Translations under genes and position numbers: made by a program | NCBI GenBank assembly: GCA_032249135.1 | Contig: JAVVGL010000004.1 | Location: forward strand, 62,760-126,759 | Length of the DNA: 64,000 nucleotides | Direction: 5' to 3' | Source: Candidatus Calescibacterium sp. | Lineage (GTDB): Bacteria; Calescibacteriota; Calescibacteriia; Calescibacteriales; Calescibacteriaceae | The notes under the pieces: generated by a model | What the model was told of the DNA's origin: nothing | Database searches by the model: none | The model's input: only the letters and a program-made list of their open reading frames with translations | Shown here: in pieces, positions 1 through 64,000 of the stretch | How the letters are laid out: every line of letters starts with the position of its first letter | Position numbering within the stretch: the first letter of the stretch is position 1

Positions 1-1950
1 TTAGAAGAGAAAGTTTTGAGTTCTTTTGAGTTTTCTCCCTCTGGTATTGAATCTGGTATTGAAAATCAGTTTGTTTCAGCTAAATTAGAGAAAAAAGACG
101 ATTTCGCTGTTATTTATGTGAGATCAAAGCTTTACGACTTTGATTTCAAGCAGGATATTTTACCTTTTATAGAACTTGAATTTCTATGTGGTGATAAAGA
201 AAGATTTTTCGGTTTCGGCTCGTGGGCAGATTATGCCGACGCAACAGGAAGGAAAAGACTGATATACACACAAGAACAGCATGTTGGAGGAGAAATGACA
301 GATGATGGAAAAATAGTAAATCAGCCATGGCCTTTTGGTGAATTACTAACTTATTTTCCTGTTCCATTTTTTGTTTCTTCTCAAAACTATGCATTTTTTG
401 TCACAGGATTTGACCCTATCGTTTTTTCCATATGTGAAGATGGGAAAGTATGGAAAGTCAAGGTTTTCAATAATTCCGCCACATTTTTTGTTTTTGGCTG
501 GAAAGAAAAACCCCTTGAAGCAATTAAAAAATTTACCGGAATTGTAGGCAGACAAAAAACTCCACCAATATGGGCTTTTGGAAACTGGATAGATGCGATA
601 GGAGGTCAGAAAAAAGTAGAAAATACAGCTCTTTTTTTGAGAGAAAATAAAATTCCTTCTTCTGCTATATGGACGGAAGATTGGGCAGGTGGTTTCAGGA
701 GAACAGAAGATATATACACAATAGAAGGTTGGGATACAGAACCATCTTATGAGCTTTATCCAGATATAAAATCTTTATCATCAAAACTTCACTCATTAGG
801 ATTTAGATTTTTGGGGTATTTCCACCATTTTGTCGGAAAAAATAAAAAAGCCTTTTCATACTTTCAGGAAAACGAACTTTTGCTAAAAGCAAAAGATGGA
901 AAAACAAGATTTGTTTTCTTTATACCAGAAGCTCAAGATGTTGGTTTGCTTGACCTTGAAAACCCAAAAACTTGGGAAGCTATGAAATCTATAATGAAAA
1001 GTGTGGCAAGTTTGGGCTTTTCCGGATGGATGGCTGACTTTGGAGAATGGGTAACTCCTGATATGATTTCATTTTCAGGTAAAACAGGTTGGCAACTTCA
1101 TAACCTTTATCCGTATCTTTGGGCAAAACTCAACAGAGAATTTTGGGAAGAGTTTTCTCAATCTGATTTTGTCTTCTTTTCAAGGTCTGGATTTACTGGT
1201 TCTTGGGTGTTTTCTCCTGTTGTTTGGCAAGGAGATCAGAACACATCTTTTGAAAGACTTGACGGTTTAGGTTCTGTTATACCATTGATTACATCTTTGG
1301 GATTTTCAGGGGTTCATAGTGTGGGACCTGACATAGCAGGGTACACATCGGGGGTTTTGAGTCAAAATTCAGATAAAGAGCTTTATATAAGGTGGACATC
1401 TTTGTGCGCCTTTTTGCCAATATTCAGAACTCATCACGGAGTTACACCAGAAAAAAATTGGAGATTTACAAAAGATGATGAAACTCTTTCTATTTTCAGA
1501 AAATATGCTCAAATTCATATAAAACTTGCTCCTTTCTTTTTCGGCATCGCAAAAGAGGGAGAACAAAAAGGGTATCCAGCGGTAAGACATATATTTTTGG
1601 AGTATCCAGATGTTGTTCAGTTCATACCTGAAAAGTTAGAGGTTATAGAACAAGAGTTTCTGCTTGGAGGAAAGATGTTAGTTGCTCCAATTGTCAGGAG
1701 AGGTGAAACAAAGAGAGAAGTTTTCATACCACCGGGAAAATGGGTTGATTTTTTCTCTCAAAAAGAATTTGATGGGGAACAAAAAGGAAAATTTTTAGAA
1801 GTTGAAATACCTTTGGGAGAGATTTTTGTTCTCGTCAAAAAAGGCGAGTGCATTGAAATTTTTGACCCGGTTCTAGATACATTAAATCAAACTCAAAATC
1901 CTGAAATAATAGGGATAGATGATGTGCAGATAAAGAAAGTTTGTTTTTGA
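1..1950 (+). CDS. Glycoside hydrolase family 31 (YihQ-like alpha-glucosidase); probably 5'-truncated by the window edge
   Basis: Nucleophile motif GWMADFGE, acid/base WQGDQ, plus DIAGY and FRTHHG. The frame is open back to position 1, so the TTG at 16 may not be the true start. Confidence 0.85.
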   Translation, partial: LEEKVLSSFEFSPSGIESGIENQFVSAKLEKKDDFAVIYVRSKLYDFDFKQDILPFIELEFLCGDKERFFGFGSWADYADATGRKRLIYTQEQHVGGEMTDDGKIVNQPWPFGELLTYFPVPFFVSSQNYAFFVTGFDPIVFSICEDGKVWKVKVFNNSATFFVFGWKEKPLEAIKKFTGIVGRQKTPPIWAFGNWIDAIGGQKKVENTALFLRENKIPSSAIWTEDWAGGFRRTEDIYTIEGWDTEPSYELYPDIKSLSSKLHSLGFRFLGYFHHFVGKNKKAFSYFQENELLLKAKDGKTRFVFFIPEAQDVGLLDLENPKTWEAMKSIMKSVASLGFSGWMADFGEWVTPDMISFSGKTGWQLHNLYPYLWAKLNREFWEEFSQSDFVFFSRSGFTGSWVFSPVVWQGDQNTSFERLDGLGSVIPLITSLGFSGVHSVGPDIAGYTSGVLSQNSDKELYIRWTSLCAFLPIFRTHHGVTPEKNWRFTKDDETLSIFRKYAQIHIKLAPFFFGIAKEGEQKGYPAVRHIFLEYPDVVQFIPEKLEVIEQEFLLGGKMLVAPIVRRGETKREVFIPPGKWVDFFSQKEFDGEQKGKFLEVEIPLGEIFVLVKKGECIEIFDPVLDTLNQTQNPEIIGIDDVQIKKVCF

Positions 1951-2008
1951 TAAAGAAAATTTTTTGAGTCAGTTTTTTGAACTCAGTTTCTTGATGATTT
2001 TTTGAAAA

Positions 2009-3052
2009 TCAGTCTAATCCCTGTTTTTTTCTTTCCTGAAAAGATATTTTTCTGTTTTTGACATACCAGTTGTAAGTTTGTTCAAGGCAAAGTTCTGGTG
2101 TGAATTTTGGGGAAAAACCTAATATTTCTTTTGCTTTTTTTATGCTATAATGAGCTCCAGTTAAAGCAAAGGGAATAAGCTCTTGTGGAGTATGAAAAAG
2201 TGGAATAAATGGCAATTTCATCGCTAAAATTATTCCTAATTTCACAATCGGAAGCGGTACTTTTATAATTTTCGTCTTACTTTTTACTCTTTTTATGAAG
2301 CTATCAAACACATCTATTACGGGAGGTGCGATCTCTGATGATATGTTAAAAACATCATGATTTTTGCCGATTTTATTTGTTCCCGACATTTTTTCAAGTG
2401 TTTTCAAAGATAAAATGAAAGCCTCGGCTGCATCTTCTGCATGAACACAAGTAAATGGTATTTTGGGATCACAAAATAAAAACAAAGGTAATCCAAGTCT
2501 TACTAAATCAAAAATAAATGTTATAGACCTTTCATGATAGAAACCTTCTCCGAAAATCATAGGTAATCTCAAAGATATTGCAAAAATTTTGTTTTGTGAG
2601 CAAGCTTTGTCAAGTAATCTTTCACATTCAAATTTATGTCTGCTATACGCACCTGTAAAAGCAGGAGTATCTTCTTCTGAAAGTGGATACTTTTTTTGTG
2701 GTCCAAAAATTTCTGTTGTTGAAGCAAAAACAATAAATCTAACATTATGTGATATACAAGACTGAATAACATTTTTTGTTCCGTTGACATTTATATCATA
2801 TAAGTTCTTTTCTCCGAGTCTTTTTTCCCATTGGGGCATCCTTCCTGCAAGGTGAAAAACAGTATCTACTCCTTTTACTGCATCATTTACCTTATTTGAA
2901 TCTCTTATATCTCCTTGTATCCAGTCTATTTTACTGAATTCATGAGGTGGTGGAAAAAGATCAAAACCTTTTACCTCAAACCCGTAACTTATTAGTTTTC
3001 TTATTACGTATCTTCCTAAAAGTCCCCCAGCCCCTGTAACCAAAACTTTCAT
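2009..3052 (-). CDS. NAD-dependent epimerase/dehydratase (extended SDR)
   Basis: TGAGGLLG Rossmann motif, FHLAG, NVNGT and catalytic YSRHK. Confidence 0.88.
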   Translation of the reverse strand: MKVLVTGAGGLLGRYVIRKLISYGFEVKGFDLFPPPHEFSKIDWIQGDIRDSNKVNDAVKGVDTVFHLAGRMPQWEKRLGEKNLYDINVNGTKNVIQSCISHNVRFIVFASTTEIFGPQKKYPLSEEDTPAFTGAYSRHKFECERLLDKACSQNKIFAISLRLPMIFGEGFYHERSITFIFDLVRLGLPLFLFCDPKIPFTCVHAEDAAEAFILSLKTLEKMSGTNKIGKNHDVFNISSEIAPPVIDVFDSFIKRVKSKTKIIKVPLPIVKLGIILAMKLPFIPLFHTPQELIPFALTGAHYSIKKAKEILGFSPKFTPELCLEQTYNWYVKNRKISFQERKKQGLD

Positions 3053-3166
3053 TCTTTTGGATGTAGATTTCTAATTTACAGAGTTATATTTGTAAAACAA
3101 AAATTTGTAAAATTGCTTAAAGTATAATATGAAAAAATCAAAAAATAGCAGAAAGGAGGTAGTAAT

Positions 3167-4552
3167 ATGGTAAGAAACGAAAACAAAAAAGATCAAAAAG
3201 GAAATATAGTAAAAGTAAAAAAGTTTTTACCTTTTGTAATATTGTTGGCGGTTATATCTTCTTTTTATTCGGTTTTTTTAGTTTCTCATTCTGTTGCCGA
3301 GCCTATGGATTTTTATTGCTCCGGACCCAAATCTCGTATGACCGGATGCACAGGTATTGCGGCTTCCAGTGGTTATGAATCTGCTTTCTTTAACCCTGCT
3401 CTTATATCTGCTAAAAAGAATTTTGGTCTTGGATATCTTTTTGCATCTCAAAAAGTTGAAGTTGAATTGAACGGGAAAAAATTAGATAAGGTTGGAAATC
3501 CTCTTGAAAATGTTTCTCAAATTAATGCTGGTCTTTCTTGGCGTTTATCTGATTTGCCTATTTTTGAGGAAAGTAAGGTCCTTGAACACATATCAATCGG
3601 TTTGGCTGCTTTTTTGCCAACCGGAAAACAGCTAATAAGAGTTGGAAATGTTGAAACAAAAACACCATCAACTCTCCTTTATGGCAACAGAAACTCCCGT
3701 TTCTCTACATTTGCAGGACTTTCAGGAAACATCCCTGTAGCTGAAAATTTTAAATTGTTTTTAGGTGCAGGGGGATATTTCTTTGCAGATCTTCCAATTT
3801 TTATTGATGCTAATTTATCTCCTGATAAAGACCTTGTTATTATTGATGGTGCTCTTGAAGGTAAACCTGGATTTATTGGTGGTGCAGCAGTGGAGTACTC
3901 ATCAGAAAATATATATATGAGAGTTGGAGGAGTTGGGAGATCATCTCTTTATATAAATATACCAACAAAAGTTAATGCTTATCTTACGGGAGAGAAAATT
4001 CTGTCTCTAATGGCTGCCTTGGTAGATTCTTTTGTGCCGGGACTTTTTGGAGGTGGGTTAGCAGGTGGATATAAATCAGAAGCTTTTAGTATTCATCTTG
4101 GGTTTGATTTTGCAAGATATCAGTTCTCAAAGTTCAAACCATCTCTTTTAGAGGTTCAAAGTATTGAGCCGCAGGAAATCGGAGGAACTTTATCTGGTCT
4201 CTTACCGAAACACGAGCTAAAATTAAAAGATGTAAATGTAATAAAAGTTGGAGGTATGGGGGAAATACCAGCTGGTAAAACAAAATTTCTCATAGGAGCA
4301 GGTCTTTCTTTGTTCCCATCACCTTTTGAAAATCAGACAAACCTTTTCTTCGTTGATTCCGATAGAACGATTGTGTCTGGCGGATTAGGAATTTCTGCTC
4401 CGTCTCCCTTTTTAGTCAAAGGTGATTTGGAGTTCATAGTTTCAGGGCAACTTCATATGATATCTCAAAAACAAATTTCTTCACAAGGAAAAACAGCTTC
4501 TATCAAAGGCAATTTACCAGTTATATCTGCCGTTTTAAACATAAACTACTGA
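3167..4552 (+). CDS. OmpP1/FadL/TodX-like outer-membrane transporter for hydrophobic compounds
   Basis: Signal peptide, AFFNPA plug motif near the N-terminus, alternating beta-strand pattern, C-terminal aromatic residue (LNINY). GGAGG RBS upstream. Confidence 0.65.
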   Translation: MVRNENKKDQKGNIVKVKKFLPFVILLAVISSFYSVFLVSHSVAEPMDFYCSGPKSRMTGCTGIAASSGYESAFFNPALISAKKNFGLGYLFASQKVEVELNGKKLDKVGNPLENVSQINAGLSWRLSDLPIFEESKVLEHISIGLAAFLPTGKQLIRVGNVETKTPSTLLYGNRNSRFSTFAGLSGNIPVAENFKLFLGAGGYFFADLPIFIDANLSPDKDLVIIDGALEGKPGFIGGAAVEYSSENIYMRVGGVGRSSLYINIPTKVNAYLTGEKILSLMAALVDSFVPGLFGGGLAGGYKSEAFSIHLGFDFARYQFSKFKPSLLEVQSIEPQEIGGTLSGLLPKHELKLKDVNVIKVGGMGEIPAGKTKFLIGAGLSLFPSPFENQTNLFFVDSDRTIVSGGLGISAPSPFLVKGDLEFIVSGQLHMISQKQISSQGKTASIKGNLPVISAVLNINY

Positions 4553-4722
4553 TTTTATGAACATAAACAAACTGTAACTTTTGATAGGTTTTTGTAGATT
4601 TTTTTCGTAGAAGAAAGATTTTTGACTTTCGCATCCATTTGATAAAATTCATTATTGATACAAAAAATAAATAGCAATATAAAATACCAATTTTTCAGAG
4701 TTAAAAAGGAGGAAAAAATCTT

Positions 4723-6249
4723 ATGATAGGTGCAGATGAAATATCAAGTATTATAAAGGAAAGAATAAAGGGAACAGACTTTGAAGCTCGCTTTGATGAA
4801 ATAGGAGTGGTCACATATGTTGGAGATTATATTGCACGAGCCTATGGACTCTGGGAAGCTATGGCTGGTGAGGTCGTTGAATTCTCATCGGGACACAAAG
4901 GAATAATCCTAAACCTTGAAGAAGAATCAGTCGGAATAGCTATAACGGGTTCGACGGAAGGAATAAAAGAAGGAGATATAGTTAAAAGAACGGGAAAGCT
5001 TTTTGAGGTTCCGGTTGGAAAAGCTGTTCTCGGAAGAGTAATAAACGCGATCGGAGAGCCAATAGATGGTCTCGGTCCAATTTCTTATGAGGAAACAAGA
5101 AGAGTTGAGGTTAAAGCTCCCGGTGTTATAATGAGGCAACCTGTAAGAGAACCTTTGCAGACCGGAATTAAAGCAATTGATGCTATGATACCGATAGGGA
5201 GAGGTCAGAGAGAGTTGATAATAGGAGATAGGCAAACCGGAAAGACTACGATTGCTATTGATACTATAATAAATCAAAAGTATGCAGAACCTCCTGTCTA
5301 CTGTATATATGTTGCAATAGGGCAAAAGCTTCAATCTATTGCACAGGTTATAGATACCCTCAAAAAATTTGGAGCTATGGAATACACTACCGTTGTCGTT
5401 GCATCTGCCTCTGAACCTCCGACTTTGCAATATATCGCACCTTATGTTGGATGCACAATAGGAGAATATTTCAGAGATAACGGAATGCATGCTCTTATTA
5501 TTTATGATGACCTATCAAAACATGCACAAGCATACAGAGCTCTTGCTCTACTTCTGAGAAGACCGCCCGGAAGAGAAGCTTATCCCGGAGATGTGTTTTA
5601 TCTACATTCAAGACTTCTTGAACGCGCAGCTAAACTATCTGATGAGCTTGGAGGAGGGTCCCTTACTGCTTTACCAATAATTGAAACCCAAGCAGGAGAT
5701 GTCTCTGCATACATACCAACAAATGTTATTTCAATAACAGATGGACAGATCTATCTTGAACCAGAACTTTTCTATGCGGGAATTCGCCCAGCGATAAATG
5801 TCGGAATTTCTGTATCTCGCGTTGGTGGTAATGCTCAAATAAAAGCTATGAAAAAAGTTGCTGGTATGCTCAGACTTGAACTCGCTCAATATAGAGAACT
5901 TGAAACTTTTGCTCAATTCGGTTCAGACCTTGATCCTGCAACTTTGAAACAAATAGAAAGGGGAAGAAGGCTTACAGAAATTTTAAAGCAAAATCCTCAC
6001 GAGGTTCTTCCGGTTGAAAAGCAAATCGTAATAATATATGCAGGAACAAGAGGGTATCTTGATAAATATCCTGTTCAGCTCTGCCGAAAATACGAAGAAG
6101 AACTCTATAAATTTTTAGAATCAAAATATCCTGATATTTTCAAAGATATAAAGGAAAAGAAAGATTTGACGCCCGAGATTGAAGAAAAGCTCAAAAAAGC
6201 TCTTGATGATTTTGATTCGTATTTTTCTTCTCTTGTAAAACAACTATAG
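4723..6249 (+). CDS. atpA: F0F1 ATP synthase subunit alpha
   Basis: [40 protein letters not shown] and [13 protein letters not shown] motifs; AGGAGG RBS. Confidence 0.98.
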
Positions 6250-6482
6250 ATGTGAGGAAAGTTATTTTTCACTTAGCTTAATTTTTTGTAAAATACCTCC
6301 GAAATCTTATTTTAGTTCAAATAGTTGTTAATGCTAAATATTTGTTTCAGGAAGAAACTTTCATATTTGAAAATTACAAATCCTGGAAAAAATTTGATTT
6401 TTTTGCTCAAAAATGCAAAAATTTGGTTTTTGATCGCTTTCTTTCCCTTATCTGATGAGGGCTCCAAAAGTTGTTCAAAATC

Positions 6483-6511
6483 TTGACTTTTTTTTTTGAA
6501 GTGATTATATT
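6483..6511 (+). promoter_or_regulatory. Sigma70-type promoter for the large surface protein gene
   Basis: TTGACT (6483-6488), 17-nt spacer, TATATT (6506-6511); AGGAGG RBS then ATG at 6549. Confidence 0.55.
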
Positions 6512-6548
6512 TTTTCATATAAAAAAAACAAAAAAGGAGGTAAAAAAC

Positions 6549-9500
6549 ATGGGGAATAAAAAATTAATGTGTGGAGTATTGATGGTGGTTTTTGGATTTT
6601 TTGTGGCTTTGTTTTTGACGGCAGGTTCGGCAAACGCAAAAAGACTCCAAGAAATGCACCACTCAATAACCTTGGATACTGGTAACCCATATTCTGCTGG
6701 TCCAAAAGACCCTATAAGATGGGGCGGACTTCCTCAGGTTGCTCCCGGTTTTATAACTCGTACTGCGCTTGAAAAACATAATCTTGTGATAAGATTAACA
6801 CAAGGGGGACTTAATGAAATAGGAAATCTTATTTCAGATATACTAAAATATGACCCATCGGTAGCTAACCTTATAAATTACTTTGCAATGTCATTTTTAG
6901 ATAGATGCACAGATACAAAAGTTGTCGCAGACTTTTGGGACTCTTTATTTGAATTTCAAGAGTGGCTTACACAAAACTATTCAAATAATGCAACAAAATA
7001 TTATTACTACCAAACCGTAGCAACAACTGCCTGTGGAATATTCCCTTCTTCTCCTGGTTTTAGCTACGGAGAAGGTACAACACACTGCTTTGGAAATGGA
7101 ATTTATTTTGAATATATAGGTGGATACAACCCAACGGGAACATGGGATGAAGGAACAAATATGTGCAAAGACGACGGAAAAGGTCTTTTTTCTATGTGCT
7201 TACCTATCCCGCTTCTTAATGATGAAGGTGCTCCAATATGCGTTAATGCTGTAATCTATGGGCAAGAAAGAAATAAACAACCTTATCCGCCAACAATATT
7301 CTTCTCGGGAGGTTTTTATTGGCGACCGTTTGGAAAATGTGCTTCTGATTTGCCAGGTATCTGTCCTACATCACAAGGATGGGATAACTATTACTTTTTG
7401 GATAGGGTAACAGGAAATAGATTAATAGCAGATTATAATAGGAATGGTATAAGGGTAACACTCCAACAGAATATAGGAACAGATTATCCTGCAACTGCTA
7501 CATGTGAGGGAGATTTGACAGAACATACATCAGATGATAGATTAGATATCGGTATTGAGTTACCAAACTTTGAAATAGCCCTAACATTTACATCTCCTTT
7601 TGTGGATTCTCAAACAAGATATGTTGATTGTAACTGGGTTTCAGGTACTTGTCAGTTTAGAGACGGTGTTACGAGTTTCCCGAACGAGCTTTCTTTCTGT
7701 TTCAAAAACAGAGCTGCTGTAAGTGATAACCATATATGCGACCCACAATATGATAACGGAGCAACAGGGTATAAATATGATCCAGCTCGTGTTATTTCAA
7801 ACTACATAAATGGAAGGGCATATATAAGAATACCAATTTTAGCTTTAAGAGTAGGGATACAAATAAAAGGAAACTTCACAGACTTTACCAACTATAGAGA
7901 TTGGGAACACATGGTGAGAGGTCTCGGAATAAACTTGAAAGCATTAGATGTTGTAGCAGGTGTCGCATATGACTTTGTTCCTATGAGCGCATCAATAACA
8001 ACCCCTGCTTGTTGGTCCACTTCGTGGAACCAAGTAGGGTCTGTTCAGTATTGTCCAGAATACAGGGTATCACAGAAATTTGCAAAAACTCTGCTGTGGC
8101 TTGATGCAGTAATAAGAATGATCGCTGTTGATACCTTTGATGTATCTTGTATTTCTGGTCACACGGTAACTCAATACGATACTTGTGTTGCATATTTCCT
8201 TTTCCCGGGACAAGTCTTTGATTTGAAAGATATAATAAAGAACTTGAACCCAATAGATCACCCGTTGGAGGAGGTTGTTTATGTGGGACCGACAACATAT
8301 TATGAGCACAAACCAAATAAGATTTTCATTGATTTTGGTTTCACAAACGATTTCTGGGCAGATTCAGCCGGAATAATTATAGCGGCTAATGTCGGAGTTG
8401 ATATAAGATATGTTATGTGGAACTCCTCAGCTACAAGCATAACATATGTCAAAAGAGACTACTCAGTATTTAATGATTATGTTTCAACTTGCGTACAATT
8501 TGCTTCTTTTGTAACTGCTGCTACAAGCCCAATAATACCAATACCTGAATGCCAACCACAAACAGGGTGTCCATCTACTGTAAGAACTGTGTCAACTTGT
8601 CCTATTGTAAACGGTGGTTTAAACCCGTATGTCTTTGCTACGGAATGGTTACCGCAAGCTCCTGCTCCATCGACCTTAGGAGAAGGTAGATATGGATACT
8701 CAATTACGAATTACTATGTGGGAATAGGAATTCACCACAACTTAATATCAAGGGTTCTTTTTGAAGCAATAGGAGATGGTCTTGCTTGCATATGGGTAGA
8801 TAAATACACACCTATGTTGGGAGGATTTGCCGGTGGTTTCTTGAAAACAGATTCATTTGGGTTCTTTATGCCACAACTCAAAGAAAAATACCCTGGAAAG
8901 GATATGGCGATTGAGATTATTCCAAACTACAAAGACCCAGGGAACCCATCTGGAAACTCGGGTGGAGCAGCTTCTTATAACACACCTCTATCTGTTGTAG
9001 CTTATGCAAAAACTGGTGGTCCAACTTTCAGACCCGTTCTTTCTGTCTATTCTTCAAACTCAACGAGAGTTAATTTCTGGAGTGAGTTTTTAGCGAATGC
9101 AACTTATGGTTCATCTTTTACGATGTTTGTTCAGCCATCAACTTGGTTTGATACAGCAGACCTTATGATAGATATTCCTTATCTTGACCTTTCATTTAAT
9201 GTGGTCACAACCGGTACTATAACAGATCCTATGGCAAGCCAAACATGGATGAGAATTTTTGGTTTAACAGTTGGGCTTATGCTATCCGTTGATATAGATA
9301 TAGTGCCGTGTGTCTCTCCTGACTGTGCGAGAACGGTTGAATTTCCTCCTTACGAATCTATTGATTTTTCACAGCCATTAACATCAGTTTTAAGAGATTA
9401 TTATACTGGTCAATACTTGAACGAAACTACAAATTACTTCCCATATGGTGGTACATTTGCGAGAGTTATAGACTTGACCTTGTATGTGGATCCAGATGTA

Positions 9501-10568
9501 AGATACTTTATAGCATATAACACAAATGCTCTTGGGCTTTCTGGCTCTGATTGGTCTGAAATACTTGGTAATATTTTACCTGTTATCTTGAATGCAGTTG
9601 CTGGTGCAAAATTAAGAGTGGCATTTGACCCAGCAGCTCTTTTGCAGCTCCCAATTGAGCTTAACTTCCCATGGGTCGGTCCGGAGTTCGGAACAACCTT
9701 GAACTGGGATCAACCATTTGCAGGAAATCCAAGAGACAATATCGGTGATTACTTTGAGATGTTTATACACTGGAGAGGAAGAGTCGGACTTGCTCGTATA
9801 GTTAAAATTCTCAAGAGTTTCGGTATAGATATCGTTGATATAATTGGTGGAGTTGCTGGACTTTCACCGAAAGCGGTAAATCTCCACCTTGCTGATGGAA
9901 ATATGAGAAATGGCTTCAAAGTCACACCACCTGAAACATTCATAACATATACATCAGATCCACACGCTCTTTATACAAAAATTGAGTTTTCAGCTTGGTC
10001 CCCTGATAGTTCAAAGTTCAGATACTCTTGGAGACTTGATGGCGGAACATGGAACCTCTGGCAAAGAGAAAACTCAGTAGTTCTTACTCACCTACTTGAA
10101 GGATGGCATGTATTTGAGGTGAGAGCACAAGATGAAAATAAACTGATAGACCCAACTCCTGCAAGGTTTGTATTCAGAATAGACTCTCTCGGACCGGATA
10201 TAAGACTTACAGCACCTGATATGGTAAGAGGTTCAAAATTCAAAGCATTCGTAGATGTTCAAGACGCACAAGCGAAAAAATCGGAAACATTGGTGTCATG
10301 GAAATTAGATGATGCTGAGTGGAGTGAGTGGGTTCCGGCTTCTGAGATTACATCAATAGAGATAAACTCTCTTGCAAAAGGTGAGCATATTCTTCACATA
10401 AGGGCAAAAGATGATGTAGGAAATATATCAACATATTCACACAGGTTCTTTGTAACAGAAAAAGTGGGTGTTCTCGGTTGTTCATCAGCATCAGCAACCG
10501 GATTGCTCCCACTTATTGTTATGGTTTTGATTGGATTTGCTATCATATCAAGAAGGTTGAGAAAATAA
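6549..10568 (+). CDS. Large Cys-rich secreted surface protein with a BPI/TULIP-like region, C-terminal Ig-like domains and a MYXO-CTERM-like anchor
   Basis: Start moved from 6471 to the RBS-supported ATG at 6549. Signal peptide ending GSANA; LVIRLTQGGL; YSWRLDGG..GWHVFEVRAQD..DPTPA Ig-like repeats; C-terminal GCS-TM-RRLRK. Confidence 0.7.
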   Translation: MGNKKLMCGVLMVVFGFFVALFLTAGSANAKRLQEMHHSITLDTGNPYSAGPKDPIRWGGLPQVAPGFITRTALEKHNLVIRLTQGGLNEIGNLISDILKYDPSVANLINYFAMSFLDRCTDTKVVADFWDSLFEFQEWLTQNYSNNATKYYYYQTVATTACGIFPSSPGFSYGEGTTHCFGNGIYFEYIGGYNPTGTWDEGTNMCKDDGKGLFSMCLPIPLLNDEGAPICVNAVIYGQERNKQPYPPTIFFSGGFYWRPFGKCASDLPGICPTSQGWDNYYFLDRVTGNRLIADYNRNGIRVTLQQNIGTDYPATATCEGDLTEHTSDDRLDIGIELPNFEIALTFTSPFVDSQTRYVDCNWVSGTCQFRDGVTSFPNELSFCFKNRAAVSDNHICDPQYDNGATGYKYDPARVISNYINGRAYIRIPILALRVGIQIKGNFTDFTNYRDWEHMVRGLGINLKALDVVAGVAYDFVPMSASITTPACWSTSWNQVGSVQYCPEYRVSQKFAKTLLWLDAVIRMIAVDTFDVSCISGHTVTQYDTCVAYFLFPGQVFDLKDIIKNLNPIDHPLEEVVYVGPTTYYEHKPNKIFIDFGFTNDFWADSAGIIIAANVGVDIRYVMWNSSATSITYVKRDYSVFNDYVSTCVQFASFVTAATSPIIPIPECQPQTGCPSTVRTVSTCPIVNGGLNPYVFATEWLPQAPAPSTLGEGRYGYSITNYYVGIGIHHNLISRVLFEAIGDGLACIWVDKYTPMLGGFAGGFLKTDSFGFFMPQLKEKYPGKDMAIEIIPNYKDPGNPSGNSGGAASYNTPLSVVAYAKTGGPTFRPVLSVYSSNSTRVNFWSEFLANATYGSSFTMFVQPSTWFDTADLMIDIPYLDLSFNVVTTGTITDPMASQTWMRIFGLTVGLMLSVDIDIVPCVSPDCARTVEFPPYESIDFSQPLTSVLRDYYTGQYLNETTNYFPYGGTFARVIDLTLYVDPDVRYFIAYNTNALGLSGSDWSEILGNILPVILNAVAGAKLRVAFDPAALLQLPIELNFPWVGPEFGTTLNWDQPFAGNPRDNIGDYFEMFIHWRGRVGLARIVKILKSFGIDIVDIIGGVAGLSPKAVNLHLADGNMRNGFKVTPPETFITYTSDPHALYTKIEFSAWSPDSSKFRYSWRLDGGTWNLWQRENSVVLTHLLEGWHVFEVRAQDENKLIDPTPARFVFRIDSLGPDIRLTAPDMVRGSKFKAFVDVQDAQAKKSETLVSWKLDDAEWSEWVPASEITSIEINSLAKGEHILHIRAKDDVGNISTYSHRFFVTEKVGVLGCSSASATGLLPLIVMVLIGFAIISRRLRK

Positions 10569-10576
10569 TAACAAAG

Positions 10577-10624
10577 AAGGGGGACCTTTAAAAATCTGGA
10601 GATCCGGTCCCCCTTTTCTTTTTT
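10577..10624 (+). terminator. Intrinsic terminator
   Basis: AAGGGGGACC (10577-10586) pairs with GGTCCCCCTT (10606-10615), followed by a T-rich tract just after the stop codon. Confidence 0.65.
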
Positions 10625-10734
10625 CTCCTGTAATTTTTTCAACATTTTATCAATTGAGATTTTTTCTTTCTCTCAAAAAATATTACCTGAATTTAAACAA
10701 AAAGACGTAAAAGTGTTTTATTTTTATTTTTTTA

Positions 10735-12057
10735 TTGATGCAAATACCAAATTTAGGGAAGACTTTTAGGGGAAAAATTAGGGTCAAAGGAGATAAATCA
10801 ATATCTCACAGAGTTCTTATTCTCTCCGGTTTATCAGAAGGTATTACGAAAATATATAATTTGAGCTCCGCTGATGATGTAAAAAGAACTGCAAATATCC
10901 TCTCAGAGCTCGGAGTCAAAATAAAAGAGAAAGATGGTCAAAATTATGTTAATGTTGAAGGCAAGGGGTTATACCTCAATTTTCCTCAATCTGTATTATA
11001 TGCTGGTAATTCTGGAACAACGGCGAGAATTTTTTCAGCTATTTTATCTGCTCAGAAATTTCCTTCTGTTTTAGATGGTGATGAAAGTTTGAGAAAAAGA
11101 CCTATGAAAAGAGTTGTGGAACCTCTCAGGAAACTTGGGGCAAAAATATGGGGGAAAAATAATGGTGATAACTTGCCTTTGATTTTTGATGGCGCTGGAA
11201 AATTTAGGGGTGGGAAAAATTTTCTTTTATCTGTTCCAAGTGCTCAGGTTAAAACAGCTCTTTTAATTGCTAACTTTTGGAGCGATGAGCCTATAAAGGT
11301 AAAAGAACCTTCATCTTCACGAGATCATACAGAAAGAATTCTACCAATTTTTTCTGTTGATGTGAAAAAAGATGAAGATGGATTTATTTTTTGCGAAGGC
11401 AAACCCATATCTCCCGGATTTTTTAATGTCCCTGGAGATATTTCTTCTGCCTCTTTTCTTTTGGCTCTCGGAATTTTGGGTAAAAATTCTGAGGTTGAAG
11501 TCTATGATGTTTTGTTAAATCCTACAAGAATAGGATTTATTCAAGCTCTAAAATCTATGGGAGGTGATATTGAGTTTTGGGTTGAAAGAGAGGAGGGAGG
11601 GGAGCCAGTTGGTAAAGTTGTTGCAAAATCATCTTTTTTGAAGGCCCAAGAGTTCAAGGGAGAAATAATTCCGCTTATGATAGACGAAATTCCTATTCTT
11701 TCTTTTATCGCTATTTTCTCTGAGGGAGTTTTTTGTGTAAGAGATGCAAAAGAGCTCAGGGTGAAAGAAACAGATAGAATTCATGCGATATGTCATAATT
11801 TGAGGGCTTTGGGAATTGATGTTGAAGAATATGAGGATGGTTTTTCATTTGAAGGTCTTGGCAAAGATGCTGAAAAAAAATTGAAGAATGACTATTATCT
11901 CAAATCATTTGGGGACCACAGAATAGCTATGTCTATTTTTGTTTTAGGATGTGTTATTGAAGGTAGGATTTTCGTTGATGATGATATAAAATCGGTTGTT
12001 TCTGTTTCATATCCTGAATTTTTCTCAGATGTCCAAAAACTTTTGGTTAAATTGTAA
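10735..12057 (+). CDS. aroA: 3-phosphoshikimate 1-carboxyvinyltransferase (class II EPSP synthase)
   Basis: GDKSISHR, GNSGTT, SAQVK, RDHTE, ELRVKETDRI and DHRIAM motifs. Confidence 0.96.
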   Translation: MMQIPNLGKTFRGKIRVKGDKSISHRVLILSGLSEGITKIYNLSSADDVKRTANILSELGVKIKEKDGQNYVNVEGKGLYLNFPQSVLYAGNSGTTARIFSAILSAQKFPSVLDGDESLRKRPMKRVVEPLRKLGAKIWGKNNGDNLPLIFDGAGKFRGGKNFLLSVPSAQVKTALLIANFWSDEPIKVKEPSSSRDHTERILPIFSVDVKKDEDGFIFCEGKPISPGFFNVPGDISSASFLLALGILGKNSEVEVYDVLLNPTRIGFIQALKSMGGDIEFWVEREEGGEPVGKVVAKSSFLKAQEFKGEIIPLMIDEIPILSFIAIFSEGVFCVRDAKELRVKETDRIHAICHNLRALGIDVEEYEDGFSFEGLGKDAEKKLKNDYYLKSFGDHRIAMSIFVLGCVIEGRIFVDDDIKSVVSVSYPEFFSDVQKLLVKL

Positions 12058-12067
12058 ATCTTTCAGG

Positions 12068-13963
12068 TCAAATAAGTCTTCTTGAATCTATTCCTCCATC
12101 TTCAAGGAACTTTAATATTGAATATATATCTACTACAAGGATTGGTTCCCCATCAGCTGATATTGTTGCTCCTGCGATACCTGTTGCTTTTTTTATCCCA
12201 CTTATTGTTTTTACTGCTACCTCCTCCGATGATATTACTGAGTCCACAAGAATTCCTAATTTTTTTTCCGCTACTCCTACTACTATGAGGTGATACATAT
12301 CAAGATTGTTTGAACCTATACCAAGAACTTTTCCTAAATATACGGCAGGGAGCAGATATTCTCTCCAATTTATAACAGGTTGCCCGCTTGCATACTTTAT
12401 TTCGTTTTTTGATATTCTGCTTATTTCTATTACAGATGAAAGTGGGATGAAAAATTGGTTCCCATTGCAAGATACTTTTAGAGTATTCATGATTCCAACT
12501 GTTAGAGGTAGTTTCATAGTTATTTTTGTTCCTAAACCGACTTCTGTTTCTATGTCAAGAGTTCCTTTCAGCTGAACTACTTTTGCTTTTACAACATCCA
12601 TACCAACACCTCTTCCTGATACTTCCGTTGCGACATCTTTTGACGAAAATCCCGGAAGGAAAATGAGGTTTATAATTTCTTTTTCTGACATTGAATTTGC
12701 CTGCTCTTCTGTTATGAAGCCTTTTTCTATTGCTTTTTTTCTTATGATTTCTGGATCTATTCCTCTACCATCGTCTTGAACTTCTATGACTACATTTTCC
12801 CCCTCATAATACGCTCTGAGAATTATTTTCCCTTCCGGCGGTTTCCCAAGAGCTATTCTTTCTTCTGGTTTTTCTATGCCGTGGTCTATTGCGTTTCTTA
12901 TGAGGTGAATTAGAGGTTCTTCTATTTCATCTACGATGTTTCTATCAAGTTCTGTTTCCTCTCCTTCTGTTATGAGTTCAACTTTTTTCCCAAACTGTTT
13001 TGCGATGTTCCTGACTGTTCCAGGAAACTTAGCAAATATTGTTTTTATGGGTATCATTCTCATCTTCATTACTGAAAACCTGAGCATAGAGATTATTTTA
13101 TCTATATTAGCTACAATCTCAGATGCTCTTATTACATCTTCATCTTTTGGATATTTTTCTTCTATTTTTGGAAAGATATTGAGTAGAAAATTTCTCTCTA
13201 ATATTAGTTCTTCCGACAAAGCCATAACATCGTCTACTTTTTTTGTGGATATTCTTATTGTCTCATAAGCGAATTTTTTTCTTCTCTTCTCTTCTTCTTT
13301 TTTCTCCTCATCTTCTTTTATTTCTTTTTCTTCTTTCATTTTTGCTGCTGCTATTATATCTTCTCTTATTATACCTTCTTTTGTTTCTGCGTATTTTGTT
13401 CTGACCTGCTCAATTTGTATTTCCTTCAATTTTTCTTGCTTTTTTTCTTCTTTCTCTAATTTTCTATCCTCCCTTCCCGCTACTCCCTCCTTTTCTCTTA
13501 TTTCCTCTTTTTTTTCTTCTGTTTGAGGTATAATTTCTCCCTGGAGTTTTTCTAATATTTTCTGGATTTTCTTTATCTCAGTATCTATTTCAATATCTCC
13601 TTCTTCTCCAGTGAGAGCTATGTTATCTGTGAGAATTTTGAGTTTTTCAAGTGCATCAAATAGTACATTAATTATGTCTTCCGTGACCGGGATTTTTTCA
13701 TCTCTTATCTTTGCTATTAAGTTTTCTGTTTTGTGCGAAAGTTCAACGGTTTTATTTAAACCTAAAAACCCAGCTGCACCTTTTACTGTGTGCCAATCTC
13801 TGAAAAGTTCTCTTACAAGTTCAGCCTCATCCCCCTCTTTCTTTTCTATCGCAAAAAGTTTTCTTTCTATTTCCGGAATTCTTTCTTTCGTTTCTGCTAT
13901 ATATTGAGAAATATACTCTTTCAGAGATTCTTCCCACCCCTCAAATTTTTCCTCTTCTCCCAT
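12068..13963 (-). CDS. cheA: Chemotaxis histidine kinase CheA (no evident P2 domain)
   Basis: HPt FRDWHTVKGAAG; HLIRNAIDHG; DDGRG; SGRGVGMDVV; C-terminal CheW-like domain. Confidence 0.95.
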   Translation of the reverse strand: MGEEEKFEGWEESLKEYISQYIAETKERIPEIERKLFAIEKKEGDEAELVRELFRDWHTVKGAAGFLGLNKTVELSHKTENLIAKIRDEKIPVTEDIINVLFDALEKLKILTDNIALTGEEGDIEIDTEIKKIQKILEKLQGEIIPQTEEKKEEIREKEGVAGREDRKLEKEEKKQEKLKEIQIEQVRTKYAETKEGIIREDIIAAAKMKEEKEIKEDEEKKEEEKRRKKFAYETIRISTKKVDDVMALSEELILERNFLLNIFPKIEEKYPKDEDVIRASEIVANIDKIISMLRFSVMKMRMIPIKTIFAKFPGTVRNIAKQFGKKVELITEGEETELDRNIVDEIEEPLIHLIRNAIDHGIEKPEERIALGKPPEGKIILRAYYEGENVVIEVQDDGRGIDPEIIRKKAIEKGFITEEQANSMSEKEIINLIFLPGFSSKDVATEVSGRGVGMDVVKAKVVQLKGTLDIETEVGLGTKITMKLPLTVGIMNTLKVSCNGNQFFIPLSSVIEISRISKNEIKYASGQPVINWREYLLPAVYLGKVLGIGSNNLDMYHLIVVGVAEKKLGILVDSVISSEEVAVKTISGIKKATGIAGATISADGEPILVVDIYSILKFLEDGGIDSRRLI

Positions 13964-14043
13964 ATATAAAAATTTTAATATAATTTCTTTCGGATGACAA
14001 ACTTTTTTACTCAGTTTGGAAATGATTTTATTTTTGACTGCAA

Positions 14044-14325
14044 TTACTCACGCTTCCCGCCAGCGATTGCCGGAATGATAGATATTTCATCTCCATTTTT
14101 GAGGTCAGTATCAAGTCCTTTGAGAAATCTTATATCTTCATTATTCAAATAAATGTTTATAAACCTTCTCACCTCTCCATTTTCATCAAGGATTCTTGCC
14201 TTTATTTCTGGGTTTATCTGTCCGAGTTTTTCAATTACTTCCCTTATTGTTTTTGCTTCAACTTCTAACTCGCCTTTTCCACCTACAAGTTTTCTTAGGG
14301 GACCTGGTATTTTTACTTTGACCAT
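14044..14325 (-). CDS. MoaD/ThiS/CysO-family ubiquitin-like sulfur carrier
   Basis: VKIPGPLR, RRFINIYLNNEDIR and IIPAIAGG, followed by a KRE tail. Confidence 0.88.
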   Translation of the reverse strand: MVKVKIPGPLRKLVGGKGELEVEAKTIREVIEKLGQINPEIKARILDENGEVRRFINIYLNNEDIRFLKGLDTDLKNGDEISIIPAIAGGKRE

Positions 14326-14396
14326 CTCTTTAACCCTCCTATCTACAAAAACTTTATTTTTAAATTCTATTTTTTTATTTTGTTTTTTTCAAATTT

Positions 14397-15575
14397 TTAT
14401 ATTTGTTGGTATCCAAAAATTTTCCTTATGAATTCTTTTCCTCTTGATATTTCTAACATTCTTATTAATGGTATCCTTGCTTTTTCTATTATTTCTTCTG
14501 GAACTTCTATTTTGTATTTTAGTTCTTTTAGGGACTCCAAAACATCTTGGATTCTTATTGATTTCATATTTACACAAGTTTTCGGACTGCCTACTGAAAG
14601 TATTTGTTTATCTGGGTTTTCTCTTCTTATTCTTTCTACAAGTCCTTCTTCTGTTGCGAAAGCTATTTTTTTGTGAGGTGATTCTCTTGCGAATCTTACC
14701 ATACCACCTGTTGAGAAAACTTCATCTGCAAGGTCTATAACTTCTGGAGAGCATTCCGGATGAACAACCACAACTGCATCAGGATGTTTTTCCCTCAATC
14801 TTATTATGTCTTCGGGTTTGAACCTGTGATGAACATTACACCAACCATCCCAAGGTATTATTTTTTGGTTTGTAAATCTTTGTATATATAATCCGAGGTT
14901 TCTGTCTGGTATAAAAAGAACCTCTGGAGCATTTAAAGATTTTACTATTGAGACCGCATTTGCTGATGTGCAGCATATATCGCTTTCTGCTTTTACTTCT
15001 GCATCTGTGTTGATGTAGCATACAACGGGTCTTCCTGGGTACTTTTCTTTGAATTTTCTAAGAGCAGATATATTTATCATGTCTGCCATAAAGCATCCTG
15101 CTTCAAGGCGGGGTAAAAGTACGGTTTTTTCTGGGGATACAACTTTTACACCTTCTGCCATAAAATGCACTCCACAAAATACTATAAGTTTATGGGGACT
15201 TTCTGCTGCTTTTATTGCAAGTTCAAGGGAATCTCCGACAAAATCTGCTATTTCTTGAATTTCAGGGAGCATGTAGTTGTGAGCCAAAATTAAAGCTTCT
15301 TTTTCTTTTTTGAGCTTTATTATTTCTTCTTGAATCTCTTTTATGTTTAAATCTTTTTCTTGTTTCACCTTTATAAAAAGTGGTGAAAGTTTTTTCCATT
15401 TTTCTGCATATCCTTTTGACTTAAAGATCTCTCTTGCATATTCTACTCTTTCTTTTTCAAGCAAGGGTTTGTATTCATGAATTTGACTTTGGTCCTGTGT
15501 TTTACCGTTTACTTTTTCATAGTTTTCTTTCTCTTTGTTGTTAGTCCTATTATTTTTTTTAATTTCATCTTCCAT
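14397..15575 (-). CDS. nadA: Quinolinate synthase
   Basis: ILAHNY, GDSLEL, FCGVHFMAE, AGCFMAD, CCTSAN, CNVH, HPEC and CVNMK motifs; about 75-aa charged N-terminal extension. Confidence 0.95.
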   Translation of the reverse strand: MEDEIKKNNRTNNKEKENYEKVNGKTQDQSQIHEYKPLLEKERVEYAREIFKSKGYAEKWKKLSPLFIKVKQEKDLNIKEIQEEIIKLKKEKEALILAHNYMLPEIQEIADFVGDSLELAIKAAESPHKLIVFCGVHFMAEGVKVVSPEKTVLLPRLEAGCFMADMINISALRKFKEKYPGRPVVCYINTDAEVKAESDICCTSANAVSIVKSLNAPEVLFIPDRNLGLYIQRFTNQKIIPWDGWCNVHHRFKPEDIIRLREKHPDAVVVVHPECSPEVIDLADEVFSTGGMVRFARESPHKKIAFATEEGLVERIRRENPDKQILSVGSPKTCVNMKSIRIQDVLESLKELKYKIEVPEEIIEKARIPLIRMLEISRGKEFIRKIFGYQQI

Positions 15576-15627
15576 ATTCTTATAATTTATTACTTTTTTA
15601 TTTGATTTTTGCTTTTTTCTGCCAGTT

Positions 15628-16643
15628 CTACTTTCTCTCTAAAGACAAGAAATTTACGAGAAAAAACAGCAAGATTGAAAGAAAATTTGCCACTAAAAAT
15701 GTAGGAAATATTGTTTTACCATAGGAAATAAATCTTGCGATAAGGCTTGCTTCAAATAAAATAAATGCGATGTAATTAGGGATTTTGAGGAATTTTATAG
15801 TTGTCTTTAAGATAGATGGGAGTATCATTCTTGCATGAGCAAAGACCATGCTGAATACGAAACCCAAAAGCAAAGAATGAATTCTCAAATCGTAATTTAT
15901 GTTTGGTATTATAAAAGATAAACCATAAATTATGAGCCAGATGTAACCTGCCAATATACAATATGCTGTAAATCTGAAAGGTTCGGTTTTCCTCAGATTT
16001 ATTAGGGCTATATCGGTGATGATGAAAATACATGAAAGTCCAACTAATATTATGCCTTTTAATGGATAAAATTTTTGGAGGAAAGGTAGCAAAAGTATTG
16101 AGGAAAAAATCAGATATTTTGATATTTTACTTATTTTTTTGAAGTTTTTTATTAATTCATACCTTTCTCCTAAAATAGTGAAGATGAAAAACAAACTCCA
16201 AAAATCAATAGCAAGCAATCTGTTTTTTTCGTACAGCTCAAAACCGAGTATATAAAAAATAGCCGATAAACCTAAAATTAAAAACTCTTCTTTCTTGAAC
16301 CTCAAAAGGAAATACAAATATACTGCAAAGAGTATTAAACCACCTGAATAAAAAAATATCAGGGAGATTTTTGGATTGAGAATTATAAACGGAACTCCCA
16401 AAGCATTTACGAGTATGAGAAAGTTCAATTTTTCATTTCTCAGGCTAACTATTCTCTCTGCCGTTATAAGTGTCCCAAAAATCCTCCTATCATAAAATAC
16501 TGATGAAAAAAGGAAAGCTTATTTATAAATCCCAATTCTAATCCTCCTCCTCTTGCGATGCCTGAAAGGGAACCTATAATGAATGAAAGAAAACCAAAAA
16601 ACATGGAAACACGTACGAATATTTGCCAATTTATTTTTTGCAT
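15628..16643 (-). pseudogene. Multi-pass membrane protein (NnrS-like), split by a 1-nt frameshift
   Basis: ATG at 16643 reads MQKINW...HQYFMIGGF and then stops. Adding one base in the A5 run at 16477-16481 joins it to FGTLITAER... and the 15628..16428 ORF (HSLLLGFVFSMVFAHA). Confidence 0.7.
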
Positions 16644-16837
16644 AATTTTTATAGTAAAAAATTGATTTTGATTTATCTTTTGCCTTCTTTTTGCTGGTAA
16701 ATTATCTTATGACAGATTGTCTTGTGGTAGATTTATCATTTGCAGAAAAAATTTTTGAATTTTTGTTCAAATTCAAGCGAAGATTAATCTTATACAATTT
16801 GTTATTTGATGAATTCTGAGATGGAGGTAGATAAAAA

Positions 16838-17056
16838 ATGAGCGACAAAATAATTCCTGCTCCGATAACAGCGAATGTATGGAAGGTACTTGTAAGCGAG
16901 GGGTCGGAAGTTTCAGAGGGTGATACTATTGTAATTCTTGAATCCATGAAGATGGAAATTCCAGTTGAATCTCCTTACTCTGGGCGAATAAAAAAGCTTT
17001 ATGTGCAAGAAGGGGGATCAGTTGTAGAGGGGGAACCAATAGCTGAATTAGAATGA
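16838..17056 (+). CDS. Stand-alone biotin/lipoyl carrier protein
   Basis: 72 aa, ILESMKMEIPV biotinylation motif, GGAGG RBS. Confidence 0.9.
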   Translation: MSDKIIPAPITANVWKVLVSEGSEVSEGDTIVILESMKMEIPVESPYSGRIKKLYVQEGGSVVEGEPIAELE

Positions 17057-17092
17057 ATAAAAGTGAAAATAAAAAAGATTTCATAAATAAAG

Positions 17093-17947
17093 TTAAACGG
17101 ATTTTGACAGGAAGAAAGCTTTCAAAGTATTTCTCATAAGTTCTGCGACAGTTATTATTCCAACTCCACCGGGAACTGGTGTAATGATTGATGCTCTTTC
17201 CTTGGCTAAATCATATTCTACATCTCCAAAAACTTTTCCATTTACAACTCTTGTCCCTATATCTATAACTACTGCTCCAGGTTTTATCCAGTTCCCTTTT
17301 ATTATTCCAGGGACGCCAGCGGCGGATACAACTATATCTGCGGACCTTACTAATTCCTCTAAATTTTTTATATCTGTCGCTTTATGACAAACTGATACTG
17401 TTGCTCCCATATTCAGTAGCACTGCCGCACAGGGTTTTCCAACGAGGTCAGATGAACCGACAACAACCGCTCTCTTTCCAGAAACCTCTACACCGTATAT
17501 TTCAAGGATATCAATCATAGATTTGCATGCGCAGGGAATAAATCTTGCTGTGGTATGATCTTTCATAACTTTTCCTAAATTTTCAGAGGTGAGACAGTCA
17601 ACATCTTTTAAGGGAGATATCAGGTCAATTATTTCCTTCCTTATGTGAGGTGGTAATGGAAGTTGAATTATAAAGCCTGTGCAGTCAGATTTATTTAGCT
17701 CGTTAATTTTCAAGATAAGGTCCTGTTCTGTTATGTCTTGTGGTAGATAAATTTCCTCAATCTCTATTCCGCAAAATTGGGCATATTTTTTTTTGTTTCT
17801 TATGAAAAGCTCCATCTCATTATCTTTGCCTATTGCAACTATTGATAGTTTTATTTTGTATCCCATACTTTTAATCCTTGATACCTCATCCCTTACGCTA
17901 CTGAAGATTTCTTCCGCTATCTTCTTACCATCAACTTCACGAGCCAT
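17093..17947 (-). CDS. folD: Bifunctional methylenetetrahydrofolate dehydrogenase/cyclohydrolase
   Basis: IIQLPLP, KDVD, VGKP, GDV and TPVPGGVG motifs. Confidence 0.93.
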   Translation of the reverse strand: MAREVDGKKIAEEIFSSVRDEVSRIKSMGYKIKLSIVAIGKDNEMELFIRNKKKYAQFCGIEIEEIYLPQDITEQDLILKINELNKSDCTGFIIQLPLPPHIRKEIIDLISPLKDVDCLTSENLGKVMKDHTTARFIPCACKSMIDILEIYGVEVSGKRAVVVGSSDLVGKPCAAVLLNMGATVSVCHKATDIKNLEELVRSADIVVSAAGVPGIIKGNWIKPGAVVIDIGTRVVNGKVFGDVEYDLAKERASIITPVPGGVGIITVAELMRNTLKAFFLSKSV

Positions 17948-17974
17948 AGTGAAAAGCTGAAAGAAATTTTATAT

Positions 17975-19078
17975 ATGAGGAAAATTTTTCAGATTTTACT
18001 AAATTTTATGATTACCTACAGACAATTGAGGTTGATTAAGGTGGTGAAAAGAATTCCTACAAAAGACAAAGAGATAGAATGGGAAGAAGATATGGAGGAA
18101 AAAAGAGAAAAAATTCTAATTTCAATTGTAATTCCTGTATATAATGAGAAAGATAATATTGAAGAGCTCCACAAAGAAATATCGGATGTTATAGATAAAA
18201 TGGAAAATTTTGATTTTGAAATAATATATGTTGATGATGGCTCCAATGATGGTAGCTATGAGGTTCTAAAAAAAGTAGCCCTTTCAGACAGCAGAGTTAA
18301 AGTTATAAGGTTCAAAAAGAATTTTGGGCAAACAATAGCAATAAGGGCTGGATTTGACTTTGCAAAAGGAGTTATAATAATAACTATGGATTCAGATAGG
18401 CAAAATGATCCGAAAGATATACCCCGTCTTATAGAGAAGCTCATTAATGAAAATCTTGATATAGTTTCTGGTTGGAGAAAAGAAAGAAAAGATAAATTTG
18501 TAAGGGTTTTTTTCTCAAATATTGCTAATAAAATAATATCTATTATTTCGGGTGTGAAACTTCATGACTATGGGTGTACTCTTAAAGCATATAGGAAAGA
18601 GATTGTTAAAAATCTTGAACTTTTTGGTGATATGCATAGGTTTATTCCAGCTTTTGCATCTTTTTATGGTGCGAGGGTAGGGGAGTTAGTAGTAAATCAT
18701 AGACCAAGATTGAAAGGTAAATCAAAATATGGACTTATCTCTCGGGTTTTCAAGACAATTATAGACATGGTGTTTTTGAAGTTCTTTTTATCATTCCAGA
18801 CAAGACCTATGAGGTTTTTTGGATATATAGGAATTTCTGTTATCTCGGTTGGTGTGATAATTTCTTTTTTTGTACTGTATCAAAAATATTTTCTAGGTGT
18901 GTGGGTTCATAGGAACCCTCTTTTCATAATATCTATATTCTTTGTGATATCAGGACTGCATTTTATTATGACCGGAATTATAGCTGAAATATTAATAAGA
19001 GTTTATTTTTCATCAGATCAGGGGAGAAAACCGTACTTTATTCAAGAGATTTTAGAATCAGAGGAAGTGCAGAAATAA
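17975..19078 (+). CDS. Family 2 glycosyltransferase (ArnC/DPM-like polyprenol-phosphate glycosyltransferase); the start may be the ATG at 18092
   Basis: IPVYNE, VDDGS, NFGQ, MDSDRQNDP and HRFIP motifs; two C-terminal TM helices. Confidence 0.92.
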   Translation: MRKIFQILLNFMITYRQLRLIKVVKRIPTKDKEIEWEEDMEEKREKILISIVIPVYNEKDNIEELHKEISDVIDKMENFDFEIIYVDDGSNDGSYEVLKKVALSDSRVKVIRFKKNFGQTIAIRAGFDFAKGVIIITMDSDRQNDPKDIPRLIEKLINENLDIVSGWRKERKDKFVRVFFSNIANKIISIISGVKLHDYGCTLKAYRKEIVKNLELFGDMHRFIPAFASFYGARVGELVVNHRPRLKGKSKYGLISRVFKTIIDMVFLKFFLSFQTRPMRFFGYIGISVISVGVIISFFVLYQKYFLGVWVHRNPLFIISIFFVISGLHFIMTGIIAEILIRVYFSSDQGRKPYFIQEILESEEVQK

Positions 19079-19096
19079 CTTGATTAATAAATTCTT

Positions 19097-20908
19097 ATGA
19101 ACGATTTTTTGTTCAGGAGGAAATTTTTTATCAGAAGTTCCGATTTCATATTATCTTTATCATCTGCGATATTTGTGAATTCCTCTATATTATATTTTAT
19201 GATAGTTCATAAGGAACCTGTTTATTTCCATTACGATGAAGTAATTTGGGTATCGCAATCTTTGTTTTGTGGTGGTAATTTCCCGTTTGATGAGCAAAAG
19301 TGGGGACTTGTTATTCCTTTACTATGTTTGATTTATCCTCTGAAGTATATTATTGAACCATACTATTTCTCTACTATTCGCATTTTTCTTGTTTTTTTAG
19401 ATATGTATTTGCTTTTGAAACTTTTGAACTTATTTTTTTCAAAGCGAATATCTCTTATAATTTTCTTCTTTCATTTCTCAAACATATTCTCTCTTTTAAG
19501 ACTTCTTTCCGGAAAAGTAGGAGACGAAACCTTTATTTCCAATTTATATGGAAATACATTGAGAGTTTTTAATCCTTCTTTTTTTCTTATATTTTTTCTT
19601 TTGTTTCTCATTTATTTTATGAGGTTCCTTGATTTGGAGGAAAAGCAGGAAAAAATAGGGAGGAAAGATATTATATTTGCCGGAATTTTTTTAGGATTAT
19701 CTTTTTATTCTTTAACTTTTTGGTGGATATATCTCGTTTCATCTACTATTTTTCTTTTCTTTGTACTTCTTTTGTTTAGGAAAGGTTCGCTTAAAGATGT
19801 CTTCAAAGTTCTCGTTGTAGGAGTTATTTTGGGGTTACCGGCTCTGATTTTCAATTTATATCAGAAAAGCTTAGTCGGAGAATCTATTATGAGGTCTGCC
19901 TTCTTTATAAAAATTCATCAGGATATTTCGCTTGTAGATTTTCTCCTAAAAGAGATACCAAAAGAATACACTTTCCTTTTCATCTTATCTCTTTTCTCTT
20001 TTGCTTTTTATTCAAATTTTTCAAAGAAGTATTTATTTATATTTTCTGGTTTTTTTTCTGGATTTCTTCTTTTCTTTTCAGAGTATATTCTGAAAATTTT
20101 CATGCAGGGAGCCATGCATTTTACTGTACCTTTTAAACTCTTTACAAAAATAGCCATAGGTTTGGCATTACAGAAATTTGAAGAATTGAGATCAAGAAGA
20201 TTTGTCTATTATCTTTTTAGCTTTGCTATAAATATCTTGTGTGTTTTTATGTTCGTTTTGTTCGTATTAAACTGGGCGCTTTTCTTTTTTAAGGTTAAAA
20301 AGTTTGAGGAGAACACAATAAAGATAAAACAATTCAAAGAAGTTGCTTTGTGGATAAAATATAATACACCGGAAAAATCAGTTGTAACGGTGGATGATTT
20401 TTACGGATTTTTTGTTCTATTTGATATGTTTCCTGCATCCTCTGAACTGATGTTACATATTTTGAGCAAAAGATTAATTTTGCATAGTAGTATCAATATC
20501 ATATCAGATTTGACTGATAATGAAGTTTTTGAGAGGTTTATAATAAGATCAAAGTTGCTTGGTCTCTCCGAAGATGAGTTTAAAGATTACATTTATAATA
20601 TTTCAAAGAGAGAGCATGTTTTCTGGGGTAGCTCTCCATATAGTACTTTTGTTTCAAAAGCTTATTTCGGAGAACCAAAAGATTTCAAATTTTCAAAATA
20701 TAAGAATATCTATGAAGCAATAGATGATTTTGTGAAGGTAGCTTTAAGATACTATCAAGATGAGAGATACTTTGAGGATTTGTTAAAAAAATATAAAGTT
20801 GATTATGTTGTAAGAAAGAAAGCTTATCAAGGGGAGTGGTATCTCAAAGAAAAATCAAAGATTGGAGAGTTCTATATATTCAGGGTGGCAGTTCAGAAAA
20901 AAAATTGA
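19097..20908 (+). CDS. Polytopic membrane protein, putative GT-C glycosyltransferase (paralog 1)
   Basis: Many hydrophobic segments, YFHYDE after TM1, soluble C-terminal domain ending KKYKVDYVV; lies directly after the GT2 gene. Confidence 0.55.
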   Translation: MNDFLFRRKFFIRSSDFILSLSSAIFVNSSILYFMIVHKEPVYFHYDEVIWVSQSLFCGGNFPFDEQKWGLVIPLLCLIYPLKYIIEPYYFSTIRIFLVFLDMYLLLKLLNLFFSKRISLIIFFFHFSNIFSLLRLLSGKVGDETFISNLYGNTLRVFNPSFFLIFFLLFLIYFMRFLDLEEKQEKIGRKDIIFAGIFLGLSFYSLTFWWIYLVSSTIFLFFVLLLFRKGSLKDVFKVLVVGVILGLPALIFNLYQKSLVGESIMRSAFFIKIHQDISLVDFLLKEIPKEYTFLFILSLFSFAFYSNFSKKYLFIFSGFFSGFLLFFSEYILKIFMQGAMHFTVPFKLFTKIAIGLALQKFEELRSRRFVYYLFSFAINILCVFMFVLFVLNWALFFFKVKKFEENTIKIKQFKEVALWIKYNTPEKSVVTVDDFYGFFVLFDMFPASSELMLHILSKRLILHSSINIISDLTDNEVFERFIIRSKLLGLSEDEFKDYIYNISKREHVFWGSSPYSTFVSKAYFGEPKDFKFSKYKNIYEAIDDFVKVALRYYQDERYFEDLLKKYKVDYVVRKKAYQGEWYLKEKSKIGEFYIFRVAVQKKN

Positions 20909-20984
20909 GGCTAATGAGATAGGGTTGAAATTTTGAGGATTTTATGAAAAAAGATTTTTTATTTATAACTTTTGAAACATTTTA

Positions 20985-22823
20985 TTGAAGAGAAATATGA
21001 AAATTGAGATCAAATTCCTGGAAAAGATTTTTCTTAGATACCTTGATTTTTTTGTAGCCTTATTTTCTGCTTTACTTACTAACCTCATAACTATCTACTT
21101 TTTTGTGAAGTATCATGAACCAATATATTTTCACGCAGATGAATTCAGATGGTTAAAGCTGGTTTCATTTTGTGGTGGAGAGTTTGCATTTTATGAGCAA
21201 AGGTGGGGAATAATAGTACCGCTTTTGTGTTTGATTTACCCTTTAAAGTTTGTGATTCCTTTATATTATTTTGGTCTTTTGAGACCAGTCTTTATTTTTT
21301 TTGATATGTATTTGCTTTTGAAGGTGTTAGGGTTTATTTTTTCGAGGAAAGTTGCATTGATAATTTTCTTTTTTATTTATTCTCCTATTTTTTCTTTTTT
21401 GAAGTTTATTTTGGGTGTAGAGGGTATGGGGATAGTACAGAATGCGATGCATGGAGGACCTATGAGGATTTTCAATCCTGTGTTTTTTATGATATTTTTT
21501 CTTCTTTTTTTGTATTATTTTTTGAGGTTTTTAGACGGGGTGGAAAGGTGGGAAAATGATCCCGAGAAATGGGGGAAATATAGATTATTAAGTGGAATAT
21601 TTTGGGGTCTGTCTTTTTATTCTCACATATATTGGGCGATATACACTTTTTCGATATTTATGTTTTCTGTATTGATTTTGCGTTTTTTAGGAAACAAGTG
21701 GAGCAAGTTAAGAAGGGAGATTATGTGGATTTTACTTTTGGGTGTTACAATAGGTGTCCCTGGGATTCTTTTTAATTTTTATCAGAGGGAGTTGATAGGT
21801 GAGACTGTGGAAAGGACATTGATTTTGAAAGTTGAAAGGAATATAGAGGTGCTCAGAGATGCATTCAAGCCGGAGTATTTATTTCTTTTCTTACTTGCTT
21901 TATTATCTTTTGTTTTGAGGTGGAGATTTACTCCGAGGAACATATTTATTTTTTCTGGTTTTTTTGGGGGGTATTTGTTGTTTTTTGCTGAGTATGTTTT
22001 GGGGGTATATATGCAGATTAGTGGTCATGTAATATTTCCGTTCAAGATTATGGCGAAGGTTGGGATAGGATTGCTGTTTGAGAGGATAGAGGAAGTTGCG
22101 AGGGAATTTAAGATTAAGATATTAAGATTTTTTATTGATATAGTTTTAGTTTTAATGTTTTTTGCGTTTATGAGTAGCAGTTTGATTGTTTTTTATTATT
22201 CCACCTCTTACTTTTCTGCAAGCTATGATAAAGCAAAGAATTTTAGGGAGGTAGTAAATTGGATAAAGGAGAATACCTCTGATGATTCTGTAATAACTTG
22301 TGAGGACGATTTGATCTATTCTCATTATGCTGCAATAGCCGGTCATTCAGAGCTGGTATTATCTGTTGCAACAAATAGATTTATCTTATATGATATTGTA
22401 AATTACTTTTCTGATTTGAAGCATGAGGATGTTTTCAATAGATTTATTCTCAAGACAAAATTACTCGGATTTTCCGAAGCTGAACTAAAAAAATATATTT
22501 ATTATGATATCATTAGACCTCATAAATGCTATGTAGTTCTTCCTGGACTTGGTGATTTCTGTACACCATACGCTCTGAACCTTTTTGGAGAACCTCAGGA
22601 TTTCAAATTTCCGAGAGATAAAGGTGTGCTTGAAGTAATAGATGATTTTGTGGAAGTAGCTTTAAGATACTATCAAGATGAGAGATATTTTGAGGATTTA
22701 CTGAAGAAATATAGGGTTGATTATGTTATAAGAAAGAAACCGTATCAAGGAGAGTGGTACCTCAGAGAGGAAACAAAAATTGGAGAGTTCTATATATTCA
22801 GGGTTATAAAAGAAAAAGAATAA
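20985..22823 (+). CDS. Polytopic membrane protein, putative GT-C glycosyltransferase (paralog 2)
   Basis: Colinear with 19097..20908 (YFHADE, FCGG, PLLCLIYPLK, near-identical C-terminus). Confidence 0.55.
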   Translation: MKRNMKIEIKFLEKIFLRYLDFFVALFSALLTNLITIYFFVKYHEPIYFHADEFRWLKLVSFCGGEFAFYEQRWGIIVPLLCLIYPLKFVIPLYYFGLLRPVFIFFDMYLLLKVLGFIFSRKVALIIFFFIYSPIFSFLKFILGVEGMGIVQNAMHGGPMRIFNPVFFMIFFLLFLYYFLRFLDGVERWENDPEKWGKYRLLSGIFWGLSFYSHIYWAIYTFSIFMFSVLILRFLGNKWSKLRREIMWILLLGVTIGVPGILFNFYQRELIGETVERTLILKVERNIEVLRDAFKPEYLFLFLLALLSFVLRWRFTPRNIFIFSGFFGGYLLFFAEYVLGVYMQISGHVIFPFKIMAKVGIGLLFERIEEVAREFKIKILRFFIDIVLVLMFFAFMSSSLIVFYYSTSYFSASYDKAKNFREVVNWIKENTSDDSVITCEDDLIYSHYAAIAGHSELVLSVATNRFILYDIVNYFSDLKHEDVFNRFILKTKLLGFSEAELKKYIYYDIIRPHKCYVVLPGLGDFCTPYALNLFGEPQDFKFPRDKGVLEVIDDFVEVALRYYQDERYFEDLLKKYRVDYVIRKKPYQGEWYLREETKIGEFYIFRVIKEKE

Positions 22824-22867
22824 AGCAGAATTTGGAAAATTAAATTTTTGTTGTTAAAAGTTAATTT

Positions 22868-24781
22868 GTGTGTGGAATAGCTGGGATTGTTTCTTCATCA
22901 GTTTCTGATGAGATTTTCCTAAAAGCTCTCAATCTTATTTCATACCGTGGTCCGGATGACACTGGATTTTTTGCGGGGATTGATCAGAAAACTCAAAAAA
23001 AAGTTCTTCTGGGTATAAATAGGCTCAGCATAATAGATATTCAAGGTGGAAAACAACCTATGAAATCAGAAGATGGTAAAATTGTTGTTGTATTTAACGG
23101 GGAAATTTATAACTTTCTTGAATTAAGAAGGAAGTTGGAAGGTAAGCACTTTTTTCGTACAAGTTCAGATACAGAAATTATACCGCATATGTGGGAAGAA
23201 TACCGAGAAAGTATGCTTGACTATTTTGATGGAATGTTTGCCATTGCTCTTTATGACTCAAAAGAAAATATCCTGTTTTTGGCAAGAGACCCCTTTGGGG
23301 AAAAACCTCTTTACTACTCACTATCTCAAAATCAATTTATTTTTGCATCAGAGCTAAAGGTTATAATCTCGTTGGCTGATTTTTCACCTGAGCCAGATTT
23401 TTACGCTATCGCAAAATACCTCTTTTATGGTTTCATTCCGTCTCCGCACTCTGCTTTCTCTAAAATAAAAAAAGTACCAGCTGGACACTACCTTATTTTT
23501 GACTTAAAAAACTGGGATATTAAAATAAAGGAGTATTTTCAGGTAAAAAGAATAAAAGCGGTAAATACTTTTGGAATTCAAGATATAAAGCATCAAATCA
23601 AAGAAAACCTTTATATTTCTGTGAAAAGAAGACTTATAGCAGATGTCCCGTTGGGGATATTTCTTTCTGGTGGAATTGATTCATCTTCTGTTGTAGCAAT
23701 AGCTTCGGAATTTACAAAGCCCAAAACTTTTTCCATATCTTTTTATGAAAGCTCTTACGATGAATCAAGCTTTGCAAGAGAGATTTCATCTTTTTTTGGA
23801 ACAGATCACACAGAGTACAGAATGCGTGAAGATGATATGCTTGAAGTCATTCCAGAAATTTTTTCAAAACTTGATGAACCATTTGCAGATTCTTCAATAT
23901 TACCCACATATCTATTGAGTAAGCTTACAAGACAAAAGGTAAAGGTTGCGCTATCCGGAGATGGTGGGGACGAACTTTTTGGTGGGTATCCAACTTACAT
24001 TTCTCATATTCTTGCAGAACTTTTAAGAAGAATTTTGAGATGGAAATTCAAATACTTTGTAGTAAATCTAATTGAATCTTTGCCATCTTCTTTTGAGTAT
24101 TTCAGTTTAGATTTCAAACTCAAAAGATTTTTTTCGGGTTTTGATCTTGATCTTCCGCAAAGACACTATTTTTGGATGAGATATTTTTCTCCATCAGAAA
24201 TAACCAATATTTTGAATTTAGATATAAAGCAAGATTTTATCTTTGAAGATGCTTTAAGATACTACAAAGAAGCCGTAGAAAAAGATATTGATTTTTTTTC
24301 ATTGCCTATGTATCTTGATATGAAACTTTATCTTCAAGATGATATTTTGTTTAAGACTGATAGAGCTTCTTCTTTTTGTTCTCTTGAAGTAAGAACACCT
24401 TTTCTTACAAGAGAAATTGCCAATTTGTGCTTTTCTTTGAAATTCAAAGATAAGATAAGACCGCTAATTTATACTCTTGACGGATTAAAATTTATACTCA
24501 GAGATATAATGAAAGAAAAGTTACCAAAGAGAATATTGAAAAGAGGAAAACAAGGGTTTGCTGTCCCGATAAGTTTCTGGATAAAGAAGAAAGAAAGGAT
24601 TTTTGCGGAAAAGGTCTTTGAGCTTGAAAAATACCTCAGAAGATTTGGAGTATTATCTCCTTCTTTTTCTCATTTTGTTTCCAAAGAGTTCTCCGATCAT
24701 ATAAATTTAAGAAAAAATAATTCAAGAAAGATTTTTGCTTTATTTTCATTATCACAGTGGATTGAAAGATGGATAAGGTAA
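22868..24781 (+). CDS. asnB: Asparagine synthase-like glutamine amidotransferase (glycan amidation type)
   Basis: N-terminal MCGI, RGPD, RLSIID, FNGEIYN, LSGGIDSS, LSGDGGDELFGGY and KQGF motifs. Confidence 0.9.
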   Translation: MCGIAGIVSSSVSDEIFLKALNLISYRGPDDTGFFAGIDQKTQKKVLLGINRLSIIDIQGGKQPMKSEDGKIVVVFNGEIYNFLELRRKLEGKHFFRTSSDTEIIPHMWEEYRESMLDYFDGMFAIALYDSKENILFLARDPFGEKPLYYSLSQNQFIFASELKVIISLADFSPEPDFYAIAKYLFYGFIPSPHSAFSKIKKVPAGHYLIFDLKNWDIKIKEYFQVKRIKAVNTFGIQDIKHQIKENLYISVKRRLIADVPLGIFLSGGIDSSSVVAIASEFTKPKTFSISFYESSYDESSFAREISSFFGTDHTEYRMREDDMLEVIPEIFSKLDEPFADSSILPTYLLSKLTRQKVKVALSGDGGDELFGGYPTYISHILAELLRRILRWKFKYFVVNLIESLPSSFEYFSLDFKLKRFFSGFDLDLPQRHYFWMRYFSPSEITNILNLDIKQDFIFEDALRYYKEAVEKDIDFFSLPMYLDMKLYLQDDILFKTDRASSFCSLEVRTPFLTREIANLCFSLKFKDKIRPLIYTLDGLKFILRDIMKEKLPKRILKRGKQGFAVPISFWIKKKERIFAEKVFELEKYLRRFGVLSPSFSHFVSKEFSDHINLRKNNSRKIFALFSLSQWIERWIR

Positions 24782-25386
24782 ATAAAAAAAGTGATTTAGC
24801 TGTGAATAGTGAAATGGGAAACAGAATTATGAAGTTAAATTTGGGTTGTGGTTCCTTTAAGAAATATGGCTATATAAATGTAGATATAAGAAAAGAAGTT
24901 AATCCAGACCTTGTGGTTGATCTAAATAAATTCCCTTATCCTTTTAAAGATAATACTTTTGATCTTGTGGAAGCTTTTCATGTTTTGGAACATTTGAATT
25001 CTCCGTTTGAGGCTATGTTTGAATTACATAGAATATTGAAAAATGGCGGAGAGTTGAAAATTGCTGTACCTCATTGTAGTAGAGGATTTTCTCATCCGGA
25101 GCATAAAGCTGGTTTTGATGTTACTTTCCCATATTATTTTGATCCAAAGTATCCTCAATATTTTTATGGGAAAGAGTTCAAACTTAAAAAACTTAGATTG
25201 AATTGGTTGGGGCAGAAGTATTTGAGAAAACAGCACCTATCAAAGCTTACTTTCTTCACTTTGGAAGTTATGGATAGGTTTATAAGTTTTTTTGCTAATT
25301 TAAATCCACTTTTGTGTGCTAAATTATGGTGTTATTGGGTGGGAGGATTTGATGAAATTTATATGGAGTTCATTTGTGTCAAATAG
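24769..25386 (+). CDS. Class I SAM-dependent methyltransferase (type 11-like)
   Basis: LNLGCG, NVD, HVLEH and RILKNGG motifs. Confidence 0.85.
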   Translation: MDKVNKKSDLAVNSEMGNRIMKLNLGCGSFKKYGYINVDIRKEVNPDLVVDLNKFPYPFKDNTFDLVEAFHVLEHLNSPFEAMFELHRILKNGGELKIAVPHCSRGFSHPEHKAGFDVTFPYYFDPKYPQYFYGKEFKLKKLRLNWLGQKYLRKQHLSKLTFFTLEVMDRFISFFANLNPLLCAKLWCYWVGGFDEIYMEFICVK

Positions 25387-25446
25387 GTTATGATAGTTTT
25401 TATTGTTTTTTTCTTTTATGGGAAAATTTTTATTTTCTCAAAAGTT

Positions 25447-26349
25447 TTAACCTTTGAGTCTTGGGTCAAAAATTTGAGCTAATTTATCTGAAAGAAAATT
25501 TACTAAAACCCATATTGAAGAAATTGAAAATACGCAGGCATAAAGTAAAGGTAAATCTCGTGAAAGTACAGCTTGTACTGTAAGCGAACCTATTCCTGGG
25601 AACGAAAAAACCGTTTCGGTTATAACTGTTCCTGAAAGCAGAACTCCTGCTTGAATTCCGATAACCGTTATTATTCCTGATGATATAGCTTTTGATATAT
25701 GTAAAAGTTCTCTTACAAAACCTACTCCTTTTGACCTAATAAATAAGAAAGCATCTGATTTTATAAAGTCTTCTGAAAGGTTTTTCAAAAATCTCCCGAG
25801 AACAATAGATAAGGATATGCTGAGCGTCAAAGCTGGTAAAATTAAAGATTTCAGGTTTTCAAATCCAGATACTGGCAAAAGCCTGAGCTTTACGGAGAAC
25901 AAGATTATAAATATTACTCCGAGCCAAAAGTTCGGTATAGACCATAATATTGTTGATAAAATTGTAATTGCATCCTCCCACTTTCTGAACAAAATGTAAA
26001 GTATGAATATAAGATTTGCAAGGAAAAAAGTTATCGCAAGTGTTGTTATCGCGAGTAAAAATGTATTTTTCAATCTTGGAATTATAATATCTCTTACCTT
26101 TTGCTTTGTGTAAAAAGAGTATCCAAAATCAAACTTTATCGCTGAGATCAAAGTGTTTTTGTATCTTTCAAGTAAAGGTTTGTCAAGACCGAACTCTTTT
26201 TTTATTTTTTCTATCTCTTCTCTGGACGCCCTTTCTCCTCCAAGTAGTTCAGCTGGATCTCCTGGAATAGCCTCAATAATAAAAAAAATGGAGGTGAGTA
26301 CAAAAAATATTGTTAAAATTGCTTTGAATATGTCAGAAAAAATCCTCAA
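25447..26349 (-). CDS. ABC peptide/nickel transporter permease (DppB/OppB family)
   Basis: IPGDPA, GLDKPL, SIPNFW, RSKG, ETVFSFPGIG and DPRL motifs. Confidence 0.9.
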   Translation of the reverse strand: MRIFSDIFKAILTIFFVLTSIFFIIEAIPGDPAELLGGERASREEIEKIKKEFGLDKPLLERYKNTLISAIKFDFGYSFYTKQKVRDIIIPRLKNTFLLAITTLAITFFLANLIFILYILFRKWEDAITILSTILWSIPNFWLGVIFIILFSVKLRLLPVSGFENLKSLILPALTLSISLSIVLGRFLKNLSEDFIKSDAFLFIRSKGVGFVRELLHISKAISSGIITVIGIQAGVLLSGTVITETVFSFPGIGSLTVQAVLSRDLPLLYACVFSISSIWVLVNFLSDKLAQIFDPRLKG

Positions 26350-26376
26350 ATCTCAAAAAAATCCTCAAATCTCAAA
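26338..26376. repeat. 19-bp tandem duplication overlapping the permease start
   Basis: AAAAATCCTCAAATCTCAA occurs twice with period 19. Confidence 0.7.
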
Positions 26377-26414
26377 TTTGGTCTACTAATACCAAAAGTA
26401 AGCTAATCTTAATT

Positions 26415-26651
26415 TTACAATATTTTTTCTTCGCCGGCTCTTCTTCTTTCTTCTTCTGTTATTTTCTTGTATTTTACTTTGTTTGCTGCAATTTCTCTTA
26501 GGGCAACCACTATCTCTCTGTTTTCTTCTATGTTGTCTATGGTGGGTCTTGCTCCTTTCATAAGTTGATGGGCTCTTAAAATTGCCATTCTTACAAGAAT
26601 AAATTTGTTCGGAACTTTTTCAAGGCAGTCCTCTATTGTAATTCTTGCCAT
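26415..26651 (-). CDS. rpoZ: RNA polymerase omega subunit
   Basis: [19 protein letters not shown] and VVALREIA motifs. Confidence 0.95.
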
Positions 26652-26740
26652 ATTTTATATGATAAAAAATGGGGGTTTTATAATTTATTTTTCACAATTT
26701 TTTATTTTTGGGATATTGGAGCAGATGAAATATAGAATTT

Positions 26741-27289
26741 TTAAGAAAGTTCAAAAGCAGAGTGCAGTTCTCTTACGGCTAACTCAACATATTTTTCTTT
26801 TATAACACAAGATATTTTTATCTCGGAGGTTGAGATCATCTCTATATTTATTCCTGCTTTTGCAAGAGTTGAGAACATTTTCGCGGCTATGCCGGGTCTA
26901 TCTCTCATTCCTGTTCCTACTATTGATACTTTTGCTATTGTATCATCATATCTTACTTCTTTGAACCCCATTTTCTTTGCAACTTCTTGAACTGTATCTA
27001 ATGCTTTTTTTAGTTGCTTTCTTTTTACTGTGAAAGTTATATCTGTAAGTCCCTCTGATGAGACATTTTGAACTATCATATCTACGCTTATTCCAGCTTC
27101 ACCTAATGGTGTGAAAATTGCAGCTGCTATTCCGGGACGATCTGGAACCCCTATAATAGTTATTTTTGCCTGATCTTTGTCATATGATATAGCAGTAACC
27201 GGTCTTTCATCTTCTATCTTCACTACGTTTTTTTTTTCTTTTTTATTTTCTTTCTTTTTTATTTTTTCTTCTTTTTTCTTTCCTGACAT
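26741..27289 (-). CDS. Stand-alone aspartokinase regulatory (beta, two-ACT) subunit
   Basis: [32 protein letters not shown] and [16 protein letters not shown] motifs; no kinase domain. Confidence 0.82.
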
Positions 27290-27422
27290 GGCGTTTTTAG
27301 GTTTTGTAGTCTTTTTTGTATTATTGTTTATATAAGTTTTGAAATTTCATTTTGGTTATATTCTGTTTTTCTTTTTTTTGTTTTATCTTTTGTTCTTTTA
27401 TTTTTTCGCTTTGTATTCTTTA

Positions 27423-28769
27423 CTATTTACTTTTTTCGTTGTTGATGAATATTTTTTGGAGTTCCTCTTCAATTTTGTCTTTTATTTCCTCGGCTTTTTC
27501 TTTGTTTTCATATTCTACCATAACTCTTATTACAGGTTCTGTTCCGGAGTATCTTACGACAACTCTTCCGCCTGATTTCTCTACCTCTTCCTTTATCTTC
27601 CAAACATTTCTGAATTCTTCTGAGTTCAAATCTTTCTTTTGTGAAATTTTTATTTTCCCTTTTGCTTGATAGAATTTTTCTATTGCTAAATCCTTCAAAT
27701 CTTTTTGCTTTTTTATAACATATTCTAAAACTTTAAGAGCAGATATTATTCCATCTCCTGTTGGAAGTATATCATAAAGTATTATGTGTCCTGATTCTTC
27801 TCCCCCAAGGTTTGCTCCAACTTCTTCCATTTTGTAAGCTATATTTCTATCTCCTACATCAACTCTTACGAAGTTTAATTTGTTTTCTTTTGCGAATTTT
27901 TCTAACGCCATGTTAGATAGTATCGTGCCAACAATTCCCCACCTTATTTCTCCTTTTTCCATCATAGATTTAGCTAAAATTGAAATCAGCTGATCTCCAT
28001 CATATAGATTACCTTTTGAATCTCCTATAAGAACTCTATCTCCATCTCCATCAAATATTATTTTGAAATCTCCATCTTCTGATAAAGCTTTTTGAGGATT
28101 TTCACTGCCAACTCCTAAATTTATATTTTCTCCGTCTGGATTTGCTCCTATGGTTTTTACTTTTGCGCCAAGTTCTCTGAAAATCTCTGGCGCTATATTT
28201 GAAGTTGATCCATTTGAGCAGTCTAAAACTATATTCAGACCTTTCAGCATATTTTTGGGGAAAAGATTTAAGATGAAGCTTTTGTATGTGCTTTTACAAA
28301 ATTCATAATCTTGATGGAGTTCTCCGATCTGATATGAATTTTCTGCTTCGTTTATTTTTTGATTTTCAAGGAAAAATTTTTCTATTTCCTTTTCAGTTTT
28401 TTGGTCTAATTTCAACCCATCCTTATTGAAGAATTTTATTCCGTTAAATTCTGGGGGGTTATGAGAGGCTGATACGGAAAATGCGCCGTTGTATCTGAGG
28501 GTTCTGCATATCAGTGAGGCAGCGGGAGTAGGTAATATTCCAGCAAGTTTTACATTAAAGTTTTGTGAAACCAAAACCCCTGAGAATATTGAAACTATCG
28601 GTAAGGATGATTTTCGTGTATCCCAAACAACCACATAATTTCCTTTTTCCATAACACGGCTTGTAGCTTTTGCTATTTTAAAAATAAGGTCAGGAGAATA
28701 TTTTAGTTCATCTCCTTGTGAATTTCCAGATACAATAAATCTTATTCCATCTGTTCCGAAAAGTTCCAT
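27423..28769 (-). CDS. glmM: Phosphoglucosamine mutase
   Basis: LFGTDGIR, SASHNP, DGDGDR, VGDR, GGEESGH and RYSGTEPVIRVMVE motifs. Confidence 0.92.
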   Translation of the reverse strand: MELFGTDGIRFIVSGNSQGDELKYSPDLIFKIAKATSRVMEKGNYVVVWDTRKSSLPIVSIFSGVLVSQNFNVKLAGILPTPAASLICRTLRYNGAFSVSASHNPPEFNGIKFFNKDGLKLDQKTEKEIEKFFLENQKINEAENSYQIGELHQDYEFCKSTYKSFILNLFPKNMLKGLNIVLDCSNGSTSNIAPEIFRELGAKVKTIGANPDGENINLGVGSENPQKALSEDGDFKIIFDGDGDRVLIGDSKGNLYDGDQLISILAKSMMEKGEIRWGIVGTILSNMALEKFAKENKLNFVRVDVGDRNIAYKMEEVGANLGGEESGHIILYDILPTGDGIISALKVLEYVIKKQKDLKDLAIEKFYQAKGKIKISQKKDLNSEEFRNVWKIKEEVEKSGGRVVVRYSGTEPVIRVMVEYENKEKAEEIKDKIEEELQKIFINNEKSK

Positions 28770-28844
28770 TTTTTATTTTTATTATGTTCAGATTCATTTT
28801 GATTCATATAAAACAAACTTTTTCTCTTCAAATATGTTTTTTTC

Positions 28845-29424
28845 TTACTCTAACACTATCAGGTCTTTTACACTTTTGCAAATCAACTTGAACTGATATG
28901 AGTAGCATTTTTCTAACGGTATTGAAAAAGTTCCAAAATGAGTTTTTCTTTGGATTCTTGGTTTTGAAGGATCGCTTATATCAAATATCATAGCACCGGC
29001 GTATCCAGAAGATAAATATAGCCTATTTTCCCAGTGAGCTATGCCGGCTGCGATGTCATTTAGAACTCCATAATCAAGGGAATATGATGTTATTTGTGAG
29101 GGAAAACCGGTAGAAATATCCCAAATACTGAAAGTGTTATCTACTCCCTCTGCGGTAAAGAGTAAATTCCTTAGATGAATTTTCGTCTAGGTAAAAGTTA
29201 TCAATTTTGTTTTTGACTTTAAATCTTATGTATCCATCAGAGTTTATAACATATTCTCTTTTTTCTTCTTGGTAGTTTATACTTTCAGGAGAAATACGAC
29301 CATTTCCTTCTGGAACAGCAATAGTTTTTACCTTTGGTTTTGGAGTATTTTGAAAGTTGGATGGGATTTCAGAAAATTCAGATGAAACTGAACCTATATC
29401 CTTCTCAAACGCCGTTTCTCTCAT
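28845..29424 (-). pseudogene. Remnant of an LVIVD-repeat (beta-propeller) protein
   Basis: The 29137..29424 ORF continues in another frame as NLLFTAEGVDNTFSIWDIS...RLYLSSGYAGAMIFDISDPSKP to a TAA at 28845-28847. That frame has no upstream start of its own. Confidence 0.55.
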
Positions 29425-29618
29425 ATCCTTTCCATCTCCAAAATCATACTTTCACCTTATCAACGACTTCAATATCTCATCTTTGATTCTTCTTGTTGAC
29501 GATATCAAAGCCTATCTTCAAGCAGAATTTCCCTTATAAAAGATATTATCAAATCAAAAACTTCTCCGAAGGTAATTCTTATAATTCATATACATCTTGG
29601 AGGAGATGGAATAAATTT

Positions 29619-30308
29619 TCATCGTAATGCTATATATTCCATAGGGCTTACATCAAATGTTTCCGCCATGCCTGTATCAAGACCAGCAAGAACATCTGTA
29701 ACTAAAATGAAGATTGGACTTATACAAAATATTTTTCCAACATTTTGTATGACTCTTCCTTCTTTCCAACCCCAAAAGCGTGTTTTACCTAAATCTTTCA
29801 GACTATTTACATCTTTTCTTATTGTGAAAAAATATGAGAATCCTTGTTCAGTGAGAAGTAGTAATTTAAAACCTCTTTTTTCATAAATCTTTCGAAACTC
29901 TGGGAAAAACTTGTCCGTTATTCTATCGGCTTCATCATAGCTTTTAAGGAGCATGGGGAGATCAAGCACTCTAATCTCGGGTGCTGTTTTTTTTATTCCT
30001 TGTAATGTAAATATTCCACCATCTATTTGACCATCAGCTATTTTTTTTACCATTTCTTCTTCATCACCAAGAACTCCGTCTGGGTAGATATAAAATTTGA
30101 TATCAGGGTAGTTTTTTAGGGTATCGTTAATTATGCTTCCAATTATTTTCAGCCAATCCGAATCAGCTGGCGCGAGAGTTCCTATTTTTACTGTTAAGCT
30201 TAAAGCTTTTTTTGGGAAATTTAGTATAATCGGCAAGGTAAGAAGAGATATTTTCAAGCAAAACAAGCAAAAAATGTAATACCTCTTTACTTTTCCCCCC
30301 GTCATCAT
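29619..30308 (-). pseudogene. TRAP transporter substrate-binding protein (DctP/TatP family), truncated
   Basis: KIGTLAP, GVLGDEEEM, GQIDG and LDLPML motifs. It stops at 229 aa (ALR*), where homologs typically read ALQW and continue. Confidence 0.65.
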
Positions 30309-30863
30309 TTAAAATTTTAGCTGATGTTTTTCTTTTTGCTTGTTTTGTTTTATTTTTTTACCTTATTTTAACAGTCAGTTATTGAGTTAAAAATTTAGTA
30401 TTTCAATTCTTCCCTATGTCAACTATGGGAATGTATGTTTTTTCTCAAAATATTGCAGACTACTCTATATTATCAAATGTTGGAAGTTTTTCATCCCATC
30501 AACAGTTGCAATTTCCCAATCTCCTGCGGTTTCTACTATATCTCCTACTATAAGTTCGGAGGGTTTCTGTGTCAGATATCTGTGCATCGGCACCAGATCC
30601 GCATATATGTTCTAGAAGCCAAGATTATGGTTTTGGCTCTGCAGTTGCAGCAAACAAAGAAGATGTTAAATCTTATTTGTTTTTTTAGTCGGAACAAAAA
30701 AAGAAAGAAAAAAATTTGAACAAACGGTCAAATTTTTGAAATTAGCTAATTTTCGTCCAAACTTCAGAAAATTATAGAAGTAAGCAACAGAAATTATGTT
30801 CTTGCGGTCAAAAGTAGTGATTAAATAAATGAAAAAATAAACAGAAAAGAGGAGGTATTTTGT

Positions 30864-32072
30864 ATGAAAGTGTTTGTAAGGGGAGTATATTATGACCCTG
30901 TTGTGAAAGAAAGGCAGGGAGAAACATATAAAGAGGTTTTATTTCGTGTTTTCAAGAGAGTGTTGGAAGATGCTGAAGTTTCACCAGATGATGTAGATGG
31001 TGTAGTTTTCACTCCTCCTGTTCTCGGTGGAATAAGACAACACTTCATGCATGCTCATCATATGGGACACTATCTTGGGAAGAAATTCAAAGTTGAGGTT
31101 ATGGTTGAGAACGGCGGTAGCACAGCGGCTCTTGCTTTAAGATATGGCATGCTTGAAATTCTTTCAGGAAGGTGCAATGCAGTTTTCGTAATCGGGATGG
31201 ACGACAGAGGTGATAGAATTCCGGAAGGAATGGAGTTTCCTCATTTCATATATGATATAACATTAACTCAAATAAATCTTTACGGACCTTTTGATTCTAT
31301 GTATGGAATTGGAGCTCCTATCCCATATTATGCTATGGCTGGACAAAGATATATGATAGAAAAATCAGTAAGCAGAGATGATTTGAATTGGGTAGCTGTA
31401 AGATTAAGGGAACATGCTGAAAAAAATGAGAAAGCTCTTTTGAGACAAAGAATAAATCCAGAAGATGTTATTGCTTCAAAAGAAATATGTCCCCCTCTTT
31501 ATCTTTACGATTGTTCTATTTTTGCCTCAGGTGCTGCAGGTGTTCTTCTCACTTCGGAAGATTTTGAGAAAGCGAATCCTTCTAATAAAAAAAGAAAAGT
31601 TCAGATAAGAGGATACGGTGAATTCCATACTCCGACATCTTTTTTACCTAACCAGTTTGAATATATACCTTACTATTCCGAAGCTTTGCGAAAAGCTACT
31701 GATGAAGCTTTCTCACAGGCAAAAATAACTCAAAAAGATGTTGATGTAGTAGAAATATACGGAGTTTTTACCACTACTGAACTTACTATTCTTGAAGACA
31801 TGGGGTTTTTTGATGAAGGAAAGGCAGTGTATGCTTTTAAGGAAGGAAAAGTTGGTCCTGATGCGAGGCTTTATGTTGATCCTTCTGGGGGTAGAGTAGC
31901 ATGCGGACATCCAGCAGGTGCTACGCCTTTGATAGAAGTTTGTGAAGTGGTTCATCAGTTGAGGAGTGAAGCTGGTGCGCGTCAAAAGAAAGGCAAATGC
32001 GATATCGGAGTTGTCCAGGCAGAGCACGGTATGCTAAATGGTTCGGTCGTCTTTGTTTTTGAAGGTCTTTGA
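30864..32072 (+). CDS. Thiolase-superfamily protein (SCP2/Ltp2-like) lacking the canonical Cys
   Basis: ENGGST in place of ENACAS; PLYLYDCS, DVVEIYGVF and GG..CGHPAGATP motifs; AGGAGG RBS. Confidence 0.85.
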   Translation: MKVFVRGVYYDPVVKERQGETYKEVLFRVFKRVLEDAEVSPDDVDGVVFTPPVLGGIRQHFMHAHHMGHYLGKKFKVEVMVENGGSTAALALRYGMLEILSGRCNAVFVIGMDDRGDRIPEGMEFPHFIYDITLTQINLYGPFDSMYGIGAPIPYYAMAGQRYMIEKSVSRDDLNWVAVRLREHAEKNEKALLRQRINPEDVIASKEICPPLYLYDCSIFASGAAGVLLTSEDFEKANPSNKKRKVQIRGYGEFHTPTSFLPNQFEYIPYYSEALRKATDEAFSQAKITQKDVDVVEIYGVFTTTELTILEDMGFFDEGKAVYAFKEGKVGPDARLYVDPSGGRVACGHPAGATPLIEVCEVVHQLRSEAGARQKKGKCDIGVVQAEHGMLNGSVVFVFEGL

Positions 32073-32108
32073 TGGTCAAACATAAATTTGGAATTTTAAA
32101 ACTGAATT

Positions 32109-32843
32109 TCACTGGAAAGAAACCGAAGCATAAGCACCTACTCCGTATCCTTGCCTTATATTACTTTTTTGCCCGATCGCTCCGAATCCAAATAGACCGA
32201 TTTTTGGTTCAATTGGTTTGGTTGGAATAGAAATGTTAAGATGCATTTGAGGTTGAAACACTATTTTTTTGAGTTCCTCGTATATTCCACCAAGTTTTAG
32301 TTCAAAAGAGAGAATTTTTGGAATGAAATAAGTTCCCCCTCCTAAAAATAGAAAAACTTCATTTTGTGTTGTATGAGGGTAAAGTGCATTTATCTCTTTC
32401 TTATCTTTTGAGGGAGAAAATCTTGCTCCACCAAGTAGAGAAAATTTTAGATTTAATAGATCAAATCTAAAAAATACCATCGGACTTATTACTATTCTGT
32501 TTTGAGTAAAGGGTGTAGAACCTGTTGGAAATTCAAAAGATAGCAAAAAAGTTGGCATAGGAGAAAAATCAAGTAAGGAGATTTTGAAAGCTCCGGATAT
32601 ATCCGATAATTTCACATCTCCTTTTTCTGTTAGACCTGCTGGTATATCAGCTCTTAATCCGAAGATTTTGAGGAATGAGAATCCACCAAATGTGCCAATC
32701 AAAATATTTCTTTCGTAGTTTGAAATTTTTCTTTGTGATATAAAAGAAATTAATCCTATTTCATCTTTTACTTTATGTTCATCAAAAAACTCAGGATATC
32801 CCCAAGATATCAGAAAGTAAGAAAGGAAAAATTCTGCTAACAT
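32109..32843 (-). CDS. Hypothetical protein, probable outer-membrane beta-barrel
   Basis: Alternating hydrophobic strands, FEFPTG, C-terminal GVGAYASVSFQ. Confidence 0.5.
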   Translation of the reverse strand: MLAEFFLSYFLISWGYPEFFDEHKVKDEIGLISFISQRKISNYERNILIGTFGGFSFLKIFGLRADIPAGLTEKGDVKLSDISGAFKISLLDFSPMPTFLLSFEFPTGSTPFTQNRIVISPMVFFRFDLLNLKFSLLGGARFSPSKDKKEINALYPHTTQNEVFLFLGGGTYFIPKILSFELKLGGIYEELKKIVFQPQMHLNISIPTKPIEPKIGLFGFGAIGQKSNIRQGYGVGAYASVSFQ

Positions 32844-32932
32844 GCTTTAATAAATTTTACAAATTTGCTCGGTTTACATTTATTTTATCAGTCTACTGTT
32901 AATTTTATGGAGTCATCAGTAAATAGGATGTT

Positions 32933-33072
32933 AATAATAGTAATATTTTTTCAAAATACTTAAAATTTATATAAGGGTGTTTCTAGACAGAAGAAAAACA
33001 GAAATAATAGTAATATTTTTTCAAAATACTTAAAATTTATATAAGGGTGTTTCTAGACAGAAGAAAAACAGA
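32933..33072. repeat. Perfect 70-bp tandem duplication
   Basis: 32933-33002 is identical to 33003-33072 (AATAATAGTAAT...GAAGAAAAACAGA). Confidence 0.95.
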
Positions 33073-33448
33073 GAAAGGGAAAGAAAAAGAAAAAGAGAAA
33101 GTAAGAAATTTATTTCGTAGGAAACTAATAAAATTGGGCGTATTTCTTCTACCATCAGCATATATTATTTTTGATGGAACAAAAAATAGGATTCAGGCAC
33201 AAACATTAGTTGAGCCTCCTACACCTGCTCCAAAGATCAGGATTACTGATATGAAAGGAAAGAAAAAAAGAGAGAAAGGAAAGAAAAAAAGAGAGGAGGA
33301 AGATAATAAAATAATCAAAAGAATTTCTCCAAAATCTTTTGATTCGGATAGACAATATGAAAAAGATAAAAGGATTTTGAATAAAAAAACAGAAAAAGGA
33401 TATAGGTCTGTTTTTGAAAAGTATGGTTCAGTCGGTGAGGATGAGTGA
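33047..33448 (+). CDS. Small protein with a twin-arginine-like leader, paralog of 50355..50681
   Basis: RRKLIKLGVFLLP...IQAQTLVEPP, followed by a highly charged tail. Confidence 0.6.
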   Translation: MFLDRRKTEKGKEKEKEKVRNLFRRKLIKLGVFLLPSAYIIFDGTKNRIQAQTLVEPPTPAPKIRITDMKGKKKREKGKKKREEEDNKIIKRISPKSFDSDRQYEKDKRILNKKTEKGYRSVFEKYGSVGEDE

Positions 33449-33455
33449 TTTTTAC

Positions 33456-34835
33456 TTACTCAATTTTTTTTCTCGCTTTATAAAAGTAGTTGAGAAATCC
33501 TTTATATGAGTTAAGAATTCTCAAAGTTAGTTCCACTTTATCTCCTATTTTGAATCTATCTCCTTCCTCTAATTCGGTCCCTTGAATATATATCCTTGCA
33601 CCATTTTTGAGTTGAACGACGAGCATAGGAACAGGTGGGAATATATCAGAATATATGGTAAGATAGTCTTCCGTTAATGTGAAGACTTCCCCCTCACGAG
33701 GCAATTTGTCTTTTTTTAGATTTTTTCCTCCACATACTATGCAATAGTTTTGCATCGGAAAAATAGAGTTTTTACAATCTTCACATTTTAACCCGTATAA
33801 CCGAAGGTTTTGCTCCCTTTCTCTCCACAGCATAGATATAGAAGATTCATCTTCTGGAAATCCTATAATGTCTTTTATTTTCACATAATCTCCAAATCTC
33901 ATTTTTTTTCTCCTTTCAAATATCTTTATTATGTTTTCTTCTGACTTTCCACTTTCTCTTTTTAATAAAGCAGCTTTTATTCCGCTTCCAAAACCAACAA
34001 GAAGAACTCTCTCCCCTTCTTTTATGCTGTTTGCTATATAGGTTAGAGTTATTGGTATTTGAGCATTTCCCAAACATCCAAATGAACTTACTATATCATC
34101 TTTCATTTTGAGTGATCTCAAAATGCTCGTTGCTATCACATACGTTGGTGATGAAAAGATTATCTTATCTGATTTTGTCTTTTCCAAAACTCTTTTGAGA
34201 AGATATAAATACTCCTCCTGCGATACAAATCTTTCATCAAGACAAGATACTTTGCCATTTATGGAAGATATATCATATGTTTCTTCTGATATATGGAAAA
34301 AATCTTCTACTTTGAAGAGAGCAGGGGTATTATTTTTATTTTCTTCTTCTTTTGTAAAAAGGATTGCTCCCCCGCCATCGCTCAGACCTAAATCTATATC
34401 CCAACTTTCTCCTCTTCTTCTCTCTCCAACAGATAAAATTGCAAAATCTACTTTCTCTGTATCAACAAGATGGGCTGCAAGTTCTATAGCAGATATTACG
34501 GCTTCGGAGCCACCAGATATAAAAAATGTTTTTGTGTCTTCACTGAGATCTAATGCTACTGATAATGTTGTTGCAGGATTTTTTTCTCTCCACTCATAAG
34601 AAGATGAAACAAAAATCAAAGCTAATTTTTTATTATCTAATCTCTCGCTATCTCTGGTTAGATTGAACTTTTCAACTATTGTTTTTGCTGATTCAAAAGC
34701 CAAAGTTAGCGGATCTTCATCATAAGAAGTGAAAGCTTTTTCGTTTGGACTACGAACTCCGACCTGAGTTTTTATCTCATCAGAACTTAACCTGAAAAAA
34801 GGTATATACCCGCAAGTATATTTTATAATAGCCAC
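33456..34835 (-). CDS. HMG-CoA synthase/KASIII-like domain fused to DUF35 (Zn ribbon + OB fold)
   Basis: YIPFFRL, DEDPLTLA, GCLGNA and VGFGSG motifs; CEDC..FP..YCIVC; C-terminal GDKVELTLR..YFYKA. Confidence 0.8.
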   Translation of the reverse strand: MAIIKYTCGYIPFFRLSSDEIKTQVGVRSPNEKAFTSYDEDPLTLAFESAKTIVEKFNLTRDSERLDNKKLALIFVSSSYEWREKNPATTLSVALDLSEDTKTFFISGGSEAVISAIELAAHLVDTEKVDFAILSVGERRRGESWDIDLGLSDGGGAILFTKEEENKNNTPALFKVEDFFHISEETYDISSINGKVSCLDERFVSQEEYLYLLKRVLEKTKSDKIIFSSPTYVIATSILRSLKMKDDIVSSFGCLGNAQIPITLTYIANSIKEGERVLLVGFGSGIKAALLKRESGKSEENIIKIFERRKKMRFGDYVKIKDIIGFPEDESSISMLWREREQNLRLYGLKCEDCKNSIFPMQNYCIVCGGKNLKKDKLPREGEVFTLTEDYLTIYSDIFPPVPMLVVQLKNGARIYIQGTELEEGDRFKIGDKVELTLRILNSYKGFLNYFYKARKKIE

Positions 34836-34854
34836 TTTAATTATAATAATTTAC

Positions 34855-35754
34855 TTAAAGTGTGGAAATTCCTGCCATTTTATATAGTCTCTCTATTCTT
34901 TTTTCAATGGGCGGATGAGTTGAGAACAGTGAAAGAATTGTTGAAGAAGATAGAGGGTTTACAATGAAAAGATGGCTTGTAGCTGGGTTAGCGTCCATAG
35001 GAATTCTTTCTGCGTATCCTGCTATTTTCTTTAATGCTGATGCTAATGCGATCGGATCGCCTGAGATTTTTGCTCCGGTTTCATCTGCAAGATACTCTCT
35101 GGATCTTGATATTGCCATTTGAATTATTAATGCCGCAATCGGGGCTAATATTGCTAATGCTATAAGTCCTATTATCCCTCCTATTCCAGAATCTCTTTCA
35201 TTATCTCTGTTTCCTCCGAAGAAAAATAAGCTCCATCTTAACATGTCTGCAAGATACATTATTGCTCCTGCAATTGTTGCAGCGACAACCTGAACGAGAG
35301 TATCTCTATTTTTGATATGAGATATTTCATGAGCTAAAACCCCTCTCAGCTCTCTTTCGTTAAGTATTTTCAGTATTCCTTCTGTTACCGCTACTGCCGA
35401 TTTTGATGGTGATCTGCCGGTTGCGAAGGCATTAGGAGAGGGTGAAGGAACAATATAGAGTTTCGGTTTTGGAATGCCTGCACTAAAAGACAGTTCTTCT
35501 AAAATTCGGTGAAGTGATGGGGCTTGATCTGGAGTTAGCTCTCTTGCTCCATACATTGCGAGCACTATTTTATCTGAGAAAAAGTAAGCTAAAAAGTTCA
35601 TAATTCCAGCCATAGCAAGTGCGATTGTCATTCCAACTTTCCCACCTATGAGTTTCCCCATAAAAACCAAAAAAACCGTAAGTGCTGCAAGCAGTACAAA
35701 TGTTTTCAACCTCTGTATCATATCTTTTTCAATTATAAATCGTTTTTCTTTCAA
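34855..35754 (-). CDS. htpX: Zinc metalloprotease HtpX (start probably ATG near 35722)
   Basis: [22 protein letters not shown] and FSTHPP motifs. Confidence 0.95.
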
Positions 35755-35802
35755 AGTCGGAAAATCGGAATTTTTCTTTTTGTTCGCTAAATTTTTCTTC
35801 TA

Positions 35803-36522
35803 ATGCTTTACGACAAAGAATATTTTTTGAATTCTGAAATAAAGGGAAATTTTGATGAGCTATGGTCTGTTATAAATATACTGCGGAGAGAGTGCCCATG
35901 GGATAGAAGTCAAACTGCTCAAAGTATAAAATTCAAGCTTGTGGAGGAATCGTATGAAGCAATAGACTCATTAGATAGGCAAGATTTTGAAGGGCTTGCA
36001 AAAGAACTCGGAGATGTGATCTTGGTCTGTTTGTTCATCACGAAAATTATGGAAGATGAAGGGAAATTTGACCTAAAATTCCTTTTTTCTTCCCTAATAA
36101 AAAAGCTCATTCAAAGACATCCTCATGTTTTTGGGAATAAGGATTTGAAAACCCCTGAGGAGGTTCTTCAAAATTGGGAAAAAATGAAAAAGAAAGAGGA
36201 GAAGGAAGGGAATAACTTATCTGATGTTGAGAAAATTTTCCCATCTCTGTATCTTGCTTACAGAATTTATGAGAAAAAAATTAACACGGGGGACCTGAAA
36301 ATAGATATAATTTATCTGAAAACCAGAGCTCTTGAACTTTTCTCTAAATTACTTGACCTGATTGAGAACGAAGAAAGAAGCGAAAAAGAAAAAATTGCTG
36401 ATACACTATCGGAGATTTTGCTCAACCTTGTTCTAATTTCCTTATATTTTAAAATAAATCCCGAGGAGGAGCTCAGAAAAAAGATAAAACAGCTGGAAAA
36501 GGGAGAGAAAAATAGTAGGTAA
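35803..36522 (+). CDS. mazG: MazG-family nucleotide pyrophosphohydrolase
   Basis: CPWDRSQT, EESYE, ELGD, RHPHVF and NWEKMK motifs; the second domain looks degenerate. Confidence 0.88.
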   Translation: MLYDKEYFLNSEIKGNFDELWSVINILRRECPWDRSQTAQSIKFKLVEESYEAIDSLDRQDFEGLAKELGDVILVCLFITKIMEDEGKFDLKFLFSSLIKKLIQRHPHVFGNKDLKTPEEVLQNWEKMKKKEEKEGNNLSDVEKIFPSLYLAYRIYEKKINTGDLKIDIIYLKTRALELFSKLLDLIENEERSEKEKIADTLSEILLNLVLISLYFKINPEEELRKKIKQLEKGEKNSR

Positions 36523-37922
36523 TGTATGTTTGTCAAAACTGTGGATTTTCAACTCCAAAATGGCTTGGAAGATGTCCAAATTGTGAAAGTTGGAATTCAC
36601 TAATATATGAGGAAGAAAAGAAGAAGAAAAGAAAATCAGAAATTGAAGGAAACAAAGATTCTATAATTTCACAGATAAGGCAACCGCAGAGGATAGATGA
36701 AATAAAGCAGGACTATGAGGAAAGAATAAAAACAGGGATTTCTGAACTTGATAGGGTTCTTGGTGGAGGCATAGTAAAAGGCTCTGTTATACTTTTCGGT
36801 GGGGAACCAGGGGTTGGAAAATCTACCCTTTTACTTCAATCTGCTCTCAAAATATCTGAAAAAAGTACTGTTCTTTATGTCTCATCCGAAGAATCTCATA
36901 TTCAGATTGCAAGCAGGATAAAAAGGGTTGCAGGTCAGGAAGGTGAGAACAATATAAAAAATAAAAATCTTTATTTACTTTTTGAAAATAATCTTGAAAA
37001 TACTTTTTCTTATGCAAGAAAAATTTTCAGATCTGGTGACAAAAAAGGCGGGATACTAATTCTTGATGCTGTTCAAAGTTTCTTTTCAGATAATATTGAG
37101 TCATCTGCTGGAACTATATCACAGGTGAGGGAGGTTGCATTAAAATCAGTTGAATTTGCAAGAGAAACAGGGATACCCGTGATGTTGATAGGTCATGTGA
37201 CGAAGGAGGGAATCGTTGCTGGACCGAAAGCACTTGAACATATTGTAGATGTTGTAATTTACCTTGAAGCAGAAGGTTTTTTGAGATTTTTAAGAGCAAC
37301 AAAAAATAGGTTCGGCTCAACAGGGGAGCTCGGGATATTTACAATGACAGAAAAAGGTCTTGAAGAGATAAATGATCCATCTACTGCTTTTTTAGATGAA
37401 GATATTTTGAATTTTCCTGGTGTGTGTCTTTCTGCAATTTTGGAGGGAACAAGAGTTTATATTTTAGAGGTTCAAGCTCTTGTTTCAAAGACCTATTTTT
37501 CTGTACCGCGGAGATCTTCTCAGGGGTATGATATTATGCGGCTTAGTACTCTTCTTGCGGTGCTTGAAAAATTTGCTGGAATTTCTTTCTGGGATAAGGA
37601 TGTATTTTTAAACATAGTTGGTGGTATAAAAGTTTACGATGTATCCTGCGATCTTGCAGTTGCATTATCTATTATAAGCTCATATTTTGAAATCCCTCTG
37701 GGAAAGGTAGCTGCTATCGGTGAGGTGGGGTTGCTCGGAGAGATCAGAACTCCTACATTTTTAGACAGAAGAATATCTGAGATTCGGAGAATAAGACCAG
37801 ACAAAATAATTTTGGGCAAAATCAAAGGAAATTTCTCATATCTTCACTCTGATCCCGATATAGTTTCTTTGCCATCTATTAGAGAACTTGCAGATTACAT
37901 TCGGAAATTGAAAAAAACATAG
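36522..37922 (+). CDS. radA: DNA repair protein RadA/Sms
   Basis: C4 Zn finger, GEPGVGKSTL, GHVTK, KNRFG and GEVGLLGE motifs; TAATG overlap with mazG. Confidence 0.96.
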   Translation: MYVCQNCGFSTPKWLGRCPNCESWNSLIYEEEKKKKRKSEIEGNKDSIISQIRQPQRIDEIKQDYEERIKTGISELDRVLGGGIVKGSVILFGGEPGVGKSTLLLQSALKISEKSTVLYVSSEESHIQIASRIKRVAGQEGENNIKNKNLYLLFENNLENTFSYARKIFRSGDKKGGILILDAVQSFFSDNIESSAGTISQVREVALKSVEFARETGIPVMLIGHVTKEGIVAGPKALEHIVDVVIYLEAEGFLRFLRATKNRFGSTGELGIFTMTEKGLEEINDPSTAFLDEDILNFPGVCLSAILEGTRVYILEVQALVSKTYFSVPRRSSQGYDIMRLSTLLAVLEKFAGISFWDKDVFLNIVGGIKVYDVSCDLAVALSIISSYFEIPLGKVAAIGEVGLLGEIRTPTFLDRRISEIRRIRPDKIILGKIKGNFSYLHSDPDIVSLPSIRELADYIRKLKKT

Positions 37923-37966
37923 TTCCCATCAAATTTTTTCACTCCCAAATTTGAAATGGGAAACTT

Positions 37967-38290
37967 TTATTTTCCTTTTTTTGAATTTTTGCTCTGTGAA
38001 TTTGAGTTCTTGAATGCTTTGATTAAATCCTCCCAACTTTTTGCTTTTATTGCTTCTGTTTCTATCCTTTTCAGATATTTTATATCATCTACTTTTTCCA
38101 AAAAGTTTTTGATTTGCTTTGCTTTTGATCTGCTAAATTTTGCTTGGGCAATCCTCAATATTGACTCTTTCAGACCTTTTAAAAATCCCTTCTTTAATCC
38201 TTCTCTTTTGCCTTCTTTGAATCCTTCTTCTCTTCCCCACCTATAAAAAGGAGCTTTTCTTATATCTATCTGAATTGGCATAGGCTTCAC
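37967..38290 (-). CDS. Free-standing copy of the C-terminal module of the adjacent Rpn-like protein (putative antitoxin)
   Basis: MPIQIDIRKAPFYRWGREEG... matches the internal segment of 38241..39191; ATG at 38281. Confidence 0.7.
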   Translation of the reverse strand: MKPMPIQIDIRKAPFYRWGREEGFKEGKREGLKKGFLKGLKESILRIAQAKFSRSKAKQIKNFLEKVDDIKYLKRIETEAIKAKSWEDLIKAFKNSNSQSKNSKKGK

Positions 38291-38572
38291 TTTTATTTCG
38301 CCTATGGTTTCTGAATACTTTGGTAAAATCCTCCCAATTTTCCGCTCTTATTACTTCTTTTTTTATCTTTTCCAATCGGTTTATATCATTTATCTTATCT
38401 AAGAGGTTTTTGATTTGTCTTGCCTTTGAGCTACCAAACTTCAACTTAATGTCCAACAGAATTGCTTTTTTTAGACCTTTTATAAGTCCTCTCATTTCTC
38501 CTTCCCTTAATCCTTCTTCTCTTCCCCACCTATAAAAAGGAGCTTTTCTTATATCTATCTGAATTGGCATAG
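38220..38572. repeat. 64-bp identical direct repeat marking the duplicated Rpn C-terminal module
   Basis: 38220-38283 is identical to 38509-38572; weaker similarity extends further along both modules. Confidence 0.9.
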
Positions 38573-39191
38573 ACTTTACCTTTATCTTAACATCAAATAA
38601 ACTTGCCAAAAAATTTATATCATTCATATATTTTAAAAGCTCTTTTTCACTTTTGACAATCTCTGAAATCCTTTTTACAACTTTACTGAATGTTTCTGTC
38701 CTTTCTCTATATTTGCCAGCTAAAACTCCGACCACAACCTCCTCTGGCTTCTCACTTTTTATGAAAACATCTGGGTCTATCCTCTTCATATCCAAAACTT
38801 CATATTTTAAAGTTAGTTTGGGGGTTTTGTACTCTGACGGTGGAGGTTTCCCTCTTCCAACAAATAAAACAATTTGCGTAGGTTCTTTTTTGTATTTTTC
38901 TACTATTGCATAGTAATATTTGAACATTCTTTCTGGCATGGTTTTATCCTGCTGAACCTGAATTTCTATTTGAAACATTTCATCTCCTATCTCAAATAAG
39001 ACATCCGGATAGAAGAATTTTGCTAATCTTATCTCTGCTGGAAACATTTTGATTTTACCTTCTACTTTTCTCCCGGTTGCCAACCAGATGATTTTGTTTG
39101 CAGCTTTTGAGAAAATTTCTTTCAAAATTAGATCGAACCTTTTTAGCTCCTTTTTGTATTTTTTCACCTTGTCTTTTTGGTGATTTTCCAT
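38241..39191 (-). CDS. Rpn/YhgA-like PD-(D/E)xK nuclease
   Basis: FDLILKEIF, YPDVLF...IEIQ...MPERMFKY, QIVLFVG, and an EEG/REG/KG helical repeat C-terminus. Confidence 0.8.
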   Translation of the reverse strand: MENHQKDKVKKYKKELKRFDLILKEIFSKAANKIIWLATGRKVEGKIKMFPAEIRLAKFFYPDVLFEIGDEMFQIEIQVQQDKTMPERMFKYYYAIVEKYKKEPTQIVLFVGRGKPPPSEYKTPKLTLKYEVLDMKRIDPDVFIKSEKPEEVVVGVLAGKYRERTETFSKVVKRISEIVKSEKELLKYMNDINFLASLFDVKIKVKSMPIQIDIRKAPFYRWGREEGLREGEMRGLIKGLKKAILLDIKLKFGSSKARQIKNLLDKINDINRLEKIKKEVIRAENWEDFTKVFRNHRRNKSEAYANSDRYKKSSFL

Positions 39192-39328
39192 CCTCTATTC
39201 CATACTTTTGCTTCTATTTGAATCTCAAAATTAAATTTTACTTATTATTTTTTTGGGGGGCGCATACCGCGAGGAATTAAAAAAGCGAAATACTGAAATT
39301 TTAAAGTTTCAACACTAAACTTAAAAAT

Positions 39329-41023
39329 ATGAGCAAATCTAAATTTTCAGACGGTAGAGAGGGAAAGAGAAGCGACACCGGGGTAAAAGATGAGCTTACT
39401 CCAAAAAATTGTGCATCTGATGAAACTTTATCTGGAATAAAACTCAAAGAATTCTACTCCCCAGAAGATATAAAGATAGATGAGAATTACTACAAAGAAA
39501 AACTTGGAAACCCAGGTGAATTCCCTTTCACAAGAGGGATTCATAAAAATATGTATAGGGGGAAACTTTGGACTATAAGGCAATTTTCTGGATTTGGAAG
39601 GGCGGAAGATACGAACAAAAGATGGAAATTTCTTTTAGAGCAGGGACAAACAGGACTTTCAACAGCATTTGATATGCCAACTCTTATGGGATTAGATTCA
39701 GATCATCCTCTGGCGGAAGGAGAGGTTGGGGTAGAGGGTGTCGCAATAGATACTTTGGCTGACCTTGAAAAACTTTTTGACGGAATTCCACTTGATAAAA
39801 TATCGGTTTCATTTACAATAAATGCACCTGCTATTTGGCTTTACTCTTTGTACCTTTGTCTTGCAGAAAAAAGAGGGATTGATACAAAAATTTTACGAGG
39901 TACAATTCAGAACGATATATTAAAAGAGTATCATGCTCAAAACGAATGGGTTTTTCCTCCTGAACCTTCTGTGAAACTCATTGTTGATATGTTTGAATAC
40001 TCTGCATCACATACTCCTAAATTTAATATAATTTCTGTTTCAGGATATCATATAAGAGAGGCTGGTTCTGACGCAATTCAAGAACTTGCTTTCACTCTTG
40101 CTGATGGTTTTGCTTATGTAGAAGCTGGGATTCAAAGAGGACTTGATGTTGATGTCTTTGCTCCTATGATTTCATTTTTCTTCAACTGCCATATAGATTT
40201 TTTTGAAGAGATTGCAAAATTCAGAGCTGCAAGAAGGATATGGGCAAGATATATGAAAGAAAGATATAATGCGAAAAATCCTCGCTCGTTGATGCTCAGA
40301 TTCCACACTCAAACTGCTGGATGTTCTCTTACGGCTCAGCAACCAGAGGTAAATATAATAAGAACAACGATAGAGGCTCTTGCAGCTGTTTTGGGAGGAA
40401 CGCAATCTTTGCATACAAATTCTTTTGATGAAGCTATATCTTTGCCATCTGAACTTGCGGCAAGAGTTGCAGTCAGAACTCAGCAGGTAATAGCTTATGA
40501 AAGTGGTGTCGCATCTGTTGTTGACCCTCTTGCAGGTTCTTTTTATGTGGAATGGCTAACAGGTAGAATGGAAGAGGAGGCTGAGAAATACTTTGAAAAA
40601 ATACTCAAAATGGGTAATGGCTCTTTTTATGCGGGAGTTATTGAAGGTATAAAAAGTGGATTTTTCAGAAAGGAGATAGCGAGAGCTTCTTTTGAGTTCC
40701 AAAGTAAAGTTGAAAGAGGTGAGAGAATAATCGTTGGTGTTAATGCATTTGAAGAAGATGACGGGTTGAAATTTGAGTTTCCAAAATTTAAACTTCCTCC
40801 TTCTTGCCAAGAAGAGCAGATAAAATTCTTGAAGTATATAAAGTCAATAAGAGATAACAGGGCAGTTTTGCAGAAACTGAATGAGCTAAAATCTGCTGCA
40901 AAGCAAGGGAAAAATCTCGTTCCTTTTATAAAAGATGCTGTCAGAGAGTATGCAACGGAGGGTGAAATAATGGATACATTAAAAGAAGTTTATGGAGAAT
41001 TTCTTGATCTGAAGACGCTTTAA
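39329..41023 (+). CDS. Acyl-CoA mutase large subunit, isobutyryl-CoA mutase-like
   Basis: PGEFPFTRG, WTIRQFSG (Phe), ILKEYHAQ (Gln), SGYHIREAG and LHTNS motifs; no B12-binding domain. Confidence 0.85.
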   Translation: MSKSKFSDGREGKRSDTGVKDELTPKNCASDETLSGIKLKEFYSPEDIKIDENYYKEKLGNPGEFPFTRGIHKNMYRGKLWTIRQFSGFGRAEDTNKRWKFLLEQGQTGLSTAFDMPTLMGLDSDHPLAEGEVGVEGVAIDTLADLEKLFDGIPLDKISVSFTINAPAIWLYSLYLCLAEKRGIDTKILRGTIQNDILKEYHAQNEWVFPPEPSVKLIVDMFEYSASHTPKFNIISVSGYHIREAGSDAIQELAFTLADGFAYVEAGIQRGLDVDVFAPMISFFFNCHIDFFEEIAKFRAARRIWARYMKERYNAKNPRSLMLRFHTQTAGCSLTAQQPEVNIIRTTIEALAAVLGGTQSLHTNSFDEAISLPSELAARVAVRTQQVIAYESGVASVVDPLAGSFYVEWLTGRMEEEAEKYFEKILKMGNGSFYAGVIEGIKSGFFRKEIARASFEFQSKVERGERIIVGVNAFEEDDGLKFEFPKFKLPPSCQEEQIKFLKYIKSIRDNRAVLQKLNELKSAAKQGKNLVPFIKDAVREYATEGEIMDTLKEVYGEFLDLKTL

Positions 41024-42045
41024 TGAATATTCTGACAAAATCAAAAAAAAATAAAAGATTAAAGAAAGCTTTCTTTCTCGTTGTTGTTTTATCTTCTGTT
41101 TCGCTTTTGACAGCAGTTGTGACTCAAATGACAACTTCTATTTCAAGGTCAGGAGTGATTTTGTCTGATGTAAAAAATTCTATTCTTGCAGATTCTCTAT
41201 GTGACTCCGCATTAGAAATAGTTAAAAGAATTCTCCAAGATGACCTATCTCGCGGAAGATATGATTTTTACTCTGAGGACTTCACAAGTGAGGAGGAACT
41301 TTGGTCCAAGACTTATATTTTGCCTGTTGATATACTCTACGGTAAAGTCAGGGTTATAATAACGGATGAGAATGCAAAATTTAATGTTAATGCGTTAGTG
41401 GACTCTCAAGGTAAAACAGAGGCGGTTGCAAGACAAAGTTATCTTAAAGTCTTCCAGAAATTCCTAAAAATTATGAAGTTAGATGAAAGATTTGCCGGAT
41501 ATATCCAAGACTGGATAGATTTTGATTCGGAGGGTATTTTTGAAATTCCACATCAATCTCGGAACTGGTTTATACCATATCCGGAGGAGTTTTTATTTTT
41601 GTCAAATCTTGTGAAAATAGATGTAAGTTCTTTGGTATCAGATTACTTTGAAGGGAGACCAGATGCCACAGGATACCCATATATAACTTTTTGGCCATAT
41701 GCTGGTGCGCTGAAAATAAATGTAAATACTGCACCAAAAGAAATAATAGCTTCTTTCATAGATAAAGATGATGCTCTTGATATAGCGGATAAAATTGTGA
41801 AGGAGAGAAAAAATAACCCATTCAAGACTTTTTCTGAGTTTTTAGTTTCCCTTTCTAAACTCGTTCCACTTTTACCCGAGAACTTTTTCAATTTGCGTCC
41901 TGAAATGATTTTTGATATTGGTTCAGAAATTTTTTCTGTGAAAATTTTTTGTGAATCTCAAGGGGTTCAGTCCGGACTTCAAGCTGTTATTATGAGGGGC
42001 ACAACAGATCAAAGCTTTGAAACTCTATTCTTCAGAAGATTTTAA
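41023..42045 (+). CDS. gspK: Type II secretion minor pseudopilin GspK-like protein
   Basis: Basic leader then hydrophobic helix; IITDENAKFNVNAL, DWID.D and KINVNTAPKE motifs. Confidence 0.75.
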   Translation: MNILTKSKKNKRLKKAFFLVVVLSSVSLLTAVVTQMTTSISRSGVILSDVKNSILADSLCDSALEIVKRILQDDLSRGRYDFYSEDFTSEEELWSKTYILPVDILYGKVRVIITDENAKFNVNALVDSQGKTEAVARQSYLKVFQKFLKIMKLDERFAGYIQDWIDFDSEGIFEIPHQSRNWFIPYPEEFLFLSNLVKIDVSSLVSDYFEGRPDATGYPYITFWPYAGALKINVNTAPKEIIASFIDKDDALDIADKIVKERKNNPFKTFSEFLVSLSKLVPLLPENFFNLRPEMIFDIGSEIFSVKIFCESQGVQSGLQAVIMRGTTDQSFETLFFRRF

Positions 42046-42610
42046 TTTGAATTCTCTTTTCGGAAATTTTAAAATACTAAAAAATGTAGTTGGGGGTAAA
42101 AAGGTGAAAAACCATAAAAATCTTTTTATTTTTTTTATTTTTCATTCTCTTCTCTTGCTCATATTATTATTTATCCCAAGTTCTGTTTTATCGCAGGAAA
42201 GGAACCAAAAAGAAAGGGAGATGATGGAAATTCTCAATAGTATTCGTTCAGATATGCAGAGAATAAATAAAGAGGTAACTGATATGGGTCAATCCATTTG
42301 GCGTATGAACGAGAGGATAAAAGAATATCAGATGAAAACTCAATTTTTTGAAAACTCTGTATCTTCTGTTTTGTCTGATATAGAGAACATCAAAAAAATT
42401 TTAGATAATACTGTAAAAGAGGTTGAAAATTTGAGTGCAAGACCTGATTTATCGGGCAAAGTTGAAGAGATAGAAAAGAGATTGAACTTGATTTACTCAG
42501 GTCTGAAATTCCTCTTTGGGGTGTTAATTATTTCATTTTTCTTTTCTTTTTTATCTTTGATTTTTTCTTTTAGATCTGGGCGGAAAGTTCGCAGAGGTTT
42601 AAGATTTTAG
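42017..42610 (+). CDS. Hypothetical coiled-coil protein with N-terminal signal/TM and C-terminal TM (start probably GTG at 42104)
   Basis: Hydrophobic N-terminal segment, heptad-rich middle, TM plus basic tail. Confidence 0.55.
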   Translation: MKLYSSEDFNLNSLFGNFKILKNVVGGKKVKNHKNLFIFFIFHSLLLLILLFIPSSVLSQERNQKEREMMEILNSIRSDMQRINKEVTDMGQSIWRMNERIKEYQMKTQFFENSVSSVLSDIENIKKILDNTVKEVENLSARPDLSGKVEEIEKRLNLIYSGLKFLFGVLIISFFFSFLSLIFSFRSGRKVRRGLRF

Positions 42611-42639
42611 GTTTTTAGTTGTGATTTATGATTTTATTC

Positions 42640-43719
42640 CTATACCTTAAACTTTATTCTGATTATATCTCCATCTTCAATTATGTAGTCTTTTCCTACG
42701 GTCTTGAAAATTCCTTTTTTATAAGCTTCTTCATCGGATAAGCAATTTTTGTATTCCTCAAATTTTGCAACTTCTGCCGATATGAATCCTTTCTGCATAT
42801 CAGAATGAATCATTCCTGCTGCCTCAAAAATATTTATACCTTTTTTTACTATCCAGCTTCTTAACTCTTTTCCTTCAAAGCCTGTGAAAAATATAACCAG
42901 ATTGGCTGTCTTTTTTATGAATTCAGTTATAAGTTGTCTCAGAGGGGTTATTCCAAATTCCTGAATTTCATCCTCTGTTAGGTCAAATTCAGATATTGCA
43001 TCACATATAATAACATCATCTCGCCCGAGTTCTTTTTTTAAATTGTCCCAGCGATCTTTTCCTAAATCTGTGTTTATTATAATAAAGTAGGGTTTAGCTG
43101 TTATGAGTTGAAGTGATTTTATTTCTTCTTCTGCTATTTTCTTTTCCTTTTCCTTCTCAAAATCTATTTTAAATTCGCCTTTTTCAGCAAATTGTTCAAT
43201 TGCTTTTTTTATTTTTTCCAAAACATAAGAAATTTCTTGCGCATCTTTCTGACCTACTGATGCAAGCTTTTTAATTTTCTCCTCCCTCCTTGAAAGAACT
43301 TCAAGGTCGCTCATAGAAACTTCATACCTTAGAACATCAAAGTCTCTTTTCAGATCGTCTTTACCTTCAACATGTGGAACAGATTTTAAAAATCTCAAAA
43401 CATAAACAACAACATCAAGAGGTCTTATGTAAGACAAAAATTCATTTCCAAGTCCCAAGCCTTCATGAGCTCCTTTTATTAGACCTGCAACATCTATAAT
43501 TTCAACTGCTGGATACTTTATTTCAGATGATTTAAGAATTTTTCCTAATGCTTCAACTCTTGGCTCATACATTACCATGATTCCTTGATTTTTGCTTTTC
43601 GTGGTAAAAGGATACGGGGCAACTTCCGCTGAGGCTTTACACAGAAGATTAAAAATCGTAGTTTTTCCACTTGATGGTATTCCAATAAATCCGACTTTTA
43701 TTTTTTCACCATAAAGCAT
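42640..43719 (-). CDS. ychF: Obg-family ATPase YchF (divergent)
   Basis: GIPSSGKTT, YPFTT, DVAGL..GA..G.GLGNEFL, AAGMIHSD..KGFI and GKDYIIEDGDII motifs. Confidence 0.88.
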   Translation of the reverse strand: MLYGEKIKVGFIGIPSSGKTTIFNLLCKASAEVAPYPFTTKSKNQGIMVMYEPRVEALGKILKSSEIKYPAVEIIDVAGLIKGAHEGLGLGNEFLSYIRPLDVVVYVLRFLKSVPHVEGKDDLKRDFDVLRYEVSMSDLEVLSRREEKIKKLASVGQKDAQEISYVLEKIKKAIEQFAEKGEFKIDFEKEKEKKIAEEEIKSLQLITAKPYFIIINTDLGKDRWDNLKKELGRDDVIICDAISEFDLTEDEIQEFGITPLRQLITEFIKKTANLVIFFTGFEGKELRSWIVKKGINIFEAAGMIHSDMQKGFISAEVAKFEEYKNCLSDEEAYKKGIFKTVGKDYIIEDGDIIRIKFKV

Positions 43720-43783
43720 ATGAGAAAATTTAAAGTATCAGAAAAACAGAAAAAATTGCGTTTTGATTATTATTTTTTGAACA

Positions 43784-44317
43784 TCATATTTTGAATGTTG
43801 ATTTGTTGTACCTTTCAAGGACAAAAAATCCAACGAATATTGTTTTTCCAAATAATTCAGCATAAGCTTTTCCAAGATAAAGGTCGTCGTTGTCTTCAAA
43901 CGGTTTCACAAGATAATCTCTGAGGACTCTGGATGGGTCAAAAATTGGATTTCCACCTTTGCTATAATCAAGCAAAAGAGCATGAGGGTAGAGATTATGC
44001 TTTGGGGAGAACTCAGCTGGATAAACTTTAAAGAACCCATGCCTTTTTGGATTAGATTCATCTGGCAAAGCTATCCATGGTTCAGTTGGTGAGTTTTGTT
44101 CAACGAGCACATTATATCCTATCACCTCATCTCCAAAGCTTACAAATCCTTTTTTGAATTTGAGAATTCTTCCAAGGCGTGGGAGCAAACCTATATTGTG
44201 ACCTTTAAACTCCCATCCAACGAGCTTTGATACATCGGGTCTTTTGCCTTGCAATAAAATAGCTTCAAGAACAAAAGGGGGAACCCGAAGAAAACTTAAA
44301 AAATTCATATCAGTCAT
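43784..44317 (-). CDS. Hypothetical protein
   Basis: Long ORF. ATG at 44317 has an AGGAGG RBS and follows the upstream epimerase gene. Confidence 0.6.
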   Translation of the reverse strand: MTDMNFLSFLRVPPFVLEAILLQGKRPDVSKLVGWEFKGHNIGLLPRLGRILKFKKGFVSFGDEVIGYNVLVEQNSPTEPWIALPDESNPKRHGFFKVYPAEFSPKHNLYPHALLLDYSKGGNPIFDPSRVLRDYLVKPFEDNDDLYLGKAYAELFGKTIFVGFFVLERYNKSTFKI

Positions 44318-44339
44318 AAACTTTACCTCCTTTGACAAA

Positions 44340-45641
44340 TTAAATTAGACCATTTTCTTCATACCATTTTATAGTTTCCTTCATTCCATCTTGGAATTTT
44401 GGGTATTTAAATTCAAATCCAGTAGATTTAAGTTTTTCATTAGAGTACCGCATATCGTAGCCGAACATAAAGGAGAATTCAAATTCAATCGCTTTCTTTT
44501 TCAGTATTTTCTCTGATATGAATGAAAACGCGATAATTCCTGCTCTTACAATTTCAACCGGAACCGGGGGAAGAAGATAAAACGGTTTATCAAATATCTC
44601 AGCAGCAAATCTCATAATATCAATTGCTGTGTTATTGCTATCATCATTTATTATGTAGTCTTCACCGTTAGCTTCTGGTTTGTTTGCAAGATGTAAAGCG
44701 GCTCTACAAACATCAGCTGCATGGACGCTCGGGAAACCAAAAGTAAAATTAGAAGGTATAGCCAAAAATTTCATCTTTTTGAATGCTCTCAAATTCTCCA
44801 AAAACATATAGGTTTCTCTTGGACCATAAACAGCAGTAGGTCTTATAACCGTGACTGGAATTCCATATTTTCTGTGATACATCATAGCTAACCTTTCTTC
44901 AAGAAATTTAGAGAGTGCGTATCTTGTAGGAGGTGCAACAAGAGAATTTTCGGTTATAGGGACTTCATTTCCATCTGGGAGAGCGAAAATTCCATTTGTG
45001 CTCCAAACGACAACCCTTTTGAGTTGAGATGGTTCGCTTTTTAAAATCTCATCAAAAACATTTTTCGTTCCAAGAACATTGACTTTATAGAGTAAATCCC
45101 AGCTGACATCATATTTGAGTATTGCGGCTATGTGTAAGATATATGTTGCATCTTTGAAAACATCTTTCAAAGTTTCAGGTAAGGTTATATCACATTCGGC
45201 GATTTCATCAGCAAGTTTTTTGACAAACTCAGGAAAGCGAGCTTTCCCGCTTCCAAACTCGTCTTTTCCTTTGAAAGCAGATGGTAGATCACAGGCTCTA
45301 ACTTTAAAACCATATTCTTTTGCTATTTGGACAGCCCACGAGCCAATAAAACCGCAGGCACCAGTAATAACTACCAACGGGGGTTTCTCTTCTTTTGGTT
45401 TTTCTTCTTTTGGTTTCTCTTCAACTGGTTTTTCTTCTTCTACTCTGACTTCAATTTCTTTTTTTTCTTCTCTGATTTCTTTTTTTTCAATTTCAGTTTT
45501 AATTTCAGTCTCAACTTCTTTTTCTTTCTCTTTTGCTCTCTTTTTTTTAGTAGTTTTTTTCTCGGCTGACGCAAAAAGGTCAGCGACTTTTTCTTTTTTC
45601 TCTTCTTCTTTCTTCTTTTCTTCTTCTTTTTTCTTTTCCAT
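44340..45641 (-). CDS. NAD-dependent epimerase/dehydratase with a Glu/Lys-rich N-terminal extension
   Basis: TGACGFIG, HIAA, YALSK and RPTAVYGP motifs. Start moved to the ATG at 45641 to avoid overlapping the mutase gene. Confidence 0.82.
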   Translation of the reverse strand: MEKKKEEEKKKEEEKKEKVADLFASAEKKTTKKKRAKEKEKEVETEIKTEIEKKEIREEKKEIEVRVEEEKPVEEKPKEEKPKEEKPPLVVITGACGFIGSWAVQIAKEYGFKVRACDLPSAFKGKDEFGSGKARFPEFVKKLADEIAECDITLPETLKDVFKDATYILHIAAILKYDVSWDLLYKVNVLGTKNVFDEILKSEPSQLKRVVVWSTNGIFALPDGNEVPITENSLVAPPTRYALSKFLEERLAMMYHRKYGIPVTVIRPTAVYGPRETYMFLENLRAFKKMKFLAIPSNFTFGFPSVHAADVCRAALHLANKPEANGEDYIINDDSNNTAIDIMRFAAEIFDKPFYLLPPVPVEIVRAGIIAFSFISEKILKKKAIEFEFSFMFGYDMRYSNEKLKSTGFEFKYPKFQDGMKETIKWYEENGLI

Positions 45642-45693
45642 TTTTAGAAAAAAATTTGATGAAAAATTTAATTTTTGAGGATTTCCAAAAATT

Positions 45694-47397
45694 TTAGAAG
45701 AATGTAAATCCTCTGAATCTTCCGTATATTTTCTCAAAGACTCCCGATATTTCCCCCAAAGTGCATCCTACCTCTGCACATTCTATTATTGGTTCCATAA
45801 GATTAGTTTTCCCGTCTTTTGCGTAATCTTCAAGTCTTGAAAGAGCAATTTTAACTTTTTCGTTGTCTCTTTCTTTTTTGAACTTTTGAAGTTGCTCTAT
45901 TTTTTTCCTTACCATTTCCTCATTAAGTCGAAAGATTTTCACTTTCTGATCTTGGCTTGTTTCTCTAAAAATATTCACTCCAACAACCAAAATTTTCTTT
46001 TCTTCAACAAGTTTCTGATATTCCCACGAACTTCTTGCTATTTCTCTTTGGATAAAACCAACTTCAACTGCTTTTCTCATTCCGCCGAGTTCATCAATCT
46101 TTTTTATGTAGTCCCATATTCTCTCTTCTATTTTATCGGTAAGATATTCAACATAATATGACCCGCCGAGTGGATCCACTGTATCTGCAATAAATGTCTC
46201 ATATGCAAGTATTTGCTGAGTTCTCAGAGCAATCTTTACGGAGTAATCTGTTGGTAGAGCGAGAGCTTCATCGTATGAGTTGGTGTGTATGCTTTGAGCT
46301 CCTCCAAGTGCAGCAGCCATAGCTTGGTATGCTACTCTGACTATGTTATTTATTGGTTCTTGCGCAACCAAAGTTACTCCCGATGTTTGAGCGTGAAATT
46401 TGAGTTTCATAGCTTCCGGATTTTTCACGCCAAATCTTTCTTTCATTATTTTTGCCCAAACTCTCCTTGCGGCTCTGAACTTTGCGATCTCCTCAAAGAA
46501 GTTGTTGTGAACAGAGAAGAAAAATGTTATTCGCTTTCCGAAATCATCAGGAGATAGTCCCCTTTCTATTGCCCGGGAAACATATTCTATTCCAGAGCAG
46601 ATTGCAAAAGCGGCTTCTTGAACAGCAGTTGCTCCTGCCTCCCTCATATGATAACCAGAGACAGAAATAGGATTGAACTCTGGCATTTTCTTCGTGCAAA
46701 ACTCAATAACATCTATTGCAAGCTTTATAGAGAAATCGGGAGGATATATATATGTTCCCCGTGCTGCGTATTCTTTCAGTATATCATTTTGAACTGTTCC
46801 ACGAAGTTTTTCTGGTGGAACCCCTTGCTCTTTTCCCACGACATAAAAAAATCCCAAAATTATGGGTGCGGTGGCATTTATTGTGAATGAAACAGAAACT
46901 TTTGATAATGGTATATCTTTGAAAACTGTTCTCATATCTTCTACTGTGTCTATTGCTACTCCTACCTTACCAACTTCTGGGAAAGCGATTTCATGGTCGG
47001 AATCATACCCCATTTGAGTTGGCAGGTCAAAAGCCATAGAAAGTCCAGTTTGACCTTCTTTGAGGAGAAATTTAAATCTTTCATTAGTTTCTTCTGGGGT
47101 TCCAAAACCAGAATATTGTCGCATAGTCCAGTATCTTGCTCTGTACATTGTAGGCTGAACTCCACGAGTAAACGGGAATTCACCTGGGAAGCTCAGAAAT
47201 CCATCAGGTTCTCCTTGAGATTCATAGTAAGGTAAAAAGCGAGGAATCTCAATGCCACTTGTTGTTTCAAAATTGTCTTTCCTTTCAGGTATTTTTTCTA
47301 ACGAAGGTTTGAGAACTTTTTCCTCCCACTCTTTTAGCTTATCTGAAATTAATTTTTCTTTATTGTTTTGGTTCTGGTTTTTGTTTTTTTTCCTCAT
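45694..47397 (-). CDS. Methylmalonyl-CoA mutase large (substrate-binding) subunit
   Basis: PGEFPFTRG, WTMRQYSG (Tyr), ILKEYAARGTY (Arg), SGYHMREAG and IHTNSYDEA motifs. Confidence 0.9.
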   Translation of the reverse strand: MRKKNKNQNQNNKEKLISDKLKEWEEKVLKPSLEKIPERKDNFETTSGIEIPRFLPYYESQGEPDGFLSFPGEFPFTRGVQPTMYRARYWTMRQYSGFGTPEETNERFKFLLKEGQTGLSMAFDLPTQMGYDSDHEIAFPEVGKVGVAIDTVEDMRTVFKDIPLSKVSVSFTINATAPIILGFFYVVGKEQGVPPEKLRGTVQNDILKEYAARGTYIYPPDFSIKLAIDVIEFCTKKMPEFNPISVSGYHMREAGATAVQEAAFAICSGIEYVSRAIERGLSPDDFGKRITFFFSVHNNFFEEIAKFRAARRVWAKIMKERFGVKNPEAMKLKFHAQTSGVTLVAQEPINNIVRVAYQAMAAALGGAQSIHTNSYDEALALPTDYSVKIALRTQQILAYETFIADTVDPLGGSYYVEYLTDKIEERIWDYIKKIDELGGMRKAVEVGFIQREIARSSWEYQKLVEEKKILVVGVNIFRETSQDQKVKIFRLNEEMVRKKIEQLQKFKKERDNEKVKIALSRLEDYAKDGKTNLMEPIIECAEVGCTLGEISGVFEKIYGRFRGFTFF

Positions 47398-47494
47398 AAT
47401 TTCATTTTATTTTACTCTTGATTGTAATAAGTTCCAAAAATGTGATTTTTTTTCTTCTTTCCTTTATTTTTCTGTTTTCATTTTTGTTTGAGTT

Positions 47495-48181
47495 TTACTT
47501 TAAGACTTTTCCTGATTGTTTGAAGAAGATAAATAGGTCAAGAGCAGAGAGAGGAATTTTGAGGATTTCTGATATTTTTGTTAGAACTCCTTCGCAAATG
47601 AGGTATAATGATGGTGATATTGACTCTCTTTGAGGTACAAGTTTGTGTCTTACGAGGAACCTATAAATGTGCCTATCTACTATTGCAACATCGTCAAATC
47701 CAATGTTTCTGAGGAAGTGGCTTGACTCTTTCATACCTAATCCTTTGAGCTTTATAACTTTTTCTCTTGCTTTCTTTCCATCTTTTTCTTTGAGAACAGA
47801 GTTGATGTCAAAATTTCTTGCTAAGAATATGTAATGGGCTCTGATTTCTGGGTATCTGTGTCCCATACTTTTGAAAATTTGAGAGAGCTCTTCAAAACTT
47901 TTTTTCATAAATCCTTCGTCTCCGACGAATTTTTGTATCTTTATACCGAGTTCTGCGGAAGAGTTAGCTGTAAGGAAACAGAAACAGAGCTCCCCAAACA
48001 GACCTGTTTCAAGGTCAATATCTAAAAATGGTCTAAAATCAAAGCGAGTTTTTCCATTTGCACCAAGCTCTTTGAATTCTTGAATTCTTTTTTCAACTAT
48101 ATCTTTGAGAGGAATACCGTTGTATTTTGATGAAATTACTTTTTCTATTTCCTCAACTGCAAAAATTAACTCCTTCTGCAT
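47495..48181 (-). CDS. ogg: 8-oxoguanine DNA glycosylase/AP lyase (Ogg2, thermophile/archaeal type)
   Basis: ELCFCFLTANSSA, GLGMKESSHFLRN, AIVDRH and C-terminal GKVLK motifs. Confidence 0.92.
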   Translation of the reverse strand: MQKELIFAVEEIEKVISSKYNGIPLKDIVEKRIQEFKELGANGKTRFDFRPFLDIDLETGLFGELCFCFLTANSSAELGIKIQKFVGDEGFMKKSFEELSQIFKSMGHRYPEIRAHYIFLARNFDINSVLKEKDGKKAREKVIKLKGLGMKESSHFLRNIGFDDVAIVDRHIYRFLVRHKLVPQRESISPSLYLICEGVLTKISEILKIPLSALDLFIFFKQSGKVLK

Positions 48182-48221
48182 CGGATAAAATTAGAAAGCT
48201 TTATTTTTAAAATCAATTTTA

Positions 48222-49004
48222 GTGGATATTTTTTGGAATGGTCAAAAGCTCATTGAGTTTTCACCAATATTCATAAGAACCTCTTTTCTTTTATTTTCTG
48301 TGCCTATGTTCTCATCACAGATAATATTTCCGATTATGAGAGGGGGTATAGCTCTTGCGGTGTCATTAGCTATATATTCAGGGTTGAAACCTACTTTTTC
48401 TTTCTTTGAGATGAGTTTAGCAGATATTATAGCAGGAATATTGAGCGAGCTTTTCTTTTCGTTTCTTGTATTTATTATAATAAGAATTTTTCTGCTTTCT
48501 CCTCAGTTATCGGGTGAGACTATAAGCTACCAGTTAGGATACGGACTTATGACGCTCGTGAGCCCATTTGAGGAAAATCCAGTTTCCGTAATAACAGAAT
48601 TTATTTTCTTGATAGCTATAACCTTATTTTTTGTTTTAGATATACACATAGGATTTTTGTGGGGTATAAAGAAGAGCTTTGAAATTGTTCCTCCTTTTTC
48701 ATTTGCTTTATCTGAAAATCAATCAGAGTTTTTGCTGCAAAGACTGAGGGAATCATTTTATGTATCCTTGCAGATAGCTTTTCCGGTTATATTGGCTATG
48801 TTCATAATTGAGATTTCAATTGCTATAATATCAAGAACTATACCGCAGTTTAACATTTTCGTTATTGGATTTCCACTTAGGATAGCAATTGGAATCCTCA
48901 TTCTTACATTTACATTTGATAGAATTGGTTTTCTGATAGGGGAGTTTATGAAGAAATTTATAGAATCTTTTTCAGATATTATTCTTTTGGGAATAAAGCA
49001 TTAG
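48222..49004 (+). CDS. fliR: Flagellar export protein FliR
   Basis: R....F..PMFS, GETISYQLG and SRTIPQFNIFVIGFPLRI motifs; polytopic membrane protein. Confidence 0.88.
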   Translation: MDIFWNGQKLIEFSPIFIRTSFLLFSVPMFSSQIIFPIMRGGIALAVSLAIYSGLKPTFSFFEMSLADIIAGILSELFFSFLVFIIIRIFLLSPQLSGETISYQLGYGLMTLVSPFEENPVSVITEFIFLIAITLFFVLDIHIGFLWGIKKSFEIVPPFSFALSENQSEFLLQRLRESFYVSLQIAFPVILAMFIIEISIAIISRTIPQFNIFVIGFPLRIAIGILILTFTFDRIGFLIGEFMKKFIESFSDIILLGIKH

Positions 49005-49010
49005 AGGATT

Positions 49011-49388
49011 TCATTCTTTTTTCTGTTGTAGGTTTTGGGAAATATCAATAATTTTGTAAAGTAAGTTTTTAATATTTCTGGTGTCGTTTTCAATTCTTTC
49101 TACTCGTTCTACTATTTGTTTCATATCAACTTTCATTTCCGAAAGTTCCTTTCTTATTTCTTTGTTATCTTCTTCTATTTTTTCTATTCTTCTTACTAAT
49201 GAATTTTCAAGGGAATCTATGCGTTTGTTAGTGTCATCAATTCTTCTGTTCAGGTCATTATTTATTTCGCTGATTCTTTTGTTCATGTCATCAATTCTTC
49301 TGTTTATGATGTGAGTAGCAAGCACAATAAAGCTCCCGATTACTCCTGCTGTTCCTATTATTATGCTAAAAATTTGTAATCCATCCAT
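49011..49388 (-). CDS. Membrane-anchored coiled-coil protein of a multicopy family
   Basis: N-terminal TM, then RIDD.NKRI repeats and heptads; paralog at 63789..64000. Confidence 0.7.
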   Translation of the reverse strand: MDGLQIFSIIIGTAGVIGSFIVLATHIINRRIDDMNKRISEINNDLNRRIDDTNKRIDSLENSLVRRIEKIEEDNKEIRKELSEMKVDMKQIVERVERIENDTRNIKNLLYKIIDISQNLQQKKE

Positions 49389-49487
49389 AACATTTATTTT
49401 AACTCAAAAATTTATTTTTTCCATTAAATTCAAAAGTTCGTTATATTTGACAAAATTGAAAAGAAAAGAATTAAATTAGAAAGGAAA

Positions 49488-50315
49488 ATGTTTGCATGGA
49501 TAGAACTTACACCATCATGTAATTTGAGGTGCGTTCATTGTTATGTGAATTATGATTTTGAGGCTAATGATGGTAGAACTCAAATTCGCTTCAATCCGTT
49601 TGTCCCGGAACTTATAGATAATCTGGCAAAAGTAGGTTGCAAGATGGTTCAATTCATCGGTGGAGAACCATTACTTCTTAAAACGAAATTGGAAGAGTAT
49701 ATTAGGCTTGCAAAATCTAAAAACATGGGGGTAGAAGTCTATTCAAATCTCACGCTGCTTGACAAGAATGAAAACCTCGTAAATTTTTTCAAAGAGTATG
49801 GAGTGTATATTGCAACTTCATTTTATTCATATGATGAAAACACTCATGACAGAATAACTCAAAAGCCGGGGTCATTCAGAAAAACATTAGAAGCTATCAA
49901 GAAGGTTTTGAGCAAAGGAATAGATGTCAGGGTGGGAATAGTTATTATAAAAAACCTCAACGATCAACATATAAAAGATACGATAAGATTCTTGCAGAAA
50001 TTGGGAATTAAAAAAACAAGCATAAGAGTTGACAACATAAGAGAAGTCGGGACAGAAAAAACATGTGATGTTGAAAATTCATGTCTTCCAGGAAAGGCAT
50101 GCTTTTCATATAACGGATATGTTTTTCCTTGCATATTTTTTAGAAACATAATATTGGGGAAGTATCCGGAAGATAGCTTTGATAAAATAATGAGCAATCT
50201 CAAGAAATTCTGGTTGCAGAAGATGTTTTCTGACAAAAATATAAGAACAGCAGAAAAATTTATATCAAGATTAGGAATTCCACAGGATTTAGCTAAAATT
50301 GTGAGGATACAATGA
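49488..50315 (+). CDS. Radical SAM protein with a short SPASM/twitch-type C-terminal domain
   Basis: ELTPSCNLRCVHCY and GGEP motifs; C-terminal C...SC...GYVFPC...LG; TTGACA at 49447-49452 upstream. Confidence 0.9.
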   Translation: MFAWIELTPSCNLRCVHCYVNYDFEANDGRTQIRFNPFVPELIDNLAKVGCKMVQFIGGEPLLLKTKLEEYIRLAKSKNMGVEVYSNLTLLDKNENLVNFFKEYGVYIATSFYSYDENTHDRITQKPGSFRKTLEAIKKVLSKGIDVRVGIVIIKNLNDQHIKDTIRFLQKLGIKKTSIRVDNIREVGTEKTCDVENSCLPGKACFSYNGYVFPCIFFRNIILGKYPEDSFDKIMSNLKKFWLQKMFSDKNIRTAEKFISRLGIPQDLAKIVRIQ

Positions 50316-50354
50316 AAAGAAAAAAGGAAGGAAAGAAAATGAAGTGAATAAAAG

Positions 50355-50681
50355 ATGGAAAATGGGGATAAAAAGAGAAAAATTGATATTCTGAAAAGGA
50401 AGCTTTTGAAATTAGGGATATACTCAACTCCAATTATTTTGAGCATCTCAATACCTGATATAGAAATTCAAGCTCAAACTCCTGTTGAAGAACCTTGTGC
50501 CCCCTTTCTTGCTCCACCAATCAGAAAGAAAGGCATTATAGAACAGGAGGAAGACAAGAATGAGAAAAATCGTAACAAAAAGAAAATAAGGATAAAGTCA
50601 ATTTACGAGCTCTATAAAGATCCATTCAAATCACCTTTCAAAAAATCCCCTTTTGGGAAGAAAAAAGAGGAAGAAAAGTAG
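50355..50681 (+). CDS. Small protein with a Tat-like leader; candidate substrate of the adjacent radical SAM enzyme
   Basis: KRKLLKLGIYSTP...IQAQTPVEEPCAPF; 39 nt downstream of the radical SAM gene on the same strand. Confidence 0.6.
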   Translation: MENGDKKRKIDILKRKLLKLGIYSTPIILSISIPDIEIQAQTPVEEPCAPFLAPPIRKKGIIEQEEDKNEKNRNKKKIRIKSIYELYKDPFKSPFKKSPFGKKKEEEK

Positions 50682-50703
50682 AAAACGAAACTGGGCGAAA
50701 ACA

Positions 50704-53700
50704 TTAATCGTTTTCATCATAATTTGCGTTATTCTTCAAATTCTTCTTGAAATACCACTCCTTTTTACCATTGTTCGTCTGTTTTCCGAACTCAAATGCC
50801 CTCACATACCCGGCTTTATCACCGAATACCAATTCTAATCTACTATCTCCATCTATATCTCCGAAAACTGGAGAAGTGAAACCTCCCAAATTATTCCCCA
50901 AGAAGTATGGGCTACCTTGTGCTTGGATTCCGTCTGATTCAAAAATGTAAAGCCATCCATTATCTGTTAGAACAGCTATCTCTTGAGAACCATCATAATC
51001 AAAGTCTCCTACCGCGGGAGCAAGGCTCGGCGAACTTGAAAACTTCTTGAACCACATCCTAACTCCATTATTATCTATAACATATATATAACCGGGATTG
51101 CCAGAACTATATGGCAAAACCGTAACTATTACCTCAAGGTTTGAATCACCATCAATATCTGCCAAAACTATGTGTCTTGGATAATATCCGATTAAATTAT
51201 TTCCGTTTTCATCTTGAAGCACTAATGACCACTTTGAATTCCCATCCAAATCGTAAGCATAAATTGTAACAGGATTTGTTGTTCCAACAACAAAATCTCG
51301 TGTGCCATCTTTATCTATATCTCCTACCGATGGTGATGACAACCACTGCGATAGCCCTAAATTTATCGGCCAACCTGAAATAAGATTCCCCGATGAATTG
51401 AACTTATAAACATTACCATTTGTATCTGTTATCAAAATCTCCGCTGATGTTCCGGAACCATTCACAACAGGATACGATGCCATCAATTGCCCAGGTTCAT
51501 AATACCATTTGAGCGTCCCATTACCATCGTATGCGTAAAGCCTGTTGCATGGATTAAGTGCTGTAAAGAGTATTTCGTTTTCAGGATCAGAATCTATATT
51601 TGCAAGTGTTATAAATCTTACTTTGCAAGTCACAGAAATCGGAAATCCTGACTTTACATTACCAGCTGAATCAAATGCATAAACCAGACCTCCATCGTTT
51701 CCAACAACTATTTCAACTGAACCATCTCCATCTATATCACCTATTGCTGAGGTGCCGAAGATTGCATTTCCTGTACTTTTTGGCCAACCTGTCTTTACTG
51801 TGCCATCTGAGTTCAGAACATAAACTTGTCCGCCTCTTGTTAATATAACTATCTCTAATTTTTCGTCTCCATCAAAATCATATAGCTTTGGAGATGCCCA
51901 TATTTCTGCTCCTACTCCTGTTCCTAAACTTACTGGCCATGGTCTATCCTCTACCGCAAATCCCCTATATGGATGGATATCTAACACCCTACCATTACCG
52001 TTTCCGAAATCAACCCATGAGTATGATGCCTGTGGCTCTCCAAACGATATCGCATATAACCTCCCCCCTTCTGTCCCAACATATACAATTTGTCCTTTCA
52101 TCTTCACAGGCGCAGTTATAGAACCTAAAACCCCAACTGAACAACTTGAACTACCTCCTCCTATGCTTATTGAGTATAAAGTTAAACCTGAACCTATAAA
52201 TACTGACTTTTGTGATAGTGCAGCTGTTGACTTCACTGCACTACCTGTTGAATATGACCATAGTAAAGATGGAGTTGTACCCGTAATGTCTTCTTTTATC
52301 GCATAAACACTCCCGTTCTCCGCTCCCACAAACACCGTCACCTGCGAACCATAAACATAAACAACCGGCGATGACCTTATCGCTGAACTTATTGTCGTCC
52401 CTGTGTCATATACAACTGAACCTGATGGCGATACCTTGTACAATTTCCCATCATCCGCCCCAAAGTATATGTCTCCCTTCGGTCCCAATCCCGGCGAACT
52501 CTTTATCACAGGAGTACCCGTAACAGTGATGCTCCACTTATCAGTAAGGTCAAGTGAAAATGCATAAACTTTCCCTGCCTCTGTCACAAAATATACTGAC
52601 CCCCTTATTGCGTCTATTGCAGGTGCTGTACTTATTGCTCCCAAAACCTGCTTTGAGTTCAATATGCTCAAAGTCTTGCTCATCACAAATACCCAGCCCG
52701 TCGTCGTCCCCAAGTATACTTTACCATCTTTTACTGCACACCCTCCTACTACACCCCCTAAATCTCGTGTCCCTATCAGGTTTCCATCACTATCCACAGA
52801 GTGGAATTTACCATCTAATGTCCCTACAAATATAGTTGTCCTCTGACCCTCATGAGATGCACACAAATGCGATGAAACCGCTGAACCTAAATTCTTCAAC
52901 CACCTTATATTCCCATTCATAACATCCACAGCAATGAGATAACCAGTTGATGTCCCTACATAAACACTACTATCGTCTATCACTGCTGATGTTGTTATAC
53001 CACCTCCTATCCCTCCGCTCAAATCCACATTCCAAATTGTACCACTACAACCAGAAATAATACTTGCGCACGCTACATTTGACCACGATGAAACCCCCCC
53101 GCCTGCCTCCGTTCTCACACGATAACAGTATGTTCCTGCTGCCAAGCCTGAATGCACATGCGTCGTTGAGTTCGGAGATTTTGTCGTAAGCAATACCCAA
53201 TCCGTATCAGTACCCAATTTCATCTTCTCTATCCTGAATCCTGTCTCTTGCGTTGATGAGTCTTGCCAGGTGAGTTTTATTGCAGCTGAACTTATCACCT
53301 CTGCAACAAGTGGAGATGGAGAACCCAACGCCATCCAACATACCTCTCCTGCATACGATGAGTATTTGCTCACACCTTTCTTTGCCCTAACCTTAATACA
53401 ATATGTCGCCTCCTCCGAAAACTCCTTTGAATAATACTCCGTGTTCGCATCGGTCAAATCTGTTGCCCAGATTGCACTCCCTTCCTTCCTCATCCACACC
53501 TCATATCCCGTCTCTATCGTACTCCTATCTTGCCAATGTATCTCCAATGTCCTCAAAAATGCACCTGATACCACCGTCAGACCTGATGGCGCATACGGAA
53601 CTGCCTCAGTGCTTATTGTATTTGAATATCCTGATTCCCCTCCGCTATTGAACGCTGAAACCTTGAACCAGTAATACTTACCCTCTACAAGACCCCAAAT

Positions 53701-56700
53701 CGTTGCATTCGTCACATTCGCCCCCATCGTCGCTACTTTCGTAAATGTTGAACCATCATCTGACCTCCAAATCCAAAATCCTTCCTCTCCTGATGAGTTA
53801 TCTACCCATGTCAGAACAACAGCTGATGACACTGATGATGACATCTCATCATATACACTCAATCCGCTTGGCGCTTTCAATCCAGGCGTTGGGCATGAAA
53901 CATTTGAATAACTTGAATAAACTGAACCTTTCTTCGCTCTCACCCTGTAGCAGTTTGACACACCATCAACATATGCTGTGTCTTGGTAATTTGTAGTATT
54001 CGGACCCAAAGTCGCTATCTGAATCCATCCTCCGTTGTTTACATTCCTCTCTACAAGATAGTTCTCTTCAGCAGATGAGTTGTCATTCCAGAACACTCCT
54101 ATTGCCGTCCCTGAAAATCCTGTTGTCAATCCATCGGGTGCTACGAGCTGGGTCGTCTCGCACGCTGTATTTGAATACCCTGAACTCCCGTATGAGTTGT
54201 ATGCCGTCACACGATAGCAATATGTCGTAGCCTCTATCAACCCGCTATCTTGATAGTCTGTATCGTTGGCGGGTTGTGTCGCAATAAATGCAAAGTTTGT
54301 ACATCCTGCCCCCTGACACCTCTCTATCCCGAAACCTTCTTCGTTATTTGAATTATCAGTCCAACTTATCACCATCGTCGCCGTTCCTTGATAAATTATT
54401 TGCAGTCCAGAAGGTGTGTTAGGTATGGGGACATCGGGCGTCGTCGCCGTCGCCTCATTTGAATACTCTGAATACACCGTCTCTGAACCCACGGTTTTAT
54501 ATGCCCTCACCCTGTAGCAGTATGTTGTTGTCTTCACAACAGTTGTATCTTGATATGTCATAGTTCCTGTCCCGGGATTTGCTCCCAAAGATGCAATCTG
54601 TGTCCATCCACTCGCATCGCAGCTCCCACTTACATACCCCGTCCTCTCTATCAAATACCCACTCTCACCTGCTGAGTTATCTTGCCATGTGAGGTCTATT
54701 CTGTTATATGTGACTGCATTAGCTTGCAAAGAAGTTGGTGTTGCAGGCTTTGTCGTCTTGCAATATGAATCAGAATAAGATGAATATCTGGTTATTGAAT
54801 TGAAAGTTCTTTTGTTCCTTACCTTGTAGCAGTAAGTCTGCGCCTCTGAAAGCCCTGTATCCTGATAACCTGTCACATTCGCAGGTAGTGCAGCAATCAC
54901 AGCAAAGCTCGTGCATCCTGAACCTTGACATCTTTCAACATAGTAAGTATCCTCCTTTGATGAGTTGTCATACCATGTCGCTGTCAGCGATGAGCTTGAA
55001 ATTGTTTCAACTTTGAGTCCTGTCGGTGCCGCTGGATACACAAGATCACACGCCTCATTTGAATAAGGTGAAACAGAATTTGATGTGTATGCAGTAACTC
55101 GGTAGCAGTAATATGTCCCCTCTGATGCCGTCGTATCTGAGTATGTCGTCGCATTCGCAGGCGCTGTTGCCAAGAACGAGTATGATGCAGCTCCCTCATC
55201 CTTCCTCTCCACACCAAATCCTTGCTCGTTCTCTGAATTGTCTTTCCATGTGAGATCCACCTGCGATGTTGATGCAGCTTGTGCTTGGAGATTTGATGGC
55301 GCACACAACCTCGCTCCCCCTGTGTTAAACCTATCTAATCTGAACTTCGGATACTCTGCTGATGATGAAAGTGGTGATGTCCCTGAAACCGCATATAAAC
55401 CTTTCGTTGAACCTATATAAATATTCCCGCTCGGAGCTATCGCTGGTGATGCTTCATTCGCTTGCCCTGTAAGTTCAAACTGCCATGAAACCAAAAATGA
55501 GCTCCCAGACCTCGTCAGTGCCCACAAATATCCACCCGCCGGCGTATTTGACGCTACATAAACCACTCCGGAATCCGCTATCGCTGGCGATGATGTTGAT
55601 GCTCCTCCAAACTCCATCCTTGATACAACCTGCAAGGTTCCTTTATCCAGAGCAACTATCGCACCTGCTGATGATATTACGCTAACATATACATAATCTG
55701 AAACCGCTGGCGATGACCTTACCTGCGTCCCTGCTCCAAAACTCACACTCGCCGAAACCGCACAACTTGACTTATTTATCTTCGCAACTTGACCATTATC
55801 TAACCCTACATAAATCCCTGTTGAATCAACAGCAGGAGATGACCTTATGATAGCACCAAGTGCAGCAGTTGAACAAACTAATGTAAATGTGCTCCGTGAG
55901 AGAACATAAACCTTCTGGTCATCAGCCGCAAATACCACATTGGCACCATCAATAGTTGCTGATGTGTATATCGCCCCTATATTCCCAGTAGATGGATATC
56001 TTCTCAAAATTGTTCCATCTGTTGCTCTCACAGCATAGAACACCCCTCCCGTTGTCCCAACATAAACCTCTCCATCGTTTGATATAGCTGGCGATGCCCT
56101 GATCTGACCTCCCAAAAGCACATTCCAGTTTATATTACCATCGGTTGCCCTCACAGAATAAAGCCTCCCATTACCAGCCCCGAAAAATACATCTCGTTCG
56201 CATGTTATCGCTGGGGATGACAATATCGGAGAACCTATATTTACCACCCACTTTTGGCTCCCATCAGGTTTTATCGCATAAAGTTTCCCATCTGCTCCTC
56301 CAAATATTATAGTCCCATCCACATCTATCGCTGGTGTCCCCGTCACACCTCCCGAAACAAAAATCTTGAAAACTTCTGAACCCGACCCATAAGTTGTTGC
56401 CTCTGCCACATTTGAATATCCTGAATAAACTACTCCGACATCTGAACCGGTTTTATATGCCCTCACCCTGTATCGGTAAGTTGTGCTCGGGCTCAAACCT
56501 GTGTCAGTAAATTCTATTGTATTCGGGGGTAAATCTGCAATCTTGACAAAGCTTGTGCATCCTGAACCCTGACACCTCTCTACCTCATATCCGCTCTCAC
56601 CAGATGAGTTATCTTGCCAGCTCAGCTTTATTGATGATGCTGATTGTGGCTGTGCTGTCAAGCTTGATGGGTCATTTGGTTTTGTTGACGCTGAAACAAC

Positions 56701-59700
56701 ATTTGAGAACGACGAAACTCCTGTATCATTCGTCACCCTTACCTTATACCAGTATATCGTCGCCTCCGCCAAACCCGTATCAGAATATGATGTTGAGTTC
56801 GCTGACAAAATTGCAACTCGTGAATAACTCGCTCCATCTGATGACCTCCATACTTCAACCTTGCTCTCCCGTGTTGAGTTATCTTGCCATGTGAGGTCTA
56901 TTTGTGAATTTGAAATTACAGTCGCACCGAGTGATGATGGAGCGCACATAGGAACAGCAGTTGATGTGTTTGAGTAATTTGAAAACCCATACTCGTTGTA
57001 TGCCCTTACCCTGTATGTGTAATAAACATCACAAGTTGCAGTTGTGTCCTCATAATATGTCACATCAGCTCCGACTGAGGCTATCTCGTAAAATGTTGCT
57101 CCCTCTGGCATCCTCTCTATCTTGAACCCTTGCTCTATTGCTGAGTTGTCTTGCCACCAAAGATTTACCTGTGTTGATGCAACTGCTTGTGATGTGAGAT
57201 TTGATGGTGCGTCCGGTGGTGAAGGAGGTGGAGCTGGTGTTGTCGCCTCCACTATCCCTGAATACAAAGAGTATATCCCTGCATCTGAAAATGCCCTTAT
57301 CCTATACCTATATGTCGTTGAAGGTGAAACCGGCTCATCTATATAAGAAGTTGAATTCGCTGGCATAGTCGCTATCACAGAAAAAGAAGTGCAACCTGCA
57401 CCCTGACATCTTTCAACATAATAACCTGATTCCTTTGATGAGTTGTCATTCCAGTAAACTTCTATCCTCTGGTAGTTCACAGCTACCGCGTTCTCCCCCG
57501 TTGGCTTATGTAAATATGTCGTAGCAACAGAAGTGTTTGAATACGCTGACTCATTATCAGATGAAAATGCTTTGACCCTATATGTCCATGTCGTCGCCTC
57601 TGGCAACCCTTCATCTAAATAAGAACCTGAGTTCTCTCCCAAAGTTGCAACAACAGAAAAAGATGTGCATCCTGAACCCTCACATCTTTCAACATAGTAT
57701 CCTGTCTCCTTTGTTGAATTATCTGTCCATGTCAGTAAAACCTGTGTTGATGACTGTGGCGATGCGTTCAGACTTGTTGGCGTTCCTAATTTTGTCGTAC
57801 CACATATAGTCAAGGAGTAGTTTGATGTTATTGTGCCTCTATAAGACCTCACTCGCCAGCAATAATTTGTTCCCTCCGAAAGACCTGTATCTGTGTATTG
57901 AGTTGTTCCAGCTGGGAGGTCTGCAATTTGTGTGAAAGGTCCTATGGGACTCGGTGCTCTCTCAACATAAAATCCCTGCTCAAATATTGTGTGGCGAGTC
58001 CAAGAAAGAATTGCAGTTGAGTGCGACTGAATATTAACAGAAAGGTTTATAGGTCTGCAAAGCCCTTTTACCCTACCATCTCTTTGAGTATTCCCCTTGA
58101 ACTGATACCACACTGGTTCTTGTGGTGGATATGCATCTGTGTCAAAAGCATATAAAAGCCCATCTCCTCCGATTATATAAACCCTACCAGCATCACCAGA
58201 AATTAGGGGAGAAGACCTTACAGTCTGGGTACCCATACTGTAAAACCATACTATGGTTCCTCCTACAACTTTGTGTAATCTTGTATTTGCTGCAAACCAT
58301 ACATTTCCGTTCCTATCTACCGCAGGAGTTGAGATTGCAGGTCCTGTTGTTTGCAGTACCCAATCAACTTGCGAGTTATTACCTAAATCTCGTATCTTAT
58401 AAAGTAAAGCGTTTGAGCCAGATGTTGCAGAAACATAAATAGCATCGTCTTGCCCTATCACAGGTGATGGGATAATGTCAGTCAGTGAAAGAGCTGGCGG
58501 AGCGGTGCTCAAAGTTCTGGACCATTTCAAGTTGCCAGAGTAATCAAGGGCAAATAGCCTTATTTCTGATGTGCCACTTTGAGCTGTAAAGTAAATATCT
58601 CCTGTGCAAGATATAGCAGGAGAACTCCTCACTACCCATCCACTCCCCACAGTGTACGACCAAATCGGATTTGCAACATCATTCAGGGCATAAAGTTTTC
58701 CATCATCTGAACCAACATAAGCCCTGTCTTGAATATCTATTGCAGGAGATGATATAACAGGTCCTCCTGTGAGATATTGTCCGACCAAAGTGCAAGCTCC
58801 ACCAGAGGAGATGACAGTTATGTAATTATTATTTGAGCCAAAAATAACTCTGTAAGATGAGAACAAAGACGGCGATGACCTGATAACTCCTCCACTGTTA
58901 TAACTACAAACAGCATTACCATTTGAACTTAATCTTTTGTAGAGGTTATTATCCTCTGCACCAGCTATAACATAACCTTCTGGACTTGATGCAGGAGATG
59001 AGAAGATGTTCACATTTAAAGTCGGTCCCCAGATTGATGTCCCAGCTCTTGATATTGCCCTGAATCCTCGTGTAGCGGCTCCCCCTCCCCACGCCGTTGT
59101 AAATATTCTCCCATCCTGCCCAGTAGAAGGGGATGAGTAAGCTGTTCCAGCTCCTGCAACCGCAAATGTCCATGCTACCCCCGCATTCGGAGTTGTACCG
59201 CAACTTACTTCTGACCAATCTGATACTGCATCTGATTTTTCTGCCCTCACACGATAGCAATATGTCGTGTTCGCTTGCAATCCCGTATCCTGATAACTTG
59301 TCGTATTCGCAGCTAAATTAGCTATCCCGGAAAATCCTGAGCACCCTGCTCCCTGACATCTTTCAACTTTGTAACTCCCCTCATAACTTGAACCATCATT
59401 CCATGAGAGGTTTATCTGAGATGGTAAAACTGGGTTTGCAAAAAGATTTGTCGGCGGTGAAAGAAGTGTCACATAAACTACATTTGAATATTGTGATTGC
59501 TGACCACTTGCCCATGCATATACCCTGAACCCATAAGTTGTTTCTGATGTAAGACCTGGCCAGGTGTAATCTGTCGCATTCTGAGGTAGAACCTGAGTGA
59601 CTTTTGTTGAAAAATCGCAACCTGCTCCTTCACATCTTTCCACAACTATATTCTGCTCAACAGATGAATTCTCTTTCCACCAAAGGTAAACTTTCGTTGA

Positions 59701-62700
59701 ACCTACACCGAAAACCTGCAAATTCGTAGGCTCCGCAATCTGAGTCGTTGTCTCCACCACATTTGATGGTGATGAATTACCTTGATTGTTATACGCATAA
59801 ACCCTGTACCGGTAAGTTGTGAGCTCAGATATAGTTGTGTCTGTGTATTGCGTGACATTTGACTGTGCAATAACAAATGTGACTTTACTTGAAAAATCAC
59901 ACCCTGCTCCCTGACATCTCTCAACAACAAATCCTTCTTCATCTGTTGAGTTATCTTGCCAACTGAGTTTTACATATGTCCCAGTTGTTTCAATAACTTC
60001 AAGTGAAGATGGTGCTGCGGGAGGAGTTGCTGGTGGGTCAAGAGTTGTCGCTGACACTTCTTCTGTGTAAAATGAAAAAACTGTTCCTTTGTATGCCCTC
60101 GCCCTATACCAGTATGATGTTGAAGGGGAAAGCCCTGTATCAACATACACTACTTTTGACCCTGAACCAGAACTCGGACCCAAAGTCGCTATAACAGTCC
60201 AAGTACCAGCCTGAGTCCTCCTTTCTATCTTAAATCCTTCCTCTGTTTCCGAGTTGTCCCAAAATTCAAAAGTAATTTGTGTGTGTGAGTTAGCAGTTGC
60301 ACTGGGTCCTGTCGGAGCTTTCGGGAAAGTTATGGCACAACTTTCATTTGAGTAATCTGAACAATCAGTCCCAACACATGCTCTCACCCTGTAACAGTAA
60401 TTTGTCCCCTCCAAAAGCCATGTATCTGAGTAGCTTGATACATCTCCCAGGACTGCTATTTCAGAATAAGCTCCACCTGAAATTGCTCTTTCTACTCTAT
60501 AAGAATCATTTGCTGCTGAATTATCTGACCAGGAGAGGTTGATTTGGGAGTCAGAGGAAGCAGTTGCATTCAGACCAGAAGGAGCTTTCGGTTTTGTTCT
60601 TATACAAACAGTATCAGAGTATTTGGAATAGATAGTTGTTGCTCCGATAGTTCTGAAAGCGCGGACGCGATAGCAATAGACAGTGTATTCGCTCAAAAGA
60701 GTATCAACAAAAGTCACTGTTGAGCCGTATCCTGATGCTGCGCCGGTTGAGCCGATTTCAGAAAAAGAGGTGCAACCTGCACCCTGACATCTTTCAACTT
60801 TGTATCCCGTCTCATAAGCTGTTTTGTCAGTCCACTGAATTTTGATTTGGGAATCAGAAATTGCAGAACCTGTGATTGATTGAGGAGTGCAGAGATGAAG
60901 TCTTCCTGTGTTTGAGTTATCGTGTTTGAACTTTGGCCACGCAGCGTCAGCCAAACCAGATGAGTCACTACTTGATGAAAAAGCCACCAGCCTACCACTT
61001 TCTCTGGATACATATAATCTCCCATCAGGTCTCAAAGCAGCTGATGACCAAACTGCAACATTTTGTCCCAAATTAGAACTTTCCGCAGTTCTTGATGGAT
61101 CATAAACAACATACATATTGTTGTCCAAGTTTCCAGCCCATACTGAAAGATTTGCTGAAACAGCTGGTGAAGCCTGAAAATCGTTTCCTGCGGCAAGATA
61201 CCATCTTCTTGTACCATTTGTAAAATATGAATGGAGACGATTATTTAGTACAGCTCCAAAAAACAGTTTGTCATCAACGATTGCACAAGATGAAAGCTCA
61301 ACTGTGTCAGCATCTATTATCTGGAAAGAGGTCAGAACAGCTCCTGTTTGTGGGTTAAATTTCCTACAATATGTATCCAAAGAACATATCCATATTGTTC
61401 CATCGCAGTCAATTGATGGTGTCGCCTGCAACCTCCCAACTTGTGTCCCCCACTTTATCGTTCCATCTGGATTCACGGCATATAACGCACCAGTTCCTGA
61501 TGTCGGATAATCAACTGCTACATATATCACACCATCTGGTGCCACTACCGCACTTCCCCATATATTGCCCTCTCCCCCTATCTTGAAACTTACTGGGAAA
61601 CCTCCTACCTGCGCCCCAGATGAACCTATAAATGCATAAAGCTTCGCTTGACCGTGCGATGTCACATATACCCTACCATCGTATGATATAGTCGGCGAAT
61701 TATAAAGTATCGTATCTCCGCTATCTAACGGAGACCACCATCTTGATGTCCCATTCGGATACACCGCAAATACCCCCGCATTTGATGCTACATAAACAGT
61801 GCCATCATCACCTATCGCCGGCGATGAATACGATGGATTACTCATTCCAGTACCTATTGAAAATGTCCAAAGCAGTGTCCCAGCGTTCCCATCATCTCTT
61901 ACCTTCCTCAAAACCGCTGAATATGGCGCAGCGTTATTTGATGTAACATAGTATATCACCCAGTTCGCTCCCTCCAAAGTTATCGCAGGCGATGACCTTG
62001 ATTGATTCCCACCACCAGGGTTATATGTCCAAGCTCTGTTTATAGCAAAAGGAACGAGTTCTCCTTGTGGTTCTTCCGAAATTTGAGGTTTTTCTTGTGT
62101 GCCAGTTATCTTTTCTGATGCTTTTTGTGTTTGCGCATATCTCAAAATCGCCTCCGCATCCAAAAACACATATCCCTCTTCTGTCTTCGGTCCAGATAAA
62201 ATCGCTTCCTTCACATCTTTTGCTGTCAAATCTTGTCTCATCCCCCTCACCAACGCCGCAACCCCTGAAACCAATCCCGCTGAAAGTGATGTCCCCGTTG
62301 CACTGCAATACAACTGAAATCCTCCACATGTCGTCAATATATCTTCTCCCGGAGCTATCACCTTCACTGCCGAACCCCTTGATGAAAAACTTGATAGCTT
62401 TTTGTTCTTATCTGATGATCCAACTATTATTATATTCGGAAATTCTTCTTCAAGTGGTGCTCCTACTCCTGACCATATCGCATCCCATCCTGAGTTCCCT
62501 GCTGCCTGCACAAAAACTACATCCGAAAATAGTAAATACCTGAAAACTGGCTCAAATATCCTTATCTGCTGTTCAAGTACATCCCAATCCTCTGGTATAT
62601 GCACTGATGGCTCCCTTGACCATCCTAATCCCCCTGAAAAGTTTATCACCCTTGCTCCTCTATCAGCAGCATCTAACATGTATCTTATCAAAGACATAAT

Positions 62701-63501
62701 TGAGCCATCTATCTTATAAACTAACAAAGATGTATCCCAACACACCCCTGCTATCCCCTTTTTGTTATTCCCTCTTGCTCCTATCACTCCCATCACCTGT
62801 GTCCCATGGTCCTGACTTATCTCACTTTGAGTTATCTCCTCATAATAAACTACATTTCCTTCAAAATCCTCATGATTTAGATTGAAACCAAAGTCAATAA
62901 CTGCAACTGTGACAGATTTTGAGCATGTTGCAATATCCCAAGCTTTGGGGAGGTTTATAAGTTCTGCCCAGTATTGCTCCTGAAATTTCGGATCATCTGG
63001 AATTGTTTGCATATTGAGAACAAAGTTCGGAGTTGCAACCACAACCTCATCATAAGATTGAGCAAGATTTATCTTTTCCCTTATCTCATCATCTGTTTGA
63101 GCTTGAACTTCAACTTGGACTATTCCCAAAATTGGCTCTCCACCTATAATCTTACCTCCAAGTTTAGAAATTATCTTTTTTACTTTCCTTTCTGATGTTT
63201 TAGGTGAGAAAGCAAGAAGGATTTGATTTTTTGCCAATTTCAGACCAGTTCTTTTATCTTGGATAATTTCTCTTGGGGGTTCAACTTTATCTGGGATAAT
63301 TTTTGCGTACTTTGGAGGTTCAATGGGAGGGTAATGACGAGGAATTTCGGAATCAACATGAAAAATTTGCCCTTTCACTACTTTCTTTTTACAAGATATG
63401 AAGAAGAAAGAGAAAGAGAAGGAAATTAAGAGAATAGTGATAAATAAAGAAAGAAAAGAAGGAGAAGAAAAATATTTTACACCCCCGTTTTTCATTTTCA
63501 C
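50704..63501 (-). CDS. Giant lipoprotein: S8 subtilase, four PQQ/BamB-like propellers, 20 FN3 domains and a C-terminal FG-GAP/VCBS region (start probably ATG 63495)
   Basis: Lipobox-like FFISC; triad VIDFG / HGTQV / GTSLS; SSPAI..DG.VYV repeats; P..L...W.DNS..E.G..VER...Y.YRVRA repeats; GDIDGDG..EIVV repeats. Confidence 0.88.
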   Translation of the reverse strand: MKMKNGGVKYFSSPSFLSLFITILLISFSFSFFFISCKKKVVKGQIFHVDSEIPRHYPPIEPPKYAKIIPDKVEPPREIIQDKRTGLKLAKNQILLAFSPKTSERKVKKIISKLGGKIIGGEPILGIVQVEVQAQTDDEIREKINLAQSYDEVVVATPNFVLNMQTIPDDPKFQEQYWAELINLPKAWDIATCSKSVTVAVIDFGFNLNHEDFEGNVVYYEEITQSEISQDHGTQVMGVIGARGNNKKGIAGVCWDTSLLVYKIDGSIMSLIRYMLDAADRGARVINFSGGLGWSREPSVHIPEDWDVLEQQIRIFEPVFRYLLFSDVVFVQAAGNSGWDAIWSGVGAPLEEEFPNIIIVGSSDKNKKLSSFSSRGSAVKVIAPGEDILTTCGGFQLYCSATGTSLSAGLVSGVAALVRGMRQDLTAKDVKEAILSGPKTEEGYVFLDAEAILRYAQTQKASEKITGTQEKPQISEEPQGELVPFAINRAWTYNPGGGNQSRSSPAITLEGANWVIYYVTSNNAAPYSAVLRKVRDDGNAGTLLWTFSIGTGMSNPSYSSPAIGDDGTVYVASNAGVFAVYPNGTSRWWSPLDSGDTILYNSPTISYDGRVYVTSHGQAKLYAFIGSSGAQVGGFPVSFKIGGEGNIWGSAVVAPDGVIYVAVDYPTSGTGALYAVNPDGTIKWGTQVGRLQATPSIDCDGTIWICSLDTYCRKFNPQTGAVLTSFQIIDADTVELSSCAIVDDKLFFGAVLNNRLHSYFTNGTRRWYLAAGNDFQASPAVSANLSVWAGNLDNNMYVVYDPSRTAESSNLGQNVAVWSSAALRPDGRLYVSRESGRLVAFSSSSDSSGLADAAWPKFKHDNSNTGRLHLCTPQSITGSAISDSQIKIQWTDKTAYETGYKVERCQGAGCTSFSEIGSTGAASGYGSTVTFVDTLLSEYTVYCYRVRAFRTIGATTIYSKYSDTVCIRTKPKAPSGLNATASSDSQINLSWSDNSAANDSYRVERAISGGAYSEIAVLGDVSSYSDTWLLEGTNYCYRVRACVGTDCSDYSNESCAITFPKAPTGPSATANSHTQITFEFWDNSETEEGFKIERRTQAGTWTVIATLGPSSGSGSKVVYVDTGLSPSTSYWYRARAYKGTVFSFYTEEVSATTLDPPATPPAAPSSLEVIETTGTYVKLSWQDNSTDEEGFVVERCQGAGCDFSSKVTFVIAQSNVTQYTDTTISELTTYRYRVYAYNNQGNSSPSNVVETTTQIAEPTNLQVFGVGSTKVYLWWKENSSVEQNIVVERCEGAGCDFSTKVTQVLPQNATDYTWPGLTSETTYGFRVYAWASGQQSQYSNVVYVTLLSPPTNLFANPVLPSQINLSWNDGSSYEGSYKVERCQGAGCSGFSGIANLAANTTSYQDTGLQANTTYCYRVRAEKSDAVSDWSEVSCGTTPNAGVAWTFAVAGAGTAYSSPSTGQDGRIFTTAWGGGAATRGFRAISRAGTSIWGPTLNVNIFSSPASSPEGYVIAGAEDNNLYKRLSSNGNAVCSYNSGGVIRSSPSLFSSYRVIFGSNNNYITVISSGGACTLVGQYLTGGPVISSPAIDIQDRAYVGSDDGKLYALNDVANPIWSYTVGSGWVVRSSPAISCTGDIYFTAQSGTSEIRLFALDYSGNLKWSRTLSTAPPALSLTDIIPSPVIGQDDAIYVSATSGSNALLYKIRDLGNNSQVDWVLQTTGPAISTPAVDRNGNVWFAANTRLHKVVGGTIVWFYSMGTQTVRSSPLISGDAGRVYIIGGDGLLYAFDTDAYPPQEPVWYQFKGNTQRDGRVKGLCRPINLSVNIQSHSTAILSWTRHTIFEQGFYVERAPSPIGPFTQIADLPAGTTQYTDTGLSEGTNYCWRVRSYRGTITSNYSLTICGTTKLGTPTSLNASPQSSTQVLLTWTDNSTKETGYYVERCEGSGCTSFSVVATLGENSGSYLDEGLPEATTWTYRVKAFSSDNESAYSNTSVATTYLHKPTGENAVAVNYQRIEVYWNDNSSKESGYYVERCQGAGCTSFSVIATMPANSTSYIDEPVSPSTTYRYRIRAFSDAGIYSLYSGIVEATTPAPPPSPPDAPSNLTSQAVASTQVNLWWQDNSAIEQGFKIERMPEGATFYEIASVGADVTYYEDTTATCDVYYTYRVRAYNEYGFSNYSNTSTAVPMCAPSSLGATVISNSQIDLTWQDNSTRESKVEVWRSSDGASYSRVAILSANSTSYSDTGLAEATIYWYKVRVTNDTGVSSFSNVVSASTKPNDPSSLTAQPQSASSIKLSWQDNSSGESGYEVERCQGSGCTSFVKIADLPPNTIEFTDTGLSPSTTYRYRVRAYKTGSDVGVVYSGYSNVAEATTYGSGSEVFKIFVSGGVTGTPAIDVDGTIIFGGADGKLYAIKPDGSQKWVVNIGSPILSSPAITCERDVFFGAGNGRLYSVRATDGNINWNVLLGGQIRASPAISNDGEVYVGTTGGVFYAVRATDGTILRRYPSTGNIGAIYTSATIDGANVVFAADDQKVYVLSRSTFTLVCSTAALGAIIRSSPAVDSTGIYVGLDNGQVAKINKSSCAVSASVSFGAGTQVRSSPAVSDYVYVSVISSAGAIVALDKGTLQVVSRMEFGGASTSSPAIADSGVVYVASNTPAGGYLWALTRSGSSFLVSWQFELTGQANEASPAIAPSGNIYIGSTKGLYAVSGTSPLSSSAEYPKFRLDRFNTGGARLCAPSNLQAQAASTSQVDLTWKDNSENEQGFGVERKDEGAASYSFLATAPANATTYSDTTASEGTYYCYRVTAYTSNSVSPYSNEACDLVYPAAPTGLKVETISSSSLTATWYDNSSKEDTYYVERCQGSGCTSFAVIAALPANVTGYQDTGLSEAQTYCYKVRNKRTFNSITRYSSYSDSYCKTTKPATPTSLQANAVTYNRIDLTWQDNSAGESGYLIERTGYVSGSCDASGWTQIASLGANPGTGTMTYQDTTVVKTTTYCYRVRAYKTVGSETVYSEYSNEATATTPDVPIPNTPSGLQIIYQGTATMVISWTDNSNNEEGFGIERCQGAGCTNFAFIATQPANDTDYQDSGLIEATTYCYRVTAYNSYGSSGYSNTACETTQLVAPDGLTTGFSGTAIGVFWNDNSSAEENYLVERNVNNGGWIQIATLGPNTTNYQDTAYVDGVSNCYRVRAKKGSVYSSYSNVSCPTPGLKAPSGLSVYDEMSSSVSSAVVLTWVDNSSGEEGFWIWRSDDGSTFTKVATMGANVTNATIWGLVEGKYYWFKVSAFNSGGESGYSNTISTEAVPYAPSGLTVVSGAFLRTLEIHWQDRSTIETGYEVWMRKEGSAIWATDLTDANTEYYSKEFSEEATYCIKVRAKKGVSKYSSYAGEVCWMALGSPSPLVAEVISSAAIKLTWQDSSTQETGFRIEKMKLGTDTDWVLLTTKSPNSTTHVHSGLAAGTYCYRVRTEAGGGVSSWSNVACASIISGCSGTIWNVDLSGGIGGGITTSAVIDDSSVYVGTSTGYLIAVDVMNGNIRWLKNLGSAVSSHLCASHEGQRTTIFVGTLDGKFHSVDSDGNLIGTRDLGGVVGGCAVKDGKVYLGTTTGWVFVMSKTLSILNSKQVLGAISTAPAIDAIRGSVYFVTEAGKVYAFSLDLTDKWSITVTGTPVIKSSPGLGPKGDIYFGADDGKLYKVSPSGSVVYDTGTTISSAIRSSPVVYVYGSQVTVFVGAENGSVYAIKEDITGTTPSLLWSYSTGSAVKSTAALSQKSVFIGSGLTLYSISIGGGSSSCSVGVLGSITAPVKMKGQIVYVGTEGGRLYAISFGEPQASYSWVDFGNGNGRVLDIHPYRGFAVEDRPWPVSLGTGVGAEIWASPKLYDFDGDEKLEIVILTRGGQVYVLNSDGTVKTGWPKSTGNAIFGTSAIGDIDGDGSVEIVVGNDGGLVYAFDSAGNVKSGFPISVTCKVRFITLANIDSDPENEILFTALNPCNRLYAYDGNGTLKWYYEPGQLMASYPVVNGSGTSAEILITDTNGNVYKFNSSGNLISGWPINLGLSQWLSSPSVGDIDKDGTRDFVVGTTNPVTIYAYDLDGNSKWSLVLQDENGNNLIGYYPRHIVLADIDGDSNLEVIVTVLPYSSGNPGYIYVIDNNGVRMWFKKFSSSPSLAPAVGDFDYDGSQEIAVLTDNGWLYIFESDGIQAQGSPYFLGNNLGGFTSPVFGDIDGDSRLELVFGDKAGYVRAFEFGKQTNNGKKEWYFKKNLKNNANYDEND

Positions 63502-63788
63502 ATTCTCCTTTTTTATTTCACATCTTCAAATTTATTTACAATTTTTTCTTTTTCTTTTTTGTTAGCCTCTTTTTGTTTTATATTTTAATCGCAGTTTTTG
63601 AGTTTTGTTATTTTTGAGTGTTTTTTTCTGAAAAAAATGGGACTTTGTTAGCAATATCAACTATTCTTTTTGATTTTTGTTTTTTCCTTTTTTCTCTGCT
63701 TGAAAATTCAAGGGGTTCCGAATGGGGGGGTATAGAAAATGAGGTTTTGAAATTTTTGTTAGCTATGCTAAATATTCTGTTTTCACTA

Positions 63789-64000
63789 TTATCTTTGTTC
63801 TTTTTGCTGTTGATTTTGAGATATGTCAATAATTTTGTAAAGCAAGTTTTTTATATCTCTTACATCGCTCTCAATTTTTTCTATACGTACCTTTATCTCT
63901 TTTATTTCACCTTTCATTTCCGCTGTCTCTACCTTTATATTTGCCAGTTCCTTTCTTATTTCTTTGTTATCTTCTTCTATTTTTTCTATTCTTCTTACTA
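63789..64000 (-). CDS. Partial coiled-coil protein, paralog of 49011..49388 (5' end outside window)
   Basis: Not in the ORF track. Reads VRRIEKIEEDNKEIRKELANIKVE...DIKNLLYKIIDISQNQQQKEQR*; 63946-64000 is identical to 49144-49198. Confidence 0.8.
   Translation of the reverse strand, partial: VRRIEKIEEDNKEIRKELANIKVETAEMKGEIKEIKVRIEKIESDVRDIKNLLYKIIDISQNQQQKEQR

Follow-up and report, generated by a model that had tools for sequence, protein, structure and literature searches.

Full SPASM domains consist of a C-terminal seven-Cys motif that binds two auxiliary clusters, and the twitch domain is a truncated SPASM, that is, a Cys-x9-15-Gly-x4-Cys hairpin with one auxiliary cluster. Cytoplasmic SPASM-type enzymes modify signal-bearing proteins prior to their export, as anSME does with sulfatases and QhpD with the QhpC subunit. 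The SynChlorMet and GeoRSP cassettes, for which no paper naming them was found in the literature searched, are contiguous. Tat signal peptides combine a twin-arginine motif, an h-region of moderate hydrophobicity and an Ala-x-Ala cleavage site.

With regard to lasso peptides, their leaders contain YxxPxL at positions -17 to -12 and a Thr at position -2, and their cores an acidic residue at position 7-9, according to the available part of PMC10368454, and HPr-kinase homologues act jointly with B1 on linear lasso precursors (PMC8498205 and PMC10368454, available parts). Bufferin precursors have 80-120 aa and a leader that is a general export signal, with no dedicated exporter described in the available part of PMC11626156, a source that also gives a precedent for RiPP precursors with Sec signal peptides.

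The locus presented here belongs to Candidatus Calescibacterium sp. and is located in a window of contig JAVVGL010000004.1 (the whole stretch of DNA analysed, 64,000 nucleotides), in which the gene of a radical SAM enzyme precedes that of a small protein (Table 1). It is proposed, with the chances for and against evenly balanced, that these two proteins are an enzyme-substrate pair in a dispersed, lineage-specific maturation system for exported small proteins. The ORF list bears out the arrangement given in a preliminary description made from the letters alone, namely a 275-aa radical SAM enzyme with the motif CNLRCVHC, a gap of 39 nt and a 108-aa ORF. That description saw no RRE/PqqD, dedicated peptidase or exporter gene alongside, and the ORF list and a domain scan agree that none adjoins the pair in the window. 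The sole peptidase domain nearby is the S8 subtilase domain within the convergent 4265-aa gene, in which the domain scan also detects fn3, beta-propellers and FG-GAP.

Table 1. Features of the locus and related genes in the window.
Feature	Position	Strand	Remarks
Radical SAM enzyme gene	49488..50315	+	275 aa; ORF list
Intergenic spacer	50316..50354	+	39 nt; contains a three-codon ATG-AAG-TGA mini-frame
Small-protein ORF	50355..50681	+	108 aa; ORF list
Small protein, residues 1-40	50355..50474	+	basic n-region, twin-arginine-type motif, hydrophobic stretch, I38-Q39-A40 end
Small protein, residues 41-56	50475..50522	+	invariant Thr42, variable Pro/Gly/acidic segment, Ala/Ser-Pro-Pro end
Small protein, residues 57-108 and stop codon	50523..50681	+	Lys/Glu-rich tail, IKSIY, DPF/SPF/SPF
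Third, more distant small-protein family member	33047..33448	+	133 aa, true RR; profile match E 1.2e-7
Giant surface-type protein gene	50704..63501	-	4265 aa; convergent with the pair; context only

The radical SAM enzyme

In this enzyme CNLRCVHC constitutes a CX3CX2C motif at Cys11, Cys15 and Cys18, and the Pfam Radical_SAM domain (PF04055) is matched with an E value of 1.4e-28 (100.6 bits, cut-off 29.5), motif and domain together placing it in the superfamily. Further cysteines are found at positions 51, 193, 199, 205 and 215. The arrangement C199-x10-G210-x4-C215, with Cys193 and Cys205 close by, follows the SPASM/twitch pattern over its first half. The SPASM domain (PF13186) scores 17.7 bits over residues 205-238, under its cut-off of 21.5, and the Cys-rich second half, which the alignment finds kept in relatives of 32-38% identity, is missing in the window enzyme, whose C-terminal tail is helical at residues 231-274. 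Membership of the full SPASM subfamily is ruled out by this score and by the absent Cys-rich tail. Judging from its sequence, the tail would be a truncated, "twitch-like" SPASM, which is how the preliminary description had read this short Cys-containing end.

The AF2 model of the enzyme (pLDDT 83.7, with low confidence at residues 186-195) has SkfB as its best Foldseek match (E 3.5e-12, TMq 0.65), anSME being among the fold matches, and SkfB is also the best match in a PDB sequence search (E 1.3e-10). Sequence and modelled fold suggest that the enzyme groups with the peptide-modifying SPASM/twitch enzymes, SkfB being its nearest solved relative by both criteria. Like SkfB, CteB, SuiB, EpeE and anSME, it combines the CX3CX2C core with a Cys-x10-Gly-x4-Cys hairpin, although its identity to SkfB and other twitch/SPASM maturases is only about 22%. 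It differs from the SkfB-type maturases in lacking an RRE domain at the N-terminus, where only ten residues precede CX3CX2C, in the missing Cys-rich second half of SPASM, and in a partner without conserved Cys.

None of the curated families searched reaches its cut-off with the enzyme, the best ones being AhbC, MoaA, AhbD and NirJ, all of them core-only matches. An identity as a prokaryotic viperin (pVip) was discarded, since the PADLOC match (1.3e-18) spans core residues 6-171 only, corresponding to profile positions 5-163 of 257; the NCBIfam viperin model gives 58.7 bits vs a cut-off of 180.

The small protein and its family

That the small ORF is a genuine gene rather than a fortuitous reading frame is borne out by its 32 homologues of 59-99% identity and by its pN/pS. 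In comparisons with five related loci that have diverged by more than 20% (L032, L033, L036, L037 and L043), this ratio is 0.14-0.24 in the tail and 0.27-0.66 towards the N-terminus; when the near-identical L030 is used instead, the tail gives 0.50, with changes too few to use. Its family is tiny (21 representatives among 1.84 billion) and confined to one phylum. It corresponds to no family in Pfam, NCBIfam or PADLOC, and the preliminary description did not recognise a named RiPP class in the pair. Members share a layout that begins with a twin-arginine-type motif and a hydrophobic stretch; an Ala-x-Thr site, invariant in the family, then leads to a variable segment of Pro, Gly and acidic residues and to a tail rich in Lys and Glu. 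In the window copy, the N-terminus carries KRKLLK and GIYSTP, the former being the twin-arginine-type motif (K14 R15 K16 L17 L18 K19, i.e., a KR pair), and the hydrophobic stretch contains the invariant Y23-x-x-P26-x-I28. There follow IQA-QT, with the invariant Ala40 and Thr42, the single Cys (Cys48) and the DPF/SPF/SPF motifs, and the preliminary description had listed leader, IQA-QT, lone Cys and (D/S)PF motifs correctly. For a RiPP core, such a long tail rich in Lys and Glu is unusual. In other strains, the start codon of the small protein is located farther upstream than in the window copy. The family tree gives no resolution at its deep nodes, and the two PqqD-linked groups may or may not be orthologous.

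Family-wide, the most conserved element is [KR]-R-x-[LI]-x-K, after which come a stretch without charges and sites resembling Ala-x-Ala. Of 20 remote representatives, 12 have a true RR pair and five have KR, in agreement with the Tat-like N-terminus that had been pointed out for this protein. The genome encodes TatC and two TatA genes, and a permissive Tat-like pattern, which is not a validated predictor, is found in 17 of 5195 six-frame ORFs, both window copies among them. Residues 1-40 may be read as an export signal, as an RRE-bound leader or as both, the N-terminus being Tat-like and a putative export signal.

It is quite improbable that this region is exclusively an RRE-bound leader, with the product remaining in the cytoplasm or leaving by another route, as in classical RiPPs. 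Such a role would agree with the invariant Tyr-x-x-Pro-x-Ile and the Thr followed by a variable residue, which recall the lasso YxxPxL and Thr(-2) (PMC10368454, available part), and with the RRE fold of the PqqD protein discussed below, which is nearest to lasso B1. However, the best-conserved part of the whole family is the twin-arginine-type element with its uncharged stretch and Ala-x-Ala-like sites, the distance from Tyr to Thr exceeds that of lasso leaders by four residues, and no transporter or protease gene lies nearby. The nearest named clusters in the Atlas are Tat-signal small subunits (scores 0.83-0.84), to be taken as leads only.

If residues 1-40 do serve in export, the small protein would resemble the bufferins in its precursor length, in its export-signal-type leader and in having no dedicated exporter. 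It would differ from them in having a radical SAM enzyme instead of an MNIO/DUF2063 pair, in its twin-arginine-like signal and in its non-conserved Cys. In contrast to anSME and QhpD, neither a sulfatase nor a dehydrogenase forms part of the context here, and the Cys/Ser-x-Pro-x-Arg motif is absent, the window copy having Cys-Ala-Pro-Phe-Leu.

A short core carrying a sactipeptide- or ranthipeptide-like thioether, or some other Cys-based cross-link, at its Cys48 (CAPF) would be suggested by the fact that the nearest solved relative of the enzyme is the thioether-forming SkfB, and by a Cys-x-Pro element located after the leader, which the window copy shares with several family members, remote ones included. 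Nevertheless, this chemistry is highly improbable. Cys is present in six of the 12 radical-SAM-linked copies and missing in the rest (L032-L035 and L043/L045), despite the 94-97% identity of the enzymes at these Cys-free loci; Cys-x-Pro also appears in copies unlinked to the enzyme, and the pN/pS of the core is 0.17-0.92. A sactipeptide/ranthipeptide system was rejected on account of the lack of conserved Cys donors in the core and of an N-terminal RRE domain on the maturase. The Cys-centred chemistry initially put forward (a thioether, with a shift of -2 Da at CAPF) has consequently been abandoned, and the modification proposed here is not a conserved Cys cross-link. When the copies were compared, no residue specific to those linked to the radical SAM gene, and usable as a target, was identified.

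Genes adjacent to the family members

In each of the 11 related metagenome loci with upstream sequence, the radical SAM gene directly precedes the small gene. In the radical-SAM-linked loci the enzyme is 94-97% identical (pS about 0.10) and the neighbouring housekeeping genes 96-100%. Since all these loci belong to one species-level lineage, the adjacency counts as one evolutionary event. Metatranscriptomic contigs from four runs lie on the pair, and those of three runs include one that bridges the spacer, whereas one run has no contig over 50010-50675, an absence to which no meaning is attached, it being understood that contigs from RNA libraries, in which DNA is possibly present, show neither transcript, strand nor level, and that bridging is no proof of a single transcript.

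Two other types of gene accompany the family. In a sister species, the orthologue of the small protein adjoins an HPr-kinase-like gene, convergent downstream of the small gene, which is intact in seven loci and a pseudogene in three. A paralogue of the small protein, present in this genome too, adjoins a free-standing PqqD gene, and a PqqD gene is adjacent to family members in 12 loci with two different gene orders. Both the kinase and the PqqD modules are flanked by housekeeping genes, so these two-gene modules stand alone. In the hybrid loci L043 and L045 a radical SAM gene, a small gene and a decayed kinase gene are found together, thus linking both enzyme types to one substrate gene. An intact kinase gene and the radical SAM gene never occur together. 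Taking into account that this genome (about 2.1 Mb) contains 14 radical SAM genes, two PqqD-domain genes and one distant HPr-kinase-like gene, chance is an unlikely reason for three types of peptide-maturation gene to adjoin a single small-protein family.

The main alternative, somewhat unlikely in our judgement, is that the adjacency is incidental. In this case, the small protein would be an ordinary lineage-specific exported or membrane-anchored protein, and the radical SAM gene, horizontally acquired at a recombination hot spot, would encode an enzyme acting on another substrate, e.g., a cofactor, a lipid or another protein. This would be consistent with the restriction of the enzyme to one species-level lineage, outside which its next relatives are 38% identical. 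The phylum's six other genomes (82-86% complete) yielded no orthologue, their best matches having 28-34% identity. A lack of co-occurrence between radical SAM homologues and the small ORF, which had been named as evidence against a maturase-substrate pair, is thus partly seen outside this lineage. Around the more distant radical SAM relatives, the neighbourhoods are heterogeneous, with no recurrent partner among the ORFs clustered for 53 of 80 loci (L080-L132). Moreover, no maturation-type gene lies beside the third window copy or beside the family members of G002, G003, G005 and G006, four of the six other genomes. The third copy is convergent with a thiolase-like/OB-fold gene, a pairing repeated in G002, G003 and G004, the G004 family member likewise adjoining the thiolase-like gene, and the PqqD-like and kinase-like genes of G002-G006 are located elsewhere, not beside family members.

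The divergence pattern would also fit an incidental adjacency. No positive selection on the core (residues 41-56) was detected, pN/pS being below 1 throughout, and core divergence is largely synonymous too, which points to recombination. Synonymous divergence jumps within the small ORF, with pS of 0.08-0.30 in the leader and of 0.4-0.97 in the core, vs 0.10 in the radical SAM gene. This places the small gene on a recombination boundary beside the hypervariable giant gene, whose product is 37-92% identical between strains, against 96-100% for its housekeeping neighbours. A recombination boundary is a place where unrelated genes can become neighbours.

Against a merely incidental adjacency, the kinase-like and PqqD neighbours would have to be due to chance as well, each having a base rate of about one or two genes per genome. 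In addition, the PqqD neighbour is kept in two different gene orders, a single small gene of the hybrid loci is accompanied both by the radical SAM gene and by what is left of a kinase gene, and the pair shares a strand with a short spacer bridged by RNA-library contigs.

The PqqD-type and HPr-kinase-like proteins

The PqqD protein encoded beside the paralogue on contig C12 is a free-standing protein of about 85 aa that scores 31.3 bits with PF05402 (Pfam cut-off 23.4), and hence the RRE missed in the first reading lies in the same genome, on another contig. Its model (pLDDT 93.0) comprises three strands and three helices, as does the winged helix-turn-helix of RREs, and has as best fold match TbiB1 in complex with its leader (TM 0.86, E 2.5e-4), followed by PqqD and another lasso B1; the modelled protein thus has the RRE (PqqD) fold. 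Co-folding of the PqqD protein with residues 1-62 of the small protein gave weak support, with a score of 0.35 vs 0.01 for the best of three controls. Of 80 solved complexes, 58 attain the mark, as do 2 of 110 mismatched pairs, and scores of 0.60 or less come from only seven of the 80 solved complexes and from both passing mismatches. Contact agreement between runs was at least 84% and the partner pLDDT at least 57. Since solved RRE-leader complexes exist, this pass may reflect likeness only.

The HPr-kinase-like protein scores 22.6 bits with PF07475, below the cut-off of 33.3, and 33.8 bits with HprK_rel_A (cut-off 200), and a P-loop is visible in its sequence.

These proteins recall the lasso systems that include B1 proteins and HPr-kinase-like kinases (paeninodin; BsfB1/BsfK). 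The same free-standing PqqD fold is found, with TbiB1 as the closest, an HPr-kinase-like P-loop protein is encoded beside the substrate gene, and the substrate shares the Tyr-x-x-Pro-x-Ile and the invariant Thr (PMC10368454 and PMC8498205, available parts). In contrast to those systems, there is here no cyclase/B2 protease cluster, the spacing is different, the product is much longer, and the two-gene modules are scattered, NCBIfam scores being far under the cut-offs (22.9 vs 80; 33.8 vs 200). The trio of radical SAM/SPASM, PqqD-like and HPr-kinase-like parts is that of the SynChlorMet and GeoRSP cassettes, whereas the parts are dispersed here, and the weak NCBIfam matches (ScmF, 8.9e-18; GeoRSP rSAM, 4.2e-15; ScmC, 0.0041) all remain far below cut-offs.

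A genuine lasso peptide system with a phosphorylated precursor would account for the B1-like RRE, the HPr-kinase-like gene and the YxxPxI and Thr signature, but it is scarcely credible. A search for cyclase and protease found no lasso cluster in the genome (87% complete): its sole Asn-synthase gene is a 638-aa frame (Asn_synthase, 1.7e-80) 25 kb away, and the sole B2-like match, a 502-aa protein with a transglutaminase domain, is encoded on another contig and stays under the NCBIfam cut-off, both genes being generic and unlinked. The invariant Thr is followed by no fixed Gly/Ala start, and about 60 further residues come after the post-Thr region. As a lasso leader/core, the small protein was rejected: YxxPxI and Thr are present, but the spacing is longer by four residues and no acidic position is fixed at 7-9.

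Proposed maturation system

Of the maturase-substrate pair of the preliminary description, the conserved two-gene unit and the SkfB-like enzyme stand, while its restriction to a single lineage and the failure of the Cys chemistry count against it. In the dispersed system proposed here, the N-terminal region of the small protein would combine a twin-arginine-type export motif with a Tyr-x-x-Pro-x-Ile like the leader motif bound by lasso B1. The free-standing PqqD-type protein, encoded on another contig beside the paralogue, would probably hold this region in the cytoplasm, where tailoring enzymes would act on the small protein beyond the invariant Ala40/Thr42. In this lineage the tailoring enzyme would be the twitch-like radical SAM protein, and in the sister species the HPr-kinase-like kinase. 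Later, the modified product would be exported by Tat or Sec and cleaved near IQA/QT, a general route that would account for the absence of a dedicated protease or exporter gene. Further points against this system are the enzyme's want of an RRE domain, the weakness of the co-folding support, the lack of a target residue specific to the radical-SAM-linked copies, the separate occurrence of intact kinase and radical SAM genes, and the long Lys/Glu-rich tail.

A more far-reaching version, which we regard as unlikely, is that these elements represent a new maturation class. In it, the Tat signal would double as leader, and the B1-like PqqD would act as a proofreading chaperone that retains this signal in the cytoplasm until the mature part has been modified. 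The modifying enzymes would be interchangeable, Tat and signal peptidase would replace the dedicated exporter and protease, and scattered two-gene modules would work in trans.

Significance

If the proposed system is true, it would be the first case found of a radical-SAM-tailored precursor with a twin-arginine-type export signal as leader, no radical-SAM-tailored RiPP precursor with a Tat-type leader having been found in the literature searched. It would extend the finding, made with the bufferins, that RiPP precursors can make use of general export signals (PMC11626156, available part), and lasso-type recognition proteins and kinases would be used outside lasso pathways. It would also serve as a warning that genome mining based on gene clusters overlooks dispersed systems. 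Taking into account that the lineage belongs to a deep-branching, uncultured hot-spring phylum represented by seven genomes, this one included, the chemistry involved is likely to be thermostable and unexplored.

The enzyme and the small protein

Both ORFs were placed accurately in the preliminary description, whose positions, 39-nt gap and radical SAM motif are confirmed (see the table of features). The enzyme scores 100.6 bits against PF04055 and carries its CX3CX2C motif at Cys11/15/18. None of the curated NCBIfam families comes near its cut-off, the best (AhbC, MoaA, AhbD, NirJ and ScmF) matching the core only; a PADLOC viperin match is also confined to the core, and this identity was rejected. 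Downstream of the core lies C199-x10-G210-x4-C215, with Cys193 and Cys205 close by. The nearest relatives (32-38% identity) extend into a long Cys/Pro-rich SPASM tail, where the alignment and the predicted model of the enzyme have three short helices. Among solved structures the peptide maturase SkfB, which has a twitch domain, ranks first in sequence (1.3e-10) and in fold (E 3.5e-12, TMq 0.65), followed by BlsE, MoaA, the peptide epimerase EpeE and anSME. Close relatives form just two 90%-identity clusters, the next match being 38% identical, and a search of the phylum's other six genomes (82-86% complete) yielded no orthologue, their best matches being 28-34% identical.

The small-protein gene is real, fast-changing and narrowly distributed. 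Pfam, NCBIfam and PADLOC hold no family for the 108-aa protein; its homologues (n=32) show 59-99% identity, and, in a set of 1.84 billion proteins, a profile built from 22 family members picks up just 21 representatives (E up to 0.001). In the genome collection the family is found in seven of the seven genomes of its phylum, and in none of 34 genomes sampled outside the window genome's family. Its members begin with a basic stretch containing [KR]-R-x-[LI]-x-K, continue through an uncharged stretch with Tyr/Trp-x-x-Pro and Ala-x-Ala-like sites up to Ala40, followed by Thr42, and then through a variable Pro/Gly/acidic segment ending in [DE]-[LI]-Pro-[AS]-Pro, to finish in a Lys/Glu-rich tail. 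Leu13, Arg15, Pro26, Ala40, Thr42 and Pro54 are invariant family-wide.

A true RR is present in 12 of 20 inspected representatives and KR, as in the window copy, in five, the other three being unlike or out of frame. The genome has tatC and two tatA genes, and in a protein atlas the named clusters nearest to the small protein are three small subunits with Tat signals (scores 0.83-0.84, leads only). On inspection of the sequence the N-terminus appears Tat-like; that it is a leader with no export-signal role, as the lasso-like motif described below could suggest, is unlikely.

The window also contains a third, distant family copy, convergent with a thiolase-like/OB-fold gene. This pairing recurs in three other genomes of the phylum (G002, G003 and G004), and the copy therefore looks like the family's ancestral one.

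Coordinates of the features discussed (positions within the window unless a contig of its genome or a fetched locus is named)
Feature	Location	Position	Strand	Description
Radical SAM gene	window	49488-50315	+	ORF, 275 aa
Small-protein gene	window	50355-50681	+	ORF, 108 aa, 39 nt past radical SAM gene
Third, distant family copy	window	33047-33448	+	133 aa, true RR motif; radical SAM, kinase or PqqD neighbour absent
Thiolase-like/OB-fold gene	window	33456-34835	-	459 aa
Coiled-coil protein gene	window	49011-49388	-	125 aa, membrane-anchored, NRRIDD-type repeats; divergent from radical SAM gene
Giant surface-protein gene	window	50704-63501	-	4265 aa; S8 subtilase, at least 9 fn3, PQQ-type beta-propellers, FG-GAP repeats
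PqqD-linked paralogue	contig C12 (region L021)	~16465-16840 (7963-8330)	-	ATG one base out of frame, A run right after start
PqqD-Memo fusion gene	contig C2 (region L059)	8610-9812 (1393-2595)	+	400 aa; N-terminal PqqD domain and Memo-like (AmmeMemoRadiSam system protein B) domain
HPr-kinase-like P-loop gene beside Methyltransf_28 gene	contig C5 (region L061)	66147-66950 and 67017-68087	+	distant kinase-like protein (HprK_rel_A 1.5e-6)
Decayed kinase gene	locus L043	8363-8931
Decayed kinase gene	locus L045	2233-2810
Decayed kinase gene	locus L046	564-1132

Gene neighbourhoods

All ORFs of 36 loci (29 metagenome loci and seven wider genome regions) were searched with four queries. The radical SAM gene lies directly upstream of the small gene, on the same strand, in 11 loci, that is, in 11 of the 11 of that type with DNA reaching upstream. 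Seven other loci have an intact HPr-kinase-like gene (260-280 aa) convergent downstream of the small gene, and 12 an adjoining free-standing PqqD gene (83-93 aa), in the order AspRS/small/PqqD/PyrG or AroC/small/PqqD/AspRS. Four distant homologues (L024-L027) have none of these partners, L037 could not be assigned on account of its short upstream contig, and L046 has a decayed kinase gene, its upstream DNA missing. Housekeeping genes flank both the kinase and the PqqD modules, and neither a protease nor a transporter gene is among them.

An intact kinase and the radical SAM enzyme never occur together in the 36 loci. Two of the 11 radical SAM loci, L043 and L045, are hybrids, since the radical SAM gene, the small gene and a decayed kinase gene are all present, and they show the kinase decaying. 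In L043, L045 and L046 the kinase pseudogene lies in three frames and lacks residues ~113-201, P-loop region included; decay of the kinase gene is found precisely in strains that have the radical SAM gene as well.

The frame offset of the PqqD-linked paralogue on C12 may stem from misassembly, from phase variation or from decay of the gene. A shortened 97-aa ORF like that of L021 is found in L052 and L053, and a full-length 118-aa ORF in L051.

Metatranscriptomic contigs on the pair come from four libraries of four studies. Three of the libraries each have one contig that spans the spacer and extends 31 nt or more beyond it on either side (X15, 49950-50390; X16 and X19, 50230-50404), which is compatible with co-expression, short of proving a single transcript, and the libraries may contain DNA.

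Weight of the co-occurrence

The 11 adjacencies are not 11 independent observations, because these loci represent one species-level lineage: their neighbouring housekeeping genes are 96-100% and the enzyme 94-97% identical to those of the window (pS ~0.10 for the enzyme). In the same set the small protein shows only 69-92% identity. Its divergence is largely synonymous, with pS of 0.4-0.97 in the core against 0.08-0.30 in the leader, and this jump indicates a recombination boundary through the gene. Its pN/pS stays below 1 throughout (core, 0.17-0.92); in the tail it is 0.14-0.24 against five loci more than 20% diverged and 0.50 against L030, where changes are few. The giant surface protein beside the pair shows 37-92% identity between strains that share 96-100% identity in their housekeeping genes. 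One of the same kind adjoins the small-protein gene in genus g3 too (L026, L027). The coiled-coil protein shows 79-97% identity between strains, and RNA-library contigs break and rejoin at its repeat positions.

It might be argued from such a boundary and such variable neighbours that the adjacency is incidental to a recombination hot spot and that the enzyme acts elsewhere, a reading that we consider less likely. We count about three or four independent events: the small gene came to adjoin a radical SAM gene, a kinase gene and, in two gene orders, a PqqD gene. With 14 radical SAM genes in the genome, two genes with a PqqD domain and a single distant kinase-like gene, it is very unlikely, in a judgement made post hoc, that three such adjacencies arose by chance round one small family. 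We give an even chance to the two genes being an enzyme-substrate pair in a system, with its genes dispersed, that matures small exported proteins.

A modification centred on the single Cys (CAPF), as initially proposed, fares poorly. This residue is present in six of the 12 radical-SAM-linked copies (window, L028-L031 and L036) and absent from the other six (L032-L035, L043 and L045), and a Cys-x-Pro element is likewise seen in remote family members and in copies that lack a link to the enzyme. Thus, a conserved thioether is unlikely, and a Cys cross-link is improbable despite the Cys of the window copy. Comparison of the 12 linked copies identified no residue specific to them.

PqqD and kinase partners

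The PqqD protein scores above the Pfam cut-off, and its model (pLDDT 93.0) superposes best on TbiB1 (TM 0.86), then on PqqD itself and another lasso B1. TbiB1 is a lasso-peptide leader-binding protein whose structure was solved together with its leader. The kinase-like protein gives weak matches, below cut-offs, to the HPr-kinase C-terminal domain, HprK-related and ScmC models. HPr-kinase homologues are described in two reports as tailoring enzymes of linear lasso precursors assayed alongside B1 (PMC8498205; PMC10368454), and one of these reports places YxxPxL at -17 to -12 of lasso leaders, usually with Thr at -2 (PMC10368454). The small proteins resemble them in an invariant Tyr23-x-x-Pro26-x-Ile28 and in an invariant Thr42 with a variable residue after it, but the distance from motif to Thr exceeds that of lasso leaders by four residues. 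No lasso cyclase/protease cluster was found in the window's genome (87% complete), and a true lasso system is most improbable.

Co-folding of the PqqD protein with residues 1-62 of the window's small protein scored 0.35, the best of three controls reaching 0.01; the runs agreed in at least 84% of contacts and partner pLDDT was at least 57. Of 80 solved complexes 58 pass the mark, as do 2 of 110 mismatched pairs. Just seven of the 80 account for scores of 0.60 or less, together with both mismatches that pass. This predicted pairing of the PqqD protein with the small protein's N-terminus is weakly supported, and the pass may reflect likeness only, since solved RRE-leader complexes exist.

Elsewhere in the genome, the PqqD-Memo fusion suggests that the little-understood AmmeMemoRadiSam system also recognises a peptide. 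The kinase-like/Methyltransf_28 pair on C5 is a separate conserved module, as G002 and G003 keep the same pair.

Perspectives

Taken singly, every component is of a type already known. Alongside a twitch/SPASM maturase there are an RRE of the lasso-B1 type, a tailoring enzyme resembling HPr kinase, and a precursor that bears a signal, like those of the bufferins (PMC11626156). In the literature searched, which does not extend to ~1.7 million PubMed Central articles or to subscription journals, no paper names the HprK-related or SynChlorMet families, and no description was found of a twin-arginine-type leader combined with a dispersed arrangement in modules of two genes and an exchange of enzymes between sister species. 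It is this combination, still unproven, that would be new. In the proposed system, the PqqD protein would be a recognition chaperone acting in trans, and sister lineages would tailor the small protein either with the radical SAM enzyme or with the kinase.
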